Position numbers and translations under genes: made by a program | The notes under the pieces: generated by a model | The model's input: the letters and a program-made list of their open reading frames with translations, nothing else | What the model was told of the DNA's origin: nothing | Databases searched by the model: none | NCBI GenBank assembly: GCA_963828165.1 | Contig: CAWHDR010000001.1 | Span: 1,376,001-1,440,000 of the forward strand | Origin: an uncultured Chloroflexia bacterium | GTDB taxonomy: Bacteria > Chloroflexota > Limnocylindria > Limnocylindrales > CSP1-4 | DNA length: 64,000 nt | Reading direction: 5' to 3' | In this document: one piece after another, positions 1-64,000 of the stretch | Numbering within the stretch: the first letter of the stretch is position 1 | How the letters are laid out: each line of letters opens with the position of its first letter

Positions 1-321
1 ACCCTCTCCAGACCCTCCTCGGCTCGCTCGCCAGGACCCGTCAAGACCACGCCCCCGTGGACCGGATCGACGGTGCGGGCGCGCCTGGCTTTGGGCGGCG
101 GGCCCGAGGTCGGTCCGGGCGCGGCCCGGGACTCATAGCGGAGAAGATACGCGCGCCGTCAAGGCCTTTGGTCAACGTTCTTCATAGCGCGCACCGACGA
201 TGCGTGCGAACGTCGTAGCGATCGATGCGATTCGGCCTCCAAGAGACGGACGAGCCGGGCACATTCACGCCGCCGAAGGTGACTGACCCGCAACTCGTTC
301 CTTCGAGGGCGTGATGCGTGC

Positions 322-594
322 ATGGGCCACGCTGCAACGTTCTCGATACTCGAGCGAGCGGACAATCCGAAGATGAACACGCAGCGCGCCCAGGAAGCTG
401 CCGGACGGCACATCGAGGTGCACTTCGCCGACGAGAGCGAGCTCATCGTGGTCGATCTTGACGATGACGCCGATGCGGACGATGTCGCTGCCGCGCTCGT
501 CAGCGGCCTCGAGGCTCCCACCGCCGATGAGGCGGAGGGTCGTCTGCAGGCAGGGCTCGAGGACGTCGGCGGTACCGTCACGCGCGCCCCGTAG
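322..594 (+). CDS. Small acidic hypothetical protein (90 aa)
   Basis: ORF with GC3-rich codon usage; Asp/Glu-rich; no recognised family. Confidence 0.6.
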   Translation: MGHAATFSILERADNPKMNTQRAQEAAGRHIEVHFADESELIVVDLDDDADADDVAAALVSGLEAPTADEAEGRLQAGLEDVGGTVTRAP

Positions 595-647
595 GCGGGT
601 AGGCAGGCAACTCGGAACCGCGCGGGGCACAATGACGTCCCGCGCCC

Positions 648-1568
648 ATGTCACACCAACCACGCCGTACGGCGTCCCTCCTGATCACGCCGGCCCTCGC
701 GATCCTGATCGCGGCCTGTAGCGTCGCCGGCGGCGCGTCCCCGGCACCCGCCAGCTCCGGATCCAGCGCAGCCCCATCCGTGACTCCCGCCCCTTCGGGC
801 AACCCCGATTCCATCGAGCACAAGACCGGCGCCAAGGACATCCTCCTGCGCTACGAAGAGGGCGGCGGGTTCATGATGCCGGCCTTCACGGCGGCCGCGG
901 TCCCGCACTTCACGCTCTACGGCGACGGGACCGTCATCTTCCGAAATCCGATGGCCGAAGTGCCCCCGGCCGAAGGCTCGGTCTTCAAGATGAACCCGTT
1001 GCGCACCGCCAAGCTCGATGAGGCGCAGATCCAGGAGCTGTTGCTGCTGGCCCTCAGCGAAGGAGGGCTCGCGGTCGCCCGACCCAATTACACGAACGAC
1101 ATGATCGCGGACGCTTCGACGGCGGTCTTCACGATCGAAGCCGGCGGGATCAAAAAGACCGTCTCGATCTACGCCCTCGGCCTGGAGATGGAAGGCGTCG
1201 CCGACGGCGCAGCACGCGCCGCGTTCAAGAAGCTCGCCGATCGCCTGTCCGATTTCGACCAGGGCGGCACGATCCCGACCGACGTTTACGAGCCGCAGGC
1301 CTACCGCGGCGTGCTGTTCGAAGCCCCCGGCATCGAAGCTGCCGACGTGCGCGCCTGGCCGTGGCCCGACCTTACACCGGCCGACTTCAAGATCGACGCC
1401 GACCCGAACGGCAACCAATTCCCCCACCGCACGATGACCCCCGCGGAAGTCGACCTCCTCAAGATCGCCGACTACCAGGGCGGCCTGCAGAACGTCGTCG
1501 TGACCGACCCCGACGGCAAGCCCTACACGTTCAGCCTTCGCCCGCTGCTCCCGGGCGAGACCGAGTAG
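648..1568 (+). CDS. Hypothetical lipoprotein
   Basis: Signal peptide with lipobox LIAAC, Ser/Pro/Ala linker, then globular domain. Confidence 0.8.
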   Translation: MSHQPRRTASLLITPALAILIAACSVAGGASPAPASSGSSAAPSVTPAPSGNPDSIEHKTGAKDILLRYEEGGGFMMPAFTAAAVPHFTLYGDGTVIFRNPMAEVPPAEGSVFKMNPLRTAKLDEAQIQELLLLALSEGGLAVARPNYTNDMIADASTAVFTIEAGGIKKTVSIYALGLEMEGVADGAARAAFKKLADRLSDFDQGGTIPTDVYEPQAYRGVLFEAPGIEAADVRAWPWPDLTPADFKIDADPNGNQFPHRTMTPAEVDLLKIADYQGGLQNVVVTDPDGKPYTFSLRPLLPGETE

Positions 1569-1688
1569 GTCGTCGCAGAGCGGCTCCCGTCACCGGGTGC
1601 CTCGTGGCCTCCGCTCGCTGCGGCGCATGCGCCGACGCTCGCTCCGCCACGAGCTCACCGGGCGCCACCCGCCGGCTACCCCGATACG

Positions 1689-2132
1689 ATGCCCACGGAG
1701 GAACGTCAGATGCGCAGTGCTCTTGGGCTCGCGGCATCGGCCCTCGCCGGGCTGGCTGCGGTCATCGCCAGCCTGGACGGCGACGGAGACATCGTGCCGT
1801 TCTTCGTGGGCCTCACCTTCGCGGGTGGCGTAGCCGCGTGGGCGGCGCACCCACCGTTCGCGGGTCCCCGCGTGCGAGTCGCGAAGGCCGTCGCGCTCGT
1901 CTGGCTCGTCGCCGCGATCTGGGTTGGCGTGCTACTCCTGATGTCTCTGACGGTCTGGCAGGCCTCGGGCCCTCATCCGACACCCGACCGGTCGTACCTT
2001 GGCCTCCCGGCGACCGCGTATCACCTGGTCGGCCTGTACGGCGGCGCCGTGCTCGTTCTGCTGCTGGCTTTCGGACGCTCCGGTTGGTTCGGTGGCGCTG
2101 ATACCACCGCCCAAGCCGAATCATCGCGTTAA
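1689..2132 (+). CDS. Hypothetical membrane protein (~4 TM)
   Basis: Four hydrophobic segments; start could be the second ATG. Confidence 0.65.
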   Translation: MPTEERQMRSALGLAASALAGLAAVIASLDGDGDIVPFFVGLTFAGGVAAWAAHPPFAGPRVRVAKAVALVWLVAAIWVGVLLLMSLTVWQASGPHPTPDRSYLGLPATAYHLVGLYGGAVLVLLLAFGRSGWFGGADTTAQAESSR

Positions 2133-2180
2133 GAGAACAAGGGTGCGCCCGGGGACAGGACCCGCCGCAGACGACCGCCG

Positions 2181-3533
2181 TTAACTGACCTCTGCGAACC
2201 GCTCCCCCGCGTAGCTCACGAACCGCGTCTGGCGCTTCTTGAACCACAGCTGGATCTCGCCGGTGGGGCCGTTGCGGTGCTTGGCGAGCTTGAGATTGAT
2301 GACCTCGCCGTCGGTCTCCTGGTCCTCGGGGCCGCTGCGTTCCTTGTCGCGCCACAGGAACATCACGAGATCGGCGTCCTGCTCGATGGCGCCCGACTCG
2401 CGCAGGTCCGACAGCCGCGGTTCCTTGGACTCGCGCATCTCGGGCTGCCGGGACAGCTGTGACAGGGCGATGACCGGCACGCTCAGCTCGCGCGCAAGCG
2501 CCTTGAGCCCGCGCGAGATCTCCGACACCTCCTGGACCCGGTTGGCGTCGCGGTTCGTCGTGGTCGCCTGCATCAGCTGCAGGTAGTCCACGATGATCAG
2601 GTCCAGGCCCGACTCCGCCTGGAGCCGGCGCGATTTGGTCCGCAGCTCCATGGCCGAGATGTTGGGCGAGTCGTCGATGTACATCGGCGCTTCCGACAAC
2701 GAGTTCATCGCCGGTGCGATGCGCGCGAAGTCGAGCTCCTCCAGGAACCCCGAGCGGAGCCGCTGTGAGTCGATGTTGGCGACGCTCGACAGCATCCGGA
2801 GCACCAGTTGCTCCTTGCTCATCTCGAGGCTGAAGACGCCGACCGTCTTGCGCTCCTTGACCGCGGCATGCTCGGCGATGTTGAGCGCGAAGCTCGTCTT
2901 GCCGACCGACGGGCGGGCGGCGAGGACGATGAGGTCGCTCGGCTGGAGGCCGGTCGTCAGCGCATCGAGATCGGCGAAGCCCGTTCGGACGCCGGAGATC
3001 TCGCCGCGGTGCGCGTGCAGGTAGTCGAGCCGGTCGTAGGCGTCGTGCAGCAACGACTTGAGTGGCGAGAACCCCGCGTCGACGCGTTTCTGGCTGACCG
3101 CGAAGAGCTCGGACTCGGCGCGGTCGATCGCCTCCTGGATCTCGGCCGGGTCCTCGTACCCGATGCCGGCGATCCGGCCCGCGGCCCCGATGAGATTGCG
3201 CAGGACCGCCTTGCGCTCGACGATCCGCGCGTACTGGGCCGCGTGGACCGCGGTCGGGGTCTCGTTGCTGAGACTGGAGAGGTAGGCCCGCCCGCCGACC
3301 GCCTCGAGCTCCTCGCGCCGCTCGAGCGACTCCGCGACGGTGACGATGTCGATGGGCTCGCGGCGTTCGAACAGGTCGATGATCGCGGCGTAGATGCGGG
3401 CGTTGGCCTGGCGATAGAAGTCCTCCGGCCGCAGGAACTCGGCGACCTCGACCACGGCATCGCGGTCGATGAGGATCGCGCCGAGCACGGATTGCTCGGC
3501 TTCGAGACTTTGCGGCGGCAGGCGATCGATCAC
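2181..3533 (-). CDS. dnaB: Replicative DNA helicase DnaB
   Basis: N-term PPQSLEAEQSVLG, Walker A AARPSVGKT, IVDYLQL, LSDLRESGAIEQDAD, KHRNGPTG; no intein. Confidence 0.98.
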   Translation of the reverse strand: MIDRLPPQSLEAEQSVLGAILIDRDAVVEVAEFLRPEDFYRQANARIYAAIIDLFERREPIDIVTVAESLERREELEAVGGRAYLSSLSNETPTAVHAAQYARIVERKAVLRNLIGAAGRIAGIGYEDPAEIQEAIDRAESELFAVSQKRVDAGFSPLKSLLHDAYDRLDYLHAHRGEISGVRTGFADLDALTTGLQPSDLIVLAARPSVGKTSFALNIAEHAAVKERKTVGVFSLEMSKEQLVLRMLSSVANIDSQRLRSGFLEELDFARIAPAMNSLSEAPMYIDDSPNISAMELRTKSRRLQAESGLDLIIVDYLQLMQATTTNRDANRVQEVSEISRGLKALARELSVPVIALSQLSRQPEMRESKEPRLSDLRESGAIEQDADLVMFLWRDKERSGPEDQETDGEVINLKLAKHRNGPTGEIQLWFKKRQTRFVSYAGERFAEVS

Positions 3534-3627
3534 GGTACGGCAGGTCTCCGACGGGACGGGTTGGGGGCGTCATCATCGGCGGGCGAACCCGGGATCAGGT
3601 CAACGAAGCAATCAAACTCCGCTCCTC

Positions 3628-3696
3628 GCGTCCACGTGAATCCCCCGACTGTGGGCGACCTGTGGACCATTTCGTGGATATCCCCAGTTGTCCGAG
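3628..3696. promoter_or_regulatory. Cluster of degenerate DnaA-box-like 9-mers upstream of dnaB
   Basis: TGTGGGCGA 3650, TGTGGACCA 3661, CGTGGATAT 3673, ATATCCCCA 3678; each 2-3 mismatches to TTATCCACA/TGTGGATAA. Confidence 0.4.
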
Positions 3697-3927
3697 CGGT
3701 CGAAAAGAGGGTGGTCGTTCACCAAAGGCAAAAGCGAGCGGGCAGGCGTCGAGCGAACCGAGAATCCGGCCGCCGGACGGTCGAGGCAAAGGCGGCGTGA
3801 GCACGAGAGCGAGCGACGGCCCCGAGGTCCGAGGCGACGCTCCGCTAGCCATCGGCCCGAGGGTTCCTGCGTGAGCGAACGCGCGGAGCCGCCCAACGCG
3901 GGCATCACGCGTCCAGCGCCGCCGCCC

Positions 3928-4578
3928 TCAGTCGAGCTTGCGGATGACGCCGATCAGTTTCCCCTGAATGCGGACGTCGTCATAGAACTGCGGGGGATAG
4001 GCCTGGTTAGCTGGCTGGAGACGGATCTTGTCCTTCTCCTTGAAGAAGCGCTTGAGGGTGACCGCGTTCTCCTCCACCTGGGCGACCACGATGTCGCCGT
4101 TGCGGGCGGTGGACTGCGGGCGGATGAGGACGAAGTCGCCGTCCGTGATGTGCGCCTCGATCATCGAGTCGCCGCGGACGCGCAGCACGTAGGCGTCGCC
4201 GCTGGGGGCGAGCATGTCCGGGACCGACATGGACTCCGAGGCGTCCTGATAGGCCTCGATCGGACCGCCGGCAGCGATCTCACCGATGATCGGGACGATG
4301 AACGAGTCCGGCGTGGTGGCCTGCGGCACGAGTTCGCTGGACAGACCCAGCCGGATCGCCGCCGTGGGCGTCAGGCGGATGGCCCGGCTTTGCGCGGCGC
4401 CGCGCTCCAGGTAGCCGTCGCGTTCCAGGATCTGCAGGTGGTGGTGGACCGCGGACGTGGAGGCGAGTCCGACGGCTTGGGCGATCTCTCGCACGGACGG
4501 CGGGTAGCCGCGGGCGCGCAGGGTCGCGGCGATGAAATCGAGGATCCTGACCTTGCGCTCGGCGTCGTGCTTCGTCAC
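3928..4578 (-). CDS. lexA: SOS repressor LexA
   Basis: GYPPSVREI winged HTH, Ala-Gly cleavage site IAAG, GDSM serine, TLKRF lysine; GTG start 4578 with AAGGAGG RBS at 4584-4590. Confidence 0.97.
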   Translation of the reverse strand: MTKHDAERKVRILDFIAATLRARGYPPSVREIAQAVGLASTSAVHHHLQILERDGYLERGAAQSRAIRLTPTAAIRLGLSSELVPQATTPDSFIVPIIGEIAAGGPIEAYQDASESMSVPDMLAPSGDAYVLRVRGDSMIEAHITDGDFVLIRPQSTARNGDIVVAQVEENAVTLKRFFKEKDKIRLQPANQAYPPQFYDDVRIQGKLIGVIRKLD

Positions 4579-4597
4579 TCGCGCCTCCTTGCCCTGC

Positions 4598-4625
4598 ATG
4601 ATACCGAACGGACGTTCGATGTCAA
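4598..4625 (-). promoter_or_regulatory. lexA promoter with SOS box between -35 and -10
   Basis: Minus strand TTGACA (4625-4620), 16 bp, TATCAT (4603-4598); CGAAC-GTCC-GTTCG at 4605-4618. Confidence 0.9.
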
Positions 4626-4725
4626 GGCCGGCCCCTCAGGCCGAGATGCCATCGCTGGTAGACTCCCCGTCCCGCGTCGCCCACGAATGCGGTCCGCCAC
4701 GTACCCAGGGAGTCGAAGAGCGAGC

Positions 4726-5223
4726 ATGGCCAAGGGAAAGAGTCCCGGATGGGTCGGCTTCAGCCGGATGGTGTCGCTGCTGGCGTTCCTGCCGGTCGCT
4801 ACCCGCATCCCGGACTATGCCCGGCTGATCACGGCCCTCGTGTTCGATGAGCGGATGCCGAAGGACCGCAAGGTCCTGCTCGGTGCCGCTGCCGGCTACA
4901 TGGTCCTCGGGCGCGACATCGTGCCCGACAGCCTGCCCATCCTCGGTGGCCTCGACGACGTCGTCGTCGTCGTCCTGGCGGTCGACCTCTTCCTCGACGG
5001 CGTTCCGCCGGAGCTCCTCCACGAGAAGCTCGACGACCTCGGTATCGACCGCGTGGCCTTCGACCGCGACATCGCGCAGATCCGGCGCTTGACGCCAGGC
5101 CCCGTCCGTCGGACCATCCGGCGGGTCCCCGCCCTCATGGCCGGCGCGGGGCGTGCCATCGAACGATCCGGACTCGTGCCGCGCGTGCGGGCCTGGGTCA
5201 CCAAGGAGGGTCCCAGCACTTGA
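4726..5223 (+). CDS. YkvA/DUF1232 family protein
   Basis: DIVPDSLPILGGLDD motif; ATG at 4726 within the longer ORF 3688-5223. Confidence 0.8.
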   Translation: MAKGKSPGWVGFSRMVSLLAFLPVATRIPDYARLITALVFDERMPKDRKVLLGAAAGYMVLGRDIVPDSLPILGGLDDVVVVVLAVDLFLDGVPPELLHEKLDDLGIDRVAFDRDIAQIRRLTPGPVRRTIRRVPALMAGAGRAIERSGLVPRVRAWVTKEGPST

Positions 5224-5666
5224 AGGTCATCCTGACCAGCGACGTAGACAAGCTCGGCAAGAGCGGCGAGATGAAGCAGGTCTCGGACGGCTACGCGACC
5301 AACTTCCTGATCCCGCAAGGGGTCGCCGTGCCCGCCGCCGGGGGGGCTTACCGCGCGTGGCAGCACGACATCGCCAACCGCGAGGACAAGCGGAAGAAGG
5401 AACGCGAGGAAGCCGAGATCGCCGCGACCCGCATCGCCAGCACGACCCTGACGATGGGCGTGAAGGTCGGCGAGGGCGGCAAGCTCTACGGCTCGATCAC
5501 GTCGAAGGACATCGCCGACGCGCTCGCGCGGCGCGGCATCGAGGTCGACCGCCACAAGATCGACCTGGAGGAGCCCCTGAAGTCGCTCGGCACGTACAAG
5601 GTCGCGATCAAGGTGTTCACGGGGATGACCCCCGAGGTCACGATCGTGGTGGAGCCCAAGGGCTGA
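5220..5666 (+). CDS. rplI: 50S ribosomal protein L9
   Basis: MKVILTSDVDKLGKSGE, GYATNFLIP, GKLYGSIT; TTG start with AAGGAGG RBS. Confidence 0.97.
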   Translation: MKVILTSDVDKLGKSGEMKQVSDGYATNFLIPQGVAVPAAGGAYRAWQHDIANREDKRKKEREEAEIAATRIASTTLTMGVKVGEGGKLYGSITSKDIADALARRGIEVDRHKIDLEEPLKSLGTYKVAIKVFTGMTPEVTIVVEPKG

Positions 5667-5699
5667 CCGAACGGTCCCAGCCGTTGCGCTTCGGGCGGC

Positions 5700-7730
5700 C
5701 TACCGCAGGCGCCAGACGCTGACCCCCTCGGCGTCGTAGACGGTCTCGAACAACGGGCTCGCCGCGAAGTCGGTCGGCTCGCCGTCGACGCACTCGAGCA
5801 CGCCGCCCGACGAGAGCACGTACGTCGCGCCGTACTTCGCCATCCGCTCGACGGCCACCTCCGGGCCATCGCAGTAGGCGGCATGCACGTCCACCTCGCG
5901 CGGCGCCGGGTCGTAGCCCAGGTTCGACACGTACGGCCCGAACGTCGTGATCCGTAGCCGCCCGGCGAGGTCCACGGGCGAGTTGATGAAGGCGTCGGTC
6001 ACGAAGACGGCGTCGTCCGGTGTGGACGTCTCGATCCAGCGGCCCGCCGCGGCCTGGGCGAGGCTCATGACAACCGCCGGATGCAAAGCATGGTGGAGCG
6101 CGATGAGCGCCGGCGAGATCGCACAGACGACAAGGGCCGCCGCGATCGCCGGGCGCGGCCAGCGGGCCACGAGCCAGGCGGCCAGGATCGCCGCCGAGAT
6201 CCACATCATCTGGAAGTACTTGTTCATGTCGAAGTCGACGTCGCTCACGCGCACGACATTGGGGACGAGGAAGAGGGCCACGAGCCAGGCGGCCAGGAAC
6301 CCACGATGGGGCACCCGATCTGTACCGCGCGGAAGCAGCAACGCGGCGATCGCGAGCAGCACCGGGAGGCCAAGGTTGGTCGCATAGAAGAAGAGGACGG
6401 CCGCGGGCCCGTCGGCAAGGCGCGCCTCGCTCCAGCCGCCGACGAACCGGAATGCGCCCTCGGCCTGCTGGCGCGAGGCGGCGGGCAACACGAACGGCAA
6501 CGCCATCACGACCGGAGCCAGGAACAGCACGGCATCGCGGAGGACCGTCCGGGCACGCCACGCACCCGACGTGAGCACGAAGAGCCCGACGATCAGGTAG
6601 ACGGCCGGGAACGCATGGAAATGGAATGGCGCGAGCAGGGCCGCCAGGAGGCCCGCCAGCAGCACGCCCGCGGGCCGGCGGCCGAGGCACGCGACGACGA
6701 GCAGGACGACCGCGACGAGGCCCGGGAGGCCGAACGTCGTCGCACGGTGCGGGAGGAAGCCGGTCCCGAGGACCGATGCGATGCGGAAGAACGGCCAGCC
6801 TTCCGACCAGGAGTTGTCGTAGGGGTTCTGGGTGATCAGACCCAGGACGTCCGTGTTGCCGGCAAGCAGGTCCGCCCCGAGGCGCAGCCAGCCCATCCCG
6901 CCACCGAAGCACACGAGGATCGCCGCGATCGTCGCGACCAGCCGGCGCCCCGTGAGCACGAGGGCGAGGGACCAGGCGACGAGGGCGAGCGCCGCCGCCA
7001 TCAGCGCGCTCGAGAGGAAGAAGACCGGGATGATCGGCACGTTCGCGGCGCTCGCCGCGATCGCGCCGTGGAAGTCGGCGAACCAGTGATACGTCAAAGG
7101 CTCGCCCGCGAAGTACGGCACCTCGGGTGGGAAGTTGCCGTGGACAATGCTGTTGCCGATCGCGACGTGGACCAAGAGGTCGCTCCAGTTCCAGCCGCCC
7201 GACACCATCCCGTCGGGGGTCTCGCGCCAGCCGTTCGAGGCCAGGATCGCCAGGACGACGAGGCCGACCACGCCCGCGACGATCCAGGCCGGGGCGTCCT
7301 CGCGCAGCCCGCGCCGCACTTCGGACGGGACGTCGGCGACCGCCGGGAACGACCACGGGGCGAGCCACGGGTGGCGGATCCGGGTCAACACCGCAGTCGC
7401 GAGCACGAGTACGAGGATCGCGACGAGGACCGCGATCCGCCCGAACCCATCGAGCCGGCTGACGAGCTCGACGAGGTGGGCCGACAGGTAGGTGCTCGCG
7501 ACGATGCCGACGCCGACGACGCCCGGTCGTGGCAGGTCCGGCGCGACCCGGCGCACGAGGACCCAGCCCGGAACGGCGAACAGCCACGGCCAGACGAGGA
7601 CGACCGCGAGGATCGGGACCGACCAGGCCAGGACGAGTCCGGCCGTCAGGCCCAGGATCAGCGCCAGGGCCGGCGTCGACCGGATCGGATCGAGGCCGAT
7701 GCGATCGTCGTCAGGCGTGGCGACGCTCAC
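5700..7730 (-). CDS. Multi-TM membrane protein, putative GT-C glycosyltransferase (arabinofuranosyltransferase/DUF2298-like)
   Basis: More than 10 TM segments; WSDLLVH...FPPEVPYFAGEPLTYHWF extracytoplasmic loop; soluble C-terminal domain; GTG start overlaps upstream stop (GTGA). Confidence 0.7.
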   Translation of the reverse strand: MSVATPDDDRIGLDPIRSTPALALILGLTAGLVLAWSVPILAVVLVWPWLFAVPGWVLVRRVAPDLPRPGVVGVGIVASTYLSAHLVELVSRLDGFGRIAVLVAILVLVLATAVLTRIRHPWLAPWSFPAVADVPSEVRRGLREDAPAWIVAGVVGLVVLAILASNGWRETPDGMVSGGWNWSDLLVHVAIGNSIVHGNFPPEVPYFAGEPLTYHWFADFHGAIAASAANVPIIPVFFLSSALMAAALALVAWSLALVLTGRRLVATIAAILVCFGGGMGWLRLGADLLAGNTDVLGLITQNPYDNSWSEGWPFFRIASVLGTGFLPHRATTFGLPGLVAVVLLVVACLGRRPAGVLLAGLLAALLAPFHFHAFPAVYLIVGLFVLTSGAWRARTVLRDAVLFLAPVVMALPFVLPAASRQQAEGAFRFVGGWSEARLADGPAAVLFFYATNLGLPVLLAIAALLLPRGTDRVPHRGFLAAWLVALFLVPNVVRVSDVDFDMNKYFQMMWISAAILAAWLVARWPRPAIAAALVVCAISPALIALHHALHPAVVMSLAQAAAGRWIETSTPDDAVFVTDAFINSPVDLAGRLRITTFGPYVSNLGYDPAPREVDVHAAYCDGPEVAVERMAKYGATYVLSSGGVLECVDGEPTDFAASPLFETVYDAEGVSVWRLR

Positions 7731-10700
7731 CCGGATGAGCCCCGAAACCGTCCTGGTCGGCGGGCCCGCGGGCCGAACGCCCAGGCCAGCGACACGATGG
7801 CCGCGACCACCCCGAATGCCAGGCCGACCAATGCGTCCCACGGGATGAAGGTCTGGTGCACGACGCTCGCGCCGGCGGGCACCGGCACGAGCTGGCCCGC
7901 CATGGCCCGGGCCGCGTCGACCGGCGTTCCGTCGACCGTCGTCCGCCACGCCGGCCACCACGCCCGATCGATCCACAGCCACCCTGCCGCCGGGGCATCG
8001 ACCTCGACCTGGAGCGTGCTCGGATCGCGGGCCGACGGCGGCTGCTCGATGGCGGTGGCGATCGTCCGCTCGGCATCCATCTCAGCATCATGCGGGCGGA
8101 TCAACGAGGCGTCCGCCGCCGGCTCGAGCCGAACCGCATCCTCGGGGACCCAGTACGGCGGCCGGAGCGCGGCGTCGTCCCGGCAGATCGTCGCCTCCTC
8201 GGCTGCCACGATCGCCAACGGGCGACCGGGGCAGGGACGATCGAAGGTGACCACCACGTCAACACCGATCGCCCGCCGGAGGGAACCACCCGGGTCGTCG
8301 TCGGTGAGGCGATCGATGAGCCGGTCGCTTGCAAGCAGATCGAGCGAGCTGAACATCCGCAGGTCGGGGAGGCGCGCTGCCGCGAGCTGGTCGGGGGACC
8401 CTGCATAGAACCCCTGGGGATCCACCGCGAAGAGGCGGCGGGGCTCGGTCGCGGCGACGGCTCGGATGTAGTCGCCTTCGGCATACGAGAAGTCACTGAG
8501 CGGGCGCGCCGGGTTGGGCTGCGGCCCCAGGAGGATCAAGGGGATGGCCGCGACGCCGACGGCCAGCGGTCCGAGCGCGAGCCGAGTCGCCGGCCAGCGG
8601 GCGGTGCGCGCGACCAGGTACACCGCGGTCAGGCCGGCGACGACCTCGAGGAGGAGCGGCCAGGGCACGGTCAGCGCCGCCACGGCCAGCTCGCGCTGGG
8701 CCGCGACCCCCGCCTCCCCGAGGAACGACGAAGCTGCCAGGAGGAGGCGGTCGAAGACGGCCGGGATGGAGAGGGCAAGCGCGGTCGTCAGCGCGTACGC
8801 CGCGATGGGGATCGCGACCGCGGTGGTGGCTCGACGGACGGCGTCGCGCGACCGCCCGAGGCGACCCACGCCGATCCCGGCCAGCACCGCCAGGGCGAGC
8901 GCCACCACGAGGTAGGAGCGAGTCGGCGAGCGTAGGCCATTCAGGATCGGGATCTGGGTCCAGATCTCCGGACGGAACGCCGCGATGATCGGAATCGCCA
9001 GGCAGATGATGGCCAGCACGACGAACGGCCGGGCCCGGCGGGTTCGGATCGCGACCGCGGCCAGCGCCAGCACCGCCAGCCCCACGTATGCCGACGCTTC
9101 GAACAGCGCAAACGGCCCATCGGGATACCAGGTCGTCGACGTTCGCCAGGAACCCTCGATGGATCGGACGAACGCGTTCTGGAACCCGAACGAGAGGATG
9201 TCGAACGGGGTCGACGCGCTCGCGAACAGGTCCGTCGCGGACAGCGCCTCGCTCCGCACCGAGAGCGTTGTCAGGATCGCGGTCGGCAGGAGCTGGACGG
9301 CCCCGACCGCCCCGGCCAGGACGCCGAGCCCCGCGATGCGCCCGACTGTGGCCACCCGCGGGGCGGTCGCCAGCATCACGACGCCCGCGGCAAGGGTGGT
9401 CAGGAGCCACGTGTTCGGGTGCCCCGTCCACGCCTGGACGCCCAGGAGCAGGCCCGCTGCCACGAGCCCCCAGCGCGTCGGGTACGGGCGTCGCACGAGC
9501 GGCACAAGGACCCACGGCAAGTAGGCGTAGGCCGCCACGAGGTTGTGCCACTCGAGCTTGGCCGCGATGGCACCGCCGAACACCGCGACGAGCGCCGCGA
9601 GGACCGCTCCTGACCGCGAGCCGGCAAGCACCAGGACCAGCGTTCCGGCCCCCGTCCCCGCGATGGTCAGGTGGAGCACCCGCGAGAGGTCGAGCGCGAC
9701 GAGCGGTGGGAACTGGAAGAGCAGCCAGTTGGGCGGGTAGAACGCGCCGATCTGGCCCTCGGCATACAGCGGATACCCAAGGCCAAGGTCATCGTTCCAG
9801 AGCGGCAGCCGTCCCTCGCGGAGCGCGTCGTGGAAGAAGCTGGCGAGGGGGAAATCGATCTTGGGGAGGTCCAGGTTCCACAGCCATGGACCCGCCGGAC
9901 CGTGGATCCGGGCGACCAGGATCGCCGCCACGAAGGACACTAGCGCCAGGGCCGCGATCGTTCCGCGTGCCGCTGGCGGCCGCCACCCGCGGATAGCGAC
10001 GGCCAGGCGTTCCGTGCCCTCGGCGAGCGGCCGGAACGGCCGTGGCGACAAGGGGCTGTGGGTCGCCGCCTCTTCGAACGACGACGGCCCACCGGGGCGC
10101 GTGGCTCCGCCGGCCGCCACGGTCGCCCTTGGCAGGCTGCCGGGCCGCAACGCTCGGAACGCCAGCACCGCCATCACCGCGACCGTCACCGCCGCTAGCA
10201 CGTAGATTCCGGCAGGGCTGTAGACCGTCGCACCGAGGATCCCCCGCCCCGGCCCCTCATTGGCGCCCGGCAGCGAGTACACCCAGTAGACGTCGAAGAA
10301 CACGATCGCGGACAGGGCGACATACAGGCGACGCCACTCCGGACCGGCGGCGAGGAGCGGGAGTCCGAGGGCGAGCGCCGGGTAGAGGTAGCGCTCGTGG
10401 ACGCGGGTCGGAAGCGCGAAGAACGCGACGGCGATGACGAGCGCCACGAACACGATCGCTGCCCCATCCGAACGTCGGATCAGCACCGACAGAGCGACCA
10501 GCACCGCCGCGATGAACAGCAGATTCCCGATCCACTGCCAGGTGAGTGCCAACCCGCCGATCGCGAGCGCCACGGTGGTGTCGTCGACGACGTGGCCTTC
10601 GGTCGCCCCGCTCGCGCCGACGATCACGACGTCGAACAACGGGTTCATCCACAGGTTGAAGGCATTCTGGGTCACCCCGGGAAACGCCTTCGACGCGGCG

Positions 10701-11495
10701 ATGAAGCGGTCCACGAGGCTATGCGCCGGGTCGTTGGGGTCGAACAGCCGCAGGCCAAATGGCAAGCAGACGAGGATCAGCGTCGTCGCGCCGGCGAGGA
10801 TCGCCAGTCCCGATCCGGCGCGGGTCGCGCGGCCAGGTCGCGCCGTCTCCATCGGGCAAGCCCAGCAGATGACGCCGCAGGGCCACGATGGCGATGATCG
10901 GGATCACGAAGCCGTACTGGAACTTGATGAGCATCGCGATGACGCCGACCGCCGCTGCAGCCTCGGTTCGGCCGGTGACCAGCAGGTAGATGGCGCCCAC
11001 GACGGCGAGAGTCGCGATCGAGTCGTTCTGGCCCCACACCGACGACACGAGGATGACCGCGGGGTTGAACAGGAAGACCGCCGCGGCGACCAGGCCGGCC
11101 CGCGGACCGAACAGCCGGCGCGCCAGGAGGAACAGGACGGCCGCGAGGACAAGGTCCGCCACGATGAACGGCAGCTTGATCATGAGCGGCGTGACGTCCG
11201 CGCCGCCGAATGTCGCGCTCCACGCCCGACCGGCGACGCCGGTCAGCCACAGGACGTACAGGTAGACCGGCGGGTAGTCGGCGAAGTAGCCGGAATCGGG
11301 CCGATAGAAGGCGCCCGGCCCGTTCGCCGCCAATTCGCGCGCCCACTGGACCAGGAGGGCGAGGTCGGACTGGTGCCCACCGTCCGGCAGGATGACGACG
11401 GCGACGAGCAACCGGATCAGGAGACCGCCAGTGAGGAGGAACACCAGCGGCCGGAACTGCGGCCACCGCTCGTCCGAGCGTCCGGGAGCGATCAC
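7727..11495 (-). CDS. Fused GT-C mannosyltransferase-like + YfhO-like membrane protein (~1255 aa), split by +1 frameshift at 10809-10811
   Basis: N-part DYPPVYLY, KLPFIVADL, FLFNPAV, WGQND, HERYLYP; C-part LPLWNDDLGLGYPLYAEGQIGAFYPPNWL and WWPAWRTTVDG typical of YfhO; removing one G joins ORFs 10719-13004 and 7727-10852. Confidence 0.75.
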
Positions 11496-12778
11496 ACCCA
11501 CCAGTCGAAGTAGGTCGAGCCCATCCCCCACACGTTGATGAGGACACCGATCGCGATCGCGATGCAGGCCTCGAACGAGATGCGACCCCTGAGGCCCCGA
11601 GCGGTCAGCAGGAACAGGAACGGGTACAGGTCCTGGGCGTATCGGAATCCGAACTGTTCGCCACCGGCGTCGGCGTGCAGCAGGATCGGGATGAGGATGA
11701 GCGCGACGGACACCCACGCGCCGAGGTTGAACCAGTCGGGTCGTCGGGCCCGGATCGACCACAGGAACAGCGGGGTCGTCAGCACGATCGACAGCCCGCC
11801 CAGGTGGCGCGACTGGATCCACGGGAAACCGTTGACCTGGGCGGGAGCGCTCAGGAACAGGGCGTACAGCTTGCGTGGGATGTTGACGATGCTGAAGAAG
11901 CCATCGCGGTACTGCGTTTCCTGGAGGAGACCCGGGATGAGCGCGTATCCGGTCTGAAGCGGCGATCCGAACCGCATGTAGTTGTAGATGAGGTAGCCAA
12001 CGACCGGAAGCGCCGCCCCGGCCGCGAGTGGCGTTCCGAGGTCGATGAACCGGCGCAGGCTCGGGCGGGCTTCGCGCGCTGGCGGGCGGGCCACGAGCAG
12101 CGAACCGAACACCGTCCGATCGTTCGTCGCCTCCCGGTGCGCGGCATCCGCGATGTAGGCCATGAAGAACGGTGCGGCCAGCATCAGTGGCAGCCGCGAG
12201 ATCACGGCCGCGCCGAACAGCAGCCCGATGAGACCCGCGCGGGCATCCAGCTGGCAGGCCCGGATCGCGAGCAGCATGAAGAAGGTGGCGACCACGTGCG
12301 CGAAGTGCCACGAGGACCCAGCCTGGGCCGAGTACCAGACGATCGTCCCGAACGCGAACACCAGCGCGAGCACGAGGGCCGGGCGCCGCGCCGCGCCCAT
12401 CCCACGCAGCACGGCGTGCATGACGACGACGTTCGCGGCGCCGAGCAAGATCGACGCCCACGCCTGGTCGAAGCCAGGTCCGAACAGCAGCACGGCCGGC
12501 AGCAGGACGATCGCGGGCATCGGCGGGTAGACGACGAACGCCAGGCCGTTGAACGGGACCAACTCGTTCAGATTCCCCGGCATCTCCGTCAGGCCGAGCC
12601 GACCGTGCAGGAACGCATCGGCCAGGGGCACGAAGTAGTCGAGCTGCGCCTCGCGGCCGTTGTTCAGCCAGGCGTACACCGCTACGGCCAGGACGAACAG
12701 GCCCGCCGGGATGAAGACACCGTCGACCAGCTCGGCCCGGTCGGCGGGTTCGGATCGGCGGTCTGCGTCGAGCGTCAT
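11492..12778 (-). CDS. Multi-TM membrane protein, putative GT-C glycosyltransferase
   Basis: LADAFLHGRL, VYPPMPA, YNYMRFGSP, GGEQFGFRY motifs; RBS GGAGG. Confidence 0.7.
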   Translation of the reverse strand: MTLDADRRSEPADRAELVDGVFIPAGLFVLAVAVYAWLNNGREAQLDYFVPLADAFLHGRLGLTEMPGNLNELVPFNGLAFVVYPPMPAIVLLPAVLLFGPGFDQAWASILLGAANVVVMHAVLRGMGAARRPALVLALVFAFGTIVWYSAQAGSSWHFAHVVATFFMLLAIRACQLDARAGLIGLLFGAAVISRLPLMLAAPFFMAYIADAAHREATNDRTVFGSLLVARPPAREARPSLRRFIDLGTPLAAGAALPVVGYLIYNYMRFGSPLQTGYALIPGLLQETQYRDGFFSIVNIPRKLYALFLSAPAQVNGFPWIQSRHLGGLSIVLTTPLFLWSIRARRPDWFNLGAWVSVALILIPILLHADAGGEQFGFRYAQDLYPFLFLLTARGLRGRISFEACIAIAIGVLINVWGMGSTYFDWWV

Positions 12779-12836
12779 CGCCTCCTGCCCTGGTCACGCC
12801 GACATCGGTGGTGGCCGGCGCGATGATACCCGGGCC

Positions 12837-14147
12837 ATGACGGAGCGAACGATCCTCCACGTCGACCTGGACGCGTTCTTCGCGGCCGTGGAGCAACGCG
12901 ATCGCCCGGAATTGCGCGGCTTGCCCGTCATCGTCGGTGGGGATCCACGCGGCCGCGGGGTCGTGTCGGCGGCGAGCTACGAGGCTCGCCGCTTCGGGGT
13001 GCACTCGGCGATGTCGCTCCGCGAGGCCGTCCGGCGCTGTCCGGATGGCGTGTTCCTGCCGGTCGACGGCCGGCGTTACCAGCAGGCTTCGCGTGATGTG
13101 ATGGCGGTCCTGCGTCGGTTCACGCCGCAGGTCGAGCCGATCTCGATCGACGAGGCGTTCCTGGACGTCACCGGGTCACGCCAGCTCTTCGGCGACGGCG
13201 CGACCATCGCCCGGCTCATCAAGGCCGGCGTCCGCGAGGAGGTCGGGCTGACCGTGTCGGTCGGGGTCGCGCGGACCAAGCTCGTGGCCAAGATCGCGTC
13301 GGACCTGCGCAAGCCGGATGGGCTGGTCGTCGTGGCGAGCGGGGAGGAGGCCGCGTTCCTCGCGCCGCTCCCGATCTCGCGGCTGTGGGGCGTAGGCGAG
13401 AAGACGGCCGTGGTCCTGGCCGAGTACGGGGTTCGCACGATCGGTGACCTCGCGGCGCTCGCGCCGGACGTCGTGGTCCGGCGGTTCGGCAAGCACGGCG
13501 GCTCGCTCGTGGAGCGCGCGCGTGGCATCGATGCCGACCCGGTCCACGCAGGCGACCCGGCGAAGTCCGTCGGACACGAGCACACCTTCGATGTGGATAC
13601 CAGCGACCCGGAGATCATCGAGCGCACGATCCTTGGCATGGCCGACGGGGTCGCCGGGCGGTTGCGCTCGGCCGGTGTGCGCGCATCGACCATCGCCGTG
13701 AAGATCCGCGACTCGTCCTTCCGCACGATCACGCGGCAGCGAACCCTGCCGGAGCCGACGGACATGACCGAGCCGATCTTCCACACCGCGCTCGAGCTCG
13801 CCCGGCCGGAGGTCCGCGGCATCCGCGTGCGCCTGCTGGGCGTCACCGCGTCCAACCTGGGCGAGCGCGAGCAGCTGGGGCTGTTCCCCAGCGACGATCC
13901 CCGCCACCGGGCCGCCATCGAAGCTGCGGACGAGCTTCGACGACGGTATGGCGAGGGCGCCGTCACCCGCGGTCGGCTGGTCGGTGCGCGGTTGCCAGCG
14001 CCGTTCGAACGCGATCCACGGAACCCGCTCGACCTGCGTGCGCGGGGCGTGCCCATCGAAGGCCCGGAGCCCGATCCCGATGCCGCGATCGATCGTGACA
14101 GCCTAGGTGACACGGACCTCGACGACAGTCCATCCGACGACGCTTGA
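12837..14147 (+). CDS. dinB: Y-family DNA polymerase IV
   Basis: LHVDLDAFFAAVE, SYEARRFGV, SIDEAF, KPDG; beta-clamp motif QLGLF; RecA-NT-like tail. Confidence 0.95.
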   Translation: MTERTILHVDLDAFFAAVEQRDRPELRGLPVIVGGDPRGRGVVSAASYEARRFGVHSAMSLREAVRRCPDGVFLPVDGRRYQQASRDVMAVLRRFTPQVEPISIDEAFLDVTGSRQLFGDGATIARLIKAGVREEVGLTVSVGVARTKLVAKIASDLRKPDGLVVVASGEEAAFLAPLPISRLWGVGEKTAVVLAEYGVRTIGDLAALAPDVVVRRFGKHGGSLVERARGIDADPVHAGDPAKSVGHEHTFDVDTSDPEIIERTILGMADGVAGRLRSAGVRASTIAVKIRDSSFRTITRQRTLPEPTDMTEPIFHTALELARPEVRGIRVRLLGVTASNLGEREQLGLFPSDDPRHRAAIEAADELRRRYGEGAVTRGRLVGARLPAPFERDPRNPLDLRARGVPIEGPEPDPDAAIDRDSLGDTDLDDSPSDDA

Positions 14148-14196
14148 CATCGAACACTTGTTCGGTCTAGTGTCGAAGTCATCGAACAGATGTTCT
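14144..14196 (+). promoter_or_regulatory. SOS-regulated promoter with two LexA boxes
   Basis: TTGACA 14144-14149 overlaps the dinB stop; CGAACACTTGTTCG 14151-14164; CGAACAGATGTTCT 14183-14196. Confidence 0.88.
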
Positions 14197-14260
14197 GTCG
14201 GCCGAGTGCCCCGGGCGACGAGATCCATATCGTCTTTGCCCCCGGAAAGGAACGAATGAC

Positions 14261-14533
14261 ATGGCATTCATCCGTGTCGCGCCGGTCCAGGTCCACGTTC
14301 GGACGGACTGGTTCAGCGGTCGCCCGCGTGAGGTCACCTGGGGCGACGAGCGTCTACCGATCACGCACCTGTCTGCCCTCCGCGAAGAAGCGGCCGCCTA
14401 TCCCGTGATCACCGGCCCGCGCACCCTGTTCGAGGTGGAGACCCCCAAGGCGCGCCTGTCGCTGACCTACCAGCATCGATCGCGCCGCTGGACGGTCACT
14501 GCCGTTGACAGGGAGCGTCGCGCAGCCGCCTAG
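14261..14533 (+). CDS. Small SOS-boxed protein, ImuB-C/DUF6504-like
   Basis: RBS AAGGA; pattern PVQV...GRPREVTWG...FEVET...L.Y...RW resembles ImuB C-terminal/DUF6504 domains (by eye). Confidence 0.7.
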   Translation: MAFIRVAPVQVHVRTDWFSGRPREVTWGDERLPITHLSALREEAAAYPVITGPRTLFEVETPKARLSLTYQHRSRRWTVTAVDRERRAAA

Positions 14534-14548
14534 CCCTTCATGTCGTAG

Positions 14549-14581
14549 CGGGGCGGGTGCGCCGGTACCGCGCCCGCCCCG
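14549..14581 (+). terminator. GC-rich hairpin, putative terminator
   Basis: CGGGGCGGGTGCG...CGCGCCCGCCCCG inverted repeat after the stop; no U tract. Confidence 0.5.
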
Positions 14582-14643
14582 ACGCGACGTATCGCGGCGC
14601 GCGGGGCCGTTCGGTGCGTCGCGTGTCCACCTACAATCGGTGC

Positions 14644-15327
14644 GTGACTCCACCCACGGACGACTCCCATCGCTTCGGCGACATGACCCTCAGCGACTTC
14701 GTCGTTCGCCTCGGTTCATCGGATCCGGTGCCTGGAGGTGGCAGCGCGTCGGCGGTTGCGGCCGCGCTCGGCGCGAGCCTCGTGCGGATGGTCGCGTCAC
14801 TGTCCATCGGGAGACCCAAGTTCGCGGAGCACGAGGATCTCCTCAGGTGGGCGTTCGAGCGGGGTGACGAGCTCGCGGGTCGGTTCCTGGCGATGGCGGA
14901 CGAGGACGCGGCCGCGTTCGCCGACTTCGCTGCGGCCCTGAAGCTGCCAAAGACGAGCGATGCCGAGGCAGAAACGCGACGCATCGCCCTACGATCCGCG
15001 GCCCGTCACGCTTCCGAGGTGCCGCTCGCCTGTGTCGAGGCGTGCCTGGAGCTTGCCGGCGTCGCCGAGGCCCTCGCCGGCCGGAGCAACCAGAACGCCT
15101 CCAGCGACCTTAACGTGGCTGCCCTGCTCGCCGAGGCCGCCGCCCGGGGAGCCGCCGCCAACGTGATGGTCAACCTCCCGTCCATCGCAGATTCGGAGGT
15201 CGAAGGCGAGATGACGGCCCGGGTGTCGGAGCTCCTTTCGGCCATCGAGGATCTCGCCACGCAGACGCGCGAGGTCGTCGGGAGCGGCGAACCCGGCGAA
15301 CCGCGGCCGGCCCCGGAGCGCGGCTGA
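14644..15327 (+). CDS. fchA: Formiminotetrahydrofolate cyclodeaminase/cyclohydrolase family
   Basis: PVPGGGSASA, DEDAAAF, VPL, NVMVNL motifs; leaderless GTG 6 nt after TACAAT. Confidence 0.88.
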   Translation: MTPPTDDSHRFGDMTLSDFVVRLGSSDPVPGGGSASAVAAALGASLVRMVASLSIGRPKFAEHEDLLRWAFERGDELAGRFLAMADEDAAAFADFAAALKLPKTSDAEAETRRIALRSAARHASEVPLACVEACLELAGVAEALAGRSNQNASSDLNVAALLAEAAARGAAANVMVNLPSIADSEVEGEMTARVSELLSAIEDLATQTREVVGSGEPGEPRPAPERG

Positions 15328-15329
15328 CC

Positions 15330-16223
15330 GTGTCGGACGGCCCGAGCGCACGTCGTCTCGAAGGGAAGCCGATCGCCGACGAGATCCGCGCAGCGGTCGC
15401 CGAAGACGTCGTCGCATTCACCCAGGAGCAGGGCCGACCGCCCGGCCTCGCCGTCGTCATCGTCGGGCGCGACGCGCCCTCCACGGTCTATCTCGAGCAG
15501 ATCATCCGCGGCTGCGCCAAGGTCGGGATCGACGCACGCTTCGTGGAGCTGGAAGGCGAAGCGACCGAAGTGTCCGTCGTCGACACGATCCGAGAGCTCA
15601 ACGCCGATCCCCGCGTCGACGGGGTCATCGTCCAGATGCCGCTACCGCCGACGATCCGCCTGCGCTCCGTCATCGACGCCATCGATCCGGACAAGGACAT
15701 CGACGGCATCCACCCGCTCAATGCGGGGCTGCTGCGTCTCGGGTACGACGGGTTCCTGCCGGCGACGGCCCACGCCTCGGTCGAGATCCTGCGACGCTCC
15801 GGCATCGAGATCGCGGGTCGCGATGCCGTGGTCATCGGTCGCTCGGCGGTCGTCGGCATGCCGGCGGCGTTCCTGCTCGTGAAGGAGGACGCCACGGTCA
15901 CGGTCTGCCACCGGCGGACGCGCGACCTTGCCGCGAGGACCCGGGAGGCCGACATCGTCATCGTGGCCGCGGGGCACCCAGGCCTCGTCACCGGTGAGAT
16001 GCTGAAGCCGCGTGCCGTCGTCGTCGATGTCGGCATCAATATCGTGGACGGGCGGATCGTCGGCGACGTAGAGTTCGAGTCCGCCGCGCGCGTCGCGAGT
16101 GCCATCACGCCGGTGCCCGGTGGCGTCGGCCCGTTGACCAACGCCCTGCTCCTGACCCATCTCATCCGCGCCGCCGAACGGCACGCGGGCGCGACCGAAC
16201 CGGCTCCGGCCGCCGGGCGCTGA
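15330..16223 (+). CDS. folD: Bifunctional methylene-THF dehydrogenase/cyclohydrolase
   Basis: VQMPLP, KDIDG, VIGRSAVVGMP, ITPVPGGVGPLT. Confidence 0.96.
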   Translation: MSDGPSARRLEGKPIADEIRAAVAEDVVAFTQEQGRPPGLAVVIVGRDAPSTVYLEQIIRGCAKVGIDARFVELEGEATEVSVVDTIRELNADPRVDGVIVQMPLPPTIRLRSVIDAIDPDKDIDGIHPLNAGLLRLGYDGFLPATAHASVEILRRSGIEIAGRDAVVIGRSAVVGMPAAFLLVKEDATVTVCHRRTRDLAARTREADIVIVAAGHPGLVTGEMLKPRAVVVDVGINIVDGRIVGDVEFESAARVASAITPVPGGVGPLTNALLLTHLIRAAERHAGATEPAPAAGR

Positions 16224-16247
16224 TCCCGCCCACGATCGAGGAGATCG

Positions 16248-17954
16248 ATGAGCTTCCCGTCCGACCTCGACATCGCGCGCTCCGTGACCCCGCGGCCGAT
16301 CGTGGACATCGCCGCCGAGCTGGGCATCCTGCCCGACGAGCTCGAGCTGTACGGACCGACCAAGGCCAAGGTGACGCTCGCTGCGATCACGCGCCTCGAA
16401 GCCGCGCGCCCGCGCGGGAAGTACGTCGTGGTCACGGCGATCACGCCGACGCCGCTCGGCGAGGGCAAGTCGACGACGACGGTGGGCCTTGCCCAGGGCC
16501 TCAACCAGATCGGCCACCGGGCGTCGGTCAATATCCGCCAGCCGTCGCTCGGGCCCGTGTTCGGGATCAAGGGCGGCGCGGCCGGCGGTGGCTACAGCCA
16601 GGTCATCCCGATGGAGGACTTCAACCTCCACCTGACCGGCGACGTCCACGCGATCGGCGCGGCCCACAATCTTGCCGGCGCATTCATCGACAACAGCCTC
16701 CACCACAAGAATCCGCTCGGCATCGACCCGCACGCGGTCCTCTGGCCGCGCGTGCTCGACATCAGCGATCGGGCGCTGCGCCACATCGTCCTTGGGCTCG
16801 GTGGACGCCAGGACGGTGTCCCGCGCGAGACCGAGTTCGTCATCACGGTCGCGTCCGAGGTGATGGCCGTCCTCGCGCTCGCGACCGACATCCACGACCT
16901 GCGGGCGCGGCTGGGACGGACGGTGCTGGCCACGCGCGTTGATGGCACGCCGGTGACCGCGGACGACCTCGGGGTCGCCGGCGCCATGACCGTCCTGCTC
17001 CGCGACGCGATCAAGCCGAACCTGCTCCAGACGCTCGAGGGTGGCCCAGCGTTCGTCCACGCCGGCCCGTTCGCGAACATCGCCCATGGCAACAACTCGA
17101 TCATCGCGGACCGGCTCGCCCTCGCCACGAACGACATCGTCTGCACGGAGGCGGGCTTCGGGGCCGACATGGGTGCCGAGAAGTTCTTCGACATCAAGTG
17201 CCGGGCGTCCGGGCTAGCCCCGGATGCGGCCGTGGTGGTCGCCACCGTCCGGGCACTCAAGATGCACGGCGGGGTCGGCCGCATCGTGGCCGGCAAGCCG
17301 CTCGACCCGGCCCTGCTCGAAGAGAACGTCGAAGCCGTTCGGACCGGGGCGTCGAACCTCGCGGCCCACATCGAGATCGTCCGCAAGTTCGGCATCCCCG
17401 CGGTCGTCGCCATCAATGCCTTCCCGACCGACACGCCCGCCGAGGTCGAAGCGATCCGCGAGGCGGCGCTGGCGGCCGGGGCGCGTGACGCCGTGCTCGC
17501 CACGCACTTCTCGGACGGTGGGAAGGGCGCAACCGCGTTGGCCGAGGCGGTCTGGGACGCCGCGGAGGATCCGTCGCGCTCGTTCCGGCTCCTCTATCCC
17601 GACGAGGCGCCGCTCGGCGAGAAGATCCACACGATCGCGACCCAGATCTACGGGGCGGACGGCATCGACCTGACGCCGGCTGCCCAGAAGTCGCTGAAGC
17701 TGTATGAGTCACTCGGCTTCGGGCACCTGCCGGTCTGCATGGCCAAGACCCAGTACTCGCTCAGCCACGACGCGAACCTCCTCGGCCGGCCGGCGGGCTT
17801 CACGGTGCCGATCCGCGAGATCCGCCTGTCCGCGGGGGCGGGCTTCATCACGCCGTTGTGCGGCGAGATGCGGACGATGCCGGGGCTCCCGTCCGTGCCG
17901 GGCGGTCGCAACATCGACATCGACGCGGATGGGAACGTCGTCGGGCTGTTCTGA
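16248..17954 (+). CDS. fhs: Formate--tetrahydrofolate ligase
   Basis: [57 protein letters not shown]. Confidence 0.98.
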
Positions 17955-17978
17955 GCGCTCCGGAGCGCCGTCGAGCCG

Positions 17979-18566
17979 TCAGGACTCCCGTCGCCGACCC
18001 GCCACCAGGAAGATGCCGGCCGCCAGGCCCGTGAGGGCGACGAGACCCACGAGGATCGCGATGACTCCGGTGACCACTGGCTCGGCGGTTCCGCTCGGAT
18101 CGGGTTGCGCCACCGGGACTGCCGGCGGACCCAGCACCTCCGTCGCCGACTGGAGCATCCGTTGCCCCTCGGGCGTGGCGAGCGCGGCGTGGGGCGAGCA
18201 CAGGTTGACCCCGAACTTGCCGGCTTCAGCCCGATAGGCGGCGAAGATCCATTCGCTGTTGGCCGGTGGCCGCGCCGTCCCGCACGTCCCGCCCAACGGA
18301 TCCTCGAAGCTCGCGTTGTCGAGCCAAACCACGGCCTGCGGCGCCGCGCCACGGAACCAGCCGGTGAGGACGACGGGCGTACCCTGCGCAGCGGGCTCCT
18401 GGACCACGCCCGTGAAGATCGCCTGCTCGGGGTCGCGCGCGGCGGTGGCGATGGGATCGGCGTCCATGATGCAACTGCAGGCCACGGCGGAGCCCACCGC
18501 GACCGGGCGGACGAGCAGCCCCAGGCTGAGCGCCATCATCGCGATGAGGATTCGACGGCGTCTCAT
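17979..18566 (-). CDS. Secreted/anchored protein with TIMP-like N-terminal CSC motif
   Basis: Signal peptide ending AVA, then CSC, two further Cys, C-terminal TM and RRR; RBS GGAGG. Confidence 0.7.
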   Translation of the reverse strand: MRRRRILIAMMALSLGLLVRPVAVGSAVACSCIMDADPIATAARDPEQAIFTGVVQEPAAQGTPVVLTGWFRGAAPQAVVWLDNASFEDPLGGTCGTARPPANSEWIFAAYRAEAGKFGVNLCSPHAALATPEGQRMLQSATEVLGPPAVPVAQPDPSGTAEPVVTGVIAILVGLVALTGLAAGIFLVAGRRRES

Positions 18567-18710
18567 GGGAAACCCTCCGGAGTCGGCGGGAGACGGAGCG
18601 ATGGACGTGGGACGTTCATCCGCAGGGACGGGCCGACACTCGGCGATGTTCCGTAGACGGGCGGCCGAGCTCTCCCCGGCCAGTGACCCGGCGAGTGGCA
18701 GCGGTTGTGG

Positions 18711-18932
18711 TCAGGCAGGCAACGTCGCGAGCACGAAGGCGGCGGCAACGGCCAGCCCGAGCAGGACCCCGAGGATCGCCGCACCCCAGGCCGGCCCATC
18801 CACTGGGCCGAGCGCCTGCTCGGCATGAGCGTGATCGTCGTGCCCGTGCTCGTCGCCGTGATCTTCGGTCGCGTGGTGGGCCACTGCGCCATCGTGGCCC
18901 GGTGCGTCCGTCTCGTGCTCGTCAGTCGCCAT
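18711..18932 (-). CDS. Small His/Asp-rich membrane-anchored protein
   Basis: RBS GGAGG; 9 His in the first 36 aa; single C-terminal TM. Confidence 0.7.
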   Translation of the reverse strand: MATDEHETDAPGHDGAVAHHATEDHGDEHGHDDHAHAEQALGPVDGPAWGAAILGVLLGLAVAAAFVLATLPA

Positions 18933-18997
18933 GCATGACCTCCGGACCGGATTGTCGCAGACCGGCCCCGCGCGGACGAGCCCGTAGACTCGGTCGC

Positions 18998-20311
18998 ATG
19001 TCTCCTGACAGGCCCGCCGCCGACGTCGATGCCGGACTCGTGGCCAGCCTTCGCGGCCTGGACCGGAACGGCCGTGCCCTGTTCGCGATGCGGACCCTGC
19101 GGATGTTCGGCTACGGCTTCCTCGCGGTCGCCCTGGTCCTGTATCTCGACGCCCTCGGTCTCGACGCCTGGACGATCGGAGTCGTGCTCACGCTCACGCT
19201 CGTCGGCGACACGATCGTCTCGCTCTGGCTGACGACCCACGCCGATCGGCTGGGCCGGCGCCGCGTGCTCGTCGCGGGGTCGATCCTGATGGTTGTCGCC
19301 GGCGTGGTGTTTGCGCTCACCGACTGGGTGCCGCTGCTCATCGTCGCGGCGACGATCGGGGTCATCTCGCCGACCGGCAACGAAGTCGGCCCATTCCTCG
19401 CCATCGAGCAGGCCGCGCTGTCCCAGACCGTGCCCGAGCGTCGGCGTACGGCCACCTTCGCCTGGTACAACCTCGCCGGCTACCTGGCGACGGCGAGTGG
19501 TGCGCTCGGGGCCGGGCTGATCAGCCAGGTCCTGCTGGATCAAGGTGTGCCGGCGGTGGATGCTTATCGGGCGGTCGTCATCGGCTACGCCGTGGTCGGC
19601 CTCGGCCTGGCCGCTGGCTTCTCGCGGCTGGGCAGCGCCATCGAGGCGCCGCGGGCGGAGCGCAGGGGCGATGTGCGCGAGCGCTTCGGCCTGCATCGCT
19701 CGCGACGTGTCGTCCTGCGGCTGTCGGCCCTCTTCTCGCTCGACGCGTTTGCCGGCGGGTTCATCCCGCAAAGCCTGATGGCCTACTGGTTCCACGTCCG
19801 ATTCGGCGTGGAGCCGGCGATCCTCGGGGCCATCTTCTTCGGGGCCAACCTGCTGGCCGCCGTCTCGTCGCTGTCCGCTGCCCGGATCGCGGCGCGGATC
19901 GGGCTCGTCAACACGATGGTCTTCACCCATCTCCCCTCGAACGTCCTGCTCATCCTCGTCCCGCTGATGCCGAACCTGGAGCTGGCCGTCGCGGTGCTGC
20001 TGTTGCGGTTCAGCCTGAGCCAGATGGACGTGCCGACCCGGCAGTCGTACGTGATCTCCGTGGTGGATCCTGATGAACGTTCCGCGGCGGCTGGGGTGAC
20101 CGGCGTCGCCCGGAACGCCGGGGCGGCGATCTCGCCTTCACTGTCGGCGGTGATGATGGCGAATGCGGGCCTGATCGCCCTGCCATTCTTCCTCGCCGGC
20201 GGTCTGAAGATCGCCTACGACCTGCTGCTCTACCGCGACTTCCGATCGCAGTCGGAGCCCAGTGCGCCGGAGGGTGGGCCTAGACGGGACGAGCCGCGCG
20301 CCGCGGCTTGA
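18998..20311 (+). CDS. MFS transporter
   Basis: ADRLGRRR motif A, ~12 TM, SQMDVPTRQSY; ATG 7 nt after TAGACT. Confidence 0.92.
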   Translation: MSPDRPAADVDAGLVASLRGLDRNGRALFAMRTLRMFGYGFLAVALVLYLDALGLDAWTIGVVLTLTLVGDTIVSLWLTTHADRLGRRRVLVAGSILMVVAGVVFALTDWVPLLIVAATIGVISPTGNEVGPFLAIEQAALSQTVPERRRTATFAWYNLAGYLATASGALGAGLISQVLLDQGVPAVDAYRAVVIGYAVVGLGLAAGFSRLGSAIEAPRAERRGDVRERFGLHRSRRVVLRLSALFSLDAFAGGFIPQSLMAYWFHVRFGVEPAILGAIFFGANLLAAVSSLSAARIAARIGLVNTMVFTHLPSNVLLILVPLMPNLELAVAVLLLRFSLSQMDVPTRQSYVISVVDPDERSAAAGVTGVARNAGAAISPSLSAVMMANAGLIALPFFLAGGLKIAYDLLLYRDFRSQSEPSAPEGGPRRDEPRAAA

Positions 20312-20951
20312 TGATCCGGAACCAGATCCACGCGAGCACGACGACGCCGATCACGGCCAGGATCGCGTACTCGAACTGCTTGAGAAAGCCGCCGATCGTC
20401 TCCCAGTTGGCTCCGAGCTGGACGCCGGCAAAGACGAGCAGCGCCGTGAACGGCAGCGACCCCAGGAACGAGAAGACCGTGAAGCGCATGAGGGGCATGT
20501 GTGCGATGCCCGCTGCGAACGACACGAGCGAGCGGATGACCGGGATCATCCGACCGAAGAAGCTCGCGGCGTTCCCGTAGCGCAGGAAGAACGCGTCCGC
20601 CTTGTCGAGATCAGCGAGGGTGATGCCGAAGATCCGGCCCCAGCGCTCGAGGATGGGACGACCCCCCCAGGCGCCGATGCCGTACGCGACGAGCGACCCG
20701 ACCGTAGCCCCGAGGGTTCCGGCGAGGACCACGAGCCAGTACGACCATGGCTGCCCGGTCAGCGGCTCGATGGCGTCGCCTTCGCCCACGAGGAACCCGG
20801 CGAACGGCAGTACGAGCTCCGAGGGGATCGGCACGATGACGCTCTCGATGGCGACCCACAGGGCCACGCCGAGATACCCGACGGCCTCGTAGACCTGGGT
20901 CACCAGGTCGCGGACCGGGCCGTTCAGGAAGTCGAACACGGCCGGGAGCAT
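20280..20951 (-). CDS. DedA family membrane protein
   Basis: ESVIVPIPSELVLPFAG, FFGRMIPVIRSLVSFAAG. Confidence 0.93.
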   Translation of the reverse strand: MLPAVFDFLNGPVRDLVTQVYEAVGYLGVALWVAIESVIVPIPSELVLPFAGFLVGEGDAIEPLTGQPWSYWLVVLAGTLGATVGSLVAYGIGAWGGRPILERWGRIFGITLADLDKADAFFLRYGNAASFFGRMIPVIRSLVSFAAGIAHMPLMRFTVFSFLGSLPFTALLVFAGVQLGANWETIGGFLKQFEYAILAVIGVVVLAWIWFRIIKPRRAARPV

Positions 20952-20971
20952 AGCCGACTATCCTCGGCGAC

Positions 20972-22570
20972 GTGACCGAACCGAAGGTCGTCCTGACCGG
21001 CGCGGACCTCGCGATCGCCGACGTTGAAGCCGTGGCTCGTGGCAACGCGACGGTCGAACTGGACGCGAACGCGCGGGAGCGGATGCAGGAGGCACGTGAC
21101 GTCATCGAGGCGCTCGTCGCCGAGGGCGCCGTCGTCTACGGCGTCACGACCGGTTTCGGCGACCTCGCGTCCACGTTCATCGAGCCGGCCCAGGCCGGCC
21201 AGCTCCAGGAGAACCTCCTGATGAGCCACGCCGCCGGGGTCGGGGCGGCGTTCCCGCGCGAGATCGTCCGGGCGATGCTGCTGCTTCGGGCGAATACGCT
21301 GGCCCTGGGGCACAGCGGTTGCCGGCCATTGATCGTCGATCGGTTGTTGGCCATGCTCGTCGCCGGGGTCCACCCGGTCGTGCCCGAGCAGGGCAGCCTG
21401 GGCGCGTCCGGTGACCTGGCGCCACTTGCCCATTTGGCGCTGCCGTTGATCGGGCGCGGGCAGGTCGAGTTCCGTGGCCAGGTCCTGCCGGCGCTCCTCG
21501 CCCTCCGCGAGGTCGGCCTGGAGCCATTGAACCTCGAGGCCAAGGAGGGCCTGGCCCTGCTGAACGGGACCCAGATGATGGGCGCCATCGGGGCGCTGTT
21601 GCTCGCGGATTCGGACCGGCTGGTTCGGACCGCGAGCGTCGCGGCGGCGATGTCGGTCGAGGCGCTGCTCGGGACGGATGTGGCGTTCGCGGCGGCCTAC
21701 CAGCTCGCCCGGCCGCACCCCGGCCAGATCCAGGTGGCCACAGAGCTGCGGCACCTGCTGCGCGACAGCGGGCTGCAGCGGGCGCATCACGGCTCGGCCC
21801 ACAAGGTTCAGGATCCCTACTCGCTGCGCTGCGTGCCGCAGGTCCACGGCGCGGTGCGCGACGCACTCGATCACCTCCGGCGTGTCCTGGACATCGAGCT
21901 CAACTCCGCCACCGACAACCCGCTGGTGTTCCCGGGAGGTGGTGTCGCCGATGCCGACACGATCGCGACCGGTGGCGGGCGCGTCATCAGCGGCGGCAAC
22001 TTCCACGGCGAACCGATCGCCCTGGCGCTCGATTTCGCGAAGCTTGCCCTGGCCGAGCTCGGGTCGATCAGCGAACGGCGCACCGCCCTGCTCGTGGACC
22101 ATCGATTGAACGGCGGGCTGCCGCCGTTCCTGGCGCGGTCGTCGGGCGTCGAGTCCGGGATGATGATCTACCAATACACGGCCGCGGCCCTGGTGAGTGA
22201 GCACAAGGTGCTGGCCCATCCGGCGTCCGTCGACTCGATCCCGACCTCGGCCAACCAGGAGGATCACGTCTCGATGGGGTCGATCGCTGCGCGCCACGCG
22301 CGGGCGGTGCTGACCGGCGTCGAGCGCATCCTCGCCATCGAGCTCCTCGTCGCCGCTCAGGCGCTCGATCTGCGCCAGGCACTACGGGCATCGGCCGGAG
22401 AGGAGGCCGCGGCGCCGGGCGCCGGCGTGGACGAAGCCCACCAGCGGATCCGGGCTCGCATCTCGCATCTGGATCGCGATCGCGAGCCGGGGCCTGACCT
22501 CGCGGCGGCGACCGCGATGGTCCACGACGGGGTGCTGGAGGATCTGGCCGGGCCGGGAGGCCTCGCATGA
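20972..22570 (+). CDS. hutH: Histidine ammonia-lyase
   Basis: VYGVTTGFG, MIO motif GASGDLAPL, QDPYSLRC, NQEDHVSM. Confidence 0.96.
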   Translation: MTEPKVVLTGADLAIADVEAVARGNATVELDANARERMQEARDVIEALVAEGAVVYGVTTGFGDLASTFIEPAQAGQLQENLLMSHAAGVGAAFPREIVRAMLLLRANTLALGHSGCRPLIVDRLLAMLVAGVHPVVPEQGSLGASGDLAPLAHLALPLIGRGQVEFRGQVLPALLALREVGLEPLNLEAKEGLALLNGTQMMGAIGALLLADSDRLVRTASVAAAMSVEALLGTDVAFAAAYQLARPHPGQIQVATELRHLLRDSGLQRAHHGSAHKVQDPYSLRCVPQVHGAVRDALDHLRRVLDIELNSATDNPLVFPGGGVADADTIATGGGRVISGGNFHGEPIALALDFAKLALAELGSISERRTALLVDHRLNGGLPPFLARSSGVESGMMIYQYTAAALVSEHKVLAHPASVDSIPTSANQEDHVSMGSIAARHARAVLTGVERILAIELLVAAQALDLRQALRASAGEEAAAPGAGVDEAHQRIRARISHLDRDREPGPDLAAATAMVHDGVLEDLAGPGGLA

Positions 22571-23361
22571 CGCCAGCGCCGGGTCGCATCGAGATCGTGG
22601 ACGTCACGGACGAATCGACGTTCGCCCTCCTGCCTCCGTGCGCGGATCCGGGGTTCGATCACCGGTCGTGCGACTACTGGGAGGATGCGGACCGCGGATC
22701 GAAGGTGATCCGTCTCGACTGGATCGAGCCGGGCGGAGCCGTCACGCCCGAGCCGCCGCCCCGAGCGGCGCCGGCTAACCCGTTCCTGGCAGACCTCGAG
22801 GAACGTCGGGCGAATCCCTTCGCGGTCGGGCTGGGCAGTGGCGGCACCGGCGCGGCCAACCCGCTCCTCCCCGAGGACGATGCCCTCGCCGACAACCCGT
22901 TCGCCCCGCGACGTGCCCCTCGGCCGACGGTCGCCGACACGGCGCCTCGCAAGCTCCGGCTGCTGGCGCGCGGACTCGGCGTGGCGGGCAGTTACGCGAA
23001 GGTCCTGCTCGCGAACGAGGTGCCCGCCGCCTACTGCCAGTTCGGGCCGTTGACGGCCTACCCACGCGCCCAGCGGACCCGTGACCTGTATCCGGCCCTG
23101 CCCGATGCGCCGCTGCCGGCAGTCATCACCTGCATCGCGTCGACCGGGGCGGCACGTGGCGCCGGACTGGCGAAGGCGCTGGTGGCCGCGGTCTGCGAGG
23201 ACCTCGAAGGCCGCGGCTTCGCGGCGGTCGAGACGTATCCCGAGATCGGGGCGCGACCGGACGCGACGAGCGCCGCCACACCCGCGTTCTGGGAATCGGT
23301 CGGGTTCGTCACGGCGGCGCCGGACGAGCGGTTCCCCGTCATGCGCCGCGAGCTCGGGTGA
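22567..23361 (+). CDS. GNAT-fold acetyltransferase-like protein with NPF-repeat insert
   Basis: YCQFGP, ITCI...ARGAGLAKAL, VETYP, FWESVGF. Confidence 0.75.
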   Translation: MTPAPGRIEIVDVTDESTFALLPPCADPGFDHRSCDYWEDADRGSKVIRLDWIEPGGAVTPEPPPRAAPANPFLADLEERRANPFAVGLGSGGTGAANPLLPEDDALADNPFAPRRAPRPTVADTAPRKLRLLARGLGVAGSYAKVLLANEVPAAYCQFGPLTAYPRAQRTRDLYPALPDAPLPAVITCIASTGAARGAGLAKALVAAVCEDLEGRGFAAVETYPEIGARPDATSAATPAFWESVGFVTAAPDERFPVMRRELG

Positions 23362-23997
23362 GGCGTTCGAAGGTCGCCGCCGCTACTGCCGTGATCCTGG
23401 CCTGCATCTACACCGTCGCCGGATGCGGGCCGCCGATCCCCACCGCCGCCGCACCGTCGCCGCCCCCGTCGGCTGCCGTCCCCTCGCCGGCAGCGCCATC
23501 GTCAGCCGCCTCGCCGCCCTCGTCGGCGTCCGGGAGCCATCGCGCTCGACCCGGCTCTCCTCGACCTCCTCCCCGACGAGGTCGGGGGTCAGGCCCTCCG
23601 ACCTGACGACGAAACCGCCGTCGAGCTCGCCGGCAACGGCGGTCTTGCCGCCGACATCGAGGCGATCGCCGTCGGGCTCTATATCCACCCCGGATCGTCC
23701 ACGGCCGACGACCTGGCCATCGTGAACGTCGTCCGCCTTCGACCGGGCGTCTTCGGCGACGCGTGGTTCCGGTCGTGGCGCGACACCTACGACACCGGCG
23801 CTTGTGAGATCGCCGGCGGGGTCGCGCCAGGGGCGGCGGTGTCCGATATCAGCGGCCGCGAAACGCACATCGGTTCGTGCCAGGGTGGCGTGCATACCTA
23901 CCACGTCCACCTGGCGAGCCCGGACCGGATCGTCTCCATCACCGCCGCCGGCGAGGGGCGCTTCGGCGAGCGCGTCGTGGCCGGCCTGACGGAGTAG
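23358..23997 (+). CDS. Hypothetical lipoprotein (~212 aa), split by +1 frameshift at 23532-23534
   Basis: Lipobox VAGC and Ser/Pro linker in ORF 23358-23606; removing one G gives [15 protein letters not shown]... running into ORF 23722-23997. Confidence 0.7.
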
Positions 23998-24007
23998 CCT
24001 GTCGGCC

Positions 24008-25672
24008 ATGCCAGGAGCCGGTCCCCGTCCCGTCCGTGCGCCGCGCGGCCCAGAGTTGACCTGTCGAGGGTGGGCCCAGGAGGCGGCCCTCCGGATGCTG
24101 ATGAACAACCTCGACCCAGACGTCGCCGAGGACCCGGATCACCTCGTCGTGTACGGCGGCACGGGACGTGCGGTTCGCAGCTGGGACGCCTTCGATGCGA
24201 TCGTCCGCGAGCTGCGTGTCCTCGCCGACGACGAGACCCTTCTGGTCCAGAGCGGCAAGCCCGTCGGGGTGCTGCGGACCCACGAATGGGCGCCACGGGT
24301 CCTCATCGCCAACTCCAACCTCGTCGGGAAGTGGGCGACCTGGGAGTACTTCCGCGAGCTCGAGCGACAGGGGCTCACGATGTACGGCCAGATGACCGCC
24401 GGATCGTGGATCTACATCGGGACGCAGGGGATCCTGCAGGGCACGTACGAGACCTTCGCGGAGGCGGCCCGCCAGCACTTCGACGGCACGCTCCGGGGGA
24501 CCGTGACCCTCACCGCAGGTCTCGGCGGGATGGGCGGCGCCCAGCCGCTCGCCGTGACGATGAACGAGGGCGTGTGCCTGGCGATCGAGGTCGACGAGGC
24601 CCGAGCGCGCCGCCGGCTCGAGATCGGCTACGTCGACCTGCTCACCCATGATGCCGCGGAGGCGCTCGCGTGGGCGCGCGCCGCGGCCCGCGATGGTGAC
24701 GCGACCTCGATCGCGCTCGTCGGCAACGCCGCTGAGATCGAGCCCGCCTGGGCCGCGGCCGGCGAGCGGTTCGATCTCGTCACCGACCAGACGTCCGCCC
24801 ACGATGCGCTCGCCGGGTACGTCCCCGACGAGATGACCCTCGCCGACGCGCTGACCCTGCGCTCCACCCAGCCCGCCGAATACGAGCGCCGCTCGCGGGC
24901 CGCCATGGCTGCCCACGTCAGGGCGATGCTCGCGTTCCATCGAGCGGGCGCGATCGTCTTCGACTACGGCAACAACCTTCGGGCCCAGGCAGCCGACGCC
25001 GGGGTTGCCGACGCGTTCGACTATCCGGGGTTCGTGCCCGCGTTCATCCGGCCCCAGTTCTGCGAGGGCCGCGGGCCCTTCCGCTGGGCTGCCCTGTCGG
25101 GCGACGCCGCCGACATCGCGCGGACCGACCAGGCGGTCCTCGAGCTCTTCCCCGACGATGCCGGGCTGCGGCGCTGGATCGAGATGGCGCAGGCACGCGT
25201 GCCATTCCAGGGACTGCCGGCCCGGATCTGCTGGCTCGGGTACGGCGAACGCGCAAGGGCCGGTCTCGCCTTCAACGAGCTGGTGCGGACCGGCGAGGTC
25301 GCCGCCCCGATCGTCATCGGCCGCGACCACCTGGACGCGGGCTCCGTTGCCTCGCCCAACCGTGAGACCGAGGCGATGGCCGACGGTTCCGACGCCGTGG
25401 CCGACTGGCCGCTCCTGAACGCCCTCGTCAATACGGCCGCCGGCGCCTCGTGGGTGTCGATCCACCACGGCGGCGGCGTCGGGATCGGGTACTCGCAGCA
25501 TGCCGGCATGGTGGTCGTGGCTGACGGCACCGACCTCGCGGCACAGAAGCTGGAACGGGTCCTCACGACGGACCCGGCGATGGGCGTCTTGCGGCACGTG
25601 GACGCGGGGTACGACCGGGCGATCGAGGTCGCCGGGGAGCGCGGCATCCGGGTGCCGATGCTGGACCAGTAG
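24008..25672 (+). CDS. hutU: Urocanate hydratase
   Basis: [48 protein letters not shown]. Confidence 0.98.
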
Positions 25673-25816
25673 CGGCCGGCGTGGCCGACCGCCCGGTGCC
25701 AGGGCGCACCGTTGATGGTGGAGTCCAGGGCAGTCGTGTGGGCTTTGGTATGGCATCGCCGGTACAGTGACGCGATACCGAAGCGGCACTTGCTTCGAGG
25801 AGGAGGACGACCCGTC

Positions 25817-28800
25817 GTGTCCGTCAGTCACCGCGCCCCCGCACGCCCCCTGATCCTTGCCCTGATCGCCGCGATGGCGATCGCCGCCCTCCCGGCCGGG
25901 AGGGCGCTCGCCTTCACGCTGGACCCGGCTACCGTTTGGATCAACGAGATCCACTACGACAACACCGGGGCGGACGCCGGCGAGACCGTCGAGATCGCCG
26001 GGCCGGCCGGAACCGACCTCACGGGCTGGACCCTCGTCGGATACAACGGGAGTGGCGGCGCCCCGTACGAAACCAAGGCATTGACCGAGACCATTCCTGA
26101 TCAACAGAACGGCTTCGGCACAGTGAAAGTCGACTTCGTCGGGCTCCAGAACGGGTCACCGGACGCCATCGCTCTTGTCCATGGATCCGACTTGGTCCAG
26201 TTCCTCAGCTACGAAGGGACCTTCACCGGAGTCGGTGGTGCCGCGAACGGTGAATTGAGCACGGACATCGGCGTATCGGAGAACGGCGCTGGAGCCGCCG
26301 GGAACTCCCTACGGCTCACGGGCACCGGCTCGACCTACCAGGACTTCACCTGGAACGCCGAGGCGGCATCGAGCTGGGCATCCCCGAATCCCGGACAGAC
26401 CTTCCAGGCCGATCCGGGCGATGCGACCCCGTCCGTCGCCCTCACGACGCCGCTCGATGGCGCGACGAACGTCCCGGCGAACGCACCCATCAGGATCACG
26501 TTCAGCGAGCCCGTGACCCTCGACGCCGAGGCGGCGATCCTCTCCTGCAAGGAAGCGACGCTCGCCCCGACCGACGATCCGAAGGTCTTCGAGTTCGTCT
26601 ACCTCCCGCCATTGCCCGCAGGGGGCACGTGCGGCTACACCATCGACAGGACCAAGGTCCACGACGTCGATACCGACGATCCGCCTGATGGGATGGCATC
26701 CGACGTCACGGTCAGCTTCACCGTCGCGACACCGGTCGTCGTCAGCCCGGACATCAAGATCAGCCAGGTCTACGGTGGCGGCGGCAACGCCGGCGCCGAC
26801 TATCGAAACGACTTCATCGAGTTGTTCAACCGCAGCGCGGCGGACGTATCGGTCGCCGGGTGGTCCGTCCAGTACGCATCGTCGACAGGCGCGACCTGGC
26901 AGGTGACGCCCCTGAGCGGATCCGTTCCGGCCGGCAAGCACTACCTGATCCAGGAGGCCGCCGGCGCCGGCGGCACCCTCTTCCTGCCGGATCCGGACGC
27001 GACCGGGACGATCCCGATGTCCGCGACCGCCGGCAAGGTCGCGTTGGTCGCCTCGACCACCCCGCTTACGGGCACCTGCCCGACCGGCGGCGCCATCGTG
27101 GACTTCGTTGGCTACGGCACGGCTGCCAACTGCTTCGAAGGGGCCGGCCCGACGGGGGCCACCAGCAACACGACCGCCGCCCTGCGCAAGGGTGAAGGCG
27201 CCACCGACACCGACAACAACAACGCGGACTTCGTCATCGGCGCCCCGAACCCGCGCGCGGCCCACGACTCCGCCCCGCGCGTCGCGTCAACCTTCCCGGC
27301 GGCCACCGCGACCGGCGTCCCGTCCTGGGCCAACCTGACGATCACGTTCAGCGAGCCCGTCGACGTCACCGACGGCTGGTACTCCATCAATTGCGCGACG
27401 AGCGGAAGCCACGCCGCGACGGCATCGGGCGGGCCCGGCACCTTCACGCTGGATCCGACCGCGAACTTCGTCGGCGGCGAGGCCTGCACCGTCACGGTCG
27501 TCGCGGCCAACGTGACCGATGAGGACACCGACGATCCGCCGAACGCCATGGCCGCGGACCACGTCTTGAGCTTCACCGTCGCCGCGGACGTCACGTGCGG
27601 CGACCCGGCCACCTTCATCCACCAGATCCAGGGCAGTGGCCTCGCTTCGCCCCTCGTCAACCAGACCGTCGAGGTCCAGGGCGTCGTCGTCGGCGCCTAT
27701 CCGGGCGCCAACGGCTTCCAGGGCCTCCATGTCCAGGAAGAGGACGGCGATCACGATACGGATCCTGCGACGTCCGAGGGCATCTTCATCTTCGAACCCA
27801 ACGGCGGCGCCACGTACGCCGTGGGGGACGTCGTCCGGATCAAGGGACGGGTCACGGAGTTCACGACCACCGGCGTGACGCTGACCGAGCTCACGAATCT
27901 CAACAACCTCGTCGTGTGCGCCAGTGGCCAGACGGTCACCCCTGCCACCGTGAGCCTGCCGTTCTCGTCATTGACCTTTGCCGAGCGTTTCGAAGGCATG
28001 CTCGTGGACATCGACCAGGAGCTGAGCGTCACCGAGACCTTCACCCTCGGACGGTTCGGCGAGGTCGTCCTGTCCTCGGGCGGCCGCCTGATCACCCCGA
28101 CCAACGTCGTCGCCCCGGGCGCACCGGCGATCGCCATGCAGGCAGAGAACGACCGGAATCGGATCGTGCTCGACGACGGCGACAATCGCCAGAACCTCGA
28201 CCCGACGCTCTACCCGACCGGCGGGCTGAGTGCATCCAACACGCTGCGCATCGGTGACTCGACCGACGGCGGCACCTTCGTCCTGGAGCAGCGGTTCGGG
28301 ACCTACCGGCTCCAGCCGACAGCGACCCTGCCGACCTTCGAGCCGACCAACCCACGGCCCGAGGACCCGGACGGGGTCGGCGGCACCATCAAGGTGGCGT
28401 CGATGAACGTCCTCAACTACTTCACGACGCTCGACACCAATCCGGGCAGCGGCAACGGCCCGGACATCTGCGGCCCCTCCCTCCTGGAGTGCCGGGGCGC
28501 CAACACCGAGTTCGAGCTCGATCGCCAGCGAGCCAAGATCCTGAGCGCGCTCATCGGTCTCGACGCCGATGTCGTCGGGCTGATGGAGATCGAGAACAAC
28601 GACCATGAAGCCGTGGCTGACCTCGTCGAGGGGCTCAACGAGATCCTCGGCGCTGGCACGTACGACTACATCGACACTGGCACCATCGGGACGGACGCGA
28701 TCAAAGTCGCGTTCATCTATCAGCCCGCGTCCGCAACCCCGGTCGGCGAGTACGCGATCCTCGACTCCACCGTCGACCCGCGCTTCCTCGACCAGCGCAA

Positions 28801-29692
28801 CCGTCCCGCCCTCGCCCAGACCTTCGAGTCGACCGCGACCGGCGGGCAGGCGACGGTCATCGTCAATCACCTCAAGTCCAAGGGATCGGCTTGCGACGGC
28901 GACCCGGACACGGGCGACGGCCAGGGCAACTGCAACCTGACCCGAGTCGACGCCGCGGAGGCACTGGTCGACTGGATCGCCAGCGATCCGACCGATAGCG
29001 GCGACCTGGATGCGATCGTCATCGGCGATCTCAACAGCTACGCCGAGGAGGATCCGATCGGGGTCTTCGAGGACGCCGGCTACGAGAACATGATCCGGAC
29101 GTTCCTCGGCGACGAGGCCTACTCGTTCGTCTTCCAGGGCCAGTCCGGCTACCTGGACCATGCCCTGGCCGACGCGACGCTGCCGGCCCAGATCACCGGG
29201 ACCACCGAGTGGCACATCAACGCGGACGAGCCGATCGTTCTCGACTACAACACCGACTTCAAGTCGGAGAATCACGTCGAGACCCTGTTCGCGCCACACG
29301 CCTATCGCTCGTCCGACCATGACCCGGTCCTGGTCGGCGCCGATCTCCTGGCCTACGACTTCGGCGGCTTCCTGAATCCCGCCTCTGGCTCCGGCGTGAC
29401 CACCATCAACGCCGGACGAACCTTGCCGGTCCGCTTCTCGCTGGACGGCGATCGGGGGCTCGCGGTGTTGTACGGCGACCCCGCGTTCCAGCGGACGGAT
29501 TGCTCGTCCGGGGCGGCGATCGGCTCGCCGATCACGGCCGTCGCAAATGAGCCGTTCTCGTACTCCGCCGCGACCGACACCTACAAGTTCGCGTGGAAGA
29601 CCCAGAAATCCTGGGCGACGTGGTGCGGAACGCTGACCATGGTCTTCGCCGACGGCACGTCCGAGGAGTTGGACGTGCGCTTCAAGAACTGA
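25817..29692 (+). CDS. ExeM/NucH family extracellular endonuclease with lamin-tail, Ig-like and PxKF-like domains
   Basis: Signal peptide; WINEIHYDN and KISQVYGGGG lamin-tail domains; IHQIQG...SEGIF OB fold; NVLNYF, NHLKSKG, GDLNSY, SSDHDPV EEP domain; RBS GGAGG before GTG 25817. Confidence 0.92.
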   Translation: MSVSHRAPARPLILALIAAMAIAALPAGRALAFTLDPATVWINEIHYDNTGADAGETVEIAGPAGTDLTGWTLVGYNGSGGAPYETKALTETIPDQQNGFGTVKVDFVGLQNGSPDAIALVHGSDLVQFLSYEGTFTGVGGAANGELSTDIGVSENGAGAAGNSLRLTGTGSTYQDFTWNAEAASSWASPNPGQTFQADPGDATPSVALTTPLDGATNVPANAPIRITFSEPVTLDAEAAILSCKEATLAPTDDPKVFEFVYLPPLPAGGTCGYTIDRTKVHDVDTDDPPDGMASDVTVSFTVATPVVVSPDIKISQVYGGGGNAGADYRNDFIELFNRSAADVSVAGWSVQYASSTGATWQVTPLSGSVPAGKHYLIQEAAGAGGTLFLPDPDATGTIPMSATAGKVALVASTTPLTGTCPTGGAIVDFVGYGTAANCFEGAGPTGATSNTTAALRKGEGATDTDNNNADFVIGAPNPRAAHDSAPRVASTFPAATATGVPSWANLTITFSEPVDVTDGWYSINCATSGSHAATASGGPGTFTLDPTANFVGGEACTVTVVAANVTDEDTDDPPNAMAADHVLSFTVAADVTCGDPATFIHQIQGSGLASPLVNQTVEVQGVVVGAYPGANGFQGLHVQEEDGDHDTDPATSEGIFIFEPNGGATYAVGDVVRIKGRVTEFTTTGVTLTELTNLNNLVVCASGQTVTPATVSLPFSSLTFAERFEGMLVDIDQELSVTETFTLGRFGEVVLSSGGRLITPTNVVAPGAPAIAMQAENDRNRIVLDDGDNRQNLDPTLYPTGGLSASNTLRIGDSTDGGTFVLEQRFGTYRLQPTATLPTFEPTNPRPEDPDGVGGTIKVASMNVLNYFTTLDTNPGSGNGPDICGPSLLECRGANTEFELDRQRAKILSALIGLDADVVGLMEIENNDHEAVADLVEGLNEILGAGTYDYIDTGTIGTDAIKVAFIYQPASATPVGEYAILDSTVDPRFLDQRNRPALAQTFESTATGGQATVIVNHLKSKGSACDGDPDTGDGQGNCNLTRVDAAEALVDWIASDPTDSGDLDAIVIGDLNSYAEEDPIGVFEDAGYENMIRTFLGDEAYSFVFQGQSGYLDHALADATLPAQITGTTEWHINADEPIVLDYNTDFKSENHVETLFAPHAYRSSDHDPVLVGADLLAYDFGGFLNPASGSGVTTINAGRTLPVRFSLDGDRGLAVLYGDPAFQRTDCSSGAAIGSPITAVANEPFSYSAATDTYKFAWKTQKSWATWCGTLTMVFADGTSEELDVRFKN

Positions 29693-29709
29693 TCGTGTAG
29701 CCGCCACCT

Positions 29710-29751
29710 CGACGCCGGCCGGCGGGTCATCACGACCCTCGGCCGGCGTCG
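29710..29751 (+). terminator. Hairpin after nuclease gene
   Basis: CGACGCCGGCC...GGCCGGCGTCG inverted repeat. Confidence 0.55.
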
Positions 29752-29815
29752 TCATGTCGTGACGGTCCTGCATGCCAGCCCATCGGAGGGCGGGCCGGGT
29801 CGCTAGCATCTGGAC

Positions 29816-30808
29816 GTGCTCGTCGAATCGGTCCCGAACGTGTCCGAAGGTCGCCGGCCCGACGTCGTCGACCGGATGGCGGAGGCGATCTCGTCGGTCC
29901 CCGGTGTCTCCTTGCTCGACCGCACGAGCGACGCGAGCCACAACCGCTCGGTGTTCACGATCGCCGGCGAGCACGAGGGGGTCACGACGGCCCTGGAGAA
30001 CCTCGTCGAGAGCGCGATCCACGAGATCGACATGGACACCCACGAAGGGGAGCATCCGCGCATCGGCGCGGTCGATGTCATCCCGTTCATCCCGCTCGCC
30101 GATGCGACGATCGACGCGTGCGTCGACCTGGCGCGCTCGTTCGCCGAGCGCATCGCGACCCGGTTCGACATCCCCGTCTACCTGTACGCGCGCGCCGCAA
30201 CGAGGCCCGACCGCGAGAAGCTCGCCGACGTCCGCCGCGGGCAGTACGAGGGCCTGCGGGCCGAGATCGGTCAGCGCGGCCGTGAGCCCGATTTCGGTCC
30301 GGCCCACCTTCACCCATCGGCCGGGGCGATCGCCGTCGGAGCGCGGCCGTTCCTCATCGCCTACAACATCAACCTCGACACGACGGACGTCGATCTTGCG
30401 AAGCGGATCGCCCGGCGCGTGCGCGAGTCGGGCGGGGGACTGCCCCGGGTGCAGGCCAATGGCTTCGAGGTTCGCGAGCCGGAACGTGGCCACCCACTCC
30501 GCGCCCAGGTCTCGATGAATCTCCTCGACTTCACCGTGACGCCACTCTGGGTCGTCTGGGACGCCGTCCGCGACCTCGCGGCGGAAGACGGCGTGGAGCC
30601 CGCGGAGTCCGAGCTCATCGGGCTCGCACCGCTGGCCGCCTTCCTGGATGTCGCCGACCGGGCCGGCGCGGACGCAGACAAGCCGCTCGACGAACGGCTA
30701 CGAGCCGCGGCGACGTACCTTCGCCTGCGGGACTTCTCGCCGACGCAGGCGCTCGAGCTACGCCTCGAGGAAGCGCGCGGATCGCCCGGCGGGCGCCACG
30801 CCCCATGA
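29816..30808 (+). CDS. ftcD: Glutamate formimidoyltransferase
   Basis: LVESVPNVSEGR, HNRSVFT, HPRIGAVDVIPF, RRGQYEGL, QVSMNL. Confidence 0.95.
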   Translation: MLVESVPNVSEGRRPDVVDRMAEAISSVPGVSLLDRTSDASHNRSVFTIAGEHEGVTTALENLVESAIHEIDMDTHEGEHPRIGAVDVIPFIPLADATIDACVDLARSFAERIATRFDIPVYLYARAATRPDREKLADVRRGQYEGLRAEIGQRGREPDFGPAHLHPSAGAIAVGARPFLIAYNINLDTTDVDLAKRIARRVRESGGGLPRVQANGFEVREPERGHPLRAQVSMNLLDFTVTPLWVVWDAVRDLAAEDGVEPAESELIGLAPLAAFLDVADRAGADADKPLDERLRAAATYLRLRDFSPTQALELRLEEARGSPGGRHAP

Positions 30809-32166
30809 CCAGCTCGTTCCGCGTCATCGAGGGCGGCCGCACGGGTGAGCTCACCCCGGGCTTCCTCGTCGTCGGCGCCTCGGAGGTCGTCACGCTGGAC
30901 GGCGGCGTACGGCGCGGCCCTGGACAAGGCGAGGTAGGGCGCCTCGTGGCGGACGATCCAGCGGGGCCCGAAGCGCCGTCCGTCGCGGGCTGGGAGGGTC
31001 GGATCGTTGCGGTTGGGCCACGCGCGGCGGTCGAGGCTGCGCTGGAAGCGGAGGGCTTGCCGCTCGGTCGGTTCGCCCGGATCGACGCGGCGGGAGGGGC
31101 GGTCACTCCCGGGCTCATCGACCCGCACACGCACCTGCTGTTCGCCGGGTCGCGCGAACACGAGCTCGTGCTGCGTCAGGAAGGCGCGTCGTATCTCGAC
31201 ATCCTGGCGGCGGGCGGCGGGATCCTGTCCACGGTCGCCGCGACCCGCGCTGCCTCGGAGGGCGAGCTGCTGGCCCACGGACGCCGATGGCTCGATGAGA
31301 TGCTCGGCCATGGCGTGACCACGATCGAGGCGAAGTCCGGTTACGGGCTCGATCTCGAGACCGAGCTGCGCCTGGTCGACATCGCGCACCGGCTGGGTCG
31401 CGAAGGGCCGATCGATGTCGTGCCGACTTGGCTGGGTGCCCACGCCGTGCCGCCCGAGTTCCGGTCGCGCCCGGACGGGACCGAAGCGTACGTGCGCTCG
31501 GTGATCGACGAGCAGCTCCCTGGGATCGCCGCCCACGGTCGGGCACGCTTCGCCGACGTGTTCTGCGAGACCGGGGTGTTCACGCCGGATCAGTCGCGCC
31601 GGGTCCTCGAGGCAGCCCGGGGGTTCGGCCTGGAGCCCCGGCTCCACGCCGACGAACTGGCACCTTCCGGCGGAGCGGAGCTGGCCGCCGAGCTCAACGC
31701 CGCCTCGGCCGACCACATGGCCACGCCGTCGAAGGCGGGCATCCGCGCGATGGCCGCGGCGGCCGAGGCCGGAAATCCGGTGGTGGCGACCTTGCTTCCG
31801 ATCACGACCTGGTTCCTCATGAAGGATCACCACGCCCCGGCCCGCGCATTCGTCGACGCCGGCGTGCCCGTGGCGATCGGCACGGACTTCAACCCCGGGA
31901 CCTCACCGGCACCGAACCTCGCGTTGGCCATGTCGTTCGCGTGCGTGAACCTGGGCCTGTCGCCGGACGAGGCCCTCTCGGCCGTCACGATCAACGCGGC
32001 CCGCGCCCTGTCGCTCGAGGACGAGATCGGCTCCCTCGAGCCCGGCAAGGCGGCCGACCTCGTCATCTGGCGGGTGCCGACGACGGCGCAGATCCCGTAC
32101 TACCCGGGCGCGGACCTCGTGCGGACCGTCATCAAGCGCGGTCGGGTGGTCCTCGACCGACCGTGA
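30805..32166 (+). CDS. hutI: Imidazolonepropionase
   Basis: PGLIDPHTH, GGGILSTV, EAKSGYGL, DVFCE, TDFNPG. Confidence 0.96.
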   Translation: MTSSFRVIEGGRTGELTPGFLVVGASEVVTLDGGVRRGPGQGEVGRLVADDPAGPEAPSVAGWEGRIVAVGPRAAVEAALEAEGLPLGRFARIDAAGGAVTPGLIDPHTHLLFAGSREHELVLRQEGASYLDILAAGGGILSTVAATRAASEGELLAHGRRWLDEMLGHGVTTIEAKSGYGLDLETELRLVDIAHRLGREGPIDVVPTWLGAHAVPPEFRSRPDGTEAYVRSVIDEQLPGIAAHGRARFADVFCETGVFTPDQSRRVLEAARGFGLEPRLHADELAPSGGAELAAELNAASADHMATPSKAGIRAMAAAAEAGNPVVATLLPITTWFLMKDHHAPARAFVDAGVPVAIGTDFNPGTSPAPNLALAMSFACVNLGLSPDEALSAVTINAARALSLEDEIGSLEPGKAADLVIWRVPTTAQIPYYPGADLVRTVIKRGRVVLDRP

Positions 32167-32213
32167 CGCGACGGTGAGCCGCGGTGGAGGCCGCTGTGCG
32201 AGAATCGTCTGGC

Positions 32214-32888
32214 ATGGAGATGACGTGGTACGGCCGGACCTGTGTCCGGTTGCGTGGCAAGGACGCGGTCGTCGTGGCGGATCCGTATCAGGCGGTGGTC
32301 GGCCCGACCGGGCGGGGTATCACCGGCGACATCGTGACCTTCAGCCACCCCGATGACGCCCCGCTCGCCAAGGCGAAGGGCAAGACCTCGCGCGATGGCA
32401 AGACGCGGCTGCCATCCAGTCTCGACGACGCTTTCGTCCTCGACGGGCCTGGGGAATACGAGGTCAAGCAGGTACTGATGACGGGGATCCGCACCTACCG
32501 CGACGACGTCCGCGGGGCGACGAAGGGAAAGAGCGTCTCCTTCGCCGTCGAGATCGACGGCGTGCACACGATCCACCTCGGTGACATCGGGCACCTGCTG
32601 TCGGAGGAGAAGCTCGGCGATATCGGGTCGATCGACATCGCCTGCGTCCCGCTTGGCGGGGAGCTCAGCCCGGTCAGCGCCGCGGCGCTCGTCGCCCAGC
32701 TGGACCCACGGATCGTGGTGCCCATGCCCCTGTGCGACAACGAGGCGGACTGTGCCGAGGTCCTCGCCAGGTTCTTCCACGAGATGGGCGCCGAGCCGGT
32801 GACCCAGCCGAAGCTGTCGGTCACCTCCTCGAGTCTCCCGGTCGAGACGACGACGGTCCTCCTCGAGGCGCGCGGCAAGCAGGTCTGA
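32214..32888 (+). CDS. MBL-fold metallo-hydrolase-like protein (degenerate metal site)
   Basis: MEMTWYG..C, DPY, GPGEYEV, IHLGDIGH, IVVPM; HxHxDH replaced by SHPDD. Confidence 0.85.
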   Translation: MEMTWYGRTCVRLRGKDAVVVADPYQAVVGPTGRGITGDIVTFSHPDDAPLAKAKGKTSRDGKTRLPSSLDDAFVLDGPGEYEVKQVLMTGIRTYRDDVRGATKGKSVSFAVEIDGVHTIHLGDIGHLLSEEKLGDIGSIDIACVPLGGELSPVSAAALVAQLDPRIVVPMPLCDNEADCAEVLARFFHEMGAEPVTQPKLSVTSSSLPVETTTVLLEARGKQV

Positions 32889-32917
32889 GACGCGCGCGTC
32901 CGAGTCCGGCGGACATG

Positions 32918-32993
32918 GAAAGACCGGAGGCGCCTGCCCAATCGGCGCCCCCGGTCGGAGGGAGGGAGGATGGAACCTCTCGGTTCTGTCCGC
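32918..32993 (-). ncRNA. Candidate small RNA with anti-SD C-rich tract and intrinsic terminator
   Basis: -10 TAGCGT (33004-32999), -35-like TCGACC 16 bp upstream; GAACC-GAGA-GGTTC hairpin; CATCCTCCCTCCCTCC; 13-bp stem then TTT; both flanking CDSs are on the + strand. Confidence 0.6.
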
Positions 32994-33100
32994 TGCCTAC
33001 GCTACGGGTCGGTGATTCACGGTCGAGCCGCCAAGCGATTAAGAAAGCGACATCGACCCCCGGATCTGACCGCCACCGAGCCCGTGCCACAATCCCGCCC

Positions 33101-34366
33101 ATGACCCTCCATGCCCCCAGGCGTCCGCTTGCACTGCTCGCCGCGGCCGCCCTGTTCTTCGCGGCCTGCGATCCGGCCGTGCCCAGCGCCACGCCGACGG
33201 CCAGCCTGTCCGCATCGCCGCAGAGTGCTCCTCCGAGCGCGGTCTCGAGCGCCGCGACGGACGCCATCTACGACACCATCGAGACCCAGGTCCTGGAATT
33301 GCGCGGCCTGAAAGCGGTGGACGTCAAGCGCGAGACCATCGATGAGGAGGCGCTCAAGGCGTTCAACGTCGAGTCGTTCGACGAGGACAACCCGCCGGAC
33401 TACGTCGCCGCCAGCGAGCAGCTGTACAAGGCCTTCGGCCTGATGCAGCCGGAGCAGTCCCTCAGGCAACTGTTCCTCGACCTGATCGACAGCCAGGTCG
33501 CCGGCTTCTACAAGCCGGACGACAAGGCCCTGTACGTCGTCTCGCGAACCGGCACCATCACCGGCGCCGACAAGATCACGTTCGCGCACGAATACGACCA
33601 CGCGTTGCAGGACGCGAGCTTCACGGTGTTCGCGGATCAGAAGGACCTGCTCGACGAGACGGATCGAGCCCTCGCGCGCGCGGCCGTCTACGAAGGGGAC
33701 GCGACGCTGCTCATGGTGCTGTGGGCAGGAGGCAACCTGACCCCCGAGGAGTTCGCCGACGTGCAGGCGGCCGGGGCCGATCCGGAGTCGATGGCGGTCC
33801 TCGCCCGAACCCCCGCGATCCTCGTCGAAAGCCTGCTCTTCCCGTACACGGCCGGCCAGGCCTTCATCCTTCCGGTCCAGACGGCTGGCGGCTGGACCGC
33901 CGTGAACGCCATCTACGACGAGCTGCCTCGCTCGACCGAGCAGATCCTCCACCCCGACAAATATCGAGCGGGCGAGGAGCCGGTCGCGGTCAAGCTGCCG
34001 GCGACGCTCGCGACCGAGATGGGCGACGGCTGGACCGAAGCGATCCAGGACACGTTCGGCGAATTCCAGCTCGGCGTGTGGCTGCGCCAGTCGGGGATCG
34101 CCGCCGGCGACGCGTCCGCCGCGGCCGCCGGATGGGGTGGCGATCGCCTGGCCGTGCTCGATGGTCCGGGTGAGGACTGGGCGGTCGTGATGCGCTCGAG
34201 CTGGGACACCGATGAGGACGCCACGGCCTTCCGGCAAGCGGCCGGTGACGCCGTCACGGGCGTGCCGCACCCGGGCACCGTCATCGCCGATGGCCGTGAC
34301 GTCACGGTCGTCTTCGCCGCAGCCGACGACATCCTCGACCGCGCGGTCGAGGCGGCCGGCTACTAG
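33101..34366 (+). CDS. Lipoprotein, putative zinc metallopeptidase
   Basis: Lipobox FAAC; VAGFY, FAHEYDHALQD (HExxH), EGDA, FPY..G, STEQILHP, GWGGDR. Confidence 0.85.
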   Translation: MTLHAPRRPLALLAAAALFFAACDPAVPSATPTASLSASPQSAPPSAVSSAATDAIYDTIETQVLELRGLKAVDVKRETIDEEALKAFNVESFDEDNPPDYVAASEQLYKAFGLMQPEQSLRQLFLDLIDSQVAGFYKPDDKALYVVSRTGTITGADKITFAHEYDHALQDASFTVFADQKDLLDETDRALARAAVYEGDATLLMVLWAGGNLTPEEFADVQAAGADPESMAVLARTPAILVESLLFPYTAGQAFILPVQTAGGWTAVNAIYDELPRSTEQILHPDKYRAGEEPVAVKLPATLATEMGDGWTEAIQDTFGEFQLGVWLRQSGIAAGDASAAAAGWGGDRLAVLDGPGEDWAVVMRSSWDTDEDATAFRQAAGDAVTGVPHPGTVIADGRDVTVVFAAADDILDRAVEAAGY

Positions 34367-34392
34367 CCGAACCGTCTGCCCTCTGCCGCCGC

Positions 34393-36111
34393 CTACATCG
34401 ACTCGGGCGCGGAGATCCCCAGGAGCCCCAGCGTCCGCGCGAGCGTGACCTGGGCGGCCCGTGCGAGCGCGAGCCTTGCCACGGAGCGCTCCGGCTCGTC
34501 GGGATCGACCACGCGGGCGTCGCGGTAGAAGGCATGGAAGGCGGTCGCGAGCTCGATTGCGTAGGCGGTGACGCCCTGGGTCTCTTCCCCGACGACCGCG
34601 TCCTCCACGACCTCGGGGAAGCGAACGATCGCGCGCGCGAGCGCGGCCTCCGGCCCTCCCCCGAGCGTGCCGGCCACCGATGACGCCGGCGCCATGCCCG
34701 CGTCGGAGGCCTTGCGCAGGATCGAGGCGATCCGGGCGTGGGCGTATTGGACGTAGTAGACGGGCAGCTTGCTGGCCTCCTCGTGGTCGCCTCGCTCCAG
34801 GGCTTCGCGCAGGCCGCGCATCTGCTCGATGTCGAAGTCGATGCTGGTCGTCGCCGCGCGCGAGGCGAAGAACCAGCGTGCGGCATCCACCCCGACCTCG
34901 GCCAGGAGCTCGTCGAGCGTGATGAACGCGCCGGCTCGCTTCGACATCGACACGTCTTCGCCGTTGCGCACGAAGCGCACCCAGGCATAGAGGAGCATCT
35001 GCACCCTCGTGGGGTCGTAGCCCATCGCCTGGGCGGCGTTGCGGACACGCGCGACGGTGCCGTGGTGATCGGCCCCCCAGACGTAGATCACGTGATCGAA
35101 GCCACGGCTGAACTTCTCGGTCACGTAGCCGATGTCGGCCGCGAAGTACGTCGGCTCGCCGTTCGATCGGATGATCACCCGGTCCTTGTCGTCGCCGAAG
35201 GCGGTGGACCTGAACCAGATCGCGCCGTCCCCCTCGAACACATGCCCGTTCTCGCGCAGGCGCTCGACCGCACGTTCGACCCAGCCCTCGTCATGTAACG
35301 AGGCCTCGGTCTTCCAGACATCGAACCGGACACCGAGTTGCGCCAGGCTTGCCTCGATGCCCTGCCGCACGATGCCCGCGGCCCAATGGCCGATGATCGA
35401 CGGCGCGTCCGCGTCCGCCGCGTTCGCGGCTTCCCAGATCTCAGGCGGCACCTTCGGAACAAGATCGTCGACGTACGCGCCGTGATAGCCATCCTCGGGC
35501 ACCCGCTCGCCCTGTTTGAGCGCGACGATCGATGCGCCGAGGTTGGGAATCTGCCCTCCGACGTCGTTGAAGTAGTACTCGCGTGTCACGTCCTGGCCCC
35601 CGGCCTCGAGGACACGGCTCAGGAGGTCTCCGATGAACGCGCCGCGCGCGTTCCCGATCGTCAGCGGCCCGGTCGGGTTGGCCGACACGAACTCCACATT
35701 GACCTTGCGTGGCCCGGTCGGGCTCACCCGTCCCCAGGCATCGGGCGCATCGAGGATGCCGTCGATCATGGCCGCCAGGGCGTCGGGCCGCAGCCGGATG
35801 TTCATGAAGCCGGGCTTGGCGACCTCGACCGCTTCGATCGGGGAGTCGGAGCCTGTTTCCCCGGCGTCACGAACGAGCTTTGCGGCCAGGAGCGTGGCGA
35901 GCTCGAGCGGCGAGCGCTGATATGGCCGCGCGAGCTTCATGGCGAGGTTGCTGGCGAGATCGCCGTGCGCCGGGTTGGCCGGGCGCTCCACCTCGATCGA
36001 GGGACTTGGGACACCCTCGGACAGAGGCGGCAGGGCGCCGGACTCGATCGCGGCGGCCCACGCGCGCTCCAACGCGGCGCGGACCTGGCTGCGCAGCGGA
36101 GCGGGGATCAA
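34393..36111 (-). CDS. argS: Arginine--tRNA ligase
   Basis: HGDLASN, EFVSANPTGPL, GADHHG, MSKRAG, YYVQYAHARI, C-terminal LGISAPESM; TTG start with GGAGG RBS. Confidence 0.96.
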   Translation of the reverse strand: MIPAPLRSQVRAALERAWAAAIESGALPPLSEGVPSPSIEVERPANPAHGDLASNLAMKLARPYQRSPLELATLLAAKLVRDAGETGSDSPIEAVEVAKPGFMNIRLRPDALAAMIDGILDAPDAWGRVSPTGPRKVNVEFVSANPTGPLTIGNARGAFIGDLLSRVLEAGGQDVTREYYFNDVGGQIPNLGASIVALKQGERVPEDGYHGAYVDDLVPKVPPEIWEAANAADADAPSIIGHWAAGIVRQGIEASLAQLGVRFDVWKTEASLHDEGWVERAVERLRENGHVFEGDGAIWFRSTAFGDDKDRVIIRSNGEPTYFAADIGYVTEKFSRGFDHVIYVWGADHHGTVARVRNAAQAMGYDPTRVQMLLYAWVRFVRNGEDVSMSKRAGAFITLDELLAEVGVDAARWFFASRAATTSIDFDIEQMRGLREALERGDHEEASKLPVYYVQYAHARIASILRKASDAGMAPASSVAGTLGGGPEAALARAIVRFPEVVEDAVVGEETQGVTAYAIELATAFHAFYRDARVVDPDEPERSVARLALARAAQVTLARTLGLLGISAPESM

Positions 36112-36200
36112 GGGGGCGTGTCCTCCGGGTGATGGGTGGGCGCCCCAATCGTACCGGGGCAGCCCGGTGCCTGGAGTACCAGGGCTCCCAGGACCCTGAT

Positions 36201-36402
36201 GGTGCGTGGACGCACCGGTTTCCGGCCACGCTGGGCGGAGGCTGATAGTCCGGTTGGGTCCCGACCATCCGTCGGTACTAGACCGAGGGGTACCTGCCGT
36301 GCAACTATCGGTCCACGTCGTTCCGGTGAACGGACGTTCAGGAAAGCCACCGGAAGGCAGCACTCATTTCATCCGAGGCCATCGCGCCTCTGTTCGGGGA
36401 CC
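36201..36402 (+). promoter_or_regulatory. Conserved upstream module of surface protein 1
   Basis: GGTGCG-N4-CGCACC 36201; GGTACTAGAC 36274; TGC-AACTAT extended -10 at 36300-36308; GAGGC..GCCTC hairpin and GGGGACC before ATG; same layout upstream of 38265. Confidence 0.55.
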
Positions 36403-36407
36403 ATCAC

Positions 36408-37901
36408 ATGTTGTACTCGCGATCTCGCACGCGCCACCGCCTTGCCCGACGCCTGTCGTGGCTTGTCATCGCCTCGCTCACATCCGTGGCGCTGTTCGCG
36501 CCCGGCACCCTTTCGGTGTCGGCTGCCTCGGTCGCCCCGATCTACCTGCCCGCCGACATCGATGGCGACGGCAAGAACGACAGCAACCCGACCTGTGCGG
36601 ACCTCGACGGTCTGTACGGCGGCACCCAGACCTGGGCCGAGCTCGAGAAGATCAACGGGATGCCGGCCAACGGCACGTACGGTGAGATCACGATCTCCGG
36701 CGTCGCGGGCCAGACCTTCAGCTGGAGCTCGACCGTCGGTGTTGACGCCGTCCTGGTCAAGGCCGGCAGCGACAACCACGCGCTCTACGTCTATGCGCCC
36801 ACCGCCGGGTCAGCCGAGTGGTTCAGCGATACGAACCTGACGCATGGCCCGAGCCAGCAGGGCACGAGCCACGTGACCTTCTGCTACGACACCTCGAACC
36901 CGCGGCCGACCGAGGCTCCGACCAACCCGCCGACCGAGGCCCCGACGGAAGCCCCGACGGAAGCCCCCACGGAAGCCCCCACGGAAGCCCCCACGGAAGC
37001 CCCCACGGAAGCCCCCACGGAAGCCCCCACGGAAGCCCCGACTGAGGCTCCGACTGAGGCTCCGACGGAAGCCCCGACGGAAGCCCCGACTGAGGCACCG
37101 ACGGAAGCTCCGACTGAGGCGCCGACCGAGGCGCCCACGGAAGCTCCGACCGAGGCCCCCACGGAAGCTCCGACCGAGGCCCCCACGGACGCTCCGACCG
37201 AGGCTCCGACCGAGGCCCCCACGGAGGCTCCGACCGAGGCCCCCACGGAAGCTCCGACCGAGGCCCCCACGGAAGCTCCGACCGAGGCTCCGAACGAAGC
37301 CAGCATCCTGATCGCGAAGCTCGACAGCCGCGGCACGGATACGTCCGAAGATGACGTCCTCCTTGACGGCGCTTCCTTCGAGGTCTATCTCGACGACGGC
37401 GACGCGGCATTCGACGACGGTGACGAGCTCGTGTTCGGCGCCGCGGCGACCTCCGAAGGCATGCTGGACACTGACCTGCTCCAGGCGGGCTGGTACTGGA
37501 TCGTCGAAGTCGTGGTGCCCGAGGGCTACACCGGAAGCGACCCGATCCTGGTCGAGCTCAATACCGATCCGTCCATCACCTGCATCTGGGACTCGCACGG
37601 CCTGATCGAGTGCGAGGACAGCGAGGGCAACGTCGACGACCTGAGCTGGACGATCGTCCTCGTGGACAACACGCCCGTCTCGGCTCCGACCGAAGCTCCG
37701 ACCGGTGGCGTCGGTGGCGCAACGGGTACGCCGGGCGCCGGTGTCACCCTTCCGCCGACCGACACGCTGTCCGGTGGACCAGAAGGCCTGGCCGGCGACG
37801 GCTGGCGCCTCATCCTCCTCGCCATGGCCGGTCTCATGGCCGCCGCCCTCCTCGTGACCCCGGCAACGGTCGTGGTCCGGCGGGACGACAAGCTCGACTG
37901 A
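36408..37901 (+). CDS. Cell-surface protein: uncharacterised N-domain, PT-repeat stalk, prealbumin/SpaA-like domain, LPPTD-type C-terminal signal
   Basis: Signal peptide; VLVKAG...SHVTFC domain; PTEA repeats; LDGASFEVY...GWYWIVEVVVPEGY; TLPPTDTL-TM-RR. Confidence 0.88.
   Translation: MLYSRSRTRHRLARRLSWLVIASLTSVALFAPGTLSVSAASVAPIYLPADIDGDGKNDSNPTCADLDGLYGGTQTWAELEKINGMPANGTYGEITISGVAGQTFSWSSTVGVDAVLVKAGSDNHALYVYAPTAGSAEWFSDTNLTHGPSQQGTSHVTFCYDTSNPRPTEAPTNPPTEAPTEAPTEAPTEAPTEAPTEAPTEAPTEAPTEAPTEAPTEAPTEAPTEAPTEAPTEAPTEAPTEAPTEAPTEAPTEAPTEAPTDAPTEAPTEAPTEAPTEAPTEAPTEAPTEAPTEAPNEASILIAKLDSRGTDTSEDDVLLDGASFEVYLDDGDAAFDDGDELVFGAAATSEGMLDTDLLQAGWYWIVEVVVPEGYTGSDPILVELNTDPSITCIWDSHGLIECEDSEGNVDDLSWTIVLVDNTPVSAPTEAPTGGVGGATGTPGAGVTLPPTDTLSGGPEGLAGDGWRLILLAMAGLMAAALLVTPATVVVRRDDKLD
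36906..37289 (+). repeat. 12-bp coding tandem repeat, 32 units (mostly PTEA)
   Basis: CCSACNGARGCN units spanning 384 bp. Confidence 0.95.
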
Positions 37902-37943
37902 CCTCCAAGGTGCGCTCACGCGCATCCGCAGTCCCCGAACACC

Positions 37944-37984
37944 GACGGCCGTCGGGTCCCGAAAGGGCCCGGCGGTCGTTCTTT
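37944..37984 (+). terminator. Intrinsic terminator
   Basis: Long GC stem with GAAA loop followed by TTCTTT. Confidence 0.8.
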
Positions 37985-38077
37985 GATGCCCGTCGCGGTC
38001 CCAGGCCGACGATGTCCGCGGATTGACGGCATCACGGTCAGCGCGATGACCGGTCGTGCATGATCGGGGCGGGGGTT

Positions 38078-38258
38078 GTTGCGGGTTCGCACCGAAATAG
38101 GACCGATGGCTGGCCTGGTGGGCGTTTTGATAGGAGATAGGTACTAGACGGCCGCCTCGGGGCGTGCCACCATCCGCCACCTCGACGTGTCGGTCCTGGG
38201 GGGACCGGGCGGTCGGCATCAATCGAATCGAGGCGTTCCGCCTCCTCGTGTGGGGACC
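38078..38258 (+). promoter_or_regulatory. Conserved upstream module of surface protein 2
   Basis: GTTGCG-N4-CGCACC 38078; GGTACTAGAC 38140; TAGACG-17 bp-CACCAT with TG extension; GAGGC..GCCTC hairpin; GGGGACC. Confidence 0.55.
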
Positions 38259-38264
38259 TATCGA

Positions 38265-39128
38265 ATGAATCCTGTTTCGCGTCAACGCACCTGGCTGGCA
38301 CGTCGGCTCGGATGGTTCGCCGTCGCCGGATTGGTGGCCGCCTCCTTCGCCCCGTCCGCATTCGCCGCGACGGTCATCACCCACCCCACCGGCAATCCGG
38401 ATTGCGGGGATCTGGGCTATTCGCTGACCTTCAAGATCGACACCGGCGATCTCGAGGAGCGCACCTACGAGTGGGATGAGGGCAACCCCGTCGACTCCGA
38501 CTGGGACGGCCAGTCCATCACGATCTCCGACCTCTCGGACGACGGCCAGACGTTCAGCTGGACGTCGACCCTCCCGGTCTCGGCGGTCCTGGTGAAGGCC
38601 GGCACCGACAACCACAATCTGTACTCCTACAACCCGCCAGTCCTGGGTGACGACGGCCTCACGCACGGGGATGACCAGCAGGGCATCAGCCATGTGTCGT
38701 TCTGCGGAAACCCACCCCCGGAGCCCACGGAGGCACCGACCGAGGCTCCGACGAACCCGCCGACCGACGCGCCGACCGACGCCCCGACCGACGCCCCGAC
38801 CAACCCGCCGACCGAGGCTCCGACGGAAGCGCCGACTGAGGCTCCGACGGAAGCTCCGACCGAGGCTCCGACCGAGGCCCCGACGGAGGCTCCGACCGAG
38901 GCCCCGACGGAGGCTCCGACCGAGGCCCCGACCGGTGGCGTTGGTGGTGCGACGGGCACGCCGGCGGGCGCAACGACCGGAACAACGTTGCCGCCGACCG
39001 ACACGCTTGGTGATCCGGCCAAGGCCCCCGGCAACGATGCCTGGAGGCTCGTCCTCCTGGCTCTCGCCGGCACCCTTGCCGGAGCCCTCCTGCTGACCCC
39101 GGCCCGCTCCGTCCGCAAGGACCGCTGA
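38265..39128 (+). CDS. Cell-surface protein, paralog of 36408 without the SpaA-like domain
   Basis: Signal peptide ending AFA; NPDC...GQTFSW...VLVKAG...ISHVSFC; PTEA repeats; TLPPTDTL-TM-RKDR. Confidence 0.88.
   Translation: MNPVSRQRTWLARRLGWFAVAGLVAASFAPSAFAATVITHPTGNPDCGDLGYSLTFKIDTGDLEERTYEWDEGNPVDSDWDGQSITISDLSDDGQTFSWTSTLPVSAVLVKAGTDNHNLYSYNPPVLGDDGLTHGDDQQGISHVSFCGNPPPEPTEAPTEAPTNPPTDAPTDAPTDAPTNPPTEAPTEAPTEAPTEAPTEAPTEAPTEAPTEAPTEAPTEAPTGGVGGATGTPAGATTGTTLPPTDTLGDPAKAPGNDAWRLVLLALAGTLAGALLLTPARSVRKDR
38724..38927 (+). repeat. 12-bp coding tandem repeat, 17 units (PTEA/PTDA/PTNP)
   Basis: 204 bp of 12-mer units. Confidence 0.95.
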
Positions 39129-39161
39129 CCGGAGGTGCGCAGGGCGCACCGATCGAACGAC

Positions 39162-39201
39162 GAGAGACCGCCGGATCCCCACGGACCGGCGGTCTCTCTT
39201 T
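39162..39201 (+). terminator. Intrinsic terminator
   Basis: GAGAGACCGCCGG...CCGGCGGTCTCTC followed by TTT. Confidence 0.85.
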
Positions 39202-39565
39202 GCGTCCCATGGAGGGTCGATCGCGGGGCCGCGACGTCGTGGACTGCGCCTCCAGATCGCCGGGCCCACGCCCAGATGGGGTACCAGGACCCTCGTTGCG
39301 AGCCTGCACCGGAACCGAGGATGCGGTCTTGTGCGGTCCGCGCGGATTGGGGCTCTTGAGGGTCAGACCTGACCAGTATCAATGGGCCACCCTGGTCCAT
39401 ACGATGCCGGCAATTGGTCCTGTGTCCGCCTGGTACTAACGCCCATGGACACAGGCGCGGTCTCGGACCGCAGCCATCATCGGCGCCCTTGGCGCCAGCC
39501 GCCGCAGCGCCCTGTCAAGGCGCCGAGCACAGCAGAGGGTCGGGGGACCAGAAGGGATCAAGCCG

Positions 39566-42500
39566 ATGTCTCGGGGACTTTGGTTTTCGATGAACGCGCG
39601 GACACGCAGGAGTCTGACCCTGGTGTGGACCGCGCTGTTCCTGTTCTCGTTGGCGCTTCAGTCCGTCACGCTGGCCACGCCGACGTCGGTCCTGGCCGTG
39701 CACGACGAAGGCGTCTTCGAGCTCGACGGCAATGCGCTCAACAGCGCCAGCGCCGGCGACGATTGGGCCGCCGTGTTCGGCGACACCGACTCGGCCTTCG
39801 CCTCGGTCTTCACGACCGACGCCGTCGGCGCCGGTGACAACATGCTCACGGGTGGTGGCTCCAAGGACGTCACCGACATCCCGCAGTGGGAGCTCGCCAG
39901 CGGCACTGTCCAGGACAAGAACGACATCGCGCATGCGTTCGCTGCCGCGTACATCGCGGGGGCCGACAACGATCTCCTCGTGTACTTCGGACTCGATCGC
40001 TACGCGCAGAACGGCGCGGCGCAGGCCGGGTTCTGGTTCCTCCGCAACCCGATCACCCCGAGCGGCAGCAGCCTGGGCACGTCCCACTCGGTCGGCGACG
40101 TCCTCGTCCAGATCGACTTCGAGAACGGCGGCACCGACCCGAAGGCCCGCGTCTACGAGTGGACCACTTCGGGCCTCGCGCTCGTGTCGAGCGGCGCCTC
40201 CTGTACGGCGGCCGGCGCGGATGACGACCGCTGTGCGATCTCGAACACCGCGAACAGCAACACCGCCTGGACGTTCAACCCGAAGTCGGGCGCGAACAAC
40301 GTGTACCAGCCCGGCCACTTCCTCGAGGGCGGCATCAACATGTCCGACCTCGGCCTGGATGACAGCTGCTTCTCGACGTTCCTTGCCGAGACGCGCAGCT
40401 CGCCCTCGGAGGACTCGACGCTCTCCGACATCACCTACGGGTCCTTTCCCCTGTGCGTCGCTCCGGACATCGCGACCCAGGTCCGGAACGATCAGGGCAA
40501 CAACACCAACGCCATCAACAAGGGCGAATCGGTGACCGACCACGCCGTCGTCAGTGGCAGCAAGGGCGTCGCAACGGGCACCATCGACTTCTTCGTCTGC
40601 GGACCGACGTCCTCGGCCGAGGCATGCACGAGCGGCGGAACGCAGCGTGGCAACGACATCCCGCTCGTCGCCGGCGAGGCGGACTCCCTGGGCTTCACGC
40701 CCACGGCACTCGGCTGGTACTGCTTCCGTGCGGAATACACGCCCAGCGCGAATTCCAAGTACCTCGCAGGGTCGCACACGAACGCGACCACCGAGTGCTT
40801 CCGGGTCAAGCCCGCTGACGTCCAGATCGTCAAGACGCCGAACAACGGAACCGAGTCGGCCGGCAGCCCCATCAGCTTCACGCTGAGCTGGGCGAACGAG
40901 GGTGAAGGCAGCGCCACGGGCGTGGTCGTGAGCGACACCCTGCCAAGCGGCAACGGCCTCGACTGGAGCATCAGCGCCAGCACCGGCACCGGTTCCACAT
41001 GCGTGCTCAGTGCGGCTGACGTCCTGACCTGCAACGTCGGCACGATCGCCGGCAACCCCAACTTCCCGAATGCCGCCCCGGTCAACGGAACCGTCACGCT
41101 CACGAGCGCGACGACCAGTGCCGCCTGCGGCGAGATCAACAACACCGGCCAGATCACGTCGAACAACGACGGCACCGACAACGACCCGGGACAGGTGACC
41201 GTCCTGTGCCCGGATGTCAAGGTCGAGAAGACGCCGGATGGCGGCACGGTCCAGGCCGGCGCGACGGCGACCTTCACGATCGTCGTCACGAACCTCGGCC
41301 CGGGCACCGCCACGAACGTGACCCTGACCGACGACCTGCCGGTGGGCTACGTCTGGACCCTCGGTGGCGCTGATGCGGCCAGCTGCTCCATCAACACCGT
41401 CCCGAGCCCCGACGTCCTGTCCTGCAACTTCGGCAGCATCGGAGACGACGGAACCCGAACGATCACCCTCAGCGCGCCGACCACCGGCGCGAACTGCGCG
41501 GTCATCGACAACACGGCCATCGTCGACGCCGCCAATGAGCCGGAGCGTGCCAACGGCAACAACTCCGACCCGGGCAGCATCGACGTCCTGTGCGCGGTGA
41601 TCCAGCTCGAGAAGACCGCCAAGCCGGCCGGACCGGTCAGCGCGGGCGACGAGATCGGCTTCGACATCGTCGTCAGCAACACCGGCGATGGCACGGCCAC
41701 CAATGTGGTTGTCACCGACGACCTCCCCGCCGGTGTGAACTGGTCGATCGACCCGGCCGTCACCGGCTGCTCGATCGACGGTGACGTCGGCGACCAGACC
41801 CTGACCTGCAGCAGGGCCAGCCTCGCGGCCGGCGCGAGCTTCACCGTCCACATCGAAGGTGTCACCGACGCCCTCGACTGCGGGACGATCAGCAACACCG
41901 CCTTCGTCACCACGGGGAACGACGGAAACGACTCGGATGACGCGTCCGTCGTGGTCCTCTGCCCCGACATCGAAGTCGAGAAGACCGGCAACGGGACGAT
42001 CGACGCCGGTGGGAACGCGGTCTTCACCATCAAGGTGACCAACCACGGTCCAGGTGAGGCCAAGGGCGTGACGCTCGCGGACCAGCTGCCTGCGGGGACC
42101 TGGATCCTCGGCGGCGCAAATGGCGACGACTGCGCCATCAGTGCTTCCAACCTGCTCAGCTGCGATTTCGGCAGCATCGGTGACGACGGAACGCGGACCA
42201 TCACGGTCACGCTCACGACGACAGCCGACGATTGCGGCTCGATCCTCAATACGGTCACCGTATCGGCGACCAACGAGCCGGCCAACGATCAGTTTCCGAA
42301 CACGGACAACGACACGATCGTCGTCCAGTGCCCGGATCTGACCGTTGCGAAGACCGGCAACGGGCCGATCTCCGCGGGTGAGACCGCCACGTTCACCATC
42401 ACCGTCACCAACCTTGGCCCGGGTGCGGCCGCGGATGCGACGCTGTCCGATCAGCTCCCGGCTGGTGCCTGGACCCTTGGTGGCGCCGATGCCGCCGACT

Positions 42501-45157
42501 GCGCCATCGACGCTTCCAACCTGCTCACCTGCGACTTCGGCACGATCGATGCGCCGGGTCAGGGAGCGGACAACATCCGCGTGATCACGGTCAGCAAGAC
42601 GTCGGACGCCGGCGACTGCGACTCGATCCCCAATGCCGTGACGGTCGGGGCCTCCAACGAGGCCGGCGAAGACACGGACGACAACGACGACAACGCGACG
42701 ATCGTCGTGAACTGCCCCGACATCCAGGTCGTGAAGGACGGCAACGGCCCGATCTCCGCTGGTGAGGGGGCGATCTTCACGATCACCGTCACCAACCTCG
42801 GCCCGGGCACGGCGTTCGACGTCGAGCTCACGGACGAGCTCCCGGCCGGCACCATCTGGACACTGGGTGGCGCTAATGCCGTCTCGTGCTCGATCGACGA
42901 CACGGTCAACCCCGATCTCCTGTCATGCGACTTCGGGACGCTCGTGGACGACGCCTCCCGGACGATCACCCTGACCGGTGAGACCGACGCGGGGGACTGC
43001 GGCTCCATCCCGAACCTCGCAGCGGCGACGGCCTCCAACGAGTCCGACGACGACCTCGAGAACAACGATGACGACGCGACGATCGTCGTCAACTGCCCGC
43101 TCATCGTCATCACCAAGTCGGCCGACGCTCCCGTCGTCAGCGCCGGGGACCAGATCGGCTTCACGGTCACGGTCACCAATACCGGCGCAGGTACCGCGTT
43201 CGGCGTCACCGTCACCGACACCCTGCCCGGCGACATGAGCTGGGCGATCAGCCCGGCCAGCACGGGCTGGACCATCACGGCTGGTGTGCTGAGCTTCGGC
43301 CCGGCGCCGCTGGCCGGTGGGACCTCCACGTCCGTCCACATCATCGCCACGACGGATGCGACCGATTGCGGCCTCGTCCCGAACACGGCCTTCCTGCAGT
43401 ACAGCGGCGGCTCCGGCTCCGATGACTCGGAGATCACCGTGGAATGCCCGGACATCACCATCGGCAAGACGGCTGCCAACAGCCCGATCGTCGCTGGTGC
43501 CGTGGCCAGCTACACCATCACCGTGGTCAACAAGCTCGGCGACGGCATCGGCATCGCGCGCGACGTCACCGTGGACGACGACCTGCCGGCCGGCGTCACG
43601 TGGTCGGAGGACAGCGAGGATTGCACGATCGTCGCTGGTCACCTCCACTGCGACTTCGGCGACCTGGATCCCGGTGACAGTGCGTCCGTGACCGTCAGCG
43701 GCACGACGAGCACCGCCAACTGCGGCAACCTGCCGAACCTCGCCTCGACCGAAGCCTCCAACGAGGCCGAGGAAGACACGGACGACAACAGCGACGACGC
43801 CACGATCATCGTGCGTTGCCCTGAGATCGAAATCGACAAGACGGCCAACGACGACCTCGTCGAGCCGAACCAGACCGTGACGTTCACCATCAAGGTGTTC
43901 GTCGCCGACGGCCCGGTCACGGCAGCGGTCGTGACGGACGTGCTGCCCGTCGGGCAGACCTACGTTGCCAACAGCCAGACGTCGGCCCCCGGTTCGACCT
44001 TCGCGATCTCCGCGAACGGCCGGACCCTGACCTGGACCTTCGCCAGCTTGTCTGACGGCGTCCAGGGTGCCGCCGCCGCGACCATCACCTACCGAGTGAA
44101 GATCGATGCCAACGCGGCGACGACCAGGCAGGTCAACGAAGCTGAAGTGTGTGTCTCGGAGCTCGAGGGCTGCGTCTCGGACGACGAGGACGTGACGCCG
44201 CAGCGGCCTCTCATCAGGCTGATCAAGACTGCGGGCACCGCAGCCAACGGCGCCGTCTTCGCGACGACCGCCGGCCCGGTCAAGTACACCTACGTCGTCA
44301 CGAACACCGGACCGCTCCCGCTGGTCAACGTCACGGTCAAGGATGACGCCGGCACGCCCGCGGTCTCGGGCGACGACTTCTTCGCCACCTGCCCCAAGAC
44401 GACCCTCGCGGTCGCCGAGTCGATGACCTGTACGTTCACCCGCGCAGTCGCGATCGACACGATCAACATCGCGGTCGCCCGTGGCGTCACGGCCGGGGGC
44501 AACCCCGTCCAGGACGACGATGACGCGGCCGTCGTGATCCTCGAATTTGGCCTCCTCATCGACAAGACCAACAACGCGCCGCTCGAATCCATCGAGCTGC
44601 CGGACGGGACCATCGTCGATCTGCCCACGGCAGACGCGGGCGAGACCGTGACCTTCACGCTGAAGTACGACCTCACCGGCGATCCCGTCACGAACGGCGT
44701 CATCACGGACGTCTTGCCGATCGGCATCACGTATGTCGCGGGCTCCGCCACCAACGATGCCCAGTTCACCTTCCATAGCTACTCGAGCGGGACGCGTACG
44801 CTCCGCTGGACGGCCGCGAACGTGACCCGGGACGGCTCGGTCACCTATCGAGCCAAGATCGACGCGGGCGCCGCGGAGCTCCCGCAGCCGCTCATCAACG
44901 TCGCCACGATCGACTCGGCGCAGACCGGGCCCGATGACGACGACTCGGAGGTCTTCGTGCCCACGGTCGTGGCCGGCGCAACCGCCACCCCACGGATCAC
45001 GTTGCCGCCGACCGATAGCCTTGCCGACACAACGCCGGCACCGAGCAACGGGGGCTTCACCCTGATGCTCATCCTGCTGGCCCTCGCAGCGGTCGTCCTC
45101 GTGGTCGGGTTCGTCACTCCGGTGCCGGTCTCGGTCCGTGAACGGGAGCGCCGCTGA
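39566..45157 (+). CDS. Large DUF11-repeat surface adhesin (1863 aa) with LPPTD-type C-terminal signal
   Basis: Signal peptide; FELDGN..DDW..KND N-domain; about ten Cys-containing repeats CPD..V.KT...FTI.VTN.G...L.D.LP...C..N.A; TLPPTDSL-TM-RERERR; start may be ATG 39590. Confidence 0.9.
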   Translation: MSRGLWFSMNARTRRSLTLVWTALFLFSLALQSVTLATPTSVLAVHDEGVFELDGNALNSASAGDDWAAVFGDTDSAFASVFTTDAVGAGDNMLTGGGSKDVTDIPQWELASGTVQDKNDIAHAFAAAYIAGADNDLLVYFGLDRYAQNGAAQAGFWFLRNPITPSGSSLGTSHSVGDVLVQIDFENGGTDPKARVYEWTTSGLALVSSGASCTAAGADDDRCAISNTANSNTAWTFNPKSGANNVYQPGHFLEGGINMSDLGLDDSCFSTFLAETRSSPSEDSTLSDITYGSFPLCVAPDIATQVRNDQGNNTNAINKGESVTDHAVVSGSKGVATGTIDFFVCGPTSSAEACTSGGTQRGNDIPLVAGEADSLGFTPTALGWYCFRAEYTPSANSKYLAGSHTNATTECFRVKPADVQIVKTPNNGTESAGSPISFTLSWANEGEGSATGVVVSDTLPSGNGLDWSISASTGTGSTCVLSAADVLTCNVGTIAGNPNFPNAAPVNGTVTLTSATTSAACGEINNTGQITSNNDGTDNDPGQVTVLCPDVKVEKTPDGGTVQAGATATFTIVVTNLGPGTATNVTLTDDLPVGYVWTLGGADAASCSINTVPSPDVLSCNFGSIGDDGTRTITLSAPTTGANCAVIDNTAIVDAANEPERANGNNSDPGSIDVLCAVIQLEKTAKPAGPVSAGDEIGFDIVVSNTGDGTATNVVVTDDLPAGVNWSIDPAVTGCSIDGDVGDQTLTCSRASLAAGASFTVHIEGVTDALDCGTISNTAFVTTGNDGNDSDDASVVVLCPDIEVEKTGNGTIDAGGNAVFTIKVTNHGPGEAKGVTLADQLPAGTWILGGANGDDCAISASNLLSCDFGSIGDDGTRTITVTLTTTADDCGSILNTVTVSATNEPANDQFPNTDNDTIVVQCPDLTVAKTGNGPISAGETATFTITVTNLGPGAAADATLSDQLPAGAWTLGGADAADCAIDASNLLTCDFGTIDAPGQGADNIRVITVSKTSDAGDCDSIPNAVTVGASNEAGEDTDDNDDNATIVVNCPDIQVVKDGNGPISAGEGAIFTITVTNLGPGTAFDVELTDELPAGTIWTLGGANAVSCSIDDTVNPDLLSCDFGTLVDDASRTITLTGETDAGDCGSIPNLAAATASNESDDDLENNDDDATIVVNCPLIVITKSADAPVVSAGDQIGFTVTVTNTGAGTAFGVTVTDTLPGDMSWAISPASTGWTITAGVLSFGPAPLAGGTSTSVHIIATTDATDCGLVPNTAFLQYSGGSGSDDSEITVECPDITIGKTAANSPIVAGAVASYTITVVNKLGDGIGIARDVTVDDDLPAGVTWSEDSEDCTIVAGHLHCDFGDLDPGDSASVTVSGTTSTANCGNLPNLASTEASNEAEEDTDDNSDDATIIVRCPEIEIDKTANDDLVEPNQTVTFTIKVFVADGPVTAAVVTDVLPVGQTYVANSQTSAPGSTFAISANGRTLTWTFASLSDGVQGAAAATITYRVKIDANAATTRQVNEAEVCVSELEGCVSDDEDVTPQRPLIRLIKTAGTAANGAVFATTAGPVKYTYVVTNTGPLPLVNVTVKDDAGTPAVSGDDFFATCPKTTLAVAESMTCTFTRAVAIDTINIAVARGVTAGGNPVQDDDDAAVVILEFGLLIDKTNNAPLESIELPDGTIVDLPTADAGETVTFTLKYDLTGDPVTNGVITDVLPIGITYVAGSATNDAQFTFHSYSSGTRTLRWTAANVTRDGSVTYRAKIDAGAAELPQPLINVATIDSAQTGPDDDDSEVFVPTVVAGATATPRITLPPTDSLADTTPAPSNGGFTLMLILLALAAVVLVVGFVTPVPVSVRERERR

Positions 45158-45184
45158 TCCCTCCCTTTGGGGTCCCCGAGACCC

Positions 45185-45221
45185 GGGCGGAGCGCTCCGC
45201 CGTCCGTGGAGCGCTCCGCCC
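45185..45221. terminator. Hairpin between convergent genes
   Basis: GGGCGGAGCGCTCCG...TGGAGCGCTCCGCCC. Confidence 0.65.
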
Positions 45222-45289
45222 CGTCTACGCCGACCGGGGCGTGCCAGCGATGGTGCGTCCCGGTCGTCCACGTCCGGCGCAGGGCGCGA

Positions 45290-46069
45290 CTAGGCTCCGA
45301 TCGTGAACCGATCGCCCGGGTTGACGAGGGTGACCGGGCCCTTGTAGGTCGCCCGTACCGACTCGATGGTGGCGGCCTCGTCGAAGCCCATCTGGAGGTG
45401 GGTCAACAGCACCGCGCCGACGCCCGTGCGGTTCGCCAGGGCGGCAACGGCAGGGCCATCCAGGTGGATCGCGCCCGCCGGGACGGGCCCCGGCCCGAAC
45501 GACACCTCCGACAGCAGCGTGTCACCGGCCCGAACCAGGGCATCGACGTCTTCCGCTCGCCCGCAGTCGCCGGTGTAGACGAGCCCCGGACCGCTGCCGT
45601 CGCCAATGGAGACCCGATAGGCGTGACTATCGTCGGTGTGCGTGACGCGTCGCGCCTCGACCGTCAGCGTGCCCACGGCCCAGCTGCCCGTCTCGACATC
45701 CTCGACATCGAGCGACCTGGCCGTGAAGCCGGGATCCTCGTGCAGCGCGTCGATGCGCCGCGCGAGGCCCGCCGGAGCCTGGACCCGGACACGCCGTGCG
45801 GGCTTGAACTGCCAGTACAGGTAGTGGCGCAGGGCCACCAGGTCGATGAAATGGTCCGGATGCAGGTGGCTGACGACGACCGCGTCGAGCGAGCTTGGCT
45901 CGAGGGCATCGGCGAGTCGCGGAAACGACCCCTGCCCAAGGTCGAGCAACAGCGAGGTGGGACCGTGTCGCAGGAGGTATGCCGCCCCGCTCGCGCCGGC
46001 TCGATCGGTATAGGCGGGCCCGGCACCGAGCACGTCGAGCTGCAGCGATCCGGTCGTCCGTGACATCAC
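45290..46069 (-). CDS. MBL-fold metallo-hydrolase (RNase Z/BN-like)
   Basis: LLDLGQG, SHLHPDH, YTGD, LLTHL. Confidence 0.9.
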   Translation of the reverse strand: MMSRTTGSLQLDVLGAGPAYTDRAGASGAAYLLRHGPTSLLLDLGQGSFPRLADALEPSSLDAVVVSHLHPDHFIDLVALRHYLYWQFKPARRVRVQAPAGLARRIDALHEDPGFTARSLDVEDVETGSWAVGTLTVEARRVTHTDDSHAYRVSIGDGSGPGLVYTGDCGRAEDVDALVRAGDTLLSEVSFGPGPVPAGAIHLDGPAVAALANRTGVGAVLLTHLQMGFDEAATIESVRATYKGPVTLVNPGDRFTIGA

Positions 46070-46102
46070 TCGCGCAGGGTAGCCGAGCCGCCGGTCGGTC
46101 AG

Positions 46103-47131
46103 TCAGTCGCCCCCGTTCGGCGGACCGCCGCCCGGCGGATCGTCGGGACGCCCACCACGATCGTGTGTCGGCCTGGGCGTGCGGTCCGGTGTCTGCCGTG
46201 GCTTTGGTTTCGCCTCTGCATCCGGCGGGTCCGTCGGCGTGTCGGTCGCCGCCGGCTCCGGGGTCGGCTTCTTCGTCGGCTTGGGCTTGGGTGGCGCCGT
46301 GCTGTCGGGTTCGGGCGTGGGCTCGGCCGTCGGCGGCTCGGTGGCATGCGGCGGGTTCGGGGGCGAACCGTTGCCGCCACCATCGTCGTTTCCGCCGCCT
46401 GGCCGGCTCGCGCCGATCCGCTCGACCGTGTCGGTACTCCGGGCGATGGCCGCCTCGACCGCGCGGGTGATCGATGCGCTGGCGTTCGTCCGCACCGGGC
46501 CCGCGAGCGCACGCAGCACCTCGATGTTCCGCCCGACCCCCGTCTCGAGGACCGCTGCCGCCACGTCGTCACCCGCCAGGATGGCCGACGCCGAAGCCTG
46601 CTCCAGGATCGACTCATAGGCCGCGAGCGCCGTCATCGCGCCCCGGGCATCGCCGGCCCGGTCGGCCTCGCCGGCCTCGCGCAGTCGATCGCGGAGGCGG
46701 CCGAGCTCGGCGACGGCGCGAGCCAAAGGGTCGCCTGGCAGGGTCAGCGTCTCCGCCCACAGCCGTGTCTCGTACAGCGGCCCGCCCGGTCGCGCCGCGG
46801 ACACGCCGCCAACGGCGATGGCGGTCGCCAACGAGGCCGCGAGGATCGCGGCGGCTGCACGGGACCAACGCCTGGAGCGAGGGCGCGAGGGGGTGTGGTG
46901 TCGGTCGCGTGCCTCGCCGGAAGGTTGGGCGCTTTCGTCGTCGGCTCGCGGGAGGATGGTCAGTGCGGCATCCGCGCTGGCAAGTGCGGCCTGCCGATGG
47001 GCGACGGCGAGCACCCGGGCCCGGAGCCGGCTCGAGGTGGCGAGATCGGGGGACAGCCGGAACTCGGCGTACGCCCCGAGGCGTCGCCCGAGCAGGCCAT
47101 TCGCGTCCATCAGCTCGATCATGTCGTCCAT
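46103..47131 (-). CDS. Putative membrane anti-sigma factor (DUF5667-like)
   Basis: Directly after the ECF sigma gene; single TM; ARPGGPLYETRLWAE; Pro/Thr-rich tail. Confidence 0.75.
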   Translation of the reverse strand: MDDMIELMDANGLLGRRLGAYAEFRLSPDLATSSRLRARVLAVAHRQAALASADAALTILPRADDESAQPSGEARDRHHTPSRPRSRRWSRAAAAILAASLATAIAVGGVSAARPGGPLYETRLWAETLTLPGDPLARAVAELGRLRDRLREAGEADRAGDARGAMTALAAYESILEQASASAILAGDDVAAAVLETGVGRNIEVLRALAGPVRTNASASITRAVEAAIARSTDTVERIGASRPGGGNDDGGGNGSPPNPPHATEPPTAEPTPEPDSTAPPKPKPTKKPTPEPAATDTPTDPPDAEAKPKPRQTPDRTPRPTHDRGGRPDDPPGGGPPNGGD

Positions 47132-47132
47132 C

Positions 47133-47729
47133 TCAGCGGGCCTCTCGGCGCTCGGTGGCGTCGTCGCTGCTCACCGTCTCCGGCGTGTCGATCCCGAGCT
47201 GCCGCCGCAACGCGGCGATCGCCCGGAATTGCAGCCCGCGGATCGTTCCTTCCTGCTTGCCCATCACCACGGCTGCCTCGCGGGCCGAGAGGCCGGCGAA
47301 GAAGCGCAAGGCGATCGCATCTCGTTGCTCATCGGTCAGCGAGGACAACGCGACGGCCACCTCGTCCAGCTCCTGACGAGCAACCGTTACCTCGTCCGGG
47401 CCGGCGTCGTTCCCGGCATGGCCGGCCGCCGCGTCGAGGTCGGCGTGGTCATGGCGGGTCCGCACGTGATCGATGACCGTGTTCCTGGCCAGCCGGAAGA
47501 GCCAGCCCCCGAATGGGATGCCCCGCGACTCGTAGCGTGGCAGGGCCTCCAGGGCCTTGACGAAGACGAGCTGCGTCAGGTCCTCCGCGTCCGACGGGCG
47601 TTGGACGCGGCTGGCGATGTAGCGATGGACCGGGAGGTGGTAGTGATCGAACAGAAGTCCGAACGCCCACGCGTCCCCCGCCCGGGCCTCTCCCACCAAC
47701 CGCTCGATCGCGGTCTCGTCGAGCGTCAT
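47133..47729 (-). CDS. ECF sigma-70 family sigma factor
   Basis: DAEDLTQLVF, GWLFRLARN region 2; LTDEQRDAIALRFFAGLS..E.A region 4. Confidence 0.94.
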   Translation of the reverse strand: MTLDETAIERLVGEARAGDAWAFGLLFDHYHLPVHRYIASRVQRPSDAEDLTQLVFVKALEALPRYESRGIPFGGWLFRLARNTVIDHVRTRHDHADLDAAAGHAGNDAGPDEVTVARQELDEVAVALSSLTDEQRDAIALRFFAGLSAREAAVVMGKQEGTIRGLQFRAIAALRRQLGIDTPETVSSDDATERREAR

Positions 47730-48598
47730 AACGAACGGCCGGCGGCGACGTTAGGTGCGGCCGTCACCCCGACCTCGACGCGCTCGCCGCCGCGACGGAA
47801 GGCAAGCGTCGTGAATCCGGCCTCGGCCGCGGACTCGTAGCCGTCCGCGAGGGCCCACGCGAACGAGTCGACGGTGTGGGCGTCCGAGCCGATCGTGACG
47901 GCGCGCCCGCCGAGCGCGTGGAAGCGCGCCACGACCGGCGGTGACGGGAACGCCTCCTCGGCCGGCGAGCGCAACCCGCTCGTATTGATCTCCAGCGCCG
48001 TGCCGCTCTCCACCAGCGCGGTCAGGATCGGCTCGTACAGCTCAGGGGCCGCGGCCAGGTCCGCGGTGGTCACATGCGGCGTCAGGAACCGCTTGACGAA
48101 GTCGATATGGCCCATCGCATCGAACAGGCCGGAACGCGCGCCAGCCGCGACCTCGTCGAAATAGGGCGCGACGATCTCGGCGAGCGACCGGCCGTCGACC
48201 CAGCTCGCGACGTGATCGGCGGCATATGGGGAGTCGCGATAGATGTGGACCGAGCCGATGACGAAGTCGTAGTCGTAGCGAGCGAGGTGATCGCGGATCT
48301 CGGTCGCGTAGCGCGAGTCCCAGGTGATCTCGACGCCGAAGCGGATGGCCACGCCCAGCTCGGCCCAGCGCTCAGCCCCCGAGCGCACGATGCGCTCGCG
48401 CTGTTCGAAGGTGGTCTCGCCGAAGCCCGGCGCATTGGGCGCGAAGTCGACGTGATCGGTGATCGCCAGCTCGGCGATGCCCCGCTCGACCGCCAGTCGG
48501 GCGTAGTCGTCGAGGGGTACGGCGCTGTCGTGCGACAGGTCCGTATGGACGTGTGCATCCAGCGGCAGGTCGCGCGCCCGGCGATCGGTCGTGGTCAC
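47726..48598 (-). CDS. Histidinol-phosphatase, HisJ-type PHP family
   Basis: DAHVHT, ITDH, GVE, IGSVH, GHID, EINTSGLR, GSDAH. Confidence 0.88.
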   Translation of the reverse strand: MTTTDRRARDLPLDAHVHTDLSHDSAVPLDDYARLAVERGIAELAITDHVDFAPNAPGFGETTFEQRERIVRSGAERWAELGVAIRFGVEITWDSRYATEIRDHLARYDYDFVIGSVHIYRDSPYAADHVASWVDGRSLAEIVAPYFDEVAAGARSGLFDAMGHIDFVKRFLTPHVTTADLAAAPELYEPILTALVESGTALEINTSGLRSPAEEAFPSPPVVARFHALGGRAVTIGSDAHTVDSFAWALADGYESAAEAGFTTLAFRRGGERVEVGVTAAPNVAAGRSL

Positions 48599-48620
48599 CT
48601 GGCGCCCCCCGGCCGCGGGC

Positions 48621-49871
48621 TCATCCCCGGATGACCCCCAGCTCCCGGCCGACGGTGGAGAACGCCCCGAGCGCGCGGTCGAGCTGCGCGCGCGCATGGG
48701 CGGCCGTGACGATCGTGCGGATCCGCGCGAGGTCCAGGGCCACGGTCGGGAAGACCACGGGCTGGGCGAAGACGCCCTCGTCCATGAGTCGGTCGCTGAA
48801 CCGCATCGCGGTCTCCGGGTTGCCCATCATCACGGGGGTGATGGGGGTCTCGGAGCGGCCCGTATCGAAGCCCAGGCGGGCCAGCTCGGCCTTGAAGAAG
48901 CGCGTGTTGTCCCACAGCCGCGTGTGCAGCTCGGGCTCATCGACCATCACCCGGATCGCCTCGCGACAGGCTGCGACGACGGCCGGCGGATGAGACGTGG
49001 AGAACAGGAACGGACGGGACCGTTGGGTGAGGATCTCACGCAAGGCGACCGAGCCCGCGACGTAGCCGCCCTGCACGCCGACTGCCTTGCTGAGCGTCCC
49101 GACCTGGATCGCCACGCGACCGTGGAGGCCGAAATGGTCGACCGTGCCACGCCCGTCGCGACCGAGCACGCCGGAGGCATGGGCGTCATCCACGAAGACG
49201 GCCGCTCCGGCCGCTTCGGCTGCCTCCACGATGCCCGGGAGTGGCGCGATGTCGCCGTCCATGCTGAACACGCCGTCCGTGACGACCAGGATCAATCGGT
49301 AGGGTTCGCCACTTCCCGGTCGGCCGTCGCGCACCGCCTCGTCGAGCACGGCTCGCAGCGCGTCCACGTCGGCATGGGGATAGATCTTGCGCGGCGCCTT
49401 GGACAGGCGCATCCCATCGATGATCGATGCGTGGTTCAGGCTGTCGCTGACGATGAGGTCGGTTTCGCCGGTGATCGTCGGGATGACGCCGGTGTTGGCC
49501 GTGAAGCCGGACTGGAAGGTCAGGACGGCGGGCGTGCCCTTGAACTCGGCGAGCTCCGCCTCGAGCGCCTCGTGCATGGACATCGTGCCGGCGATCGTGC
49601 GGACGGCTCCCGAGCCTACGCCGAAGTCGCGCACGGCCGCGAGCGCCGCCTCACGGAGACGGGGATGATGGGTCAGGCCCAGGTAGTCGTTTGACGACAG
49701 GCTGATCAGCCGGCGTTCGTCGACCGACACGATCGGACCCTGACCGCTGCTCATCACCCGCAGGGCGCGGTACAGGTGGCGCTCACGCAGGGCCGCGACC
49801 TCGTCGTCCAGGAAGGCGAGCGGGTCGGGGAGGAGCGGGGTCGCGAGCGGATCGCTCTGATCGGTCGACAT
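48621..49871 (-). CDS. kbl: Glycine C-acetyltransferase (2-amino-3-ketobutyrate CoA ligase)
   Basis: SSNDYLGL, NHASIIDG, DGVFSMDGD, DDAH, PLP lysine GTLSKA; adjacent to tdh. Confidence 0.88.
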   Translation of the reverse strand: MSTDQSDPLATPLLPDPLAFLDDEVAALRERHLYRALRVMSSGQGPIVSVDERRLISLSSNDYLGLTHHPRLREAALAAVRDFGVGSGAVRTIAGTMSMHEALEAELAEFKGTPAVLTFQSGFTANTGVIPTITGETDLIVSDSLNHASIIDGMRLSKAPRKIYPHADVDALRAVLDEAVRDGRPGSGEPYRLILVVTDGVFSMDGDIAPLPGIVEAAEAAGAAVFVDDAHASGVLGRDGRGTVDHFGLHGRVAIQVGTLSKAVGVQGGYVAGSVALREILTQRSRPFLFSTSHPPAVVAACREAIRVMVDEPELHTRLWDNTRFFKAELARLGFDTGRSETPITPVMMGNPETAMRFSDRLMDEGVFAQPVVFPTVALDLARIRTIVTAAHARAQLDRALGAFSTVGRELGVIRG

Positions 49872-49891
49872 GGGCGCCTATGTTCGCCGAC

Positions 49892-50921
49892 TCAGGCGGT
49901 CCAGTCCATGATCACTTTTCCCGATTCACCAGTACGCGCAACGGAGAATGCCGCCTCGTGCTCGCGGAATCCGAAGCGATGCGTGATCGCGGGCGTGATG
50001 TCCAGCCCCGACTGGAGCATCACGGTCATCTTGTACCAGGTCTCGTACATCTCCCGGCCGTAGATGCCGCGCAGCGGTGAGCATCTTCATGACGACCGCG
50101 TTGATGTCGAGGCTGATGTCCTCGGTCGGCAGCCCCAGGATCGCGACGCCGCCGCCGTGTGCCATCGATGCGATCGCGTCGCGCAGGGCTCGCGCGTTCC
50201 CGGACATCTCCATCGCCACGTCGAAGCCCTCGACCATGTCGAGATCCTCGAACAGGTCGGTGAAGGCGCGCTCGCGCGGATCGATGGCCATCGTGGCGCC
50301 CATCCGGATCGCGAGCTCGCGGCGGAACGGGTTCGGCTCGCTGACCACGATGTGCCGAGCGCCGGCGTGGCGAGCCACGGCCGTGGCCATCAGGCCGATC
50401 GGGCCCGCGCCGCTGATCAGCACGTCCTCGCCGAGGATCGGAAACGCGAGCGCGGTGTGGACCGCGTTGCCGAAGGGATCGAAGATCGCGGCCACCTCGG
50501 GGTCGACGCCTGGCCAGTGATGCCAGATGTTCGTCATCGGGAGGGCCACGAACTCGGCGAAGGCACCGTCGCGCCCGACGCCGAGACCGATCGCCCGCGC
50601 GCACAGGTGCCGCCGGCCGGCGAGACAGTGGCGGCACCGGCCGCATACCACATGACCCTCGCCGCTCACGAGATCGCCCGGAGCGAAGTCCGTGACATTG
50701 GCACCGACCTCGACGATCTCGCCGACGAACTCGTGGCCGACGGTCAGCGGCGGTCTGATCGCGTTCTGGGCCCAGGCGTCCCACGACTCGATGTGGAGGT
50801 CCGTGCCGCAGATGCCGGTCTTCTGGACGCGGACCAGGACGTCGTTGATGCCGACGGGTGGGTCCGGGACCTCACGTAGCTCAAGCCCGCGCCCGGCCGC
50901 TATCTTGACGAGCGCCTGCAT
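49892..50921 (-). CDS. tdh: L-threonine 3-dehydrogenase (~342 aa), +1 frameshift at 50076-50077
   Basis: [31 protein letters not shown]; the shifted frame restores [16 protein letters not shown]...[12 protein letters not shown]. Confidence 0.93.
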
Positions 50922-51003
50922 GCACCGAGGGTACCTCGATATGCGTGACGTGCACGCCCTGCGCGCGACCGGTCTTCCCTAGGGAAGCTGTGCGTTTGTG
51001 GTT

Positions 51004-51789
51004 TCACGGAGTCTGGGGTCTGCTCGTGTCGAGGGCTGTAGGTGCCCAATGTCCGAGCGTTTCTGCCACGAGATTGAACCTTTCGTAGGTGACGATCGGC
51101 GCGTCTAGATTGAGCCCCTGCAATGGCCTCGTCGCGACTCGGCGCAGGCGAACAAGCCGCCCTTCGCTCTGATCGAAGGTCAAGTCGATGCGCATGCCTT
51201 CGATGTCCGATGACAGTCCATGGAGTGTTGTCATGGACCCCTCCGAGCGAGCCTGAATGCCCGGATTCGCGGACGCGATTTCGATGGCCAGATTGATTGC
51301 CGCCGGAGTTGGTTCGGCCTCCGTCAGCAGCCTGGCAAGGAAGTCGAGCATCTCTCCGGGTGAGATCTCACGCGTTCGAAGCCCATGGATCTGATCGCGC
51401 ACATCCTCCGCCGTACGAAACGACAGTTCGCCAGGCCCAAAGTTCTCGTTTACGGCTGGGTACAGCGGCGAGCCGATCGAGCGCCATTGCGCCTCCTCGG
51501 CGTCGGTCAAGAATTGATATGGCTCAAATTGCTCTCGTATTTGCCCAGATCCGTCAGGGCGTATCCAGATCTCTCGTTGATACCGCGTCTGGACCCATGT
51601 GGTGTCACGGGGATCGTCCACAAACGCCAGCAGGTAATCGATCTGGGCCGCAATGTGGCGGGTCGAAGTGGCTTCGGTGGACCGCGATGCAGTGCCGAAG
51701 AAAAGTGCTACCGCAACAGCAGCGATCGCGACGATGATCGCGGCCACTGGCGACGAGAGCCGCATCGGCCGGTTCGATCGCGATGCCAA
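51004..51789 (-). CDS. Hypothetical secreted/membrane protein, CU044_5270-like
   Basis: N-terminal TM; REIWIRPDGSGQIRE motif; atypical codon usage; start may be the internal ATG (MRLSS). Confidence 0.6.
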   Translation of the reverse strand: MASRSNRPMRLSSPVAAIIVAIAAVAVALFFGTASRSTEATSTRHIAAQIDYLLAFVDDPRDTTWVQTRYQREIWIRPDGSGQIREQFEPYQFLTDAEEAQWRSIGSPLYPAVNENFGPGELSFRTAEDVRDQIHGLRTREISPGEMLDFLARLLTEAEPTPAAINLAIEIASANPGIQARSEGSMTTLHGLSSDIEGMRIDLTFDQSEGRLVRLRRVATRPLQGLNLDAPIVTYERFNLVAETLGHWAPTALDTSRPQTP

Positions 51790-51908
51790 ATCTCTAACTG
51801 CCTATTGATTCTGATGCTGCAACCCGCTGTTGCCCGGATCTGGGATCGTTGAGAAACATGGAACCATCCCCGCTGCCGGGAGACGCAGGTGTCTCGGCTC
51901 GAAATGCC

Positions 51909-51943
51909 GCAACGGTCGTGATCGGCTAGGTCACGACCGTTGC
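51909..51943 (-). terminator. Perfect 13-bp hairpin after the crystallin-like gene
   Basis: GCAACGGTCGTGA-N9-TCACGACCGTTGC. Confidence 0.7.
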
Positions 51944-51952
51944 CTGCTTTAC

Positions 51953-52405
51953 CTAGAAGTTGCAGACGCCCGGCTGGATGGCGATGAGCCGCACGCTGCT
52001 CAGGACATCACCCTGAGTCAAATTCTGTTGTCCCGTGTCAGAGCCACGGTGGTCAAACCACGTGTCGTAGTTGGCGTGCCTGTAGAAACACCAAGCGGTT
52101 CCCGGGTCGACAAACGAAACGTAGGAACTGATGCAATCGTTCCAGTTGCTACCGCCGATGCCAGGGGCGTGACAGTTGCCAGCAGGCTGATGAGGGTCGT
52201 TGGTCAAGTCGGCGTCGCTTGCGCACTTCCACAACTGGTCATTGCCGTCGCTGAAGTCGCCGACCCCGTTCTCGTACAGGCGAATCTTGGTCGTGTCCGT
52301 CGAGAGGCAGGTGCCTTGAACCGCCGCGAACGCCATCGGGACGTTGGCAACGAAGAGGATTGATGCCATCAGCGCCGCCAGCGCTGGTCGTACGAATCTT
52401 GCCAC
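51953..52405 (-). CDS. Secreted beta/gamma-crystallin-fold protein (peptidase inhibitor I36-like)
   Basis: Signal peptide ending AFA; RLYEN, WNDCISS, CFYRHANY, DVLSSVR Greek-key-type motifs; six Cys; RBS GGAGG before GTG 52405. Confidence 0.72.
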   Translation of the reverse strand: MARFVRPALAALMASILFVANVPMAFAAVQGTCLSTDTTKIRLYENGVGDFSDGNDQLWKCASDADLTNDPHQPAGNCHAPGIGGSNWNDCISSYVSFVDPGTAWCFYRHANYDTWFDHRGSDTGQQNLTQGDVLSSVRLIAIQPGVCNF

Positions 52406-52536
52406 GGATGCTTCCCTCCATACGTCGTCCAACGCGCTCAGCCGCACCTTACGGATGTCACAAAGGGCGGTCAAGCCGAGCTTGACGATCGACCAAAGTC
52501 AAATGGTTGGCCCCAATGGGTCCGCGCCTCTTATCG

Positions 52537-53433
52537 CTACCGGGCGTCCTCGTCGGACCAGTCGATGACCGGGTTCTCGACGGACCCGATGCCCTCGATC
52601 TCGCAGCGGACCCAGTCGCCGGGCTCGAGGAACACGGGCGGGTCGCGAAACACGCCGACCCCGGACGGCGTGCCGGTCGCGATGACATCACCGGACTCGA
52701 GGGTGATGACCGAGCTGATGGACTCGACGAGGGCCGGCACGTCCCAGATCATGTCGGACGTCGTGCCGTCCTGCATCAGGTGCTCGACGCCGTTGCCGTC
52801 GATGCGCCAGCTGCGCAGGCGAAGACCGGCGGCCGGATCGAGCTCGTCGGCGGTGACGAGGACTGGACCCACCGGCAGGAACGTGTCCGAGCCCTTGGCG
52901 CGGAGCCACTGGCCGTCGCCCTTCTCGCCCTCGCGCAACGCCGGCGGGCTGCCCTGCCAGTCCCGGGCGCTGATGTCGTTGACCACGATGTAGCCCGCGA
53001 CATGATCCATGGCGTCGGCGCGGGTCACGCGGCGGGTCGTACCCCGGATGACGACCCCGAGCTCGACCTCGAGGTCCAGGGCGTGCGTGCCCTGGGGCCG
53101 CACGACCGGGTCGCCGTCCCCGACGATCGTGTTCGCGAACTTTGCGAAAAGGAGTGGGCGGGTCGGCGCCTCGCGGCCACCCTCCGCGGCGTGCTCGCGG
53201 TAGTTCAGGCCGACGCATACGACCTTGCTCGGGGCGAGCAGGATCGGCGCCGGTTCGAGGCCCTGGAGTGGCAACCGCTCCTCGGGCTCAGCCGATTGCC
53301 AGCCGACGGCATCTTCGAACTCGTCGTCGAGGCGACCGGTCGGGTCGAGCGGGCCGCCGCCGACCACGACCCGATCACCCTCGATCCGACCGGTGCGAAC
53401 GGCGTCCGCCCCGTAGAACGCGATCAGACGCAT
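52537..53433 (-). CDS. Fumarylacetoacetate hydrolase family protein
   Basis: CVGLNYREH, DLEVELGVVI, NDISARDWQ, KGSDTFLPVGP, GDVIATGTPSGVG. Confidence 0.93.
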   Translation of the reverse strand: MRLIAFYGADAVRTGRIEGDRVVVGGGPLDPTGRLDDEFEDAVGWQSAEPEERLPLQGLEPAPILLAPSKVVCVGLNYREHAAEGGREAPTRPLLFAKFANTIVGDGDPVVRPQGTHALDLEVELGVVIRGTTRRVTRADAMDHVAGYIVVNDISARDWQGSPPALREGEKGDGQWLRAKGSDTFLPVGPVLVTADELDPAAGLRLRSWRIDGNGVEHLMQDGTTSDMIWDVPALVESISSVITLESGDVIATGTPSGVGVFRDPPVFLEPGDWVRCEIEGIGSVENPVIDWSDEDAR

Positions 53434-53443
53434 CGGGCGCCGG

Positions 53444-54391
53444 TCAGCTGGGGGACGCGGGCGGAGATGCGGCCGGGGCGGCCGGTTCGCTCGGGCCCAC
53501 GGACGGGGCCACGGACGCCGGCGCCGAAGGAGCGGCACTCGGCGCGACCGACGCCGGAGGGGCGGCCGATGCCGAAGGGGCCGCCGATTCCCGTGCCCCT
53601 GGGCACAGCTCCTCCGGGTTCGTGCGCTCACCGAAGGTCTGGTAGAAGTCGAGGATGGCCTGCTGATCGAGCGCCTGTAGCGGCAGGACGCGCCCCCAGA
53701 CGAGGGCCGCGAACGGCCAGGCCATGTCATCGAAGCGGGCAACCACCGGTCCGGGCGATTGGCCGCCGGGCTCGAAGCCGCAGACGGGACTCGCCGGGAC
53801 GGCATCGAACAGGGTGCGCAGAGCAGCCTGGTCGACATCCACGCCCTTGTACAGGATCACGAGGCCGCCGTGCTCGAGGTTGTGGACCCAGCCTTGCGGG
53901 ATGACCGCGTCGTCCGGCCCGTACACGCGCGCGGGGATCGGCGCGGCGGGCTGCTCGTAGTGCCGCCCGCTCGCAGGCGGGCAATAGGTGTAGGTGACCT
54001 TCGTGCCGGTCCGCACGTGGCCGCCGCCCGCGTCCGGCTGGACGTAGCCGGGCTGCGGCGAGGCGCCCTCGCGCGGAGACGCTGTCGGGGATGGCTCCCA
54101 GACCGTGGTGCAGGCGTATGCCGGCTGGGTTGCCACAGAAAACAGGCCAGCGCCGACCAGGGCGAGCACCGCCAGGACTGCGGCGCCCAAGATGATCGTC
54201 CGATATCGCTGGAAGATCGATGTCTTGGCCACTGGACGAGCGCGGTCGCGCCGGCCGGTCCGCGCAGCGCCGGTGGGTCCACTGGACCGTGTGGGTGGGC
54301 CGGCCGTGACGCTCGCGGGTCGATTCGAAGTCGGGCCAGTCGCCGGCACCTGACCGGCCTGACGCTGACGCCGACGGGATTCCTTGCTCAC
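53444..54391 (-). CDS. DUF3105 domain membrane protein
   Basis: PPASGRHY, VHNLEHGGLVILY, ALVWG; single TM; Ala/Ser/Pro tail. Confidence 0.85.
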   Translation of the reverse strand: MSKESRRRQRQAGQVPATGPTSNRPASVTAGPPTRSSGPTGAARTGRRDRARPVAKTSIFQRYRTIILGAAVLAVLALVGAGLFSVATQPAYACTTVWEPSPTASPREGASPQPGYVQPDAGGGHVRTGTKVTYTYCPPASGRHYEQPAAPIPARVYGPDDAVIPQGWVHNLEHGGLVILYKGVDVDQAALRTLFDAVPASPVCGFEPGGQSPGPVVARFDDMAWPFAALVWGRVLPLQALDQQAILDFYQTFGERTNPEELCPGARESAAPSASAAPPASVAPSAAPSAPASVAPSVGPSEPAAPAASPPASPS

Positions 54392-54518
54392 TCAGATGCC
54401 TCGATGCGGTCGATGTGTCGTTGGGATGCGCTGACCACGGCGGCGACGTGGGCCGATGGCGTGGGACGCGCCGGGTGAGGGTACCGTCCCGGAGCGAATC
54501 CGTGTGTCCGGCGTCGCC

Positions 54519-54899
54519 TCAGACCTCGTTCAGGTAGGCCCGGACCTCCGGGCGCAGGAGGCCGCGGAACAGCAGGATGCCCAGGACCGCGACGAAGATC
54601 GGCGCTGCCACGGGTACGGGGCTCGTTGCCAGCAACAGCACAGCGGGGATCGTCAGGCTGGCCAGCCCGATGGCCAGCCCGCGCGCCGCCTGCTTGCGCT
54701 GGAGCACGAGCGTCGTCGTGAAGATCGTGTAGGCGAGCAGGACCATGACGATCACGCCCAGAGGGCTGACCGGCGCCGCGATGGCCTGGTCCACGACGAA
54801 CCGCAGGCTCAGCCCGAGACCGGTGAGGATCAGCAACGCATAGACGAGGAAGAGGCGGATGCCGCCCGGCATCGCGCGGATGCTCGCGATCATGGACAC
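54519..54899 (-). CDS. Small 4-TM membrane protein
   Basis: Four hydrophobic helices; GTG 7 nt after TACCAT. Confidence 0.7.
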   Translation of the reverse strand: MSMIASIRAMPGGIRLFLVYALLILTGLGLSLRFVVDQAIAAPVSPLGVIVMVLLAYTIFTTTLVLQRKQAARGLAIGLASLTIPAVLLLATSPVPVAAPIFVAVLGILLFRGLLRPEVRAYLNEV

Positions 54900-54965
54900 G
54901 CGATGGATGGTACCGCCGCCCCGCGTGACGGTCCGCCGACCGCACGAGGCCCACAAGGCAGGGTA

Positions 54966-55021
54966 TTGACACCACGGCACGACCTGCCTAATGTCCGCTA
55001 AACCGGTTTGCTAAACCGGTT
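54966..55021 (+). promoter_or_regulatory. Sigma-70 promoter with tandem LacI-type operators
   Basis: TTGACA 54966-54971, 17 bp, TAATGT 54989-54994; GCTAAACCGGTT repeated at 54997 and 55010 (palindromic core AAACCGGTTT). Confidence 0.85.
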
Positions 55022-55066
55022 CAGGAGGAGCCGCGGCCGTATCGCCGCGCGAGGAGTCGGACCCGA

Positions 55067-56146
55067 GTGGAGCAAGGCACCCAGCGCCCGCGCATCGCGG
55101 ACGTCGCCCGGGAGGCGGGCGTCAGCAAGACCGCGGTCTCGTTCGCGTTCAACTCGCCGGACCGTCTGGCCCCCGAGACGGCGCTACGCATCCGGGCGGT
55201 CGCCGAGCACCTGGGCTATCGCCCGAACCCGGTCGCGCGGATGCTCACGCAGCGCCAGACCATGACGATCGGCGTGCTCACCCCGCAGGCCCTGAGCGTG
55301 ATCTTCAGCAACCCGTTCTTCGGCGCCTTCAGCGAGGGGGTCGCGCTGGCCGCCGAGGAGCACGGATACGGCCTCCACTTCATCTCGCCGCTGCGCGGCA
55401 GCCTGGCCCGGGCGATGAGTCGGGCGACCGTGGACGGCGTCGTCGCCATCGGCCTGTCGGACGGACACCCGGAGGTCGAGCAGATCCGACGTGCCCACGT
55501 CCCCATCGTGCTGGTCGACTCGACGGCTCTGCCCGAGCATGGCTCGGTCGAGATCGACGACGTCGGCGGAGCGCGCGCCGCCGGCGAATACATCCTGGGC
55601 CTCGGACATCGCGACGTGCTCGTCCTCGGCGTGGAGCCGCCGGCAGCGGATCTCGGCGGACCGGATCCGGACGGCGTGACGGGGCGGCGCCTGCGCGGCT
55701 ACCGGGAGGCATTCGCGGCCGCGGGTGTCCGGATCGAAGACGACCGCGTGATGGTCGGCCCCGCCAGCGTCGATGGGGGGATCGCGATCATCAATTCGGC
55801 TTGGGAGGACGGCCTCCGTCCGACCGCCATCCTGGCGATGTCCGACGCCATGGCCATCGGTGCGATGCGCGCCCTGCGCGACCTGCGCCTCGACATCCCG
55901 GGCGACGTCAGCGTCGTCGGGTTCGACGACATCGACCTCGCCCCGCACGTGGATCCTCCGCTCACGACGGTGCATCAGCCCATCCGTCGCAAGGGTGAAG
56001 AAGCGGTCCGCCTGCTCCTGTCCGTCGTGGAACGACGGGACCTGGAAAAGCCCGAGCATCGTCGGCTCGAGACGCGGCTCATCGTCCGCTCCTCGACCGG
56101 CCCGGTGCGAACGCGCCGGGAGGAGGTGGCCGGCGACCGAGACTGA
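55067..56146 (+). CDS. LacI family transcriptional regulator
   Basis: IADVAREAGVSKTAVS HTH, YRPNPVAR hinge, SVVGFDD, PPLTTVHQP. Confidence 0.96.
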   Translation: MEQGTQRPRIADVAREAGVSKTAVSFAFNSPDRLAPETALRIRAVAEHLGYRPNPVARMLTQRQTMTIGVLTPQALSVIFSNPFFGAFSEGVALAAEEHGYGLHFISPLRGSLARAMSRATVDGVVAIGLSDGHPEVEQIRRAHVPIVLVDSTALPEHGSVEIDDVGGARAAGEYILGLGHRDVLVLGVEPPAADLGGPDPDGVTGRRLRGYREAFAAAGVRIEDDRVMVGPASVDGGIAIINSAWEDGLRPTAILAMSDAMAIGAMRALRDLRLDIPGDVSVVGFDDIDLAPHVDPPLTTVHQPIRRKGEEAVRLLLSVVERRDLEKPEHRRLETRLIVRSSTGPVRTRREEVAGDRD

Positions 56147-56337
56147 GGTCGGATCGGCGAGCGACAACCCCCGAGTTCGGTGCGGCTCGCCACGACGAAC
56201 GTACCGACGCACGGCCGCTCAGCCGCGGCGATCACAGGCCGGGACCACCGGCCAGACCGGTCGGCAGTCGCCGACCAGCTGTTGAGAACCGGACGGCGAC
56301 GGGCCGACCGGATCGAGTAGAGGAGACAACGATCGAA

Positions 56338-57603
56338 ATGAAGAAGCACCTTCGTCTTGCGGGCATCGTGGCGGGTGTGGCGATCATCGCCGCCGCGTGC
56401 GGCCCGTCCGCCGGAAGCGCGGCCCCAACGGCCGCATCCACGGCGCCATCCGTCGCCCCGGGCTCTGCCGCCCCGGCGTCAGAGGCCCCATCCGCCGCCC
56501 TCGAGGGCGAGGTCACCCTCTGGCACTCCTACGGGTCCGGCGGCGGTGAGACCGGCGCCCTGACCACGGTCCTGGACCAGGTCCGAGCGGCGAATCCGGG
56601 CCTGACCATCAACGTCGTCGAGCAGCCGTTCGACCAGATCTTCCTCAAGTGGCGCACGGACGTCGCCGCCGGCGAAGGCGCCGACATGTTCATCGCCCCG
56701 AACGACGACCTGGGCAAGGACGCCCGTGAGGAGTCGATCGCCAACCTCGACGAGTACCTCGCCGGCAACGCCGCACTCGAGGGCTACCTTCCGGTCGCGC
56801 TCGACGGCTCCAAGGTCGACGGCGCGTTCTACATGGTCCCGGAGTCGCTCAAGGCCGTCGCCCTGTGGTACGACAAGACGGCACTGCCGACGCCGCCGAC
56901 GACGTCCGATGAGCTCCTCGCCGGCGTCAAGGACGGCTCGATCAAGGTCGGCATCAACCAGGGCGTCTACCACCAGTTCGGCTGGACGGGCGCCTTCGGT
57001 GGCAACCTCATGGACGACACCGGGAAGTGCACCGCCGACGCGGGCGGCTTCGCCGATGCGTTCGCGTACCTCAAGTCCCTCAAGGACGCGGGCGCGACGT
57101 TCAACACGGACGGCAACGCCCTCAAGACGGACTTCCAGACCGGCAAGATCAACGCGATCATCGACGGGCCCTGGCAGACCGCGGACTTCCGCACGGCCCT
57201 TGCCGACAAGCTCGCCGTGACCACCATCCCGGCCGGACCGTCCGGGCCGGCGAATCCGTTCACCGGCACCGACGGCTGGTACATCAACCCCAACCTCGAT
57301 CCGGCGCAGCAGCAGCTCGCGGTCAACGTCGCGCTCGCGCTGACGGCGCCCGCCGCCGAGCAGGTCTTCGTCGACGACGCGGGCCATGTTCCCGCCAATC
57401 CGGCGGTGACGATCACGGATCCCATCACGCAGGGATTCGCTGATGCCGCCGCAGCCGGCCTGCCCCGGCCGCAGAACGCCGAATTCGGCAACTGGTGGGG
57501 CCCGTTCGGCGACGCGCTGAACAAGGTCATCGACACCGGCGCCGATCCGACAACGGCGGTCGCCGATGCCTGCCAGCTCATGAACGAGGCGAGCGGCCTC
57601 TAG
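56338..57603 (+). CDS. Sugar ABC transporter substrate-binding lipoprotein (MalE-like)
   Basis: Lipobox AAAC, VTLWHSY, ALWYDKT, IIDGPW. Confidence 0.92.
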   Translation: MKKHLRLAGIVAGVAIIAAACGPSAGSAAPTAASTAPSVAPGSAAPASEAPSAALEGEVTLWHSYGSGGGETGALTTVLDQVRAANPGLTINVVEQPFDQIFLKWRTDVAAGEGADMFIAPNDDLGKDAREESIANLDEYLAGNAALEGYLPVALDGSKVDGAFYMVPESLKAVALWYDKTALPTPPTTSDELLAGVKDGSIKVGINQGVYHQFGWTGAFGGNLMDDTGKCTADAGGFADAFAYLKSLKDAGATFNTDGNALKTDFQTGKINAIIDGPWQTADFRTALADKLAVTTIPAGPSGPANPFTGTDGWYINPNLDPAQQQLAVNVALALTAPAAEQVFVDDAGHVPANPAVTITDPITQGFADAAAAGLPRPQNAEFGNWWGPFGDALNKVIDTGADPTTAVADACQLMNEASGL

Positions 57604-57623
57604 GCCCTCCCCTCACACCAACG

Positions 57624-57648
57624 CGGGGGCGTCCACCGGACGCCCCCG
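57624..57648 (+). other. Intergenic hairpin after the binding-protein gene (mRNA stabiliser or partial terminator)
   Basis: CGGGGGCGTCC-ACC-GGACGCCCCCG perfect stem. Confidence 0.6.
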
Positions 57649-57758
57649 ATCGCTCCCGGAGCGCGCCCGACCACATAGAATCCGGGCCCGCCCCAGGACC
57701 GATACCCGACCCCGACACCGCGGGCCGTACGTCAGCCGAGGATAGGGAGACTCGATCG

Positions 57759-58772
57759 ATGGCGACCACGACTGCCGCCTTGCCGCGCCGCAGCGCGAGT
57801 GCCCGAGCCAGGCGTGGCATCGCGCCGTACCTGTATCTCGTCCCTGCGTTCCTCGTGATGGCGATCATCACCTTCTACCCGCTGGCCTTCCAGGTCTGGA
57901 TGTCCTTCCACGACTTCGGGCAGATCAACTTCCGCGTGCGGAACCCGGTCCCGGCGGAATTCATCGGACTCGACAACTACGTTCGGATCGCCACGTCCCA
58001 GCTCCAGATCCCGAACTTCGAGTTCGTCCGCCTCGTCCTGTTCAACCTCTGGTGGGCGTTCAGCAACGTGGTGGTCCACGTCGTCATCGGCGTGTTCGTC
58101 GCCGTCCTGCTCAACACCAAGGGCCTCAAGTTCCGGGGCTTCTACCGGGCGATCTTCATCCTGCCGGTCGTCATCCCGCCGATCATCGTCGCGACCGTCT
58201 GGCGCAACATGTTCGACCCGAGTGCCGGAGCCGTGAACCTGGGCCTGCAGGGCATCGGAGGCCTGTTCGGTATCTCCCCGGACCATCCGGCCTTCAATCT
58301 GGACTGGTTGCGGCAGCCGAACGATCCGATCTCGTGGATCCCATTGCCACTGGCATTCTTCGCGATGATCACGGCCAACAGCTGGCTGGGCTGGCCACTC
58401 AACTCGGTCGTCGCGACCGGCGCGTTGCAGTCGATCCCGGGCGAGCTCTACGAGGCCGCGGAGATGGACGGCGCCAACGCGTGGCAGAAGTTCAAAGCCG
58501 TCACCCTTCCGTTCCTTCGGCCGGCGATGCTGCCGTACGCGATCTACGGCTTCGTCATCACCTTCAACCTCTTCTTCCTGCCGTACTTCATGACCCAGGG
58601 TGAGCCGTTCGGGCGGACGGAGATCCTGGTGACGCAGGCGTATCGACTCGCTGCGGAGCGCCGCCTGTTCGGCGTGGCGGCGGCCTTCAGCGTGTACCTG
58701 TTCTTCCTCCTCCTGATCGTGACCCTGCTCACCAACCGGATGGCGAAAGCGACGAAGAGCTATGCCGACTGA
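57759..58772 (+). CDS. Sugar ABC permease (MalF-like)
   Basis: FIGLDNY, EAA loop LQSIPGELYEAAEMDGA. Confidence 0.93.
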   Translation: MATTTAALPRRSASARARRGIAPYLYLVPAFLVMAIITFYPLAFQVWMSFHDFGQINFRVRNPVPAEFIGLDNYVRIATSQLQIPNFEFVRLVLFNLWWAFSNVVVHVVIGVFVAVLLNTKGLKFRGFYRAIFILPVVIPPIIVATVWRNMFDPSAGAVNLGLQGIGGLFGISPDHPAFNLDWLRQPNDPISWIPLPLAFFAMITANSWLGWPLNSVVATGALQSIPGELYEAAEMDGANAWQKFKAVTLPFLRPAMLPYAIYGFVITFNLFFLPYFMTQGEPFGRTEILVTQAYRLAAERRLFGVAAAFSVYLFFLLLIVTLLTNRMAKATKSYAD

Positions 58773-58799
58773 CCGCCCGACCTCGACGGAGACCGACCG

Positions 58800-59760
58800 A
58801 TGACCGCTGTTGCCACGACCGGGATCACGCGCCGACTGCTCGACCGCGGCATCCGTCGTTCCAAGCCCACGGACGAGTGAGCGGAAGCTGGCGCTCGGCC
58901 GCCAGCTCATCATCCAGGTCATCCTCCTGCTGATCACGTTGACGGTGCTCTTCCCGCTCATCTGGATCTTCAGCATGGCGCTCGATCCCCGAAACCTGGC
59001 CCGGCCCGATGGTCTTGACCTCATCCCACCCGGGGCATCGCTCGAGGCCTTCGGCAAGGTGATCGCGCAGCCCACGAGCAATCCGATCTCATTCATCGAG
59101 CTCGCGTTGAACAGCCTGAAGGTCGCGATCGGAAGCTCCGTGATCGCGGTCGGGCTCGGCATCACCGCCGCGTATGCGTTCTCGCGGCTGAAGTTCCGCG
59201 GCCGCGCGTGGCTGATGATCGCGGTCCTCGGCGTGCTGATGTTGCCGTCCGTGGCGACGATCATCCCGCTGTTCATCTTCCTGAACCAGTTCCGGATCGA
59301 GTTCGGCGATCTGACCTTCAACCTGCGCAACTCCCTCGTCGGGGTGACGCTGGCCGTGATCGCCGGCCAGCTGCCCTTTGCGATCTGGAATCTGAAGGGC
59401 TATCTCGACACGATCCCGCGAGACCTCGAGGAGGCGGCGGCCGTCGACGGAGCGACGCAGAACCAGATCTTCCGCAAGGTCGTCCTGCCGCTCGCGATCC
59501 CAGCGATCGCGGTGACGGGCTTCCTGGGCTTCCTCGGTGGTTGGACGGAATACCTGACCGTCGCGCTGTTCGTCAGCGAGGTCAGCGACTGGACGCTGTC
59601 ACTGGCGCTCAACAGCATGGTCGGGCAGTTCGCGCGGACCACGAACTGGTCCCAGTTCGCGGCGTTCGCCATCCTGTTCGCGGCCCCCGTCTCGATCGTG
59701 TTCTTCGTCTTCCAGCGCTACCTCGTTGGCGGCCTGGCCGTCGGTGGCGTGAAGGGCTGA
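58800..59760 (+). CDS. Sugar ABC permease (MalG-like); probable +1 frameshift at 58866-58868
   Basis: KGYLDTIPRDLEEAAAVDGA, C-terminal GGVKG; RBS-led ATG 58800 joins the main frame if one C is removed. Confidence 0.9.
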
Positions 59761-60189
59761 GCCTCGGCCTCAGCGGACATTCGTCGCAGGTGGAGCGCGT
59801 CGAACCACGGCTTGTGCCGGAGCAGGATCGCCACGACCAGGACGTCGGCGATCCCGAGCATCAATGAGAGTGGACTCGCGCCGGCGCCGAGCAGGTCCAG
59901 GAACCCGAGCACGGCCGCAAGGTTGATGCCCACGAGCCAGAAGCGACCGAGCCGGATGAGCAGGCCGACCACGATCGATCCGATCGCCAGCACGATCGTC
60001 ACGGCGAAGAGCGGCTCGGTCCCCGGCGGAAGGCCCGGCATGCTGGAGATCCCGCCGATCAGGTTGACGACGCCTCCGACGATCAGGAGCGCGGCCGCCA
60101 GCTCGACCGCGATCGGCCGCGGCGGCGGTGGCGGCCCCGGCGTGTCCGCGACCAGGTCCGACTCCGTCGGGGCGTGTGTGGCGCGTCAC
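59718..60189 (-). CDS. 4-TM membrane protein; probable +1 frameshift at 60169-60172
   Basis: Hydrophobic frame extends upstream of ATG 60041 with no in-frame start; GTG 60189 overlapping the amylase stop joins it after removing one base. Confidence 0.6.
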
Positions 60190-61886
60190 ACGCCGAGCTC
60201 GATGACGACGGCTCCGCGCGGGCCGAGTCGCGGGACCGGGACGTAGGCGTCGAACCCGCCGGTCGTGCCAACGACGGGATCGGCGGCCGCCCCCGACCCG
60301 TAGACGACGCGCGCGGATGGCGCGCCGCACAACGGCCCGTCATCGAGGCTGAGGACCGGGGACTCCACCGTCTCGTCGGCAAGGTTGACCATGACGAGCA
60401 GCGCCTGTCCGGGCACGTAGCGGAGATACGCGACGACCGACGGAGCCGCCGCCTCGACGGGGAGCTGATCGCCGATCGCCAGCGCCCGAGATGCCGTCCT
60501 CAGGCCGACCAATGATCGGTAGGCGGACAACAGCGAGCCGGGGTCCGACGCTTCCGTGGCGACGTCTGTCCCGGCCGGGTCATCGCCGAGCGGTTGCCAC
60601 GGTGCGGCTTCGCTGAACCCGGCCGCCGGCTCCGATGCGTCCCAGCGCATCGGCGTCCGGATGCGCTCGTCCGGCTTCCTGCCAGTCAGCCCGAGCTCCT
60701 CGCCGTAATAGATGAACGGCGTTCCCGTACCGGTCAGGAGGATCGTCGCAGCGGCCCGCGCGGCGTCGACGTCCGCGTCCAGCTCGCTGATGACCCGGTC
60801 CTGGTCGTGGTTCGTCAGGAACGTCGCGAGGCCCCCGGGCGGATAGAGCTCCGCAACCTCTCGCTGCGCCGCGCGGAGCGACCCGGCGTCTCCCGACCGC
60901 AGCGAGGTGATCGTGGCGCTCGCGAGCCCGAAGTCGAACGTCAGATCGAGCGCACCTTCCGTGACGTAGCGCGCCGACATCGAGGACGCGTCCCAGACCT
61001 CGCCCAGCACCAGCGCCTCGGGCTTGGCCTCCTTCAGCGCGCCCCGGAACTCGACCAGCCAATCGAAGGTCGCTTCGGAGTTCTCCAGCTGCCGGCCGTC
61101 CTCGATCAGGTGGCGTGCGGCATCGATCCGGAAGCCGGCGACGCCCATCTCCTCGAGCCAGAACTCGCCGATCGAGCCGAGTTCCGACGTGACCTCCAGA
61201 TTCTCGAGGTTGAGATCCGGCATCCCGTCCCAGAAATAGCCGTAGTAGAACCGCTCACCGTCGGCGTGCCAGACGCGACTCCCGTCGGACCGTGCCACGG
61301 CTGGGCGTTCGTCGGCCCAGATGTACCAATCGTCGTGCTCGGATCCAGGGGTCCGGGCATCCTGGAACCACGGGTGATCCCGAGAGCTGTGGTTGATGAC
61401 GAAGTCGACGACGATGGCGATGCCGCGCTCATCCGCTGCCGCCACCAGCGCCTTGAAGTCGTCGGCGGTGCCGTAGTCGGCCTCGATCGCCCGATAGTCG
61501 ACGACGTCGTAGCCGTGGTAGCTGGGCGACTCGGCGATGGGCATCAACCAGAGTCCGGTGACGCCAAGATCGTCATCCGTGGCCGGGTCGCCGTCGTTCA
61601 GGTAGTCGAGGCGCTCGGTGAGCCCGCGCAGATCGCCGATACCGTCGCCGTCCGAGTCGGCGAAACTTCGGACGAACACCTCGTAGAAGACGCGGTCGGC
61701 CCACCACGGGACGGCCGGCTCGACCGAGGGGACCTCGGGACAGGCAGGCGGGCTGGAGACGACGGCCTGGCTCGCCCCGACGGTTCGTTCGGGCGCTGAT
61801 GGGCCAGCCGTCGGCGTGGCGCTCGCACAGGCTGACACGACGATCGAGAACGCGACGAACGCCGCGACCACAGCACGGGAGGACAT
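60186..61886 (-). CDS. GH13 alpha-amylase family lipoprotein
   Basis: Lipobox VSAC; YEVFVRSFADSDGDGIGD, DFVINH, GFRIDAARH, GEVW, TNHD. Confidence 0.93.
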   Translation of the reverse strand: MSSRAVVAAFVAFSIVVSACASATPTAGPSAPERTVGASQAVVSSPPACPEVPSVEPAVPWWADRVFYEVFVRSFADSDGDGIGDLRGLTERLDYLNDGDPATDDDLGVTGLWLMPIAESPSYHGYDVVDYRAIEADYGTADDFKALVAAADERGIAIVVDFVINHSSRDHPWFQDARTPGSEHDDWYIWADERPAVARSDGSRVWHADGERFYYGYFWDGMPDLNLENLEVTSELGSIGEFWLEEMGVAGFRIDAARHLIEDGRQLENSEATFDWLVEFRGALKEAKPEALVLGEVWDASSMSARYVTEGALDLTFDFGLASATITSLRSGDAGSLRAAQREVAELYPPGGLATFLTNHDQDRVISELDADVDAARAAATILLTGTGTPFIYYGEELGLTGRKPDERIRTPMRWDASEPAAGFSEAAPWQPLGDDPAGTDVATEASDPGSLLSAYRSLVGLRTASRALAIGDQLPVEAAAPSVVAYLRYVPGQALLVMVNLADETVESPVLSLDDGPLCGAPSARVVYGSGAAADPVVGTTGGFDAYVPVPRLGPRGAVVIELGV

Positions 61887-62059
61887 CGATTGGAGTATCG
61901 CATCGGCCGAGAGCGGGGCGGTCATATCGGTACGCCGCGACGACGGCGCGGGCGTGCGTTGCCAGGTCCGCGCGCTCGCTCCCGCGCCTCGGGTGCGCTC
62001 GCTCCCGTGCTCCCCGGCGCCTTCGCCCTCACCGCCGCGCGACGCGCAAGGCCGTTCGA

Positions 62060-63580
62060 GTGAGCGTCGATACGCCCGGCTGGGTGCGGGACGCGGCGTT
62101 CTATCAGATCTTCCCGGATCGGTTCGCCGCCAGCGACCGCGTGCGCAAGCCCGGTTCGGTGGAGCCGTGGGACACGCCACCGACCACACACGGCTTCAAG
62201 GGCGGCGACCTGCTGGGGATCGTGGATCGACTCGACTACCTCGAGGATCTCGGCGTCAACGCGATCTACATGACGCCCATCTTCCAGTCCGCCTCGAACC
62301 ATCGCTACCACACGTACGACTACTTCACGGTCGACCCGCTGCTCGGCGGCGACGCGGCACTCCGCGAATTGCTCGATCGAGCCCACGAGCGCGAGATCCG
62401 CGTCGTCCTCGACGGCGTCTTCAATCACACCGGTCGCGGGTTCTGGGCCTTCCATCACATCCTCGAGGCCGGGGCCGCATCGCCCTACCGCGACTGGTTC
62501 CACCTCGATCCCGACGTGCTCGCCGGTCACCGGCTGTTGACGCCGTACCCGCCGCTCGATGCTCCGACCGGCTTCTCGCTCGGGTACAAGGCATGGTGGG
62601 GCCTCCCGGCGCTCCCGAAGATCAACACCGACCACCCCGACGCCCGGGAATTCCTCATGTCGGTCGCGGAGCACTGGCTGCGCTTCGGCATCGACGGCTG
62701 GCGGCTGGACGTCCCGACCGAGATCGACGACCCGTCGTTCTGGGCGGAATTCCGGCGACGATGCCGGGCGATCCGCCCCGACGCGTATCTCGTGGGCGAG
62801 ATCTGGGAAGTCGCGCCGGACTGGGTCGGCGACGATGGCTTCGATGCGCTCATGGACTATCCGCTGGGCGAAGCGATCCTGGGGTTCGTCGGCGGGCCCA
62901 GCCTGGATATGGGCGTGGTCCGAGCCCACCACGAGTACCGCCGGCATCTCCGGCGACTCGACGGTCCCGCCTTTGGGACTCGCCTCGACGAGCTGCTGGG
63001 CGTGTACGACCCGGACGTCGTCGCGGTGCAGCTCAACCTCATCGGATCGCACGACGCACCACGGGCGCTGGCGGTCCTGGGCGGGGATCTCGCGGCGCTG
63101 CGCATGGCGACGCTGCTCCAGTGCACCTTGCCCGGGGCCCCGTCCATCTACTACGGCGACGAGATCGGCCTGACGGGCGGCAACGATCCGGCCAACCGCG
63201 CTTCCTTCCCGTGGGACGCGGATCGCTGGGATGCCGCGCTGCACCGCTATGTCCGGTCGCTGCTCCGGCTGCGATCGTCCGAGCCCGCCCTGCGGCATGG
63301 ATCGACGATCGCCCTCGCCGCGGCCGGTGCGGCATTCGCCTTCGAGCGACGCCTGGACGGAGGGCGCCTCGTCGTCGCCGTCAACGCTGGCGTGGATGCG
63401 GCCGTCCTCGAGGCGTCACTAGAGGGCGTCGACCGGGGACGGCTCGAGCCCGTGGACCTCGACGGCGCCGAGCCTGATGGCCCCACGGCTGGCGCCGACG
63501 AGACCGTTGAGGTCATTTCCGGGGCGGTCCGCTTGGTCGTCCCGGCACGCACGGGGCGGGTCCTGCGTCTCGCGGACTGA
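62060..63580 (+). CDS. GH13 cyclomaltodextrinase/neopullulanase-like cytoplasmic enzyme
   Basis: FYQIFPDRF, SNHRYHTYDY, DGVFNH, GWRLDV, GEIW, GSHD. Confidence 0.93.
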   Translation: MSVDTPGWVRDAAFYQIFPDRFAASDRVRKPGSVEPWDTPPTTHGFKGGDLLGIVDRLDYLEDLGVNAIYMTPIFQSASNHRYHTYDYFTVDPLLGGDAALRELLDRAHEREIRVVLDGVFNHTGRGFWAFHHILEAGAASPYRDWFHLDPDVLAGHRLLTPYPPLDAPTGFSLGYKAWWGLPALPKINTDHPDAREFLMSVAEHWLRFGIDGWRLDVPTEIDDPSFWAEFRRRCRAIRPDAYLVGEIWEVAPDWVGDDGFDALMDYPLGEAILGFVGGPSLDMGVVRAHHEYRRHLRRLDGPAFGTRLDELLGVYDPDVVAVQLNLIGSHDAPRALAVLGGDLAALRMATLLQCTLPGAPSIYYGDEIGLTGGNDPANRASFPWDADRWDAALHRYVRSLLRLRSSEPALRHGSTIALAAAGAAFAFERRLDGGRLVVAVNAGVDAAVLEASLEGVDRGRLEPVDLDGAEPDGPTAGADETVEVISGAVRLVVPARTGRVLRLAD

Positions 63581-63623
63581 GGCCCACCGTCCGCTCGGGC
63601 GCGTCGCCCTATACTCGCGTCCC

Positions 63624-64000
63624 GTGGCAGACCTTCCGATCGACTTGGCGCCCCCGCTCGCCGCACGACTCGCCCGGGCGCTGGATGTCGAGGGAAAGCT
63701 CACCCGTGCGCTCGACGACCTCGGGCCGATCAGGGATCGAGATGTGGTCCTCGTCGATGGCGCCGGCGGACTCCGCGCGCGGCAGCTCACCGAGCTCGAC
63801 GCACGGGTCACGCTCGTCGACTCGAATGGACCGGCGCGCTTCGCTGCGCCCCATGGCTCCGCCGACGTGGTCGTCGCGTTCTGGTCGGCGTTTCGGGACG
63901 GAGCCCTCGATCAAGTCGGGCAGGCTCGGCGGCTGCTGCGGCCCGGCGGCCGGTTACTCGCGGTCCACGACTATGGCCGGGACGACGTTGCGGGCCTGCG
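63624..64000 (+). CDS. Class I SAM-methyltransferase-like protein (partial, runs off the window)
   Basis: GTG 8 nt after TATACT; open frame with VVLVDGAGG, ADVVVAFWS, RLLRPGGRLL. Confidence 0.65.
   Translation, partial: MADLPIDLAPPLAARLARALDVEGKLTRALDDLGPIRDRDVVLVDGAGGLRARQLTELDARVTLVDSNGPARFAAPHGSADVVVAFWSAFRDGALDQVGQARRLLRPGGRLLAVHDYGRDDVAGL

Follow-up and report, generated by a model that had tools for sequence, protein, structure and literature searches.

A divergent stand-alone ImuB-C paralog beside dinB in Limnocylindria has its own predicted LexA-controlled promoter and may serve as a polymerase accessory

The window, by which we mean the whole stretch of 64,000 nucleotides analysed here, from an uncultured Chloroflexota bacterium of soil, contains a dinB gene (12837..14147, + strand) recognised with Pfam and NCBIfam models and encoding a DNA polymerase IV of 436 aa with intact catalytic residues. 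Its product matched the Pfam families IMS (1.2e-51), IMS_C (3.4e-29) and IMS_HHH, and the NCBIfam Pol IV models matched it near or over their cut-offs. The catalytic carboxylates D10, D12, D105 and E106 did not vary among 33 orthologues, in agreement with a preliminary description of this DNA in which the catalytic motifs were called intact. The clamp motif QLGLF that it also named is present at residues 346-350 (13872..13886, +; sequence reading), where Q346 and F350 were invariant and L347 nearly so in the 33 orthologues. Motifs of this type are established binders of the beta clamp. Y-family domains, catalytic carboxylates and a clamp-binding motif together identify the protein as a DNA polymerase IV, and an orthologue of its gene was present in all 41 class genomes. 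All sequence elements listed in the preliminary description were found where it had placed them.

The DinB tail includes AADELRRRYGEGAVTRG (residues 362-378; 13920-13970, +; sequence reading), which lies within a RecA-NT-like motif, HRAAIEAADELRRRYGEGAVTR (13905..13973, +). When the tail was compared with the N-termini of RecA proteins of the class using hhalign, the match was weak (P 0.0047; minimum of 40 column shuffles 0.047) and placed the tail on the RecA N-terminal helix/strand, which is the expected register. The likeness to RecA-NT claimed earlier is weak, though its register is as it should be; a match to Pfam DUF4113 was not obtained, and the tail alone hit no Pfam family at E up to 10. 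The motif was kept in every DinB tail compared. A second conserved tail motif, LPAPFERDPRNPLD (13992..14033, +; alignment), is specific to the window's own family, f1, where its identity of ~90-99% over 64 loci equals that of the DinB catalytic core. It was missing from the DinB tails of families f2, f3 and f4. Since f3 does possess the small gene described below, this motif is not a general docking site for its product.

The stop codon of dinB (TGA, 14145-14147) falls within a -35 hexamer, TTGACA (14144..14149, +), just as had been claimed. The hexamer stands exactly 2 nt before a LexA box in 81/81 copies, namely the window and 80 related Limnocylindria loci. This box 1 (unstranded; core GAACACTTGTTC, 14152-14163; extended TCGAACACTTGTTCGG, 14150..14165) occupies the -35/-10 spacer. 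It is followed after 4 nt by a -10-like hexamer, TAGTGT (14168..14173, +; sequence reading), which lies 18 nt after the -35, and TAnnnT-type hexamers hold this position in most of the 81 copies. Box 2 (unstranded; core GAACAGATGTTC, 14184-14195; extended TCGAACAGATGTTCTG, 14182..14197) lies just downstream of the -10. The two GAAC-N4-GTTC boxes reported earlier were thus recovered, and their layout proved to be a feature of the group: each box is kept in 81/81 copies, always with both boxes exact and at a spacing of 30-36 nt (mode 34). A consensus promoter scan of 12600-14800 found none, and the promoter hexamers were read by eye.

A 20-nt LexA matrix, built from six further sites in this genome (at lexA, imuA, dnaE2, a radical-SAM gene, a uvrA-like gene and an MrfA-like helicase) without the dinB-adjacent boxes, was scanned over 3.3 Mb. 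Box 1 scored 22.7 (genome rank 8) and box 2 scored 25.2 (genome rank 6). The boxes match the operator profile of the genome itself and are of the Gram-positive, or Cheo-box, LexA type. Four GAAC-N4-GTTC copies were observed in the window against 0.79 expected, a number reached by 2 of 100 shuffles. One of the two further copies is the box of lexA (4606-4617, matrix score 22.3), just upstream of that gene (3928..4599, - strand; Pfam LexA_DNA_bind and Peptidase_S24), which lies 8.2 kb upstream of dinB. A copy at window position 36328 was rejected as a LexA box, with a matrix score below 14, and is probably a chance occurrence. Upstream of dinB, this genome has no LexA box (best matrix score -7.2 in 260 nt). 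The earlier statement that dinB lacks an SOS box is accurate for this genome but not for all relatives, since a near-box, GAAC-N4-GGTC, with scores of 14.4-20.4 precedes dinB in 5 of 74 relatives' loci.

The operator pair overlaps the predicted promoter and is conserved (81/81). As far as sequence can tell, the gene downstream has its own promoter, with one LexA-type operator between the -35 and -10 and a second just after the -10. LexA would tightly repress this gene, which would be expressed only after DNA damage and from a single-gene transcript. We propose this repression because of the operator position and what is known of Gram-positive-type LexA regulons.

The gene itself is the 90-aa ORF that had been noted after the boxes, and it spans 14261..14533 (+). 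A ribosome-binding site, GGAAAGGA (14244..14251, +; sequence reading), precedes the ATG (14261) by 9 nt, and AAAGGAG is retained in the leader alignment. No conserved structure was found in the leader RNA of 27 copies (3 predicted pairs, -0.52 kcal/mol). After the stop codon, folding gave a 13-bp G+C-rich hairpin (14549..14581, +; MFE -41.2 kcal/mol, z -2.96), a possible terminator without a U tract. An uninterrupted stem of at least 8 pairs occurred in 73 of 79 related loci, compared with 149 of 240 random 90-mers from the same loci. A terminator scan of 12600-14800 called none, this hairpin included.

On profile homology and modelling, we assign the 90-aa protein to the ImuB-C / Pfam DUF6504 superfamily as a highly divergent, free-standing member. 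The match of its family to DUF6504 in hhalign had a probability of 97.7 (P 2.5e-12), and against DUF6504 proteins from outside the class only, it reached 97.5 (P 7.7e-12) over 83 aligned columns. A reversed profile gave 0.7, and 30 column shuffles gave probabilities of at most 3.6. This profile-profile match to stand-alone DUF6504/ImuB-C proteins spans the full length. Outside the class, the family profile matched small ORFs only (E 2e-4 to 6e-3); all three of these that were scanned matched DUF6504, two of them over the cut-off, and one directly follows a Y-family polymerase gene. Conversely, a DUF6504/82-aa profile matched the 90-aa genes of 10 genomes (E 1.7e-9 to 4.3e-4). The C-terminus of fused ImuB proteins is also matched by DUF6504. 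The preliminary reading of the small protein as ImuB-C/DUF6504-like is upheld by these probabilities of 97.5-97.7 with clean controls, by the reciprocal HMM matches and by the shared seven-strand model described below.

The protein nevertheless lies outside PF20114 as the Pfam model is drawn. The window's 90-aa protein had no Pfam match at E up to 1 and none in NCBIfam, and a six-frame search of the genome with PF20114 did not find the gene at E up to 10. Among 34 family members, four matched PF20114, with a best E of 1.7e-4. PF20114 was found in none of 45 Limnocylindria genomes, compared with 61 of 401 in a phylum sample (the 61 include G344, which is flagged as unpublished). As this case shows, both the Pfam model and the published complete-genome census miss divergent members in uncultured phyla. 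Literature searches returned no paper on DUF6504 by name and none on Limnocylindria with LexA.

ImuB-C proteins have been treated in three publications: Aravind et al. 2013 (PMC3765255), Timinskas and Venclovas 2019 (PMC6511836) and a 2026 paper in NAR (PMC12926913). In excerpts of the first, the ImuB-C signature consists of a C-terminal Trp of high conservation plus two or more conserved basic residues, and the 90-aa family shows both. W77, R41 and R54 are nearly invariant in its 34 sequences, and R14, R23, R73 and R76 are invariant within the close set; W77 falls in the W75 column of alignment A2. As in Pfam DUF6504, a Trp is retained at the C-terminus and another at the R-W-x-G position. 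Unlike in published stand-alone ImuB-C proteins, the tryptophans at the centre ('W...WW'; W39 and W46 in alignment A2) are lost and their region is replaced by V-R-x-E-x-A-A-Y-P...G-P-R-T, and the sequence escapes PF20114. With the central tryptophans gone, the family may bind another partner than ImuB-C does.

For the 90-aa protein, AF2 gave an all-beta model (pLDDT 78.9) with seven strands. An 82-aa ImuB-C encoded elsewhere in the genome was modelled (pLDDT 90.8) with seven strands in the same order and at nearly the same positions, and the small, mainly beta, barrel-like structure expected of an ImuB-C relative is thus predicted. The two models were compared by strand order and shared neighbours; among the 50 structural neighbours listed, 26 were common to both, mostly over the same chain ranges. 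No solved structure was found by sequence below E 0.2 with either family profile, and a Foldseek search of the PDB yielded nothing at E 0.001 or better. In a wide VIA-align search, the best hits had Z of 5.3 and 6.0 and were generic beta arrangements. On another reading, rather improbable, damage would induce the 90-aa protein as a free-standing binder of DNA or lesions, acting alone or recruiting several repair factors, with no dedicated polymerase. Aravind and co-authors proposed such a role for ImuB-C (PMC3765255, excerpts), the protein has many conserved arginines (R14, R23, R41, R54, R73, R76), and its gene is predicted to be transcribed alone, with its own operator pair before it and a hairpin after it. 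However, no DNA-binding fold was recognised among the neighbours of the model (Z 5.3-6.0, generic beta), and later modelling gives ImuB-C a protein-binding role (PMC12926913, excerpts).

The same genome also encodes imuA, a split imuB without C-domain, the 82-aa ImuB-C and dnaE2. The imuB and 82-aa genes occur in 39 and 40 of 41 class genomes, and are adjacent wherever both are listed; in this genome an ATGA overlap couples them translationally. In this assembly, imuB and dnaE2 show apparent frameshifts. A direct Pfam/NCBIfam scan of the 82-aa protein gave no match. The 90-aa gene is a second ImuB-C paralog, present besides a class-wide cassette of imuA, split imuB, 82-aa ImuB-C and dnaE2, and this genome has more than the one split mutasome of the preliminary reading. 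The two paralogs probably serve different polymerases. In the ImuA(')-ImuB-DnaE2 mutasome of Mycobacterium tuberculosis, Caulobacter and Pseudomonas, an ImuB-C superfamily domain, SOS control (predicted here) and a RecA-NT-type motif in the Y-family partner (weakly matched here) are likewise found. There, however, ImuB-C forms one fusion protein with a catalytically dead Y-family member, whereas here it is free beside an active DinB, and the cassette of this genome has its own separate 82-aa ImuB-C.

With two paralogs in one genome, the 90-aa protein could instead serve the cassette, as an alternative or competing ImuB-C subunit with an activating or inhibitory effect that binds DnaE2 and/or ImuA, and its adjacency to dinB would then be inherited synteny; we consider this unlikely. 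In fused ImuB, ImuB-C is proposed as the DnaE2- and ImuA-binding module (PMC6511836, PMC12926913), and excerpts of the latter model it as binding DnaE2, at its PHP domain, and ImuA. The ImuB here lacks a C-domain, with the 82-aa gene beside it class-wide, and imuA, dnaE2 and the 90-aa gene each carry strong LexA boxes. Yet the cassette already owns a far more canonical ImuB-C, ATGA-coupled to imuB, and the 90-aa family no longer has the WW motif at the centre of ImuB-C. Moreover, family f4 retains the cassette (11/13 and 12/13 genomes) but not the 90-aa gene, which shows that the cassette does not need the 90-aa protein.

We gathered the related loci (n = 80) with the single 90-aa protein as query. 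A dinB match lay upstream on the same strand in 78 of them, and the other two had less than 300 nt of upstream sequence. In three of the 78, dinB was ~2 kb away; in the one that we inspected (L046), genes that look by eye sigma-factor-like and NHL-like separate the two. The two genes are adjacent in three families of the class, f1, f2 and f3: in f2 dinB is inverted and divergent from the small gene, and in f3 the pair is adjacent though the small protein is only 36-44% identical. On the other side, dinB occurs without the small gene in 12/13 f4 genomes and in the single f83 genome, with its clamp and RecA-NT-type motifs kept, so DinB does not need the small protein. The FTCD_C neighbour of the small gene is kept at least as faithfully as dinB, and within a single class the pairing may reflect inherited synteny. 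Complex prediction for DinB (33-row alignment) and the 90-aa protein (33 rows) gave scores of 0.07 and 0.26, below the mark of 0.32; it was run without controls and speaks neither for nor against an interaction.

The preliminary description had inferred a switch, in which an induced subunit turns on or recruits an uninduced polymerase. In f3, lexA, alkZ (in some copies), dinB and the small gene form one co-directional cluster, in which lexA, with its own box, lies just upstream of dinB and dinB probably shares the promoter of lexA. An uninduced polymerase is therefore not general, and the switch would apply at most to the window's family, with f3, a sister family, standing against it. We also considered that dinB might gain its own LexA box where the small gene is missing. 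This was ruled out by the f4 and f83 loci, none of which (0 of 14) had a LexA box scoring at least 13 within 600 nt upstream of dinB; three of them have one 0.7-1 kb upstream.

The 90-aa protein ends in Ala-Ala in 77 of 80 loci, in 27 of 34 family representatives and in all four f3 copies, behind a variable linker; f2 copies end in -HA instead. This end is a further difference from published stand-alone ImuB-C proteins. A tmRNA was found in this genome with Rfam RF00023, and its tag frame, read by eye, ends ...ALAA, although ARAGORN found no tmRNA in this genome or in three related loci. The genome also encodes ClpX (zinc finger E 3e-20). The C-terminus resembles the end of the organism's own ssrA tag and is a putative degron. 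It may mark the protein for ClpXP-type clearance, which we regard as doubtful though conceivable; such clearance would confine the action of the protein to the SOS window. Lon and ClpXP degrade UmuD. Excerpts of PMC3765255 mention that proteolysis times SOS factors.

A degron-like C-terminus together with tight double-operator control would also suit a transient regulator, and by analogy with other small checkpoint proteins under LexA control the 90-aa protein might be an SOS-induced brake, a small inhibitor keeping DinB, RecA or part of the replisome sequestered until its own degradation. DinB appears to function without it in f4, judging from gene absence. We nonetheless hold this reading to be improbable. 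The sequence gives no sign of the direction of any effect, and the protein has no membrane segment or hydrophobic stretch; typical SOS division inhibitors have a membrane segment. The superfamily, moreover, is known as a constitutive part of active mutasomes (PMC6511836, PMC12926913, excerpts).

Our best overall explanation, to which we give an even chance, is that the 90-aa protein is a LexA-gated ImuB-C paralog that acts as an accessory of DinB. We put it at or a little under evens, taken separately, that the protein acts as a non-catalytic small subunit accessory to the adjacent DinB. Such a complex would belong to the PolY-RecA-[ImuB-C] type already published, with DinB bringing the clamp and RecA-NT-like motifs. 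Damage would then gate the accessory subunit rather than the polymerase, DinB having no LexA box in this genome.

The general idea of a PolY with RecA-NT and a stand-alone ImuB-C is already in print. According to excerpts of the three papers (PMC3765255, PMC6511836, PMC12926913), stand-alone ImuB-C is encoded with a Y-family polymerase and often lexA, putative PolY-RecA-[ImuB-C] complexes are described, and the module of PolY, RecA-NT, stand-alone ImuB-C and lexA is published; these excerpts report no experimentally tested function of stand-alone ImuB-C. An example is the operon lexA-imuB-C-polY of Geobacter sulfurreducens, as excerpted, which the f3 cluster resembles. As in those systems, a small all-beta ImuB-C-type protein here adjoins a PolY that is active by sequence and has a clamp motif and a weak RecA-NT-like motif; LexA control is predicted, and lexA is in the same cluster in f3. 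Unlike a shared lexA operon, the 90-aa gene has its own double-operator promoter downstream of dinB. Genomes with PolY/stand-alone ImuB-C systems are stated to be without imuA in excerpts of PMC6511836, whereas this genome has imuA, imuB and dnaE2 in addition. The logic of a small, beta-rich, damage-induced Y-family subunit that also contacts RecA is shared with UmuD' (Pol V) and YqjX/YolD (YqjW), as far as the excerpted accounts go. Their fold family, however, is unrelated, ImuB-C being described as not SH3-like in excerpts of PMC12926913, and the 90-aa protein has no autocleavage domain or N-terminal arm.

Particular to this locus are the second ImuB-C paralog, the loss of the WW motif, the conserved -Ala-Ala end and the double operator of its own. 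A bolder version of the accessory reading, which we think has little probability, sees two specialised ImuB-C adaptors: the 82-aa protein would complete the split ImuB for DnaE2, and the SOS-only, AA-cleared 90-aa protein would for its lifetime link a constitutive DinB that binds the clamp and RecA either with a C-family polymerase or with the RecA filament. If so, ImuB-C would serve generally as an exchangeable link between polymerases of the Y and C families, and polymerase choice after damage would be set by making and destroying an adaptor, not a polymerase. ImuB-C is the least understood module of bacterial mutasomes. The two kinds of ImuB-C in this one genome, one canonical and one strongly rewired, offer a natural comparison, since they neighbour different polymerase genes and both are under predicted LexA control, and a sister family of the class without the rewired copy adds contrast. 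With a few small proteins, the partner of ImuB-C, the placing of the damage signal on accessory subunit or polymerase, and proteolytic timing can all be tested. In literature searches, GSU0041/42/43 came up in PMC3765255 only, and the supplements of the three ImuB-C papers may list related systems.

The metagenome-assembled genome around the window (3.3 Mb, 69.5% G+C) has its nearest named relatives in Candidatus Limnocylindrales and Limnocylindria of the Chloroflexota. Its dinB gene (12837-14147, +) matches Pfam IMS, IMS_C and IMS_HHH as well as the NCBIfam Pol IV models. The catalytic carboxylates D10, D12, D105 and E106 did not vary across 33 orthologues, and the clamp motif QLGLF lies at residues 346-350, so that the intact polymerase and clamp motif of the preliminary description were both recovered. 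Past the little-finger domain, QLGLF is followed in order by HRAAIEAADELRRRYGEGAVTR, LPAPFERDPRNPLD and a variable acidic end. Across 64 close loci, conservation of the LPAPFERDPRNPLD motif (13992-14033) was about 90-99%, matching that of the catalytic core; the motif was not found in DinB tails of class families other than the window's. The clamp motif and a RecA-NT-type motif are kept in every DinB tail of the class, and the sequence beyond them varies by family. The tail had also been called RecA-NT-like. When aligned with RecA proteins of the class, it fell on their N-terminal helix and strand in the expected register, but the score was weak (P 0.0047; the minimum P in the control of 40 shuffles was 0.047) and Pfam had no match to the tail. 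A RecA-NT likeness is plausible, in line with passages of PMC6511836.

As read from the sequence, the dinB stop codon TGA lies inside TTGACA (+). Box 1, GAACACTTGTTC, occupies the 18-nt spacer between TTGACA and TAGTGT, and box 2, GAACAGATGTTC, lies 10 nt past TAGTGT. A 65-nt leader containing GGAAAGGA ends at the ATG of the small gene, a 90-codon ORF downstream of both boxes (14261-14533, +). Stop codon, boxes and ORF all lie where they had first been placed. The two boxes are predicted LexA-type operators and not chance occurrences, because GAAC-N4-GTTC is in excess in the window (four copies, 0.79 expected), because they rank high with an independent matrix, and because they are conserved. 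The 20-nt matrix was trained on six sites of the same genome, before lexA, imuA, dnaE2, a radical-SAM gene, a uvrA-like gene and an MrfA-like helicase gene, with the two dinB-side boxes excluded; these scored 25.2 and 22.7, ranks 6 and 8 genome-wide. In the window and 80 related loci, both exact boxes are 30-36 nt apart and TTGACA is exactly 2 nt ahead of box 1 (81/81 for each); under a 160-nt limit, the boxes were counted in 75 of the 80 loci. One further GAAC-N4-GTTC copy directly precedes lexA (3928-4599, minus strand). The small gene has a conserved promoter of its own that carries both predicted operators; there LexA would repress it, and DNA damage would induce it. No LexA-type site was found in the 260 nt before dinB in the window's genome (best score -7.2), in agreement with the earlier remark that dinB itself has no SOS box.

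Past box 2, a leader patch, GTC-G..CGA-GTGCCCCGG.CGA (14198-14222), is conserved among 27 aligned copies, in which no conserved RNA structure was found for the leader. A perfect 13-bp G+C hairpin follows the small gene's stop codon. Stems of at least eight pairs follow the ORF in 73/79 loci versus 149/240 random 90-mers, which is only a moderate enrichment.

The 90-aa protein itself had no Pfam or NCBIfam match. In a word-indexed library, 696 of 708 candidates matched it at E <=0.01; among the 120 matches listed, identities were 78-100% and labels included Limnocylindrales. An exhaustive search of 1.84 billion representatives returned only 137 matches, of which 78 reached E <=1e-10. When 34 full-length members were aligned, V13, P22, R41, E43, A46, G52, P53, R54 and W77 were near-invariant, and four of these members reached Pfam DUF6504 (best E 1.7e-4). 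Searched against 401 Chloroflexota genomes, the profile of this alignment recovered the small-protein family from three families of the class (23/23, 4/4 and 16/16 genomes) and from 0/2 genomes of a fourth, with only six weak matches beyond those families. Three of the six were scanned and are small ORFs matching DUF6504, two over the cut-off; one directly follows a Y-family polymerase gene. The Pfam DUF6504 model was present in 61 of the 401 genomes (including one flagged unpublished) and in none of 45 Limnocylindria genomes. It also matches the C-terminus of fused ImuB proteins of 546 and 556 residues, behind a RecA-NT-like motif, and DUF6504 is therefore the ImuB-C domain. Profile-profile comparison of the 90-aa family with stand-alone DUF6504 proteins found beyond Limnocylindria gave a probability of 97.5 (P 7.7e-12, 83 columns), with controls of 0.7 for the reversed alignment and at most 3.6 for 30 column shuffles. 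Reciprocally, a profile of DUF6504 and 82-aa ImuB-C proteins matched the 90-aa genes of 10 genomes (E 1.7e-9 to 4.3e-4). These profile matches identify the 90-aa protein as a divergent ImuB-C, as the preliminary description had suggested. We propose that it would serve DinB as a non-catalytic accessory subunit, in a complex of the PolY-RecA-[ImuB-C] type. The central ImuB-C tryptophans are replaced in the 90-aa family, so the binding partner may have changed; alternatively, the protein could be an independent DNA or lesion binder.

We sampled 41 Limnocylindria genomes, in families f1 (the window's own), f2, f3, f4 and f83. dinB was in 41/41. The 90-aa family was found in 12/12 f1 genomes besides the window's, 1/1 f2 and 13/13 f3. 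The 13 f4 genomes gave only one weak match, and the one f83 genome gave none; the f4 match is of the 82-aa type, as the DUF6504/82-aa profile search shows. No box was present within 600 nt upstream of dinB in 14/14 f4 and f83 loci. Of 80 close loci, 78 have a dinB match upstream in the same orientation, and in the remaining two the sequence upstream is too short. dinB stands about 2 kb from the small gene in three loci. At one of these, L046, genes that by eye are sigma-factor-like and NHL-like intervene and the boxes remain with the small gene; another locus, L087, has only a weak partial match. The f3 copies of the small protein are no more than 36-44% identical, yet dinB, the two boxes, the small gene and the FTCD_C gene follow one another in unchanged order. 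The f2 arrangement differs, with dinB inverted so that the pair diverges. The adjacency to dinB first seen in the window is thus conserved in three families. Downstream of the small gene runs a one-carbon metabolism row (14635-17954), of which the first gene encodes, by domain scan, an FTCD_C cyclodeaminase; it adjoins the small gene in 75/80 loci. Judged by sequence alone, the two genes after it resemble folD and formate-tetrahydrofolate ligase. Three points count against a dedicated partnership with DinB: f4 has dinB without the small gene, the FTCD_C neighbour is kept at least as faithfully, and the central ImuB-C tryptophans are replaced.

In three f3 loci (L100, L101, L102), lexA with its box stands co-directionally before dinB, directly or via an AlkZ-like crosslink glycosylase gene, and f3 dinB probably shares lexA's damage-inducible promoter. 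This cluster resembles Geobacter's lexA-imuB-C-polY operon, described in passages of PMC6511836. In f1, lexA is 8.2 kb from dinB on the opposite strand. Between them are genes for membrane-spanning-like proteins of 1041 aa (7727-10852, -) and 428 aa (11492-12778, -), neither with a Pfam match; the 428-aa gene is transcribed divergently from dinB.

A second ImuB-C is encoded at 1.85 Mb on contig 1 (G000:C1:1848500-1858500, locus L010; coordinates below are of this locus). An imuA-like gene (about 1103-2254; partial RecA domain, E 2.9e-21) lies behind TAGAACAAGTGTTCTA. The imuB gene stops at 3265, just past QLPLF and a RecA-NT-like motif, and lacks a C-domain; an 82-codon ORF (3262-3507) overlaps the imuB stop by ATGA. 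The 82-aa protein matched DUF6504 profiles with a probability of 98.7 and was missed by Pfam's own DUF6504 model. At 1.7 kb past this ORF, the C-family polymerase gene dnaE2 (about 4955-9273) lies behind TAGAACGTTTGTTCTA, with PHP, pol III alpha, finger, HhH and OB domains. Among the class genomes, imuB was in 40/41 and the 82-aa gene in 39/41, adjacent wherever both are listed, including the family without the 90-aa gene. In this assembly, imuB (about 2250-2330) and dnaE2 (about 7100-7210) have one reading-frame change each, the latter interrupting the pol III alpha domain between model positions 192 and 193. Each may be a genuine frameshift, or an indel introduced in assembly near G runs; in the same-genus genome G124, the imuB frame is open over 573 codons. 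Even the canonical cassette is split, with imuA also present. The published DnaE2X type is described with RecA and not ImuA, whereas here ImuA accompanies a split ImuB, a combination not found in the literature passages on these systems. Rather than with DinB, the 90-aa protein could work with this imuA-imuB-dnaE2 cassette.

AlphaFold2 models of the 90-aa and 82-aa proteins (pLDDT 78.9 and 90.8) both have seven strands in identical order at nearly equal positions, in keeping with the ImuB-C-like fold expected of the small protein. Foldseek found no solved-structure relatives of either model at E <=0.001, and the best VIA Z values were 5.3 and 6.0; this agrees with the view, in passages of PMC12926913, that ImuB-C is without a close structural relative. 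A common fold is supported indirectly, since 26 of 50 listed structural neighbours (48,161 chains) are common to both models, mostly over the same chain ranges.

The 90-aa family ends in Ala-Ala in 77/80 close loci, 27/34 representatives and 4/4 f3 copies, and the linker before it is variable both in length and in sequence; the f2 protein ends in HA. In contrast, the C-terminus is ...LYD or similar in the 82-aa paralog and in other DUF6504 proteins. The genome's tmRNA gene (G000:C1:1250558-1250933, -; Rfam RF00023, 119.6 bits), missed by ARAGORN, has a reading frame ending ...STLALAA, and ClpX is present. By analogy, the AA end may reasonably be regarded as an ssrA-like degron through which the 90-aa protein would be rapidly cleared. 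The protein could also be a transient inhibitor instead of an accessory subunit. A GAAC-N4-GTTC at C1:1250942 (score 17.2) adjoins the tmRNA gene and precedes an MFS transporter gene; it is probably not an operator.

ImuB-C was defined by Aravind and co-authors (PMC3765255), in passages of which stand-alone ImuB-C is most often found with DinB, often with LexA, and is proposed to recruit translesion polymerases. Passages of PMC6511836 report imuA as not found in genomes with such systems; unlike these, the window's genome has imuA. In passages of PMC12926913, a 2026 survey, PolYs associated with ImuB-C are among 11 module types, and ImuB-C is modelled as a new-fold beta-barrel binding DnaE2's PHP domain and ImuA; 'Chloroflex' is absent from its main text. 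With PolY and ImuB-C modules published, the split mutasome is thus an already known concept, to which this locus adds a new and highly divergent version. The proposal of a split mutasome here was supported in part: ImuB-C identity and dinB adjacency speak for it, but f4 has dinB without the gene. One genome holds two differently wired ImuB-C, and a sister family is naturally without one copy. Together these offer a clean approach to the domain, which is uncharacterised in the passages cited.

No LexA-type box was found in the 600 nt before recA (G000:C5:29301-29900; best score 3.9), and the nearest good site (C5:32073, score 19.2) lies upstream by about another 2.6 kb. recA may therefore be induced within a longer operon, or not via LexA. 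Further high-scoring boxes lie at C1:2081376, C1:2701709, C5:203127, C1:2679608, C1:2547610, C1:2693094 and C1:2144320. The genes behind them include a 150-aa ORF without a Pfam match, a radical-SAM gene, a uvrA-like gene and an MrfA-like DEAD/MZB helicase gene.

Follow-up and report, generated by a model that had tools for sequence, protein, structure and literature searches.

A putative small RNA gene with an exposed C/U-rich tract, conserved in two families of uncultured soil Chloroflexota

The locus and its parts

The window, by which we mean the whole 64,000-nucleotide stretch of DNA that was analysed, contains a 212-nt gap between two plus-strand genes, and this gap holds an element that is coded on the minus strand (Table 1). 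The gene on the left of the gap encodes an MBL-fold hydrolase and has a GAGAAT box ahead of its likely start codon, ATG 32214. The gene on the right encodes a lipoprotein-like product that matched no Pfam family; it resembles the NCBIfam Hvo_1808 family surface protein at a score below the cut-off (139 bits vs 200), and a -10-like CACAAT at 33088..33093 lies 7 nt before its ATG 33101, which is an arrangement of the leaderless type. A search for tRNA and tmRNA genes found none within 32000-34000.

The original prediction had described, on the minus strand of this gap, the hexamers TCGACC and TAGCGT with a 16-nt spacer, followed by GCGGACA, GAACC(GAGA)GGTTC, a 13-bp stem with one G-U and TTT, and every one of these features is present. 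The body of the RNA is ordered GCGGACA-GAACC(GAGA)GGTTC-CATCCTCCCTCCCTCC, and the DNA run CCTCCCTCCCTCC occupies positions 32969..32957 of the minus strand, of which 32967..32957 are unpaired between two hairpins in the predicted fold. In the terminator stem a single position departs from Watson-Crick pairing; it reads as G·U in the minus-strand RNA and as A·C in the opposite strand. The predicted RNA is ~77 nt long here and 76-106 nt over the family, with a median of 88 nt. The bounds first given to the element, 32909..33026, enclose the features named above but stop short on the upstream side, where the element extends to a conserved TTTCTTAA at 33046..33039. The inverted repeat that was thought to bracket the element (GCGGACA at 32909-32915 and TGTCCGC at 32987-32993) does exist, but it is left outside the element as defined here. 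The TGTCC core of its 3' arm is kept in part of the genus alignment and is absent, by eye, from the tails of the second family introduced below.

Taken alone in one window, the listed features are weak and no stronger than chance. With at most one mismatch allowed, the C tract occurs once in the window vs 0.28 times expected, and at least one match turned up in 24 of 100 shuffles. A generic scan for a sigma-70 promoter and a terminator returned 0 sites in 32000-34000; the tail is too weak for a generic terminator scan. The folding energies, -41.0 kcal/mol for the minus strand (z -2.9) and -40.1 kcal/mol for the plus strand (z -2.3), do not separate the strands. The element stands beyond chance because of its conservation and covariation in relatives.

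Table 1. Genes and predicted RNA features at the locus (positions in the window)
Feature	Position	Strand	Basis or remark
MBL-fold hydrolase gene	ORF 32184..32888; 32214..32888 from likely start ATG 32214	+	Pfam PF13483, E 3.9e-30
T-rich tail UUUCCAUGUC	32912..32921	-	TTTCC right after stem; RNA 3' end expected near 32915
Terminator hairpin, 13-bp stem, 9-nt loop GAUUGGGCA	32922..32956	-	Arms 32956..32944 and 32934..32922; loop 32943..32935
C/U-rich tract CCUCCCUCCCUCC, three overlapping CCUCC units	32957..32969	-	Proposed seed
5' hairpin GGA/GAACC-GAGA-GGUUC/UCC	32968..32991	-	MFE fold and consensus fold
Predicted transcription start, G, 7 nt after -10	32991	-	Inferred from comparison
-10 hexamer TAGCGT, TANNNT type	32999..33004	-	T, A and final T invariant
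-35-like hexamer TCGACC	33021..33026	-	16 nt before -10; conserved CT.G core at this position
Upstream promoter element TTTCTTAA	33039..33046	-	At ~-54 to -47; consensus of family promoters
Lipoprotein-like gene, HEYDH motif, signal-peptide-like N-terminus	33101..34366	+	ORF; divergent neighbour of RNA

Distribution

Of 24 genomes of the genus, 22 contain the intergenic core (~32910-33055), with 75-94% identity, and the intergenic DNA that flanks it is not alignable within the genus. A first covariance model, R1, was built from 22 of 23 genus sequences, with the one dropped being cut by a contig end. A second model, R2, was built from 68 matches in 65 of 76 loci, with 11 near-identical genus or family loci and two weak matches omitted. 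R1 finds one copy in the window's own genome and recovers the element in 140 of the 151 genomes of the window's family (own genome included), in 80 of the 81 that are of high quality and in 46 of 49 genera. In a sample of the order, it matched 104 of 108 genomes of the family and gave one marginal match among 42 genomes of a sister family, whose genomes are of ~1.1 Mb. When R1 and R2 were applied to a sample of the class, matches came from 43 of 44 genomes of the window's family and, as a single copy each, from 47 of 50 genomes of a second family. A third family of the class gave matches in 0-1 of 49 genomes, the sole match having an E value of 0.0099; the 48 published genomes of this third family have no match to the models, and no element precedes the MBL gene in any of the four genomes that were examined. 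Across a sample of the phylum, R2 matched all 13 genomes of the two families and gave one weak match in the other 137 genomes (1 of the sister family and 136 of other families). The host genomes are those of uncultured soil Chloroflexota of two families. These counts include several unpublished genomes, namely G121 and G177 for the family, G312, G306 and G330 for the class with R1 and R2, and G323 for the class tally with R2. If unpublished genomes are set aside, the element is found in 137 of 148 genomes of the family, in 44 of 47 of the second family and in 0 of 48 of the third; none of the alignments and models contains a sequence from them.

An exact-pattern scan of named species genomes gave at least 119 stretches. 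Among the 80 matches listed, 77 are titled as Chloroflexi, Chloroflexota, Chloroflexia or Candidatus Limnocylindria/Limnocylindrales metagenome-assembled genomes (MAGs), and 78 fit R2, the exceptions being a Pseudomonas record and a Nitrososphaerota MAG. Among the named records, one 1570-bp contig of a Gemmatimonadales MAG carries a true match, probably through a binning error. The named records for the class read Chloroflexota, Candidatus Limnocylindria. For Candidatus Limnocylindria, the named records found were metagenome-assembled genomes only.

The sister family with small genomes deserves separate mention. In all six of its genomes that were inspected, a conserved but diverged element stands before the MBL gene, with CCUCCCUCCC in the loop of a covarying hairpin and, after this, another hairpin whose loop reads CGGGCAU. 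This element is probably a homologue that the models miss.

Strand and structure

Pairing in the terminator helix is complete over 68 sequences, with 100% of cells holding standard pairs and none left unpaired. Covariation had been proposed as a check on the element, and the helix passes it with compensatory changes in 9 of its 13 pairs. The same helix contains 40 G·U or U·G cells and 0 mismatches. Read on the plus strand, these 40 cells would be mismatches of A·C or C·A, which indicates that the RNA is a minus-strand one. The covariation score is 0.438, compared with 0.163 for shuffles (0 of 500 reach 0.438) and at most 0.126 for slid controls; the alignment behind it was fitted to the model, which favours structure, and the terminator helix is almost without indels. 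The compensatory changes in the stem speak for an RNA with structure and against a DNA site bound by protein. The stem reads GAGCGCCGGUGUC/GGCACCGGCGCUC in the second family and GACCGGAGGCGCC/GGCGCCUCCGGUC here, and the loop core AUUGGGC is invariant in both families though the stem sequence around it has been replaced. In the model-fitted alignment, the 5' hairpin varies in length and sequence with its pairing kept in 95-97% of cells, and all 8 of its pairs have compensatory changes.

Between the two hairpins, the core CCCUCCCUC(C) is kept in nearly all family members, second family included, and the CCCUCCCUCC tract stays unpaired and nearly invariant across the family. Of the 12 nt that precede the terminator stem, at least 75% are unpaired in 61 of the 63 predicted RNAs when folded to their MFE. 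The C-rich tract of the original prediction can now be described as an exposed, nearly invariant C/U-rich run with three overlapping CCUCC units, and this putative seed is, by alignment and folding, conserved, accessible and single-stranded. On the far side of the stem, the next 10 nt contain at least four T in 65 of 68 members, in genomes of ~70% G+C; on the plus-strand reading, the stem would be followed by GGAGGGAGG. The wobble pattern, the T-rich tail and the fixed promoter geometry described next all uphold the earlier assignment of the RNA to the minus strand.

Promoter

A TTTCTT(A/C)A motif lies upstream of the RNA in 64 of 68 members, and in 63 of the 68 it is followed by TANNNT at 41-43 nt from the start of TTTCTT, the distance being exactly 42 nt in 52. 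The five members that are missing this pattern carry near-variants of the motifs. In the -10 hexamer, the T, A and last T are fixed and the middle bases vary (TAGCGT, TAGTGT, TAGGGT, TACCTT, TACCGT and others), and a CT.G core is conserved at the -35 position in the promoter consensus of 52 sequences. The predicted +1 is a purine in 49 of the 52 sequences that have the exact 42-nt spacing (G in 41, A in 8), and in both families it is the first base of the 5' hairpin. The geometry is a fixed one of TTTCTT, 42 nt, TANNNT, 7 nt and a purine. As TTTCTTAA falls at ~-54 to -47, where UP elements and class I activators act, its position suggests an UP element or a (class I) activator site. A regulon search with TTTCTT[ACT]A-N33-35-TANNNT matched the RNA locus only, within the window's genome.

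Comparison bears out the idea of a discrete minus-strand unit of ~75 nt with its own promoter and terminator (~77 nt by our estimate), and the RNA appears from these sequence signals to be an independent transcription unit with predicted ends and an intrinsic terminator.

Start signals and candidate targets

The 16S tail of the window's organism is canonical, GGAUCACCUCCUUUCU. Start signals were counted in a set of 2201 crude ORFs with 6660 candidate starts. GGAGG stands 3-11 nt before the start of 292 ORFs (4.6% of early candidate starts vs 1.3% of internal controls), and TANNNT, the leaderless type of signal, stands 5-8 nt before the start of 286 (4.4% of early candidate starts vs 0.2% of internal controls). 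The enrichment of GGAGG before starts means that Shine-Dalgarno (SD)-led targets exist, and the enrichment of both signals means that SD-led and leaderless genes coexist. The remark that many genes here look leaderless consequently has some basis, with TANNNT marking 286 of the 2201 crude ORFs. Hfq was not found in this 88%-complete genome, which fits the chaperone-independent C-rich pairing that appears in the title of the report on 6C, a small RNA (sRNA) considered below.

Perfect complements to the tract of at least 9 nt occur at 138 sites genome-wide. When 2185 ORF starts were ranked with RNAduplex, they showed hardly any enrichment relative to internal control sites: energies of -22 kcal/mol or below were reached by 123 ORFs, each represented by the best of about three candidate starts, vs 83 of 6332 control sites. 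Seven target candidates were examined with Pfam and comprise an M14 peptidase-like protein, a flotillin, an MscS-like protein, an ECF sigma factor, a site internal to RecR and two proteins without a family. The RecR-internal site was rejected as a false start. The M14 peptidase-like protein, which is the best perfect-complement candidate, has no orthologue in 45 family genomes. The flotillin gene keeps its SD in 12 genus relatives, and the complement to the tract varies there from ~5 to 10 nt, as expected of an ordinary, variable SD. Target prediction had also been proposed as a check. The ranking, made in a single genome, is barely above control, and of the two candidates that were followed up one is not conserved and the other has an ordinary, variable SD.

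Relation to known small RNAs

Rfam 15 at the gathering score gave 0 matches in the whole window. At E <=10, the only matches in the interval 32700-33300 were two at chance level (E 7.6 and 9.1); of these, one is a miRNA-family model on the stem at 32923-32956 of the plus strand. At E <=1 nothing matched the RNA in 7 diverse family loci. A known Rfam family, the outcome that was to be looked for with covariance models, was thus found neither in the window nor in those 7 loci. A text search, with subscription journals outside its scope, found no paper on RNA regulators of Limnocylindria and, to judge by titles and abstract openings, none on Chloroflexi that deals with an RNA of this sort.

Several sRNAs of other phyla invite comparison. 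The C-rich motifs of RoxS/RsaE-type sRNAs pair with G-rich ribosome-binding site (RBS) regions. The RNA described here shares a C-rich motif with that type but differs from it in sequence, structure and lineage, and it has no Rfam match. RoxS/RsaE-type C-rich sRNAs are known from Firmicutes (PMC8216469). In cyanobacteria, the unpaired motif of the sRNA Yfr1 pairs with the RBS of som porin mRNAs and inhibits their translation (PMC2796815). The two agree in architecture: both are short RNAs with a conserved unpaired pyrimidine-rich motif that contains CUCC and is flanked by two stem-loops, and both are nearly universal within one bacterial lineage. The differences are that the motif is the ultraconserved ACUCCUCACAC in Yfr1 and CCUCCCUCCCUCC here, that the phylum is Chloroflexota and not cyanobacteria, and that the targets of Yfr1, unlike the putative ones here, are experimentally validated. 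Further points that set this RNA apart are the invariant loop of its terminator and the fixed promoter element upstream, and no Rfam model, that of Yfr1 included, matches it.

The CcsR/cuckoo RNAs of Alphaproteobacteria carry the anti-SD motif CCUCCUCCC in the loops of two hairpins, and the CcsR RNAs of R. sphaeroides arise by processing of the 3' UTR of a DUF1127 gene with an RpoHI/HII promoter (PMC8034643). The common ground consists of an anti-SD motif and tandem sibling copies, for which an array of five copies in one family genome is the counterpart here. The tract of the present RNA lies, by contrast, in a single-stranded linker, and every copy comes with a promoter of its own; next to the RNA, on its two sides, stand the genes of a lipoprotein-like product and of an MBL-fold hydrolase, neither of which is a DUF1127 gene. 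A CcsR-like position of the tract in a loop is seen only in the diverged analogue of the sister family. The 6C sRNA of high-GC Gram-positive bacteria is reported to use C-rich loops to bind several mRNAs without an RNA chaperone (PMC6486639). It resembles the present RNA in having a C-rich seed in a high-GC organism, with no Hfq found here, and differs in that the tract here lies between hairpins and not in loops, that there is no Rfam match and that the phyla are unrelated. The sequences would therefore make up a new sRNA family whose kind is already known, that of conserved sRNAs with a C-rich seed. An exposed anti-SD-like seed, as found in cyanobacteria, Alphaproteobacteria, Actinobacteria and Firmicutes, has probably arisen again in another phylum.

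Proposed function and alternative explanations

That the locus is the gene of a ~77-nt small non-coding RNA on the minus strand is well supported by the comparative evidence. The reading that we favour for its function, to which we give a probability of about 0.55, is that the RNA acts in trans and that its tract blocks ribosome-binding sites. The exposed tract repeats the 16S anti-SD core CCUCC three times, and this probably lets the RNA bind the ribosome-binding sites of mRNAs. The tract would pair with G-rich sites (GGAGG, GGGAGG) in a set of mRNAs and the pairing would block 30S binding to them, the RNA acting in trans without Hfq. Yfr1, the CcsR/cuckoo RNAs and 6C employ their pyrimidine- or C-rich seeds in this manner. 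We judge occlusion of ribosome-binding sites in trans to be the most likely function because the tract lies between hairpins as in Yfr1 and its motif is like that of the CcsR/cuckoo RNAs. The further suggestion that SD-led mRNAs are selectively silenced is speculation. What is already at hand is a ready-made RNA family, with its covariance model, promoter, terminator and seed, that nearly all genomes of two families carry and, in diverged form, probably those of a third, the small-genome sister family. It gives a concrete way into the study of post-transcriptional control in bacteria whose genes are partly leaderless and partly SD-led.

The neighbouring genes raise the question of whether the RNA acts in cis instead, as a leader, attenuator or transcriptional insulator of the MBL gene with the terminator controlling read-through. 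Its position gives this idea some appeal: in 70 of 76 loci, among them every one of the 20 from the second family, the MBL gene lies directly downstream on the RNA's strand, and the diverged analogue likewise precedes it in the six sister-family genomes. The lipoprotein-like gene, for its part, lies upstream of the RNA in divergent orientation in 67 of the 76 loci. The MBL gene is nevertheless inverted in 5 loci, of which this window is one (the gene being convergent with the RNA), and it is missing from one further locus with an RNA copy (L083); the RNA is intact in all five inverted loci, which speaks for its independence from the neighbours. In the loci that were read, the MBL gene (MEITWYGR...) has its own leaderless-type -10-like box 6-10 nt before the start codon and no SD, and the gap between RNA and gene ranges from ~12 to >700 nt (with the start corrected by 30 nt). 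Pairing of the tract with the MBL 5' end is no better than that of shuffles (-9.5 kcal/mol vs -12.6 for shuffled versions, n=61). The five tandem copies in one family genome have CU-rich tracts that have diverged in all five, with promoter motifs at the usual spacing in four and a variant upstream motif in the fifth. These diverged copies also point to an RNA that is independent of its neighbours, and such arrays are typical of sibling trans-acting sRNAs. An obligate 5' UTR position before the MBL gene was accordingly rejected, with 5 of 76 loci inverted, the distance variable and the gene under its own promoter. The separate box, the variable gap, the inverted loci, the tandem copies and the shuffle-level pairing together lead us to regard a leader function as improbable. 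An account at the level of the DNA or of the plus strand, in which the G-rich run is the RBS of a 44-codon ORF at 32970..33104, or in which the site is a mere promoter or operator and no stable RNA is made, strikes us as very improbable indeed. GGAGG does stand 8 nt before ATG 32970, and the stop codon of that ORF overlaps the ATG of the lipoprotein-like gene as ATGA. It had been recognized from the start that such an RBS would tell against an RNA, but just 13 of the 23 genus sequences retain this ATG, with ATC, AAA, AAG or ATA in its place in the rest, and indels in the hairpin loop shift the frame. ORFs opposite the RNA are absent in 11 of 68 sequences, which have no start codon near the G run, and the remaining ones code for 2 to 80 aa with sampled peptides that are unrelated; the wobbles of the terminator helix point the same way, being G·U pairs if the RNA comes from the minus strand and A·C mismatches if it comes from the plus. 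A peptide coded on the RNA strand itself was set aside by inspection, as the 5' hairpin varies by indels.

The invariant loop bears on two other proposals that accept the RNA. One holds that the CU-rich tract and the AUUGGGC loop bind or sequester a protein, for example a ribosome-associated one or one with a KH, S1 or cold-shock domain. The invariance of AUUGGGC while the stem changes completely is unusual for a mere terminator and is not explained by SD pairing. The searches made found no conserved mRNA target, and the UP-like promoter element suggests the high expression that titration needs. Set against these points, the hydrolase and surface lipoprotein next to the RNA indicate no protein partner, the tract is an exact multiple of the anti-SD core that is most simply explained by pairing, and tandem copies with diverged tracts fit seed diversification better. 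We consider protein binding unlikely on balance. The other proposal is that the RNA, with its three overlapping CCUCC units and an UP-like promoter element to drive it, is an abundant mimic of the 16S anti-SD that titrates SD-led mRNAs globally and so favours the many leaderless mRNAs, with the AUUGGGC loop as a second contact to a protein or the ribosome. If this doubtful proposal were true, the RNA would tilt translation toward leaderless mRNAs under some condition rather than control a few genes.

The trans-acting anti-SD model leaves two regularities unexplained, namely the invariance of the AUUGGGC loop over two families and the place of the RNA directly upstream of the MBL gene in most loci (70 of 76). 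The complement of the loop, GCCCAAT, occurs at 119 sites in the genome, of which five lie within ~70 nt of a G-rich motif, one of them being the RNA gene itself. Another of these combined sites, a single case, precedes a 285-aa Pro/Thr-rich ORF at position 703647 of contig C1.

Tandem Copies and Diverged Forms

At one locus in a relative's genome (L097; G061:C1:3554700-3559700), the small RNA gene is present as five copies in tandem, spaced about 220-250 nt apart. The TTTCTT..TANNNT promoter stands at its usual spacing in four of the five copies, and the upstream motif of the fifth copy is a variant. The tracts of these tandem copies have diverged, and the weakest copy is missing the AUUGGGC loop that is otherwise conserved in the terminator hairpin.

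The sister family with genomes of about 1.1 Mb (L217, L247-L251) has a conserved but diverged analogue of the RNA upstream of the MBL-fold hydrolase (MBL) gene. This analogue combines promoter-like motifs CTCTTTACC..GATTCACC with a covarying first hairpin that holds CCUCCCUCCC within its loop, followed by the linker CCUCCA and then by a second hairpin, whose loop is CGGGCAU. Our covariance models fail on the sister-family analogue, with one marginal match only (E 1.4e-3). A 1570-bp contig from a metagenome-assembled genome titled Gemmatimonadales (L143) matches the RNA model in full, at 60.6 bits; the contig is probably Limnocylindria DNA that was wrongly binned.

A Possible Double-Contact Site

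In the window's own genome (G000), the gene for a 285-aa Pro/Thr-rich protein has the sequence GCCCAAU-GAC-GAGGGAG 8 nt ahead of its ATG. The site complements the conserved loop of the RNA as well as its C tract, in an order that fits antiparallel pairing, and it is a single case.

Gene Neighborhood and Start Signals

Relative to the other 71 loci, the MBL gene is inverted along with its own promoter in L001, L002, L003, L004, and L009, which form a sub-group of the window's genus that includes the window itself. The RNA gene and the hutI-like gene that flank the inverted MBL gene keep their orientation. Directly after the MBL stop codon and before the RNA 3′ end, there are overlapping GC-rich palindromes that may serve as a terminator for the MBL gene itself where it is inverted. 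Genes of histidine-utilization type lie just upstream, and the amidohydrolase among them adjoins the RNA/MBL pair in most loci of the window's family too. No tie between these genes in the window and the RNA was seen.

Feature coordinates
Feature	Sequence	Position	Strand
RNA copy 1	L097	2004-2100	minus
RNA copy 2	L097	2257-2351	minus
RNA copy 3	L097	2484-2575	minus
RNA copy 4	L097	2698-2790	minus
RNA copy 5	L097	2915-2996	minus
Formiminotransferase (FTCD_N/FTCD) and imidazolonepropionase-like amidohydrolase	window	within 29816-32166	
GAGAAT, -10-like box 8 nt before MBL ATG 32214	window	within 32200-32216	plus
Palindromes (GACGCGCGCGTC and neighbors)	window	32879-32910	
CACAAT, -10-like box 7 nt before lipoprotein-like gene's ATG 33101	window	within 33088-33103	plus
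GCCCAAU-GAC-GAGGGAG	G000 contig C1	703622-703650	plus

With their -10-like boxes, the lipoprotein-like gene and the MBL gene both look leaderless, and the GTG at 32184 that begins the annotated-length MBL ORF is probably too early by 10 codons. Genome-wide in the crude ORF set of G000, TANNNT occurs 5-8 nt before the candidate start in 286 of 2201 ORFs, and GGAGG is found at Shine-Dalgarno (SD) distance in 292. The frequency of the TANNNT box in this crude set is 4.4% at early starts versus 0.2% at internal controls. Judged on this crude gene set, leaderless and SD-led starts appear to be about equally numerous in the organism. The protein encoded by the lipoprotein-like gene (33101-34366) was assigned to no family in Pfam; it contains an HEYDH motif and scores 139 bits against the NCBIfam Hvo_1808 family surface protein model, under the cutoff of 200.

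Follow-up and report, generated by a model that had tools for sequence, protein, structure and literature searches.

Three neighbouring genes of an uncultured soil Chloroflexota bacterium encode surface proteins that end in the same C-terminal tail, and the best overall explanation of these tails is a C-terminal sorting signal of the sortase type in a variant specific to the lineage (probability roughly 0.6). The tail in itself is quite probably a sortase-type signal. The genes lie in the window, by which we mean the whole 64,000-nucleotide stretch of DNA analysed. The initial annotation of this DNA had proposed a lineage-specific anchoring system with its own transpeptidase; the lineage-specific signal holds up, whereas the enzyme is likely not of a new family but a divergent sortase-fold protein encoded elsewhere in the genome.

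Three neighbouring surface proteins with a common C-terminal tail

The three open reading frames (ORFs), P1 to P3, lie on the + strand of a genome of 70% GC, and the GC3 of the + strand frames (0.81-0.90) is that expected of real genes at this composition. As judged by eye, all three N-termini show a basic n-region, a hydrophobic core and an Ala-x-Ala-like site. A scan of positions 36000-45600 for promoters and terminators gave no signal exceeding shuffles. The genes and their features are as follows:

36408..37901, + strand: P1, a 497-aa secreted surface protein with a signal-peptide-like N-terminus
36930..37301, + strand: P1 (PTEA)n linker, a 12-nt tandem repeat in 31 copies
37716..37733, + strand: P1 upstream conserved element GATGTP
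37746..37769, + strand: P1 core motif TLPPTDTL (aa 447-454), the proposed site of recognition and of cleavage after Thr
37803..37901, + strand: P1 hydrophobic helix WRLILLAMAGLMAAALLVTP, basic end ATVVVRRDDKLD and stop
38187..39128, + strand: P2, a 313-aa ORF counted from GTG
38730..38934, + strand: P2 PTEA/PTDA linker, a 12-nt tandem repeat in 17 copies
38946..38963, + strand: P2 upstream element GATGTP
38985..39008, + strand: P2 core motif TLPPTDTL (aa 267-274)
39042..39128, + strand: P2 hydrophobic helix WRLVLLALAGTLAGALLLTP, basic end ARSVRKDR and stop
39566..45157, + strand: P3, an 1863-aa surface protein with the same tail
44975..44992, + strand: P3 upstream element GATATP
44999..45022, + strand: P3 core motif TLPPTDSL (aa 1812-1819)
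45056..45157, + strand: P3 hydrophobic helix FTLMLILLALAAVVLVVGFVTP, basic end VPVSVRERERR and stop

P1 comprises a domain of ~120 aa in common with P2, PTEA repeats, a SpaA-like prealbumin domain (PF17802, 34.8 bits; the Pfam PT repeat was also matched) and the tail. P2, for which a start at the ATG at 38262 (MNPVSRQRTWL...) is likelier than one at the GTG, is a P1 paralogue that lacks the SpaA domain (BLASTP 2e-49), the two having the N-terminal domain, the PTEA repeats and the tail in common. P3 is built of 10-11 DUF11 repeats, 5 DUF7507 stretches and 3 isopeptide-forming (RrgB_K2N_iso_D2) stretches and has the tail alone in common with P1 and P2, which bears out the earlier description of P3 as otherwise unrelated and of the signal, with its layout of motif, helix and basic end, as modular. 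Clusters of this type, in which a giant DUF11 protein is accompanied by one or two small proteins with the same tail, recur in other genera (loci L100-L113), with synteny in G042 and G139.

The tail opens with GAT[GA]TP, which lies 2-7 residues ahead of TLPPTD[TS]L; after a spacer of 13 residues come a hydrophobic helix with TP at its end and, last, the basic terminus. The LPPT core is present in 3/3 proteins and is followed in 3/3 by Asp, not Gly. The motifs begin exactly where they had been placed (37746, 38985 and 44999), but the spacer, previously given as 10-12 aa, measures 13 residues from Asp to the hydrophobic stretch in all three proteins. The hydrophobic stretch is 20-22 residues long, beginning WRLILLAMAG in P1, WRLVLLALAG in P2 and FTLMLILLALAA in P3, and 2-4 Arg/Lys stand in the terminal end (RRDDKLD, RKDR and RERERR, respectively).

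Conservation and distribution of the tail

The exact word LPPTD failed as a genome-wide marker: near the ORF end it occurs in 4 of the 40,387 six-frame ORFs of the genome, namely P1-P3 and a 42-aa chance ORF. Because it is so sparse, looser patterns and profiles were used. The pattern P.T[DSA][TSA] was found at most 30 aa before the helix in 6 of the 127 proteins of the genome that end in a helix and a basic stretch, against 111 of 10,620 random 38-aa windows, that is, the motif is commoner before a helix. A profile built from the three tails matched 20 of the 24 other genomes of the genus, with E values down to 3e-25, so the tail is no chance match.

Within the genus, 28 tails (20 loci) show no variation in the P and T of P-x-T-D and at least 90% conservation of the D, with variable flanks; in other genera, the Leu of the motif is often T or P instead. 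Across 13 genera, P-x-T remains invariant and its distance to the helix fixed as neighbouring residues drift. A second profile, from alignment A2, found the tail in 42/44 genomes (13 genera) of the window genome's own family (f1, Candidatus Limnocylindrales-like Chloroflexota) and, in the other families compared, in 0/49 genomes of f3, 1/6 of f2 and, weakly, 9/50 of f4. In a 301-genome sample of the phylum, the tail was present in 14/15 f1 and 3/15 f4 genomes, with 2 weak matches in the remainder. The signal is therefore lineage-specific, as had been supposed, and the motif is not confined to the three genes. A library of 1.84 billion proteins yielded 970 cluster representatives at E<=0.001 (315 at E<=1e-10); among the best 150 of the 970, xPxTxx precedes a C-terminal hydrophobic stretch in 147, and Asp follows Thr in 108. 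The tail is unmatched by described sorting-signal models: in NCBIfam and Pfam, none of the curated models (TIGR01167, PF00746 and the CTERM models) matched the 3 tails or the 28 tails at E<=1, bar PGF-CTERM, whose matches to 2/28 tails at E 0.67 are meaningless.

Related signals directly upstream of sortase genes

In the genome of the window, an Ig-like (Big_1) protein ending in LPRTDT, a helix and RRK is encoded directly upstream of the sortase gene srt1. Public srt1-type loci numbered 66, with the sortase ORF recognized in 58 and at least 700 nt of upstream DNA available in 53. At 48 of these 53 usable loci, the same-strand gene upstream of the sortase ends in LPxTxx, a helix and a basic tail. 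In these 48 adjacent substrates, Thr is followed by S in 35, D in 8, T in 3, V in 1, E in 1 and G in 0, and the second residue after Thr is T in 43. The tail core (P-x-T invariant, Asp about 90%) fits this LPxT[S/D/T]T class. Asp in place of Gly after Thr, together with the extra GATxTP and TP elements, had been taken to point to a lineage-specific system; the substitution stands in all three tails (Asp in 3/3), but a residue other than Gly is the rule among the class's sortase-adjacent substrates (0/48 Gly) and is known in class D. No substrate gene adjoins srt2, srt3 or srt4 in the genome of the window, and none was found within the 2.6-kb stretches beside the srt3-like genes of G091 and two f2 genomes. 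Candidate substrate peptide sequences are GVTLPPTDTLSG and LPRTDT.

The tail could instead be a plain uncleaved C-terminal membrane anchor (a tail-anchored stalk), with GATGTP and LPPTD serving another purpose, for instance as O-glycosylation sites or a rigid stalk, and with no transpeptidase involved. A helix and a basic end suffice to anchor a protein, a context rich in Thr and Pro (PTEA repeats, GATGTP, TP) is usual for glycosylated linkers, and no enzyme gene is linked to the P1-P3 genes. The conserved GATGTP upstream and TP at the helix end, both absent from classical sorting signals, count in the same direction and against the sorting-signal reading, as does the lack of a sortase gene beside the tail genes; the lack of a curated HMM match also counts against that reading. 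We nevertheless regard an uncleaved anchor as unlikely: it does not accord with P-x-T held invariant at a fixed distance from the helix among drifting neighbours in 13 genera, with the layout of LPxT[S/D]T, helix and basic end directly upstream of sortase genes at 48/53 loci, or with the SpaA-like domain of P1 and the isopeptide-forming domains of P3, which are typical of sortase substrates.

Candidate enzymes encoded elsewhere in the genome

No gene for a sorting enzyme lies beside the P1-P3 genes or anywhere in the window, in agreement with the initial annotation. The genome has four PF04203 genes of the sortase beta-barrel fold, three of them above the cut-off of 26.6 bits (srt1 73.7, srt2 34.0 and srt3 31.5 bits) and srt4 under it (25.5 bits). 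The following loci of the window's genome (G000) are referred to below:

C1:1246785-1247432: srt1, adjoining its own LPRTDT substrate
C1:98662-99399: srt2, Cys-bearing (LTLQTC)
G000:C1:1211497-1212204: srt3-type, with a second copy at C1:563800-564720

srt1 passes TIGR01076 (46.4 bits; cut-off 39.35) and scores 23-36 bits against the class A-F and GN models, passing none of them (cut-offs 140-166); srt2-4 match no class model. To our knowledge, all studied sortases carry Cys at the nucleophile position, and Cys mutants of S. aureus SrtA are inactive, a point against catalysis by Ser forms. Here, srt1, srt3 and srt4 have QTS or YTS at this position and srt2 alone has QTC. The His and Arg of srt1 align with those of solved sortases, and Ser occupies the position of Cys, as it does in 114 of the 120 best homologues, the other 6 having Cys. 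QTS is also found in f4 sortases and in the srt3-like sortases of f2. The His is kept in all four proteins (AHA[RH]), and the Arg is kept in srt1 and srt2 and is Lys in srt3 and srt4. In srt3-type sequences, the His, Thr-Ser and two Cys are invariant (30/30), and alignment to srt1 places Ser on Ser and Lys on Arg. The srt3-type profile had no match among PDB sequences at E<=0.001, so a fold search was needed; the AF2 model (pLDDT 90.5) has sortases A, E and C as its best PDB matches (Foldseek E 1.3e-8, TM 0.63-0.67).

The candidates differ in their distribution. srt3-type genes are found at E<=9e-45 in 44/44 family genomes and, outside the family, in G091 alone (5e-43), all others having E>=7e-24. 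srt1-type genes, counted at 46 bits or more over nearly the whole model and leaving out a locus shown to be srt3-type, occur in only 6/45 family genomes, G000 included, and srt1 was rejected as the general enzyme. Since srt3-type is present in every family genome that has the tail, it is the most likely of the paralogues to be the enzyme, an assignment that we make tentatively; srt1-type enzymes could also act on the tail. Counting against srt3-type, the conserved Arg is missing, with Lys or another basic residue nearby. Association at a finer scale is sparse: a comparison of coordinates gave a single case of an srt3-type gene and a tail gene no more than 10 kb apart (4.2 kb, in G139:C1). G091, of family f4, has an srt3-type gene and no tail match, and the family genomes G081 and G192 have srt3-type genes and no tail match at E<=0.001. 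At family level, the joint presence of tail and srt3-type amounts essentially to a single phylogenetic event.

Structure prediction for the srt3 domain in complex with the pre-helix part of the tail scored 0.35, against 0.01 for the best control, with runs agreeing in at least 89% of contacts and a partner pLDDT of at least 47. Of 157 solved complexes, 116 reach the mark used, as do 2 of 215 mismatched pairs; at scores of 0.60 or lower, only 18 of the 157 do so, along with both passing mismatches. Sortase-peptide complexes are among the structures already solved, so the pass may reflect likeness only, and the prediction lends weak support to a pairing of srt3 with the tail.

A different enzyme might read the signal, be it the srt2-type Cys sortase, a rhomboid or other membrane protease, or a family missing from the assembly, with the Ser-type homologues inactive or otherwise employed. 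A missing family is conceivable because the genome is 87.7% complete. In favour of a different enzyme, srt2 retains the TLxTC cysteine and is confined to the same family (0/106 genomes outside), two rhomboid genes are present, and a search of full texts, mostly openly accessible ones, found no paper on serine catalysis by a sortase fold. We consider a different enzyme improbable. srt2-type was set aside because it was found in just 22/44 family genomes (6/13 genera), as against 42/44 for the tail, a count from a single-protein query that may miss distant copies. The two rhomboid genes are ordinary, rhomboids are universal (14/14 control genomes), and no tail matches a GlyGly-CTERM-like NCBIfam model, which disfavours a rhomboid. 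Exosortases and archaeosortases were discarded as readers of the tail, no EpsH-type homologue being found in this 87.7%-complete genome (PF09721 unmatched). Finally, srt1 homologues with Ser and those with Cys, at about 50-60% identity to the query, adjoin substrates of one and the same kind, an argument for the Ser forms being functionally equivalent.

That P1-P3 are subunits of a sortase-assembled pilus-like fibre, the tail being a polymerization signal for a dedicated pilin-type sortase and not a wall anchor, would suit the recurring cluster and the SpaA-like domain of P1 and three isopeptide-forming matches of P3, but is very improbable, as the cluster neither contains nor adjoins a sortase gene, be it in the window or at the 15 related loci inspected, pilus-specific class C sortases are normally encoded within the pilin operon, and no sortase homologue here passes the class C model.

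Proposed mechanism

Under the preferred reading of the tail as a sortase-type signal, P1-P3 would be exported via their putative N-terminal signal peptides and retained in the membrane through the helix and basic end of the tail. A sortase-fold transpeptidase tethered to the membrane would then recognize (T)LPPTD[TS], cut after Thr and pass the protein to an envelope acceptor, which may be the cell wall or possibly another fibre subunit, the latter being suggested by the SpaA-like domain of P1 and the isopeptide domains of P3. We infer that the intermediate would be an ester and not a thioester, since the sortase homologues of the class have Ser for the nucleophilic Cys. A wider proposal, which we put at somewhat below even odds, is that Limnocylindria-type Chloroflexota have a natural serine sortase system with a Ser-His-(Arg/Lys) site, forming an acyl-ester on the Thr of LPxT[D/S]T. 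LPPTD tails would then be the substrates of a serine sortase that is 'housekeeping' throughout the family and has its C-terminus stapled by a disulfide, and Asp or Ser in place of Gly might reflect another leaving group or envelope acceptor.

Implications for annotation and enzymology

Sortase signals serve to predict surface-displayed proteins. The conserved tail of this abundant uncultured soil and freshwater Chloroflexota family is missed by TIGR01167, PF00746 and the CTERM models, and the family's surface proteome is mis-annotated as a result; the A2 tail profile could be converted at once into an annotation model. Sortases are known from textbooks as cysteine transpeptidases and are in wide use for protein ligation. 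In most of the sortase homologues described here, Ser stands for Cys, with Cys forms persisting beside the same substrates. If active, the Ser form would represent a naturally occurring serine sortase whose specificity, LPxT-D/S-T, is new; it would be of interest to enzymologists and could serve as an oxidation-insensitive ligation tool. No report of LPxTD or LPxTST signals or of Ser-sortases in Chloroflexota was found in the full texts covered, which come mostly from openly accessible journals. LPxTD was met with only among several regular expressions in PMC9210967, and the terms 'serine' and 'Chloroflexi' are absent from a 2024 sortase review (PMC11231552).

Comparison with known systems

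The exosortase/PEP-CTERM, archaeosortase/PGF-CTERM and rhombosortase/GlyGly-CTERM systems resemble the present one in that many surface proteins of one lineage terminate in a short motif accompanied by a helix and a basic cluster; their motif abuts the helix, whereas the motif here stands 13 residues before it. With the classical LPXTG signal and sortases A-F (PF04203, PF00746; TIGR01167; MEROPS C60), it shares the tripartite layout, the LPxT core, a membrane-tethered sortase-fold enzyme, an N-terminus that resembles a signal peptide as judged by eye, and substrates with SpaA-like and isopeptide domains, and the srt3 model matches the folds of S. pyogenes SrtA, T. fusca SrtE and pneumococcal SrtC. 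It departs from the classical system in that Gly follows Thr in 0/48 adjacent substrates, no curated signal HMM matches, Cys is replaced by Ser (and, in srt3-type, Arg by Lys) and no class model is passed. S. pyogenes SrtA, which unlike srt3 is a class A Cys enzyme, accepts Ala or Ser after Thr, going by the titles of the PDB entries for its complexes with LPATA and LPATS peptides (7s51, 7s4o); these two are the best structural matches of the srt3 model, at a sequence identity of about 20%.

Compared with class D, the enzymes here have Ser at the Cys position and come from Chloroflexota, Thr is followed mostly by Asp in the tail family and by Ser in the sortase-adjacent substrates, with a further Thr next, and the tail has the additional conserved GATGTP and TP. 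The class D models are among the weak NCBIfam matches of srt1 (30.7-30.9 bits; cut-offs 140-165). According to PMC3222306, B. subtilis YhcR (LPDTS) and YfkN (LPDTA) are anchored by YhcS/SrtD and the B. anthracis SrtD motif is LPNTA. Class D signals, like the tail, combine LPxT and a non-Gly residue with a hydrophobic segment and a basic tail, and the class is alike in having few substrates per genome, with the substrate gene often adjoining the sortase gene.

A modular C-terminal tail in three neighbouring surface proteins

Three neighbouring genes encode surface proteins (P1 to P3) with an LPPTD-type C-terminal tail, and because GC3 is 0.81-0.90 in a genome of 69.6% GC, these frames are the real ones.

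36408-37901, plus strand: P1, ORF of 497 aa
37746, plus strand: start of the TLPPTD[TS]L core of P1
38187-39128, plus strand: P2, 313 aa from GTG (translation more likely begins at the ATG at 38262)
38985, plus strand: start of the core of P2
39566-45157, plus strand: P3, ORF of 1863 aa
44999, plus strand: start of the core of P3

P1 and P2 are paralogues with a common N-terminal domain, PTEA repeats encoded by 12-nt units (31 copies in P1, 17 in P2) and a common tail, and P1 has an extra SpaA-like domain. The N-terminal domain (~120 aa, ...GQTFSW.ST..V.AVLVKAG.DNH.LY.Y...SHV.FC, approximately 36540-36900 and 38330-38700) has no match in Pfam or NCBIfam. P3 combines 10-11 repeats of DUF11 with DUF7507 and three matches to isopeptide-forming domains. 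Since P3 has nothing but the tail in common with P1 and P2, the signal is modular, as the initial annotation had proposed with motif positions identical to those found here.

In all three tails, GATGTP or GATATP is followed after 2-7 residues by TLPPTD[TS]L, a spacer of exactly 13 residues (not the 10-12 first estimated), a hydrophobic stretch of 20-22 residues with TP at its end, and a basic end. Across 28 distinct aligned tails, drawn from loci of the genus matched by a profile of the three window tails, P-x-T-D has the same Pro and Thr in every case (28/28), and conservation is 90% or more at its Asp, at the Pro of G-T-P and at the Pro following the helix. Core variants in other genera include TPPPTST, TPPSTDT, TPPNTAT and TLPPTST, and those of f4, another family of the class, are VPNTAL or TPNTAF. 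No described sorting-signal model matches: the window tails had no hit among NCBIfam signal models at E<=10, and the 28 tails had none at E<=1 to TIGR01167, PF00746 or any CTERM model beyond PGF-CTERM noise (2/28 at E 0.67).

Elsewhere in the window, two large overlapping minus-strand ORFs (5703-10903; 793 and 1058 aa stop-to-stop) without a Pfam match lie within a region of strong AT skew; the C-terminus of the second is a hydrophobic helix and an Arg-rich end, with no PxTD motif. A 1339-aa protein (25673-29689, plus strand) with Big_5, Lamin-tail and Exo_endo_phos domains is likely a secreted or surface nuclease/phosphatase. A histidine-utilisation and one-carbon gene set spans 14509-30805 (histidine ammonia-lyase-like, urocanase, formiminotransferase, cyclodeaminase, FolD-like and formate-THF ligase).

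Range of the tail

The motif is not confined to these three genes: the three-tail profile found tails in 20/24 other genomes of the genus (best E 3e-25). Searched with the 28-tail alignment, a 151-genome class sample gave tails in 42/44 genomes of the window's own family (f1), spanning 13 genera, and in 1/6 f2, 0/49 f3, 9/50 f4 (all weak) and 0/1 f5 genomes. A 301-genome phylum sample gave 14/15 f1 genomes, 3/15 f4 genomes and two weak matches elsewhere. Among 1.84 billion cluster representatives, 970 proteins matched at E<=0.001 (315 at E<=1e-10); of the best 150 of these 970, 147 have xPxTxx ahead of a C-terminal hydrophobic stretch and 108 have Asp after Thr, most commonly as LPPTDT. Genomes carry 1-6 copies, and the cluster of a giant DUF11 protein with one or two small same-tail proteins recurs in other genera. 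By the names attached to homologues, the organism belongs to Chloroflexota, Candidatus Limnocylindrales.

The window's own genome yields only three strong matches to the alignment (E 1e-27 to 2e-22) plus three weak ones. Of its 127 proteins whose C-terminus is a helix plus basic end, 6 have P.T[DSA][TSA] just ahead of the helix, against a background of 1.05% of random windows. Looser tails (PPPTDT, VPPTDA, LPETDS, MPETAT and PPNTAT, each with helix and basic end) occur in further proteins, which may be additional substrates; only some of them pass a stricter tail filter.

C1:2106281-2107277
C1:2210182-2212618, minus strand
C5:21884-22612
C1:590277-591081
C1:421422-421943

Ser-bearing sortase homologues and their adjoining substrates

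As first noted, no sorting enzyme is visible in the window, which has housekeeping genes only: ArgRS lies upstream, and downstream are an MBL-fold protein and an ECF sigma/anti-sigma pair. In the genome as a whole (87.7% complete) there are four sortase-fold genes and two ordinary rhomboids, and no exosortase.

C1:1246785-1247432 (fetched locus L001, 1222-1872): srt1, passes the generic sortase model and none of the class models
C1:98662-99399: srt2, Cys kept
C1:1211497-1212204 (L003, 1243-1926): srt3, LWLQTSEGP...GKTQV
C1:563800-564720 (L004): srt4, LWLQTSEGP...GKTQV

In an alignment with solved sortases, His and Arg are retained in srt1, and Ser takes the place of Cys (LTLQTS versus TLLTC). 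In srt3 and srt4 Cys is replaced by Ser and Arg by Lys, and both end in ...HPxxxPxxC. Ser likewise occurs in an f4 type (ERLTLQTSQG) and an f2 srt3-like type (ILQTSE). Upstream of srt3 lies a putative TlpA-type thiol-disulfide oxidoreductase gene, identified by eye (L003 494-1240, minus strand).

Homologues of srt1 number 1355 at E<=1e-8, and the best 120 comprise 114 Ser and 6 Cys forms. Directly upstream of srt1 is an Ig-like protein ending in ...GLPRTDT, 10 residues, a helix and RRK. The same arrangement was surveyed in 66 public loci around srt1-type genes (L126-L191), which gave 58 recognised sortase ORFs (48 Ser and 10 Cys, the Cys forms interspersed), 53 of them with 700 nt or more of DNA on the upstream side. 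A same-strand upstream gene ending in LPxTxx, helix and basic tail was present in 48/53. The residue after Thr in these 48 is S in 35, D in 8, T in 3, V in 1, E in 1 and G in none (where V or E was counted, the script probably took a second motif), and the next is T in 43/48. The kind of motif is identical beside both enzyme types; Ser- and Cys-type genes alike directly follow the gene of a small Ig-like protein whose C-terminus is LPxT[S/D]T, helix and basic tail. Because sortase-adjoining substrates end this way, LPxT[S/D]T is the predicted sorting motif of this class, with LPPTD[TS] as one of its forms. A conserved 670-780-aa protein with YRLTIQKQPG also adjoins srt1-type genes in three genomes, one with a Cys-type sortase (L081 2045-4132, L083 2184-4508, L084 2084-4102).

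A candidate housekeeping enzyme

The srt1 type is sporadic in the window's family (6/45 genomes, by reading of the match table), and the srt2 type occurs in 22/44 f1 genomes and 0/106 outside the family. The srt3 type is found in 44/44 f1 genomes (E<=9e-45) and outside the family only in G091 of f4 (5e-43), other matches being cross-matches at E>=7e-24. Class-wide srt1- and srt3-type tallies include six f3/f4 genomes flagged unpublished (G160, G117, G154, G146, G171 and G137), on which no claim about the window's family depends. His, Thr-Ser and two Cys (YPxC and C-terminal ...PxxC) are invariant in 30/30 aligned srt3-type proteins, which suggests a disulfide staple. The AF2 model (pLDDT 90.5) best matches sortases A, E and C in the PDB (TM 0.63-0.67), and by eye the N-terminus has a hydrophobic segment and Pro/Thr linker as in membrane-tethered sortases. 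Given its family-wide presence, invariant residues, sortase fold and tether-like N-terminus, the srt3 type is the best candidate for the housekeeping enzyme of the tail family.

Co-occurrence of tail and srt3 type amounts to one phylogenetic event, and G091, G081 and G192 have the enzyme without a tail match. A srt3-like gene lies near a tail gene only in G139:C1, where a 436-aa ORF with two tandem srt3-like domains (L078 4182-5489) is 4.2 kb from an LPPTD-tail protein (L078 9714-10667, minus strand). When the srt3 domain and the tail segment ahead of the helix were predicted as a complex, the score was 0.35 (best control 0.01; contact agreement between runs at least 89%, partner pLDDT at least 47), which lends weak support. 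The mark used was reached by 116/157 solved complexes and 2/215 mismatched pairs, and at <=0.60 by only 18/157 solved complexes and by both mismatches that passed. As sortase-peptide complexes are solved, the score may reflect likeness to them.

In the proposed scheme, Sec would export P1-P3, the helix and basic end would hold them back, (T)LPPT↓D would be recognised and cut after Thr, Ser would carry the acyl intermediate, and the protein would be transferred to an envelope acceptor or another subunit.

Comparison with known sorting systems

The initial annotation had proposed a lineage-specific anchoring system with its own transpeptidase. That interpretation was largely right, with a refinement: the tail is most likely a form of the sortase signal peculiar to this lineage, not a new kind of system, and the enzymes are probably Ser-bearing sortase homologues with genes outside the window. 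A full-text search with poor coverage of subscription journals found no literature on such signals or Ser-sortases in Chloroflexota; LPxTD serves as a search pattern in PMC9210967. A non-Gly residue after Thr is shared with class D sortase signals (LPDTS, LPDTA and LPNTA; PMC3222306) and, judging by PDB titles, with LPATA and LPATS peptides bound by S. pyogenes SrtA. In contrast to known signals, Asp or Ser followed by Thr is the rule here, and the tail has extra conserved elements and matches no curated model. The candidate enzymes, unlike known sortases, fall outside every described class and have Ser instead of Cys.
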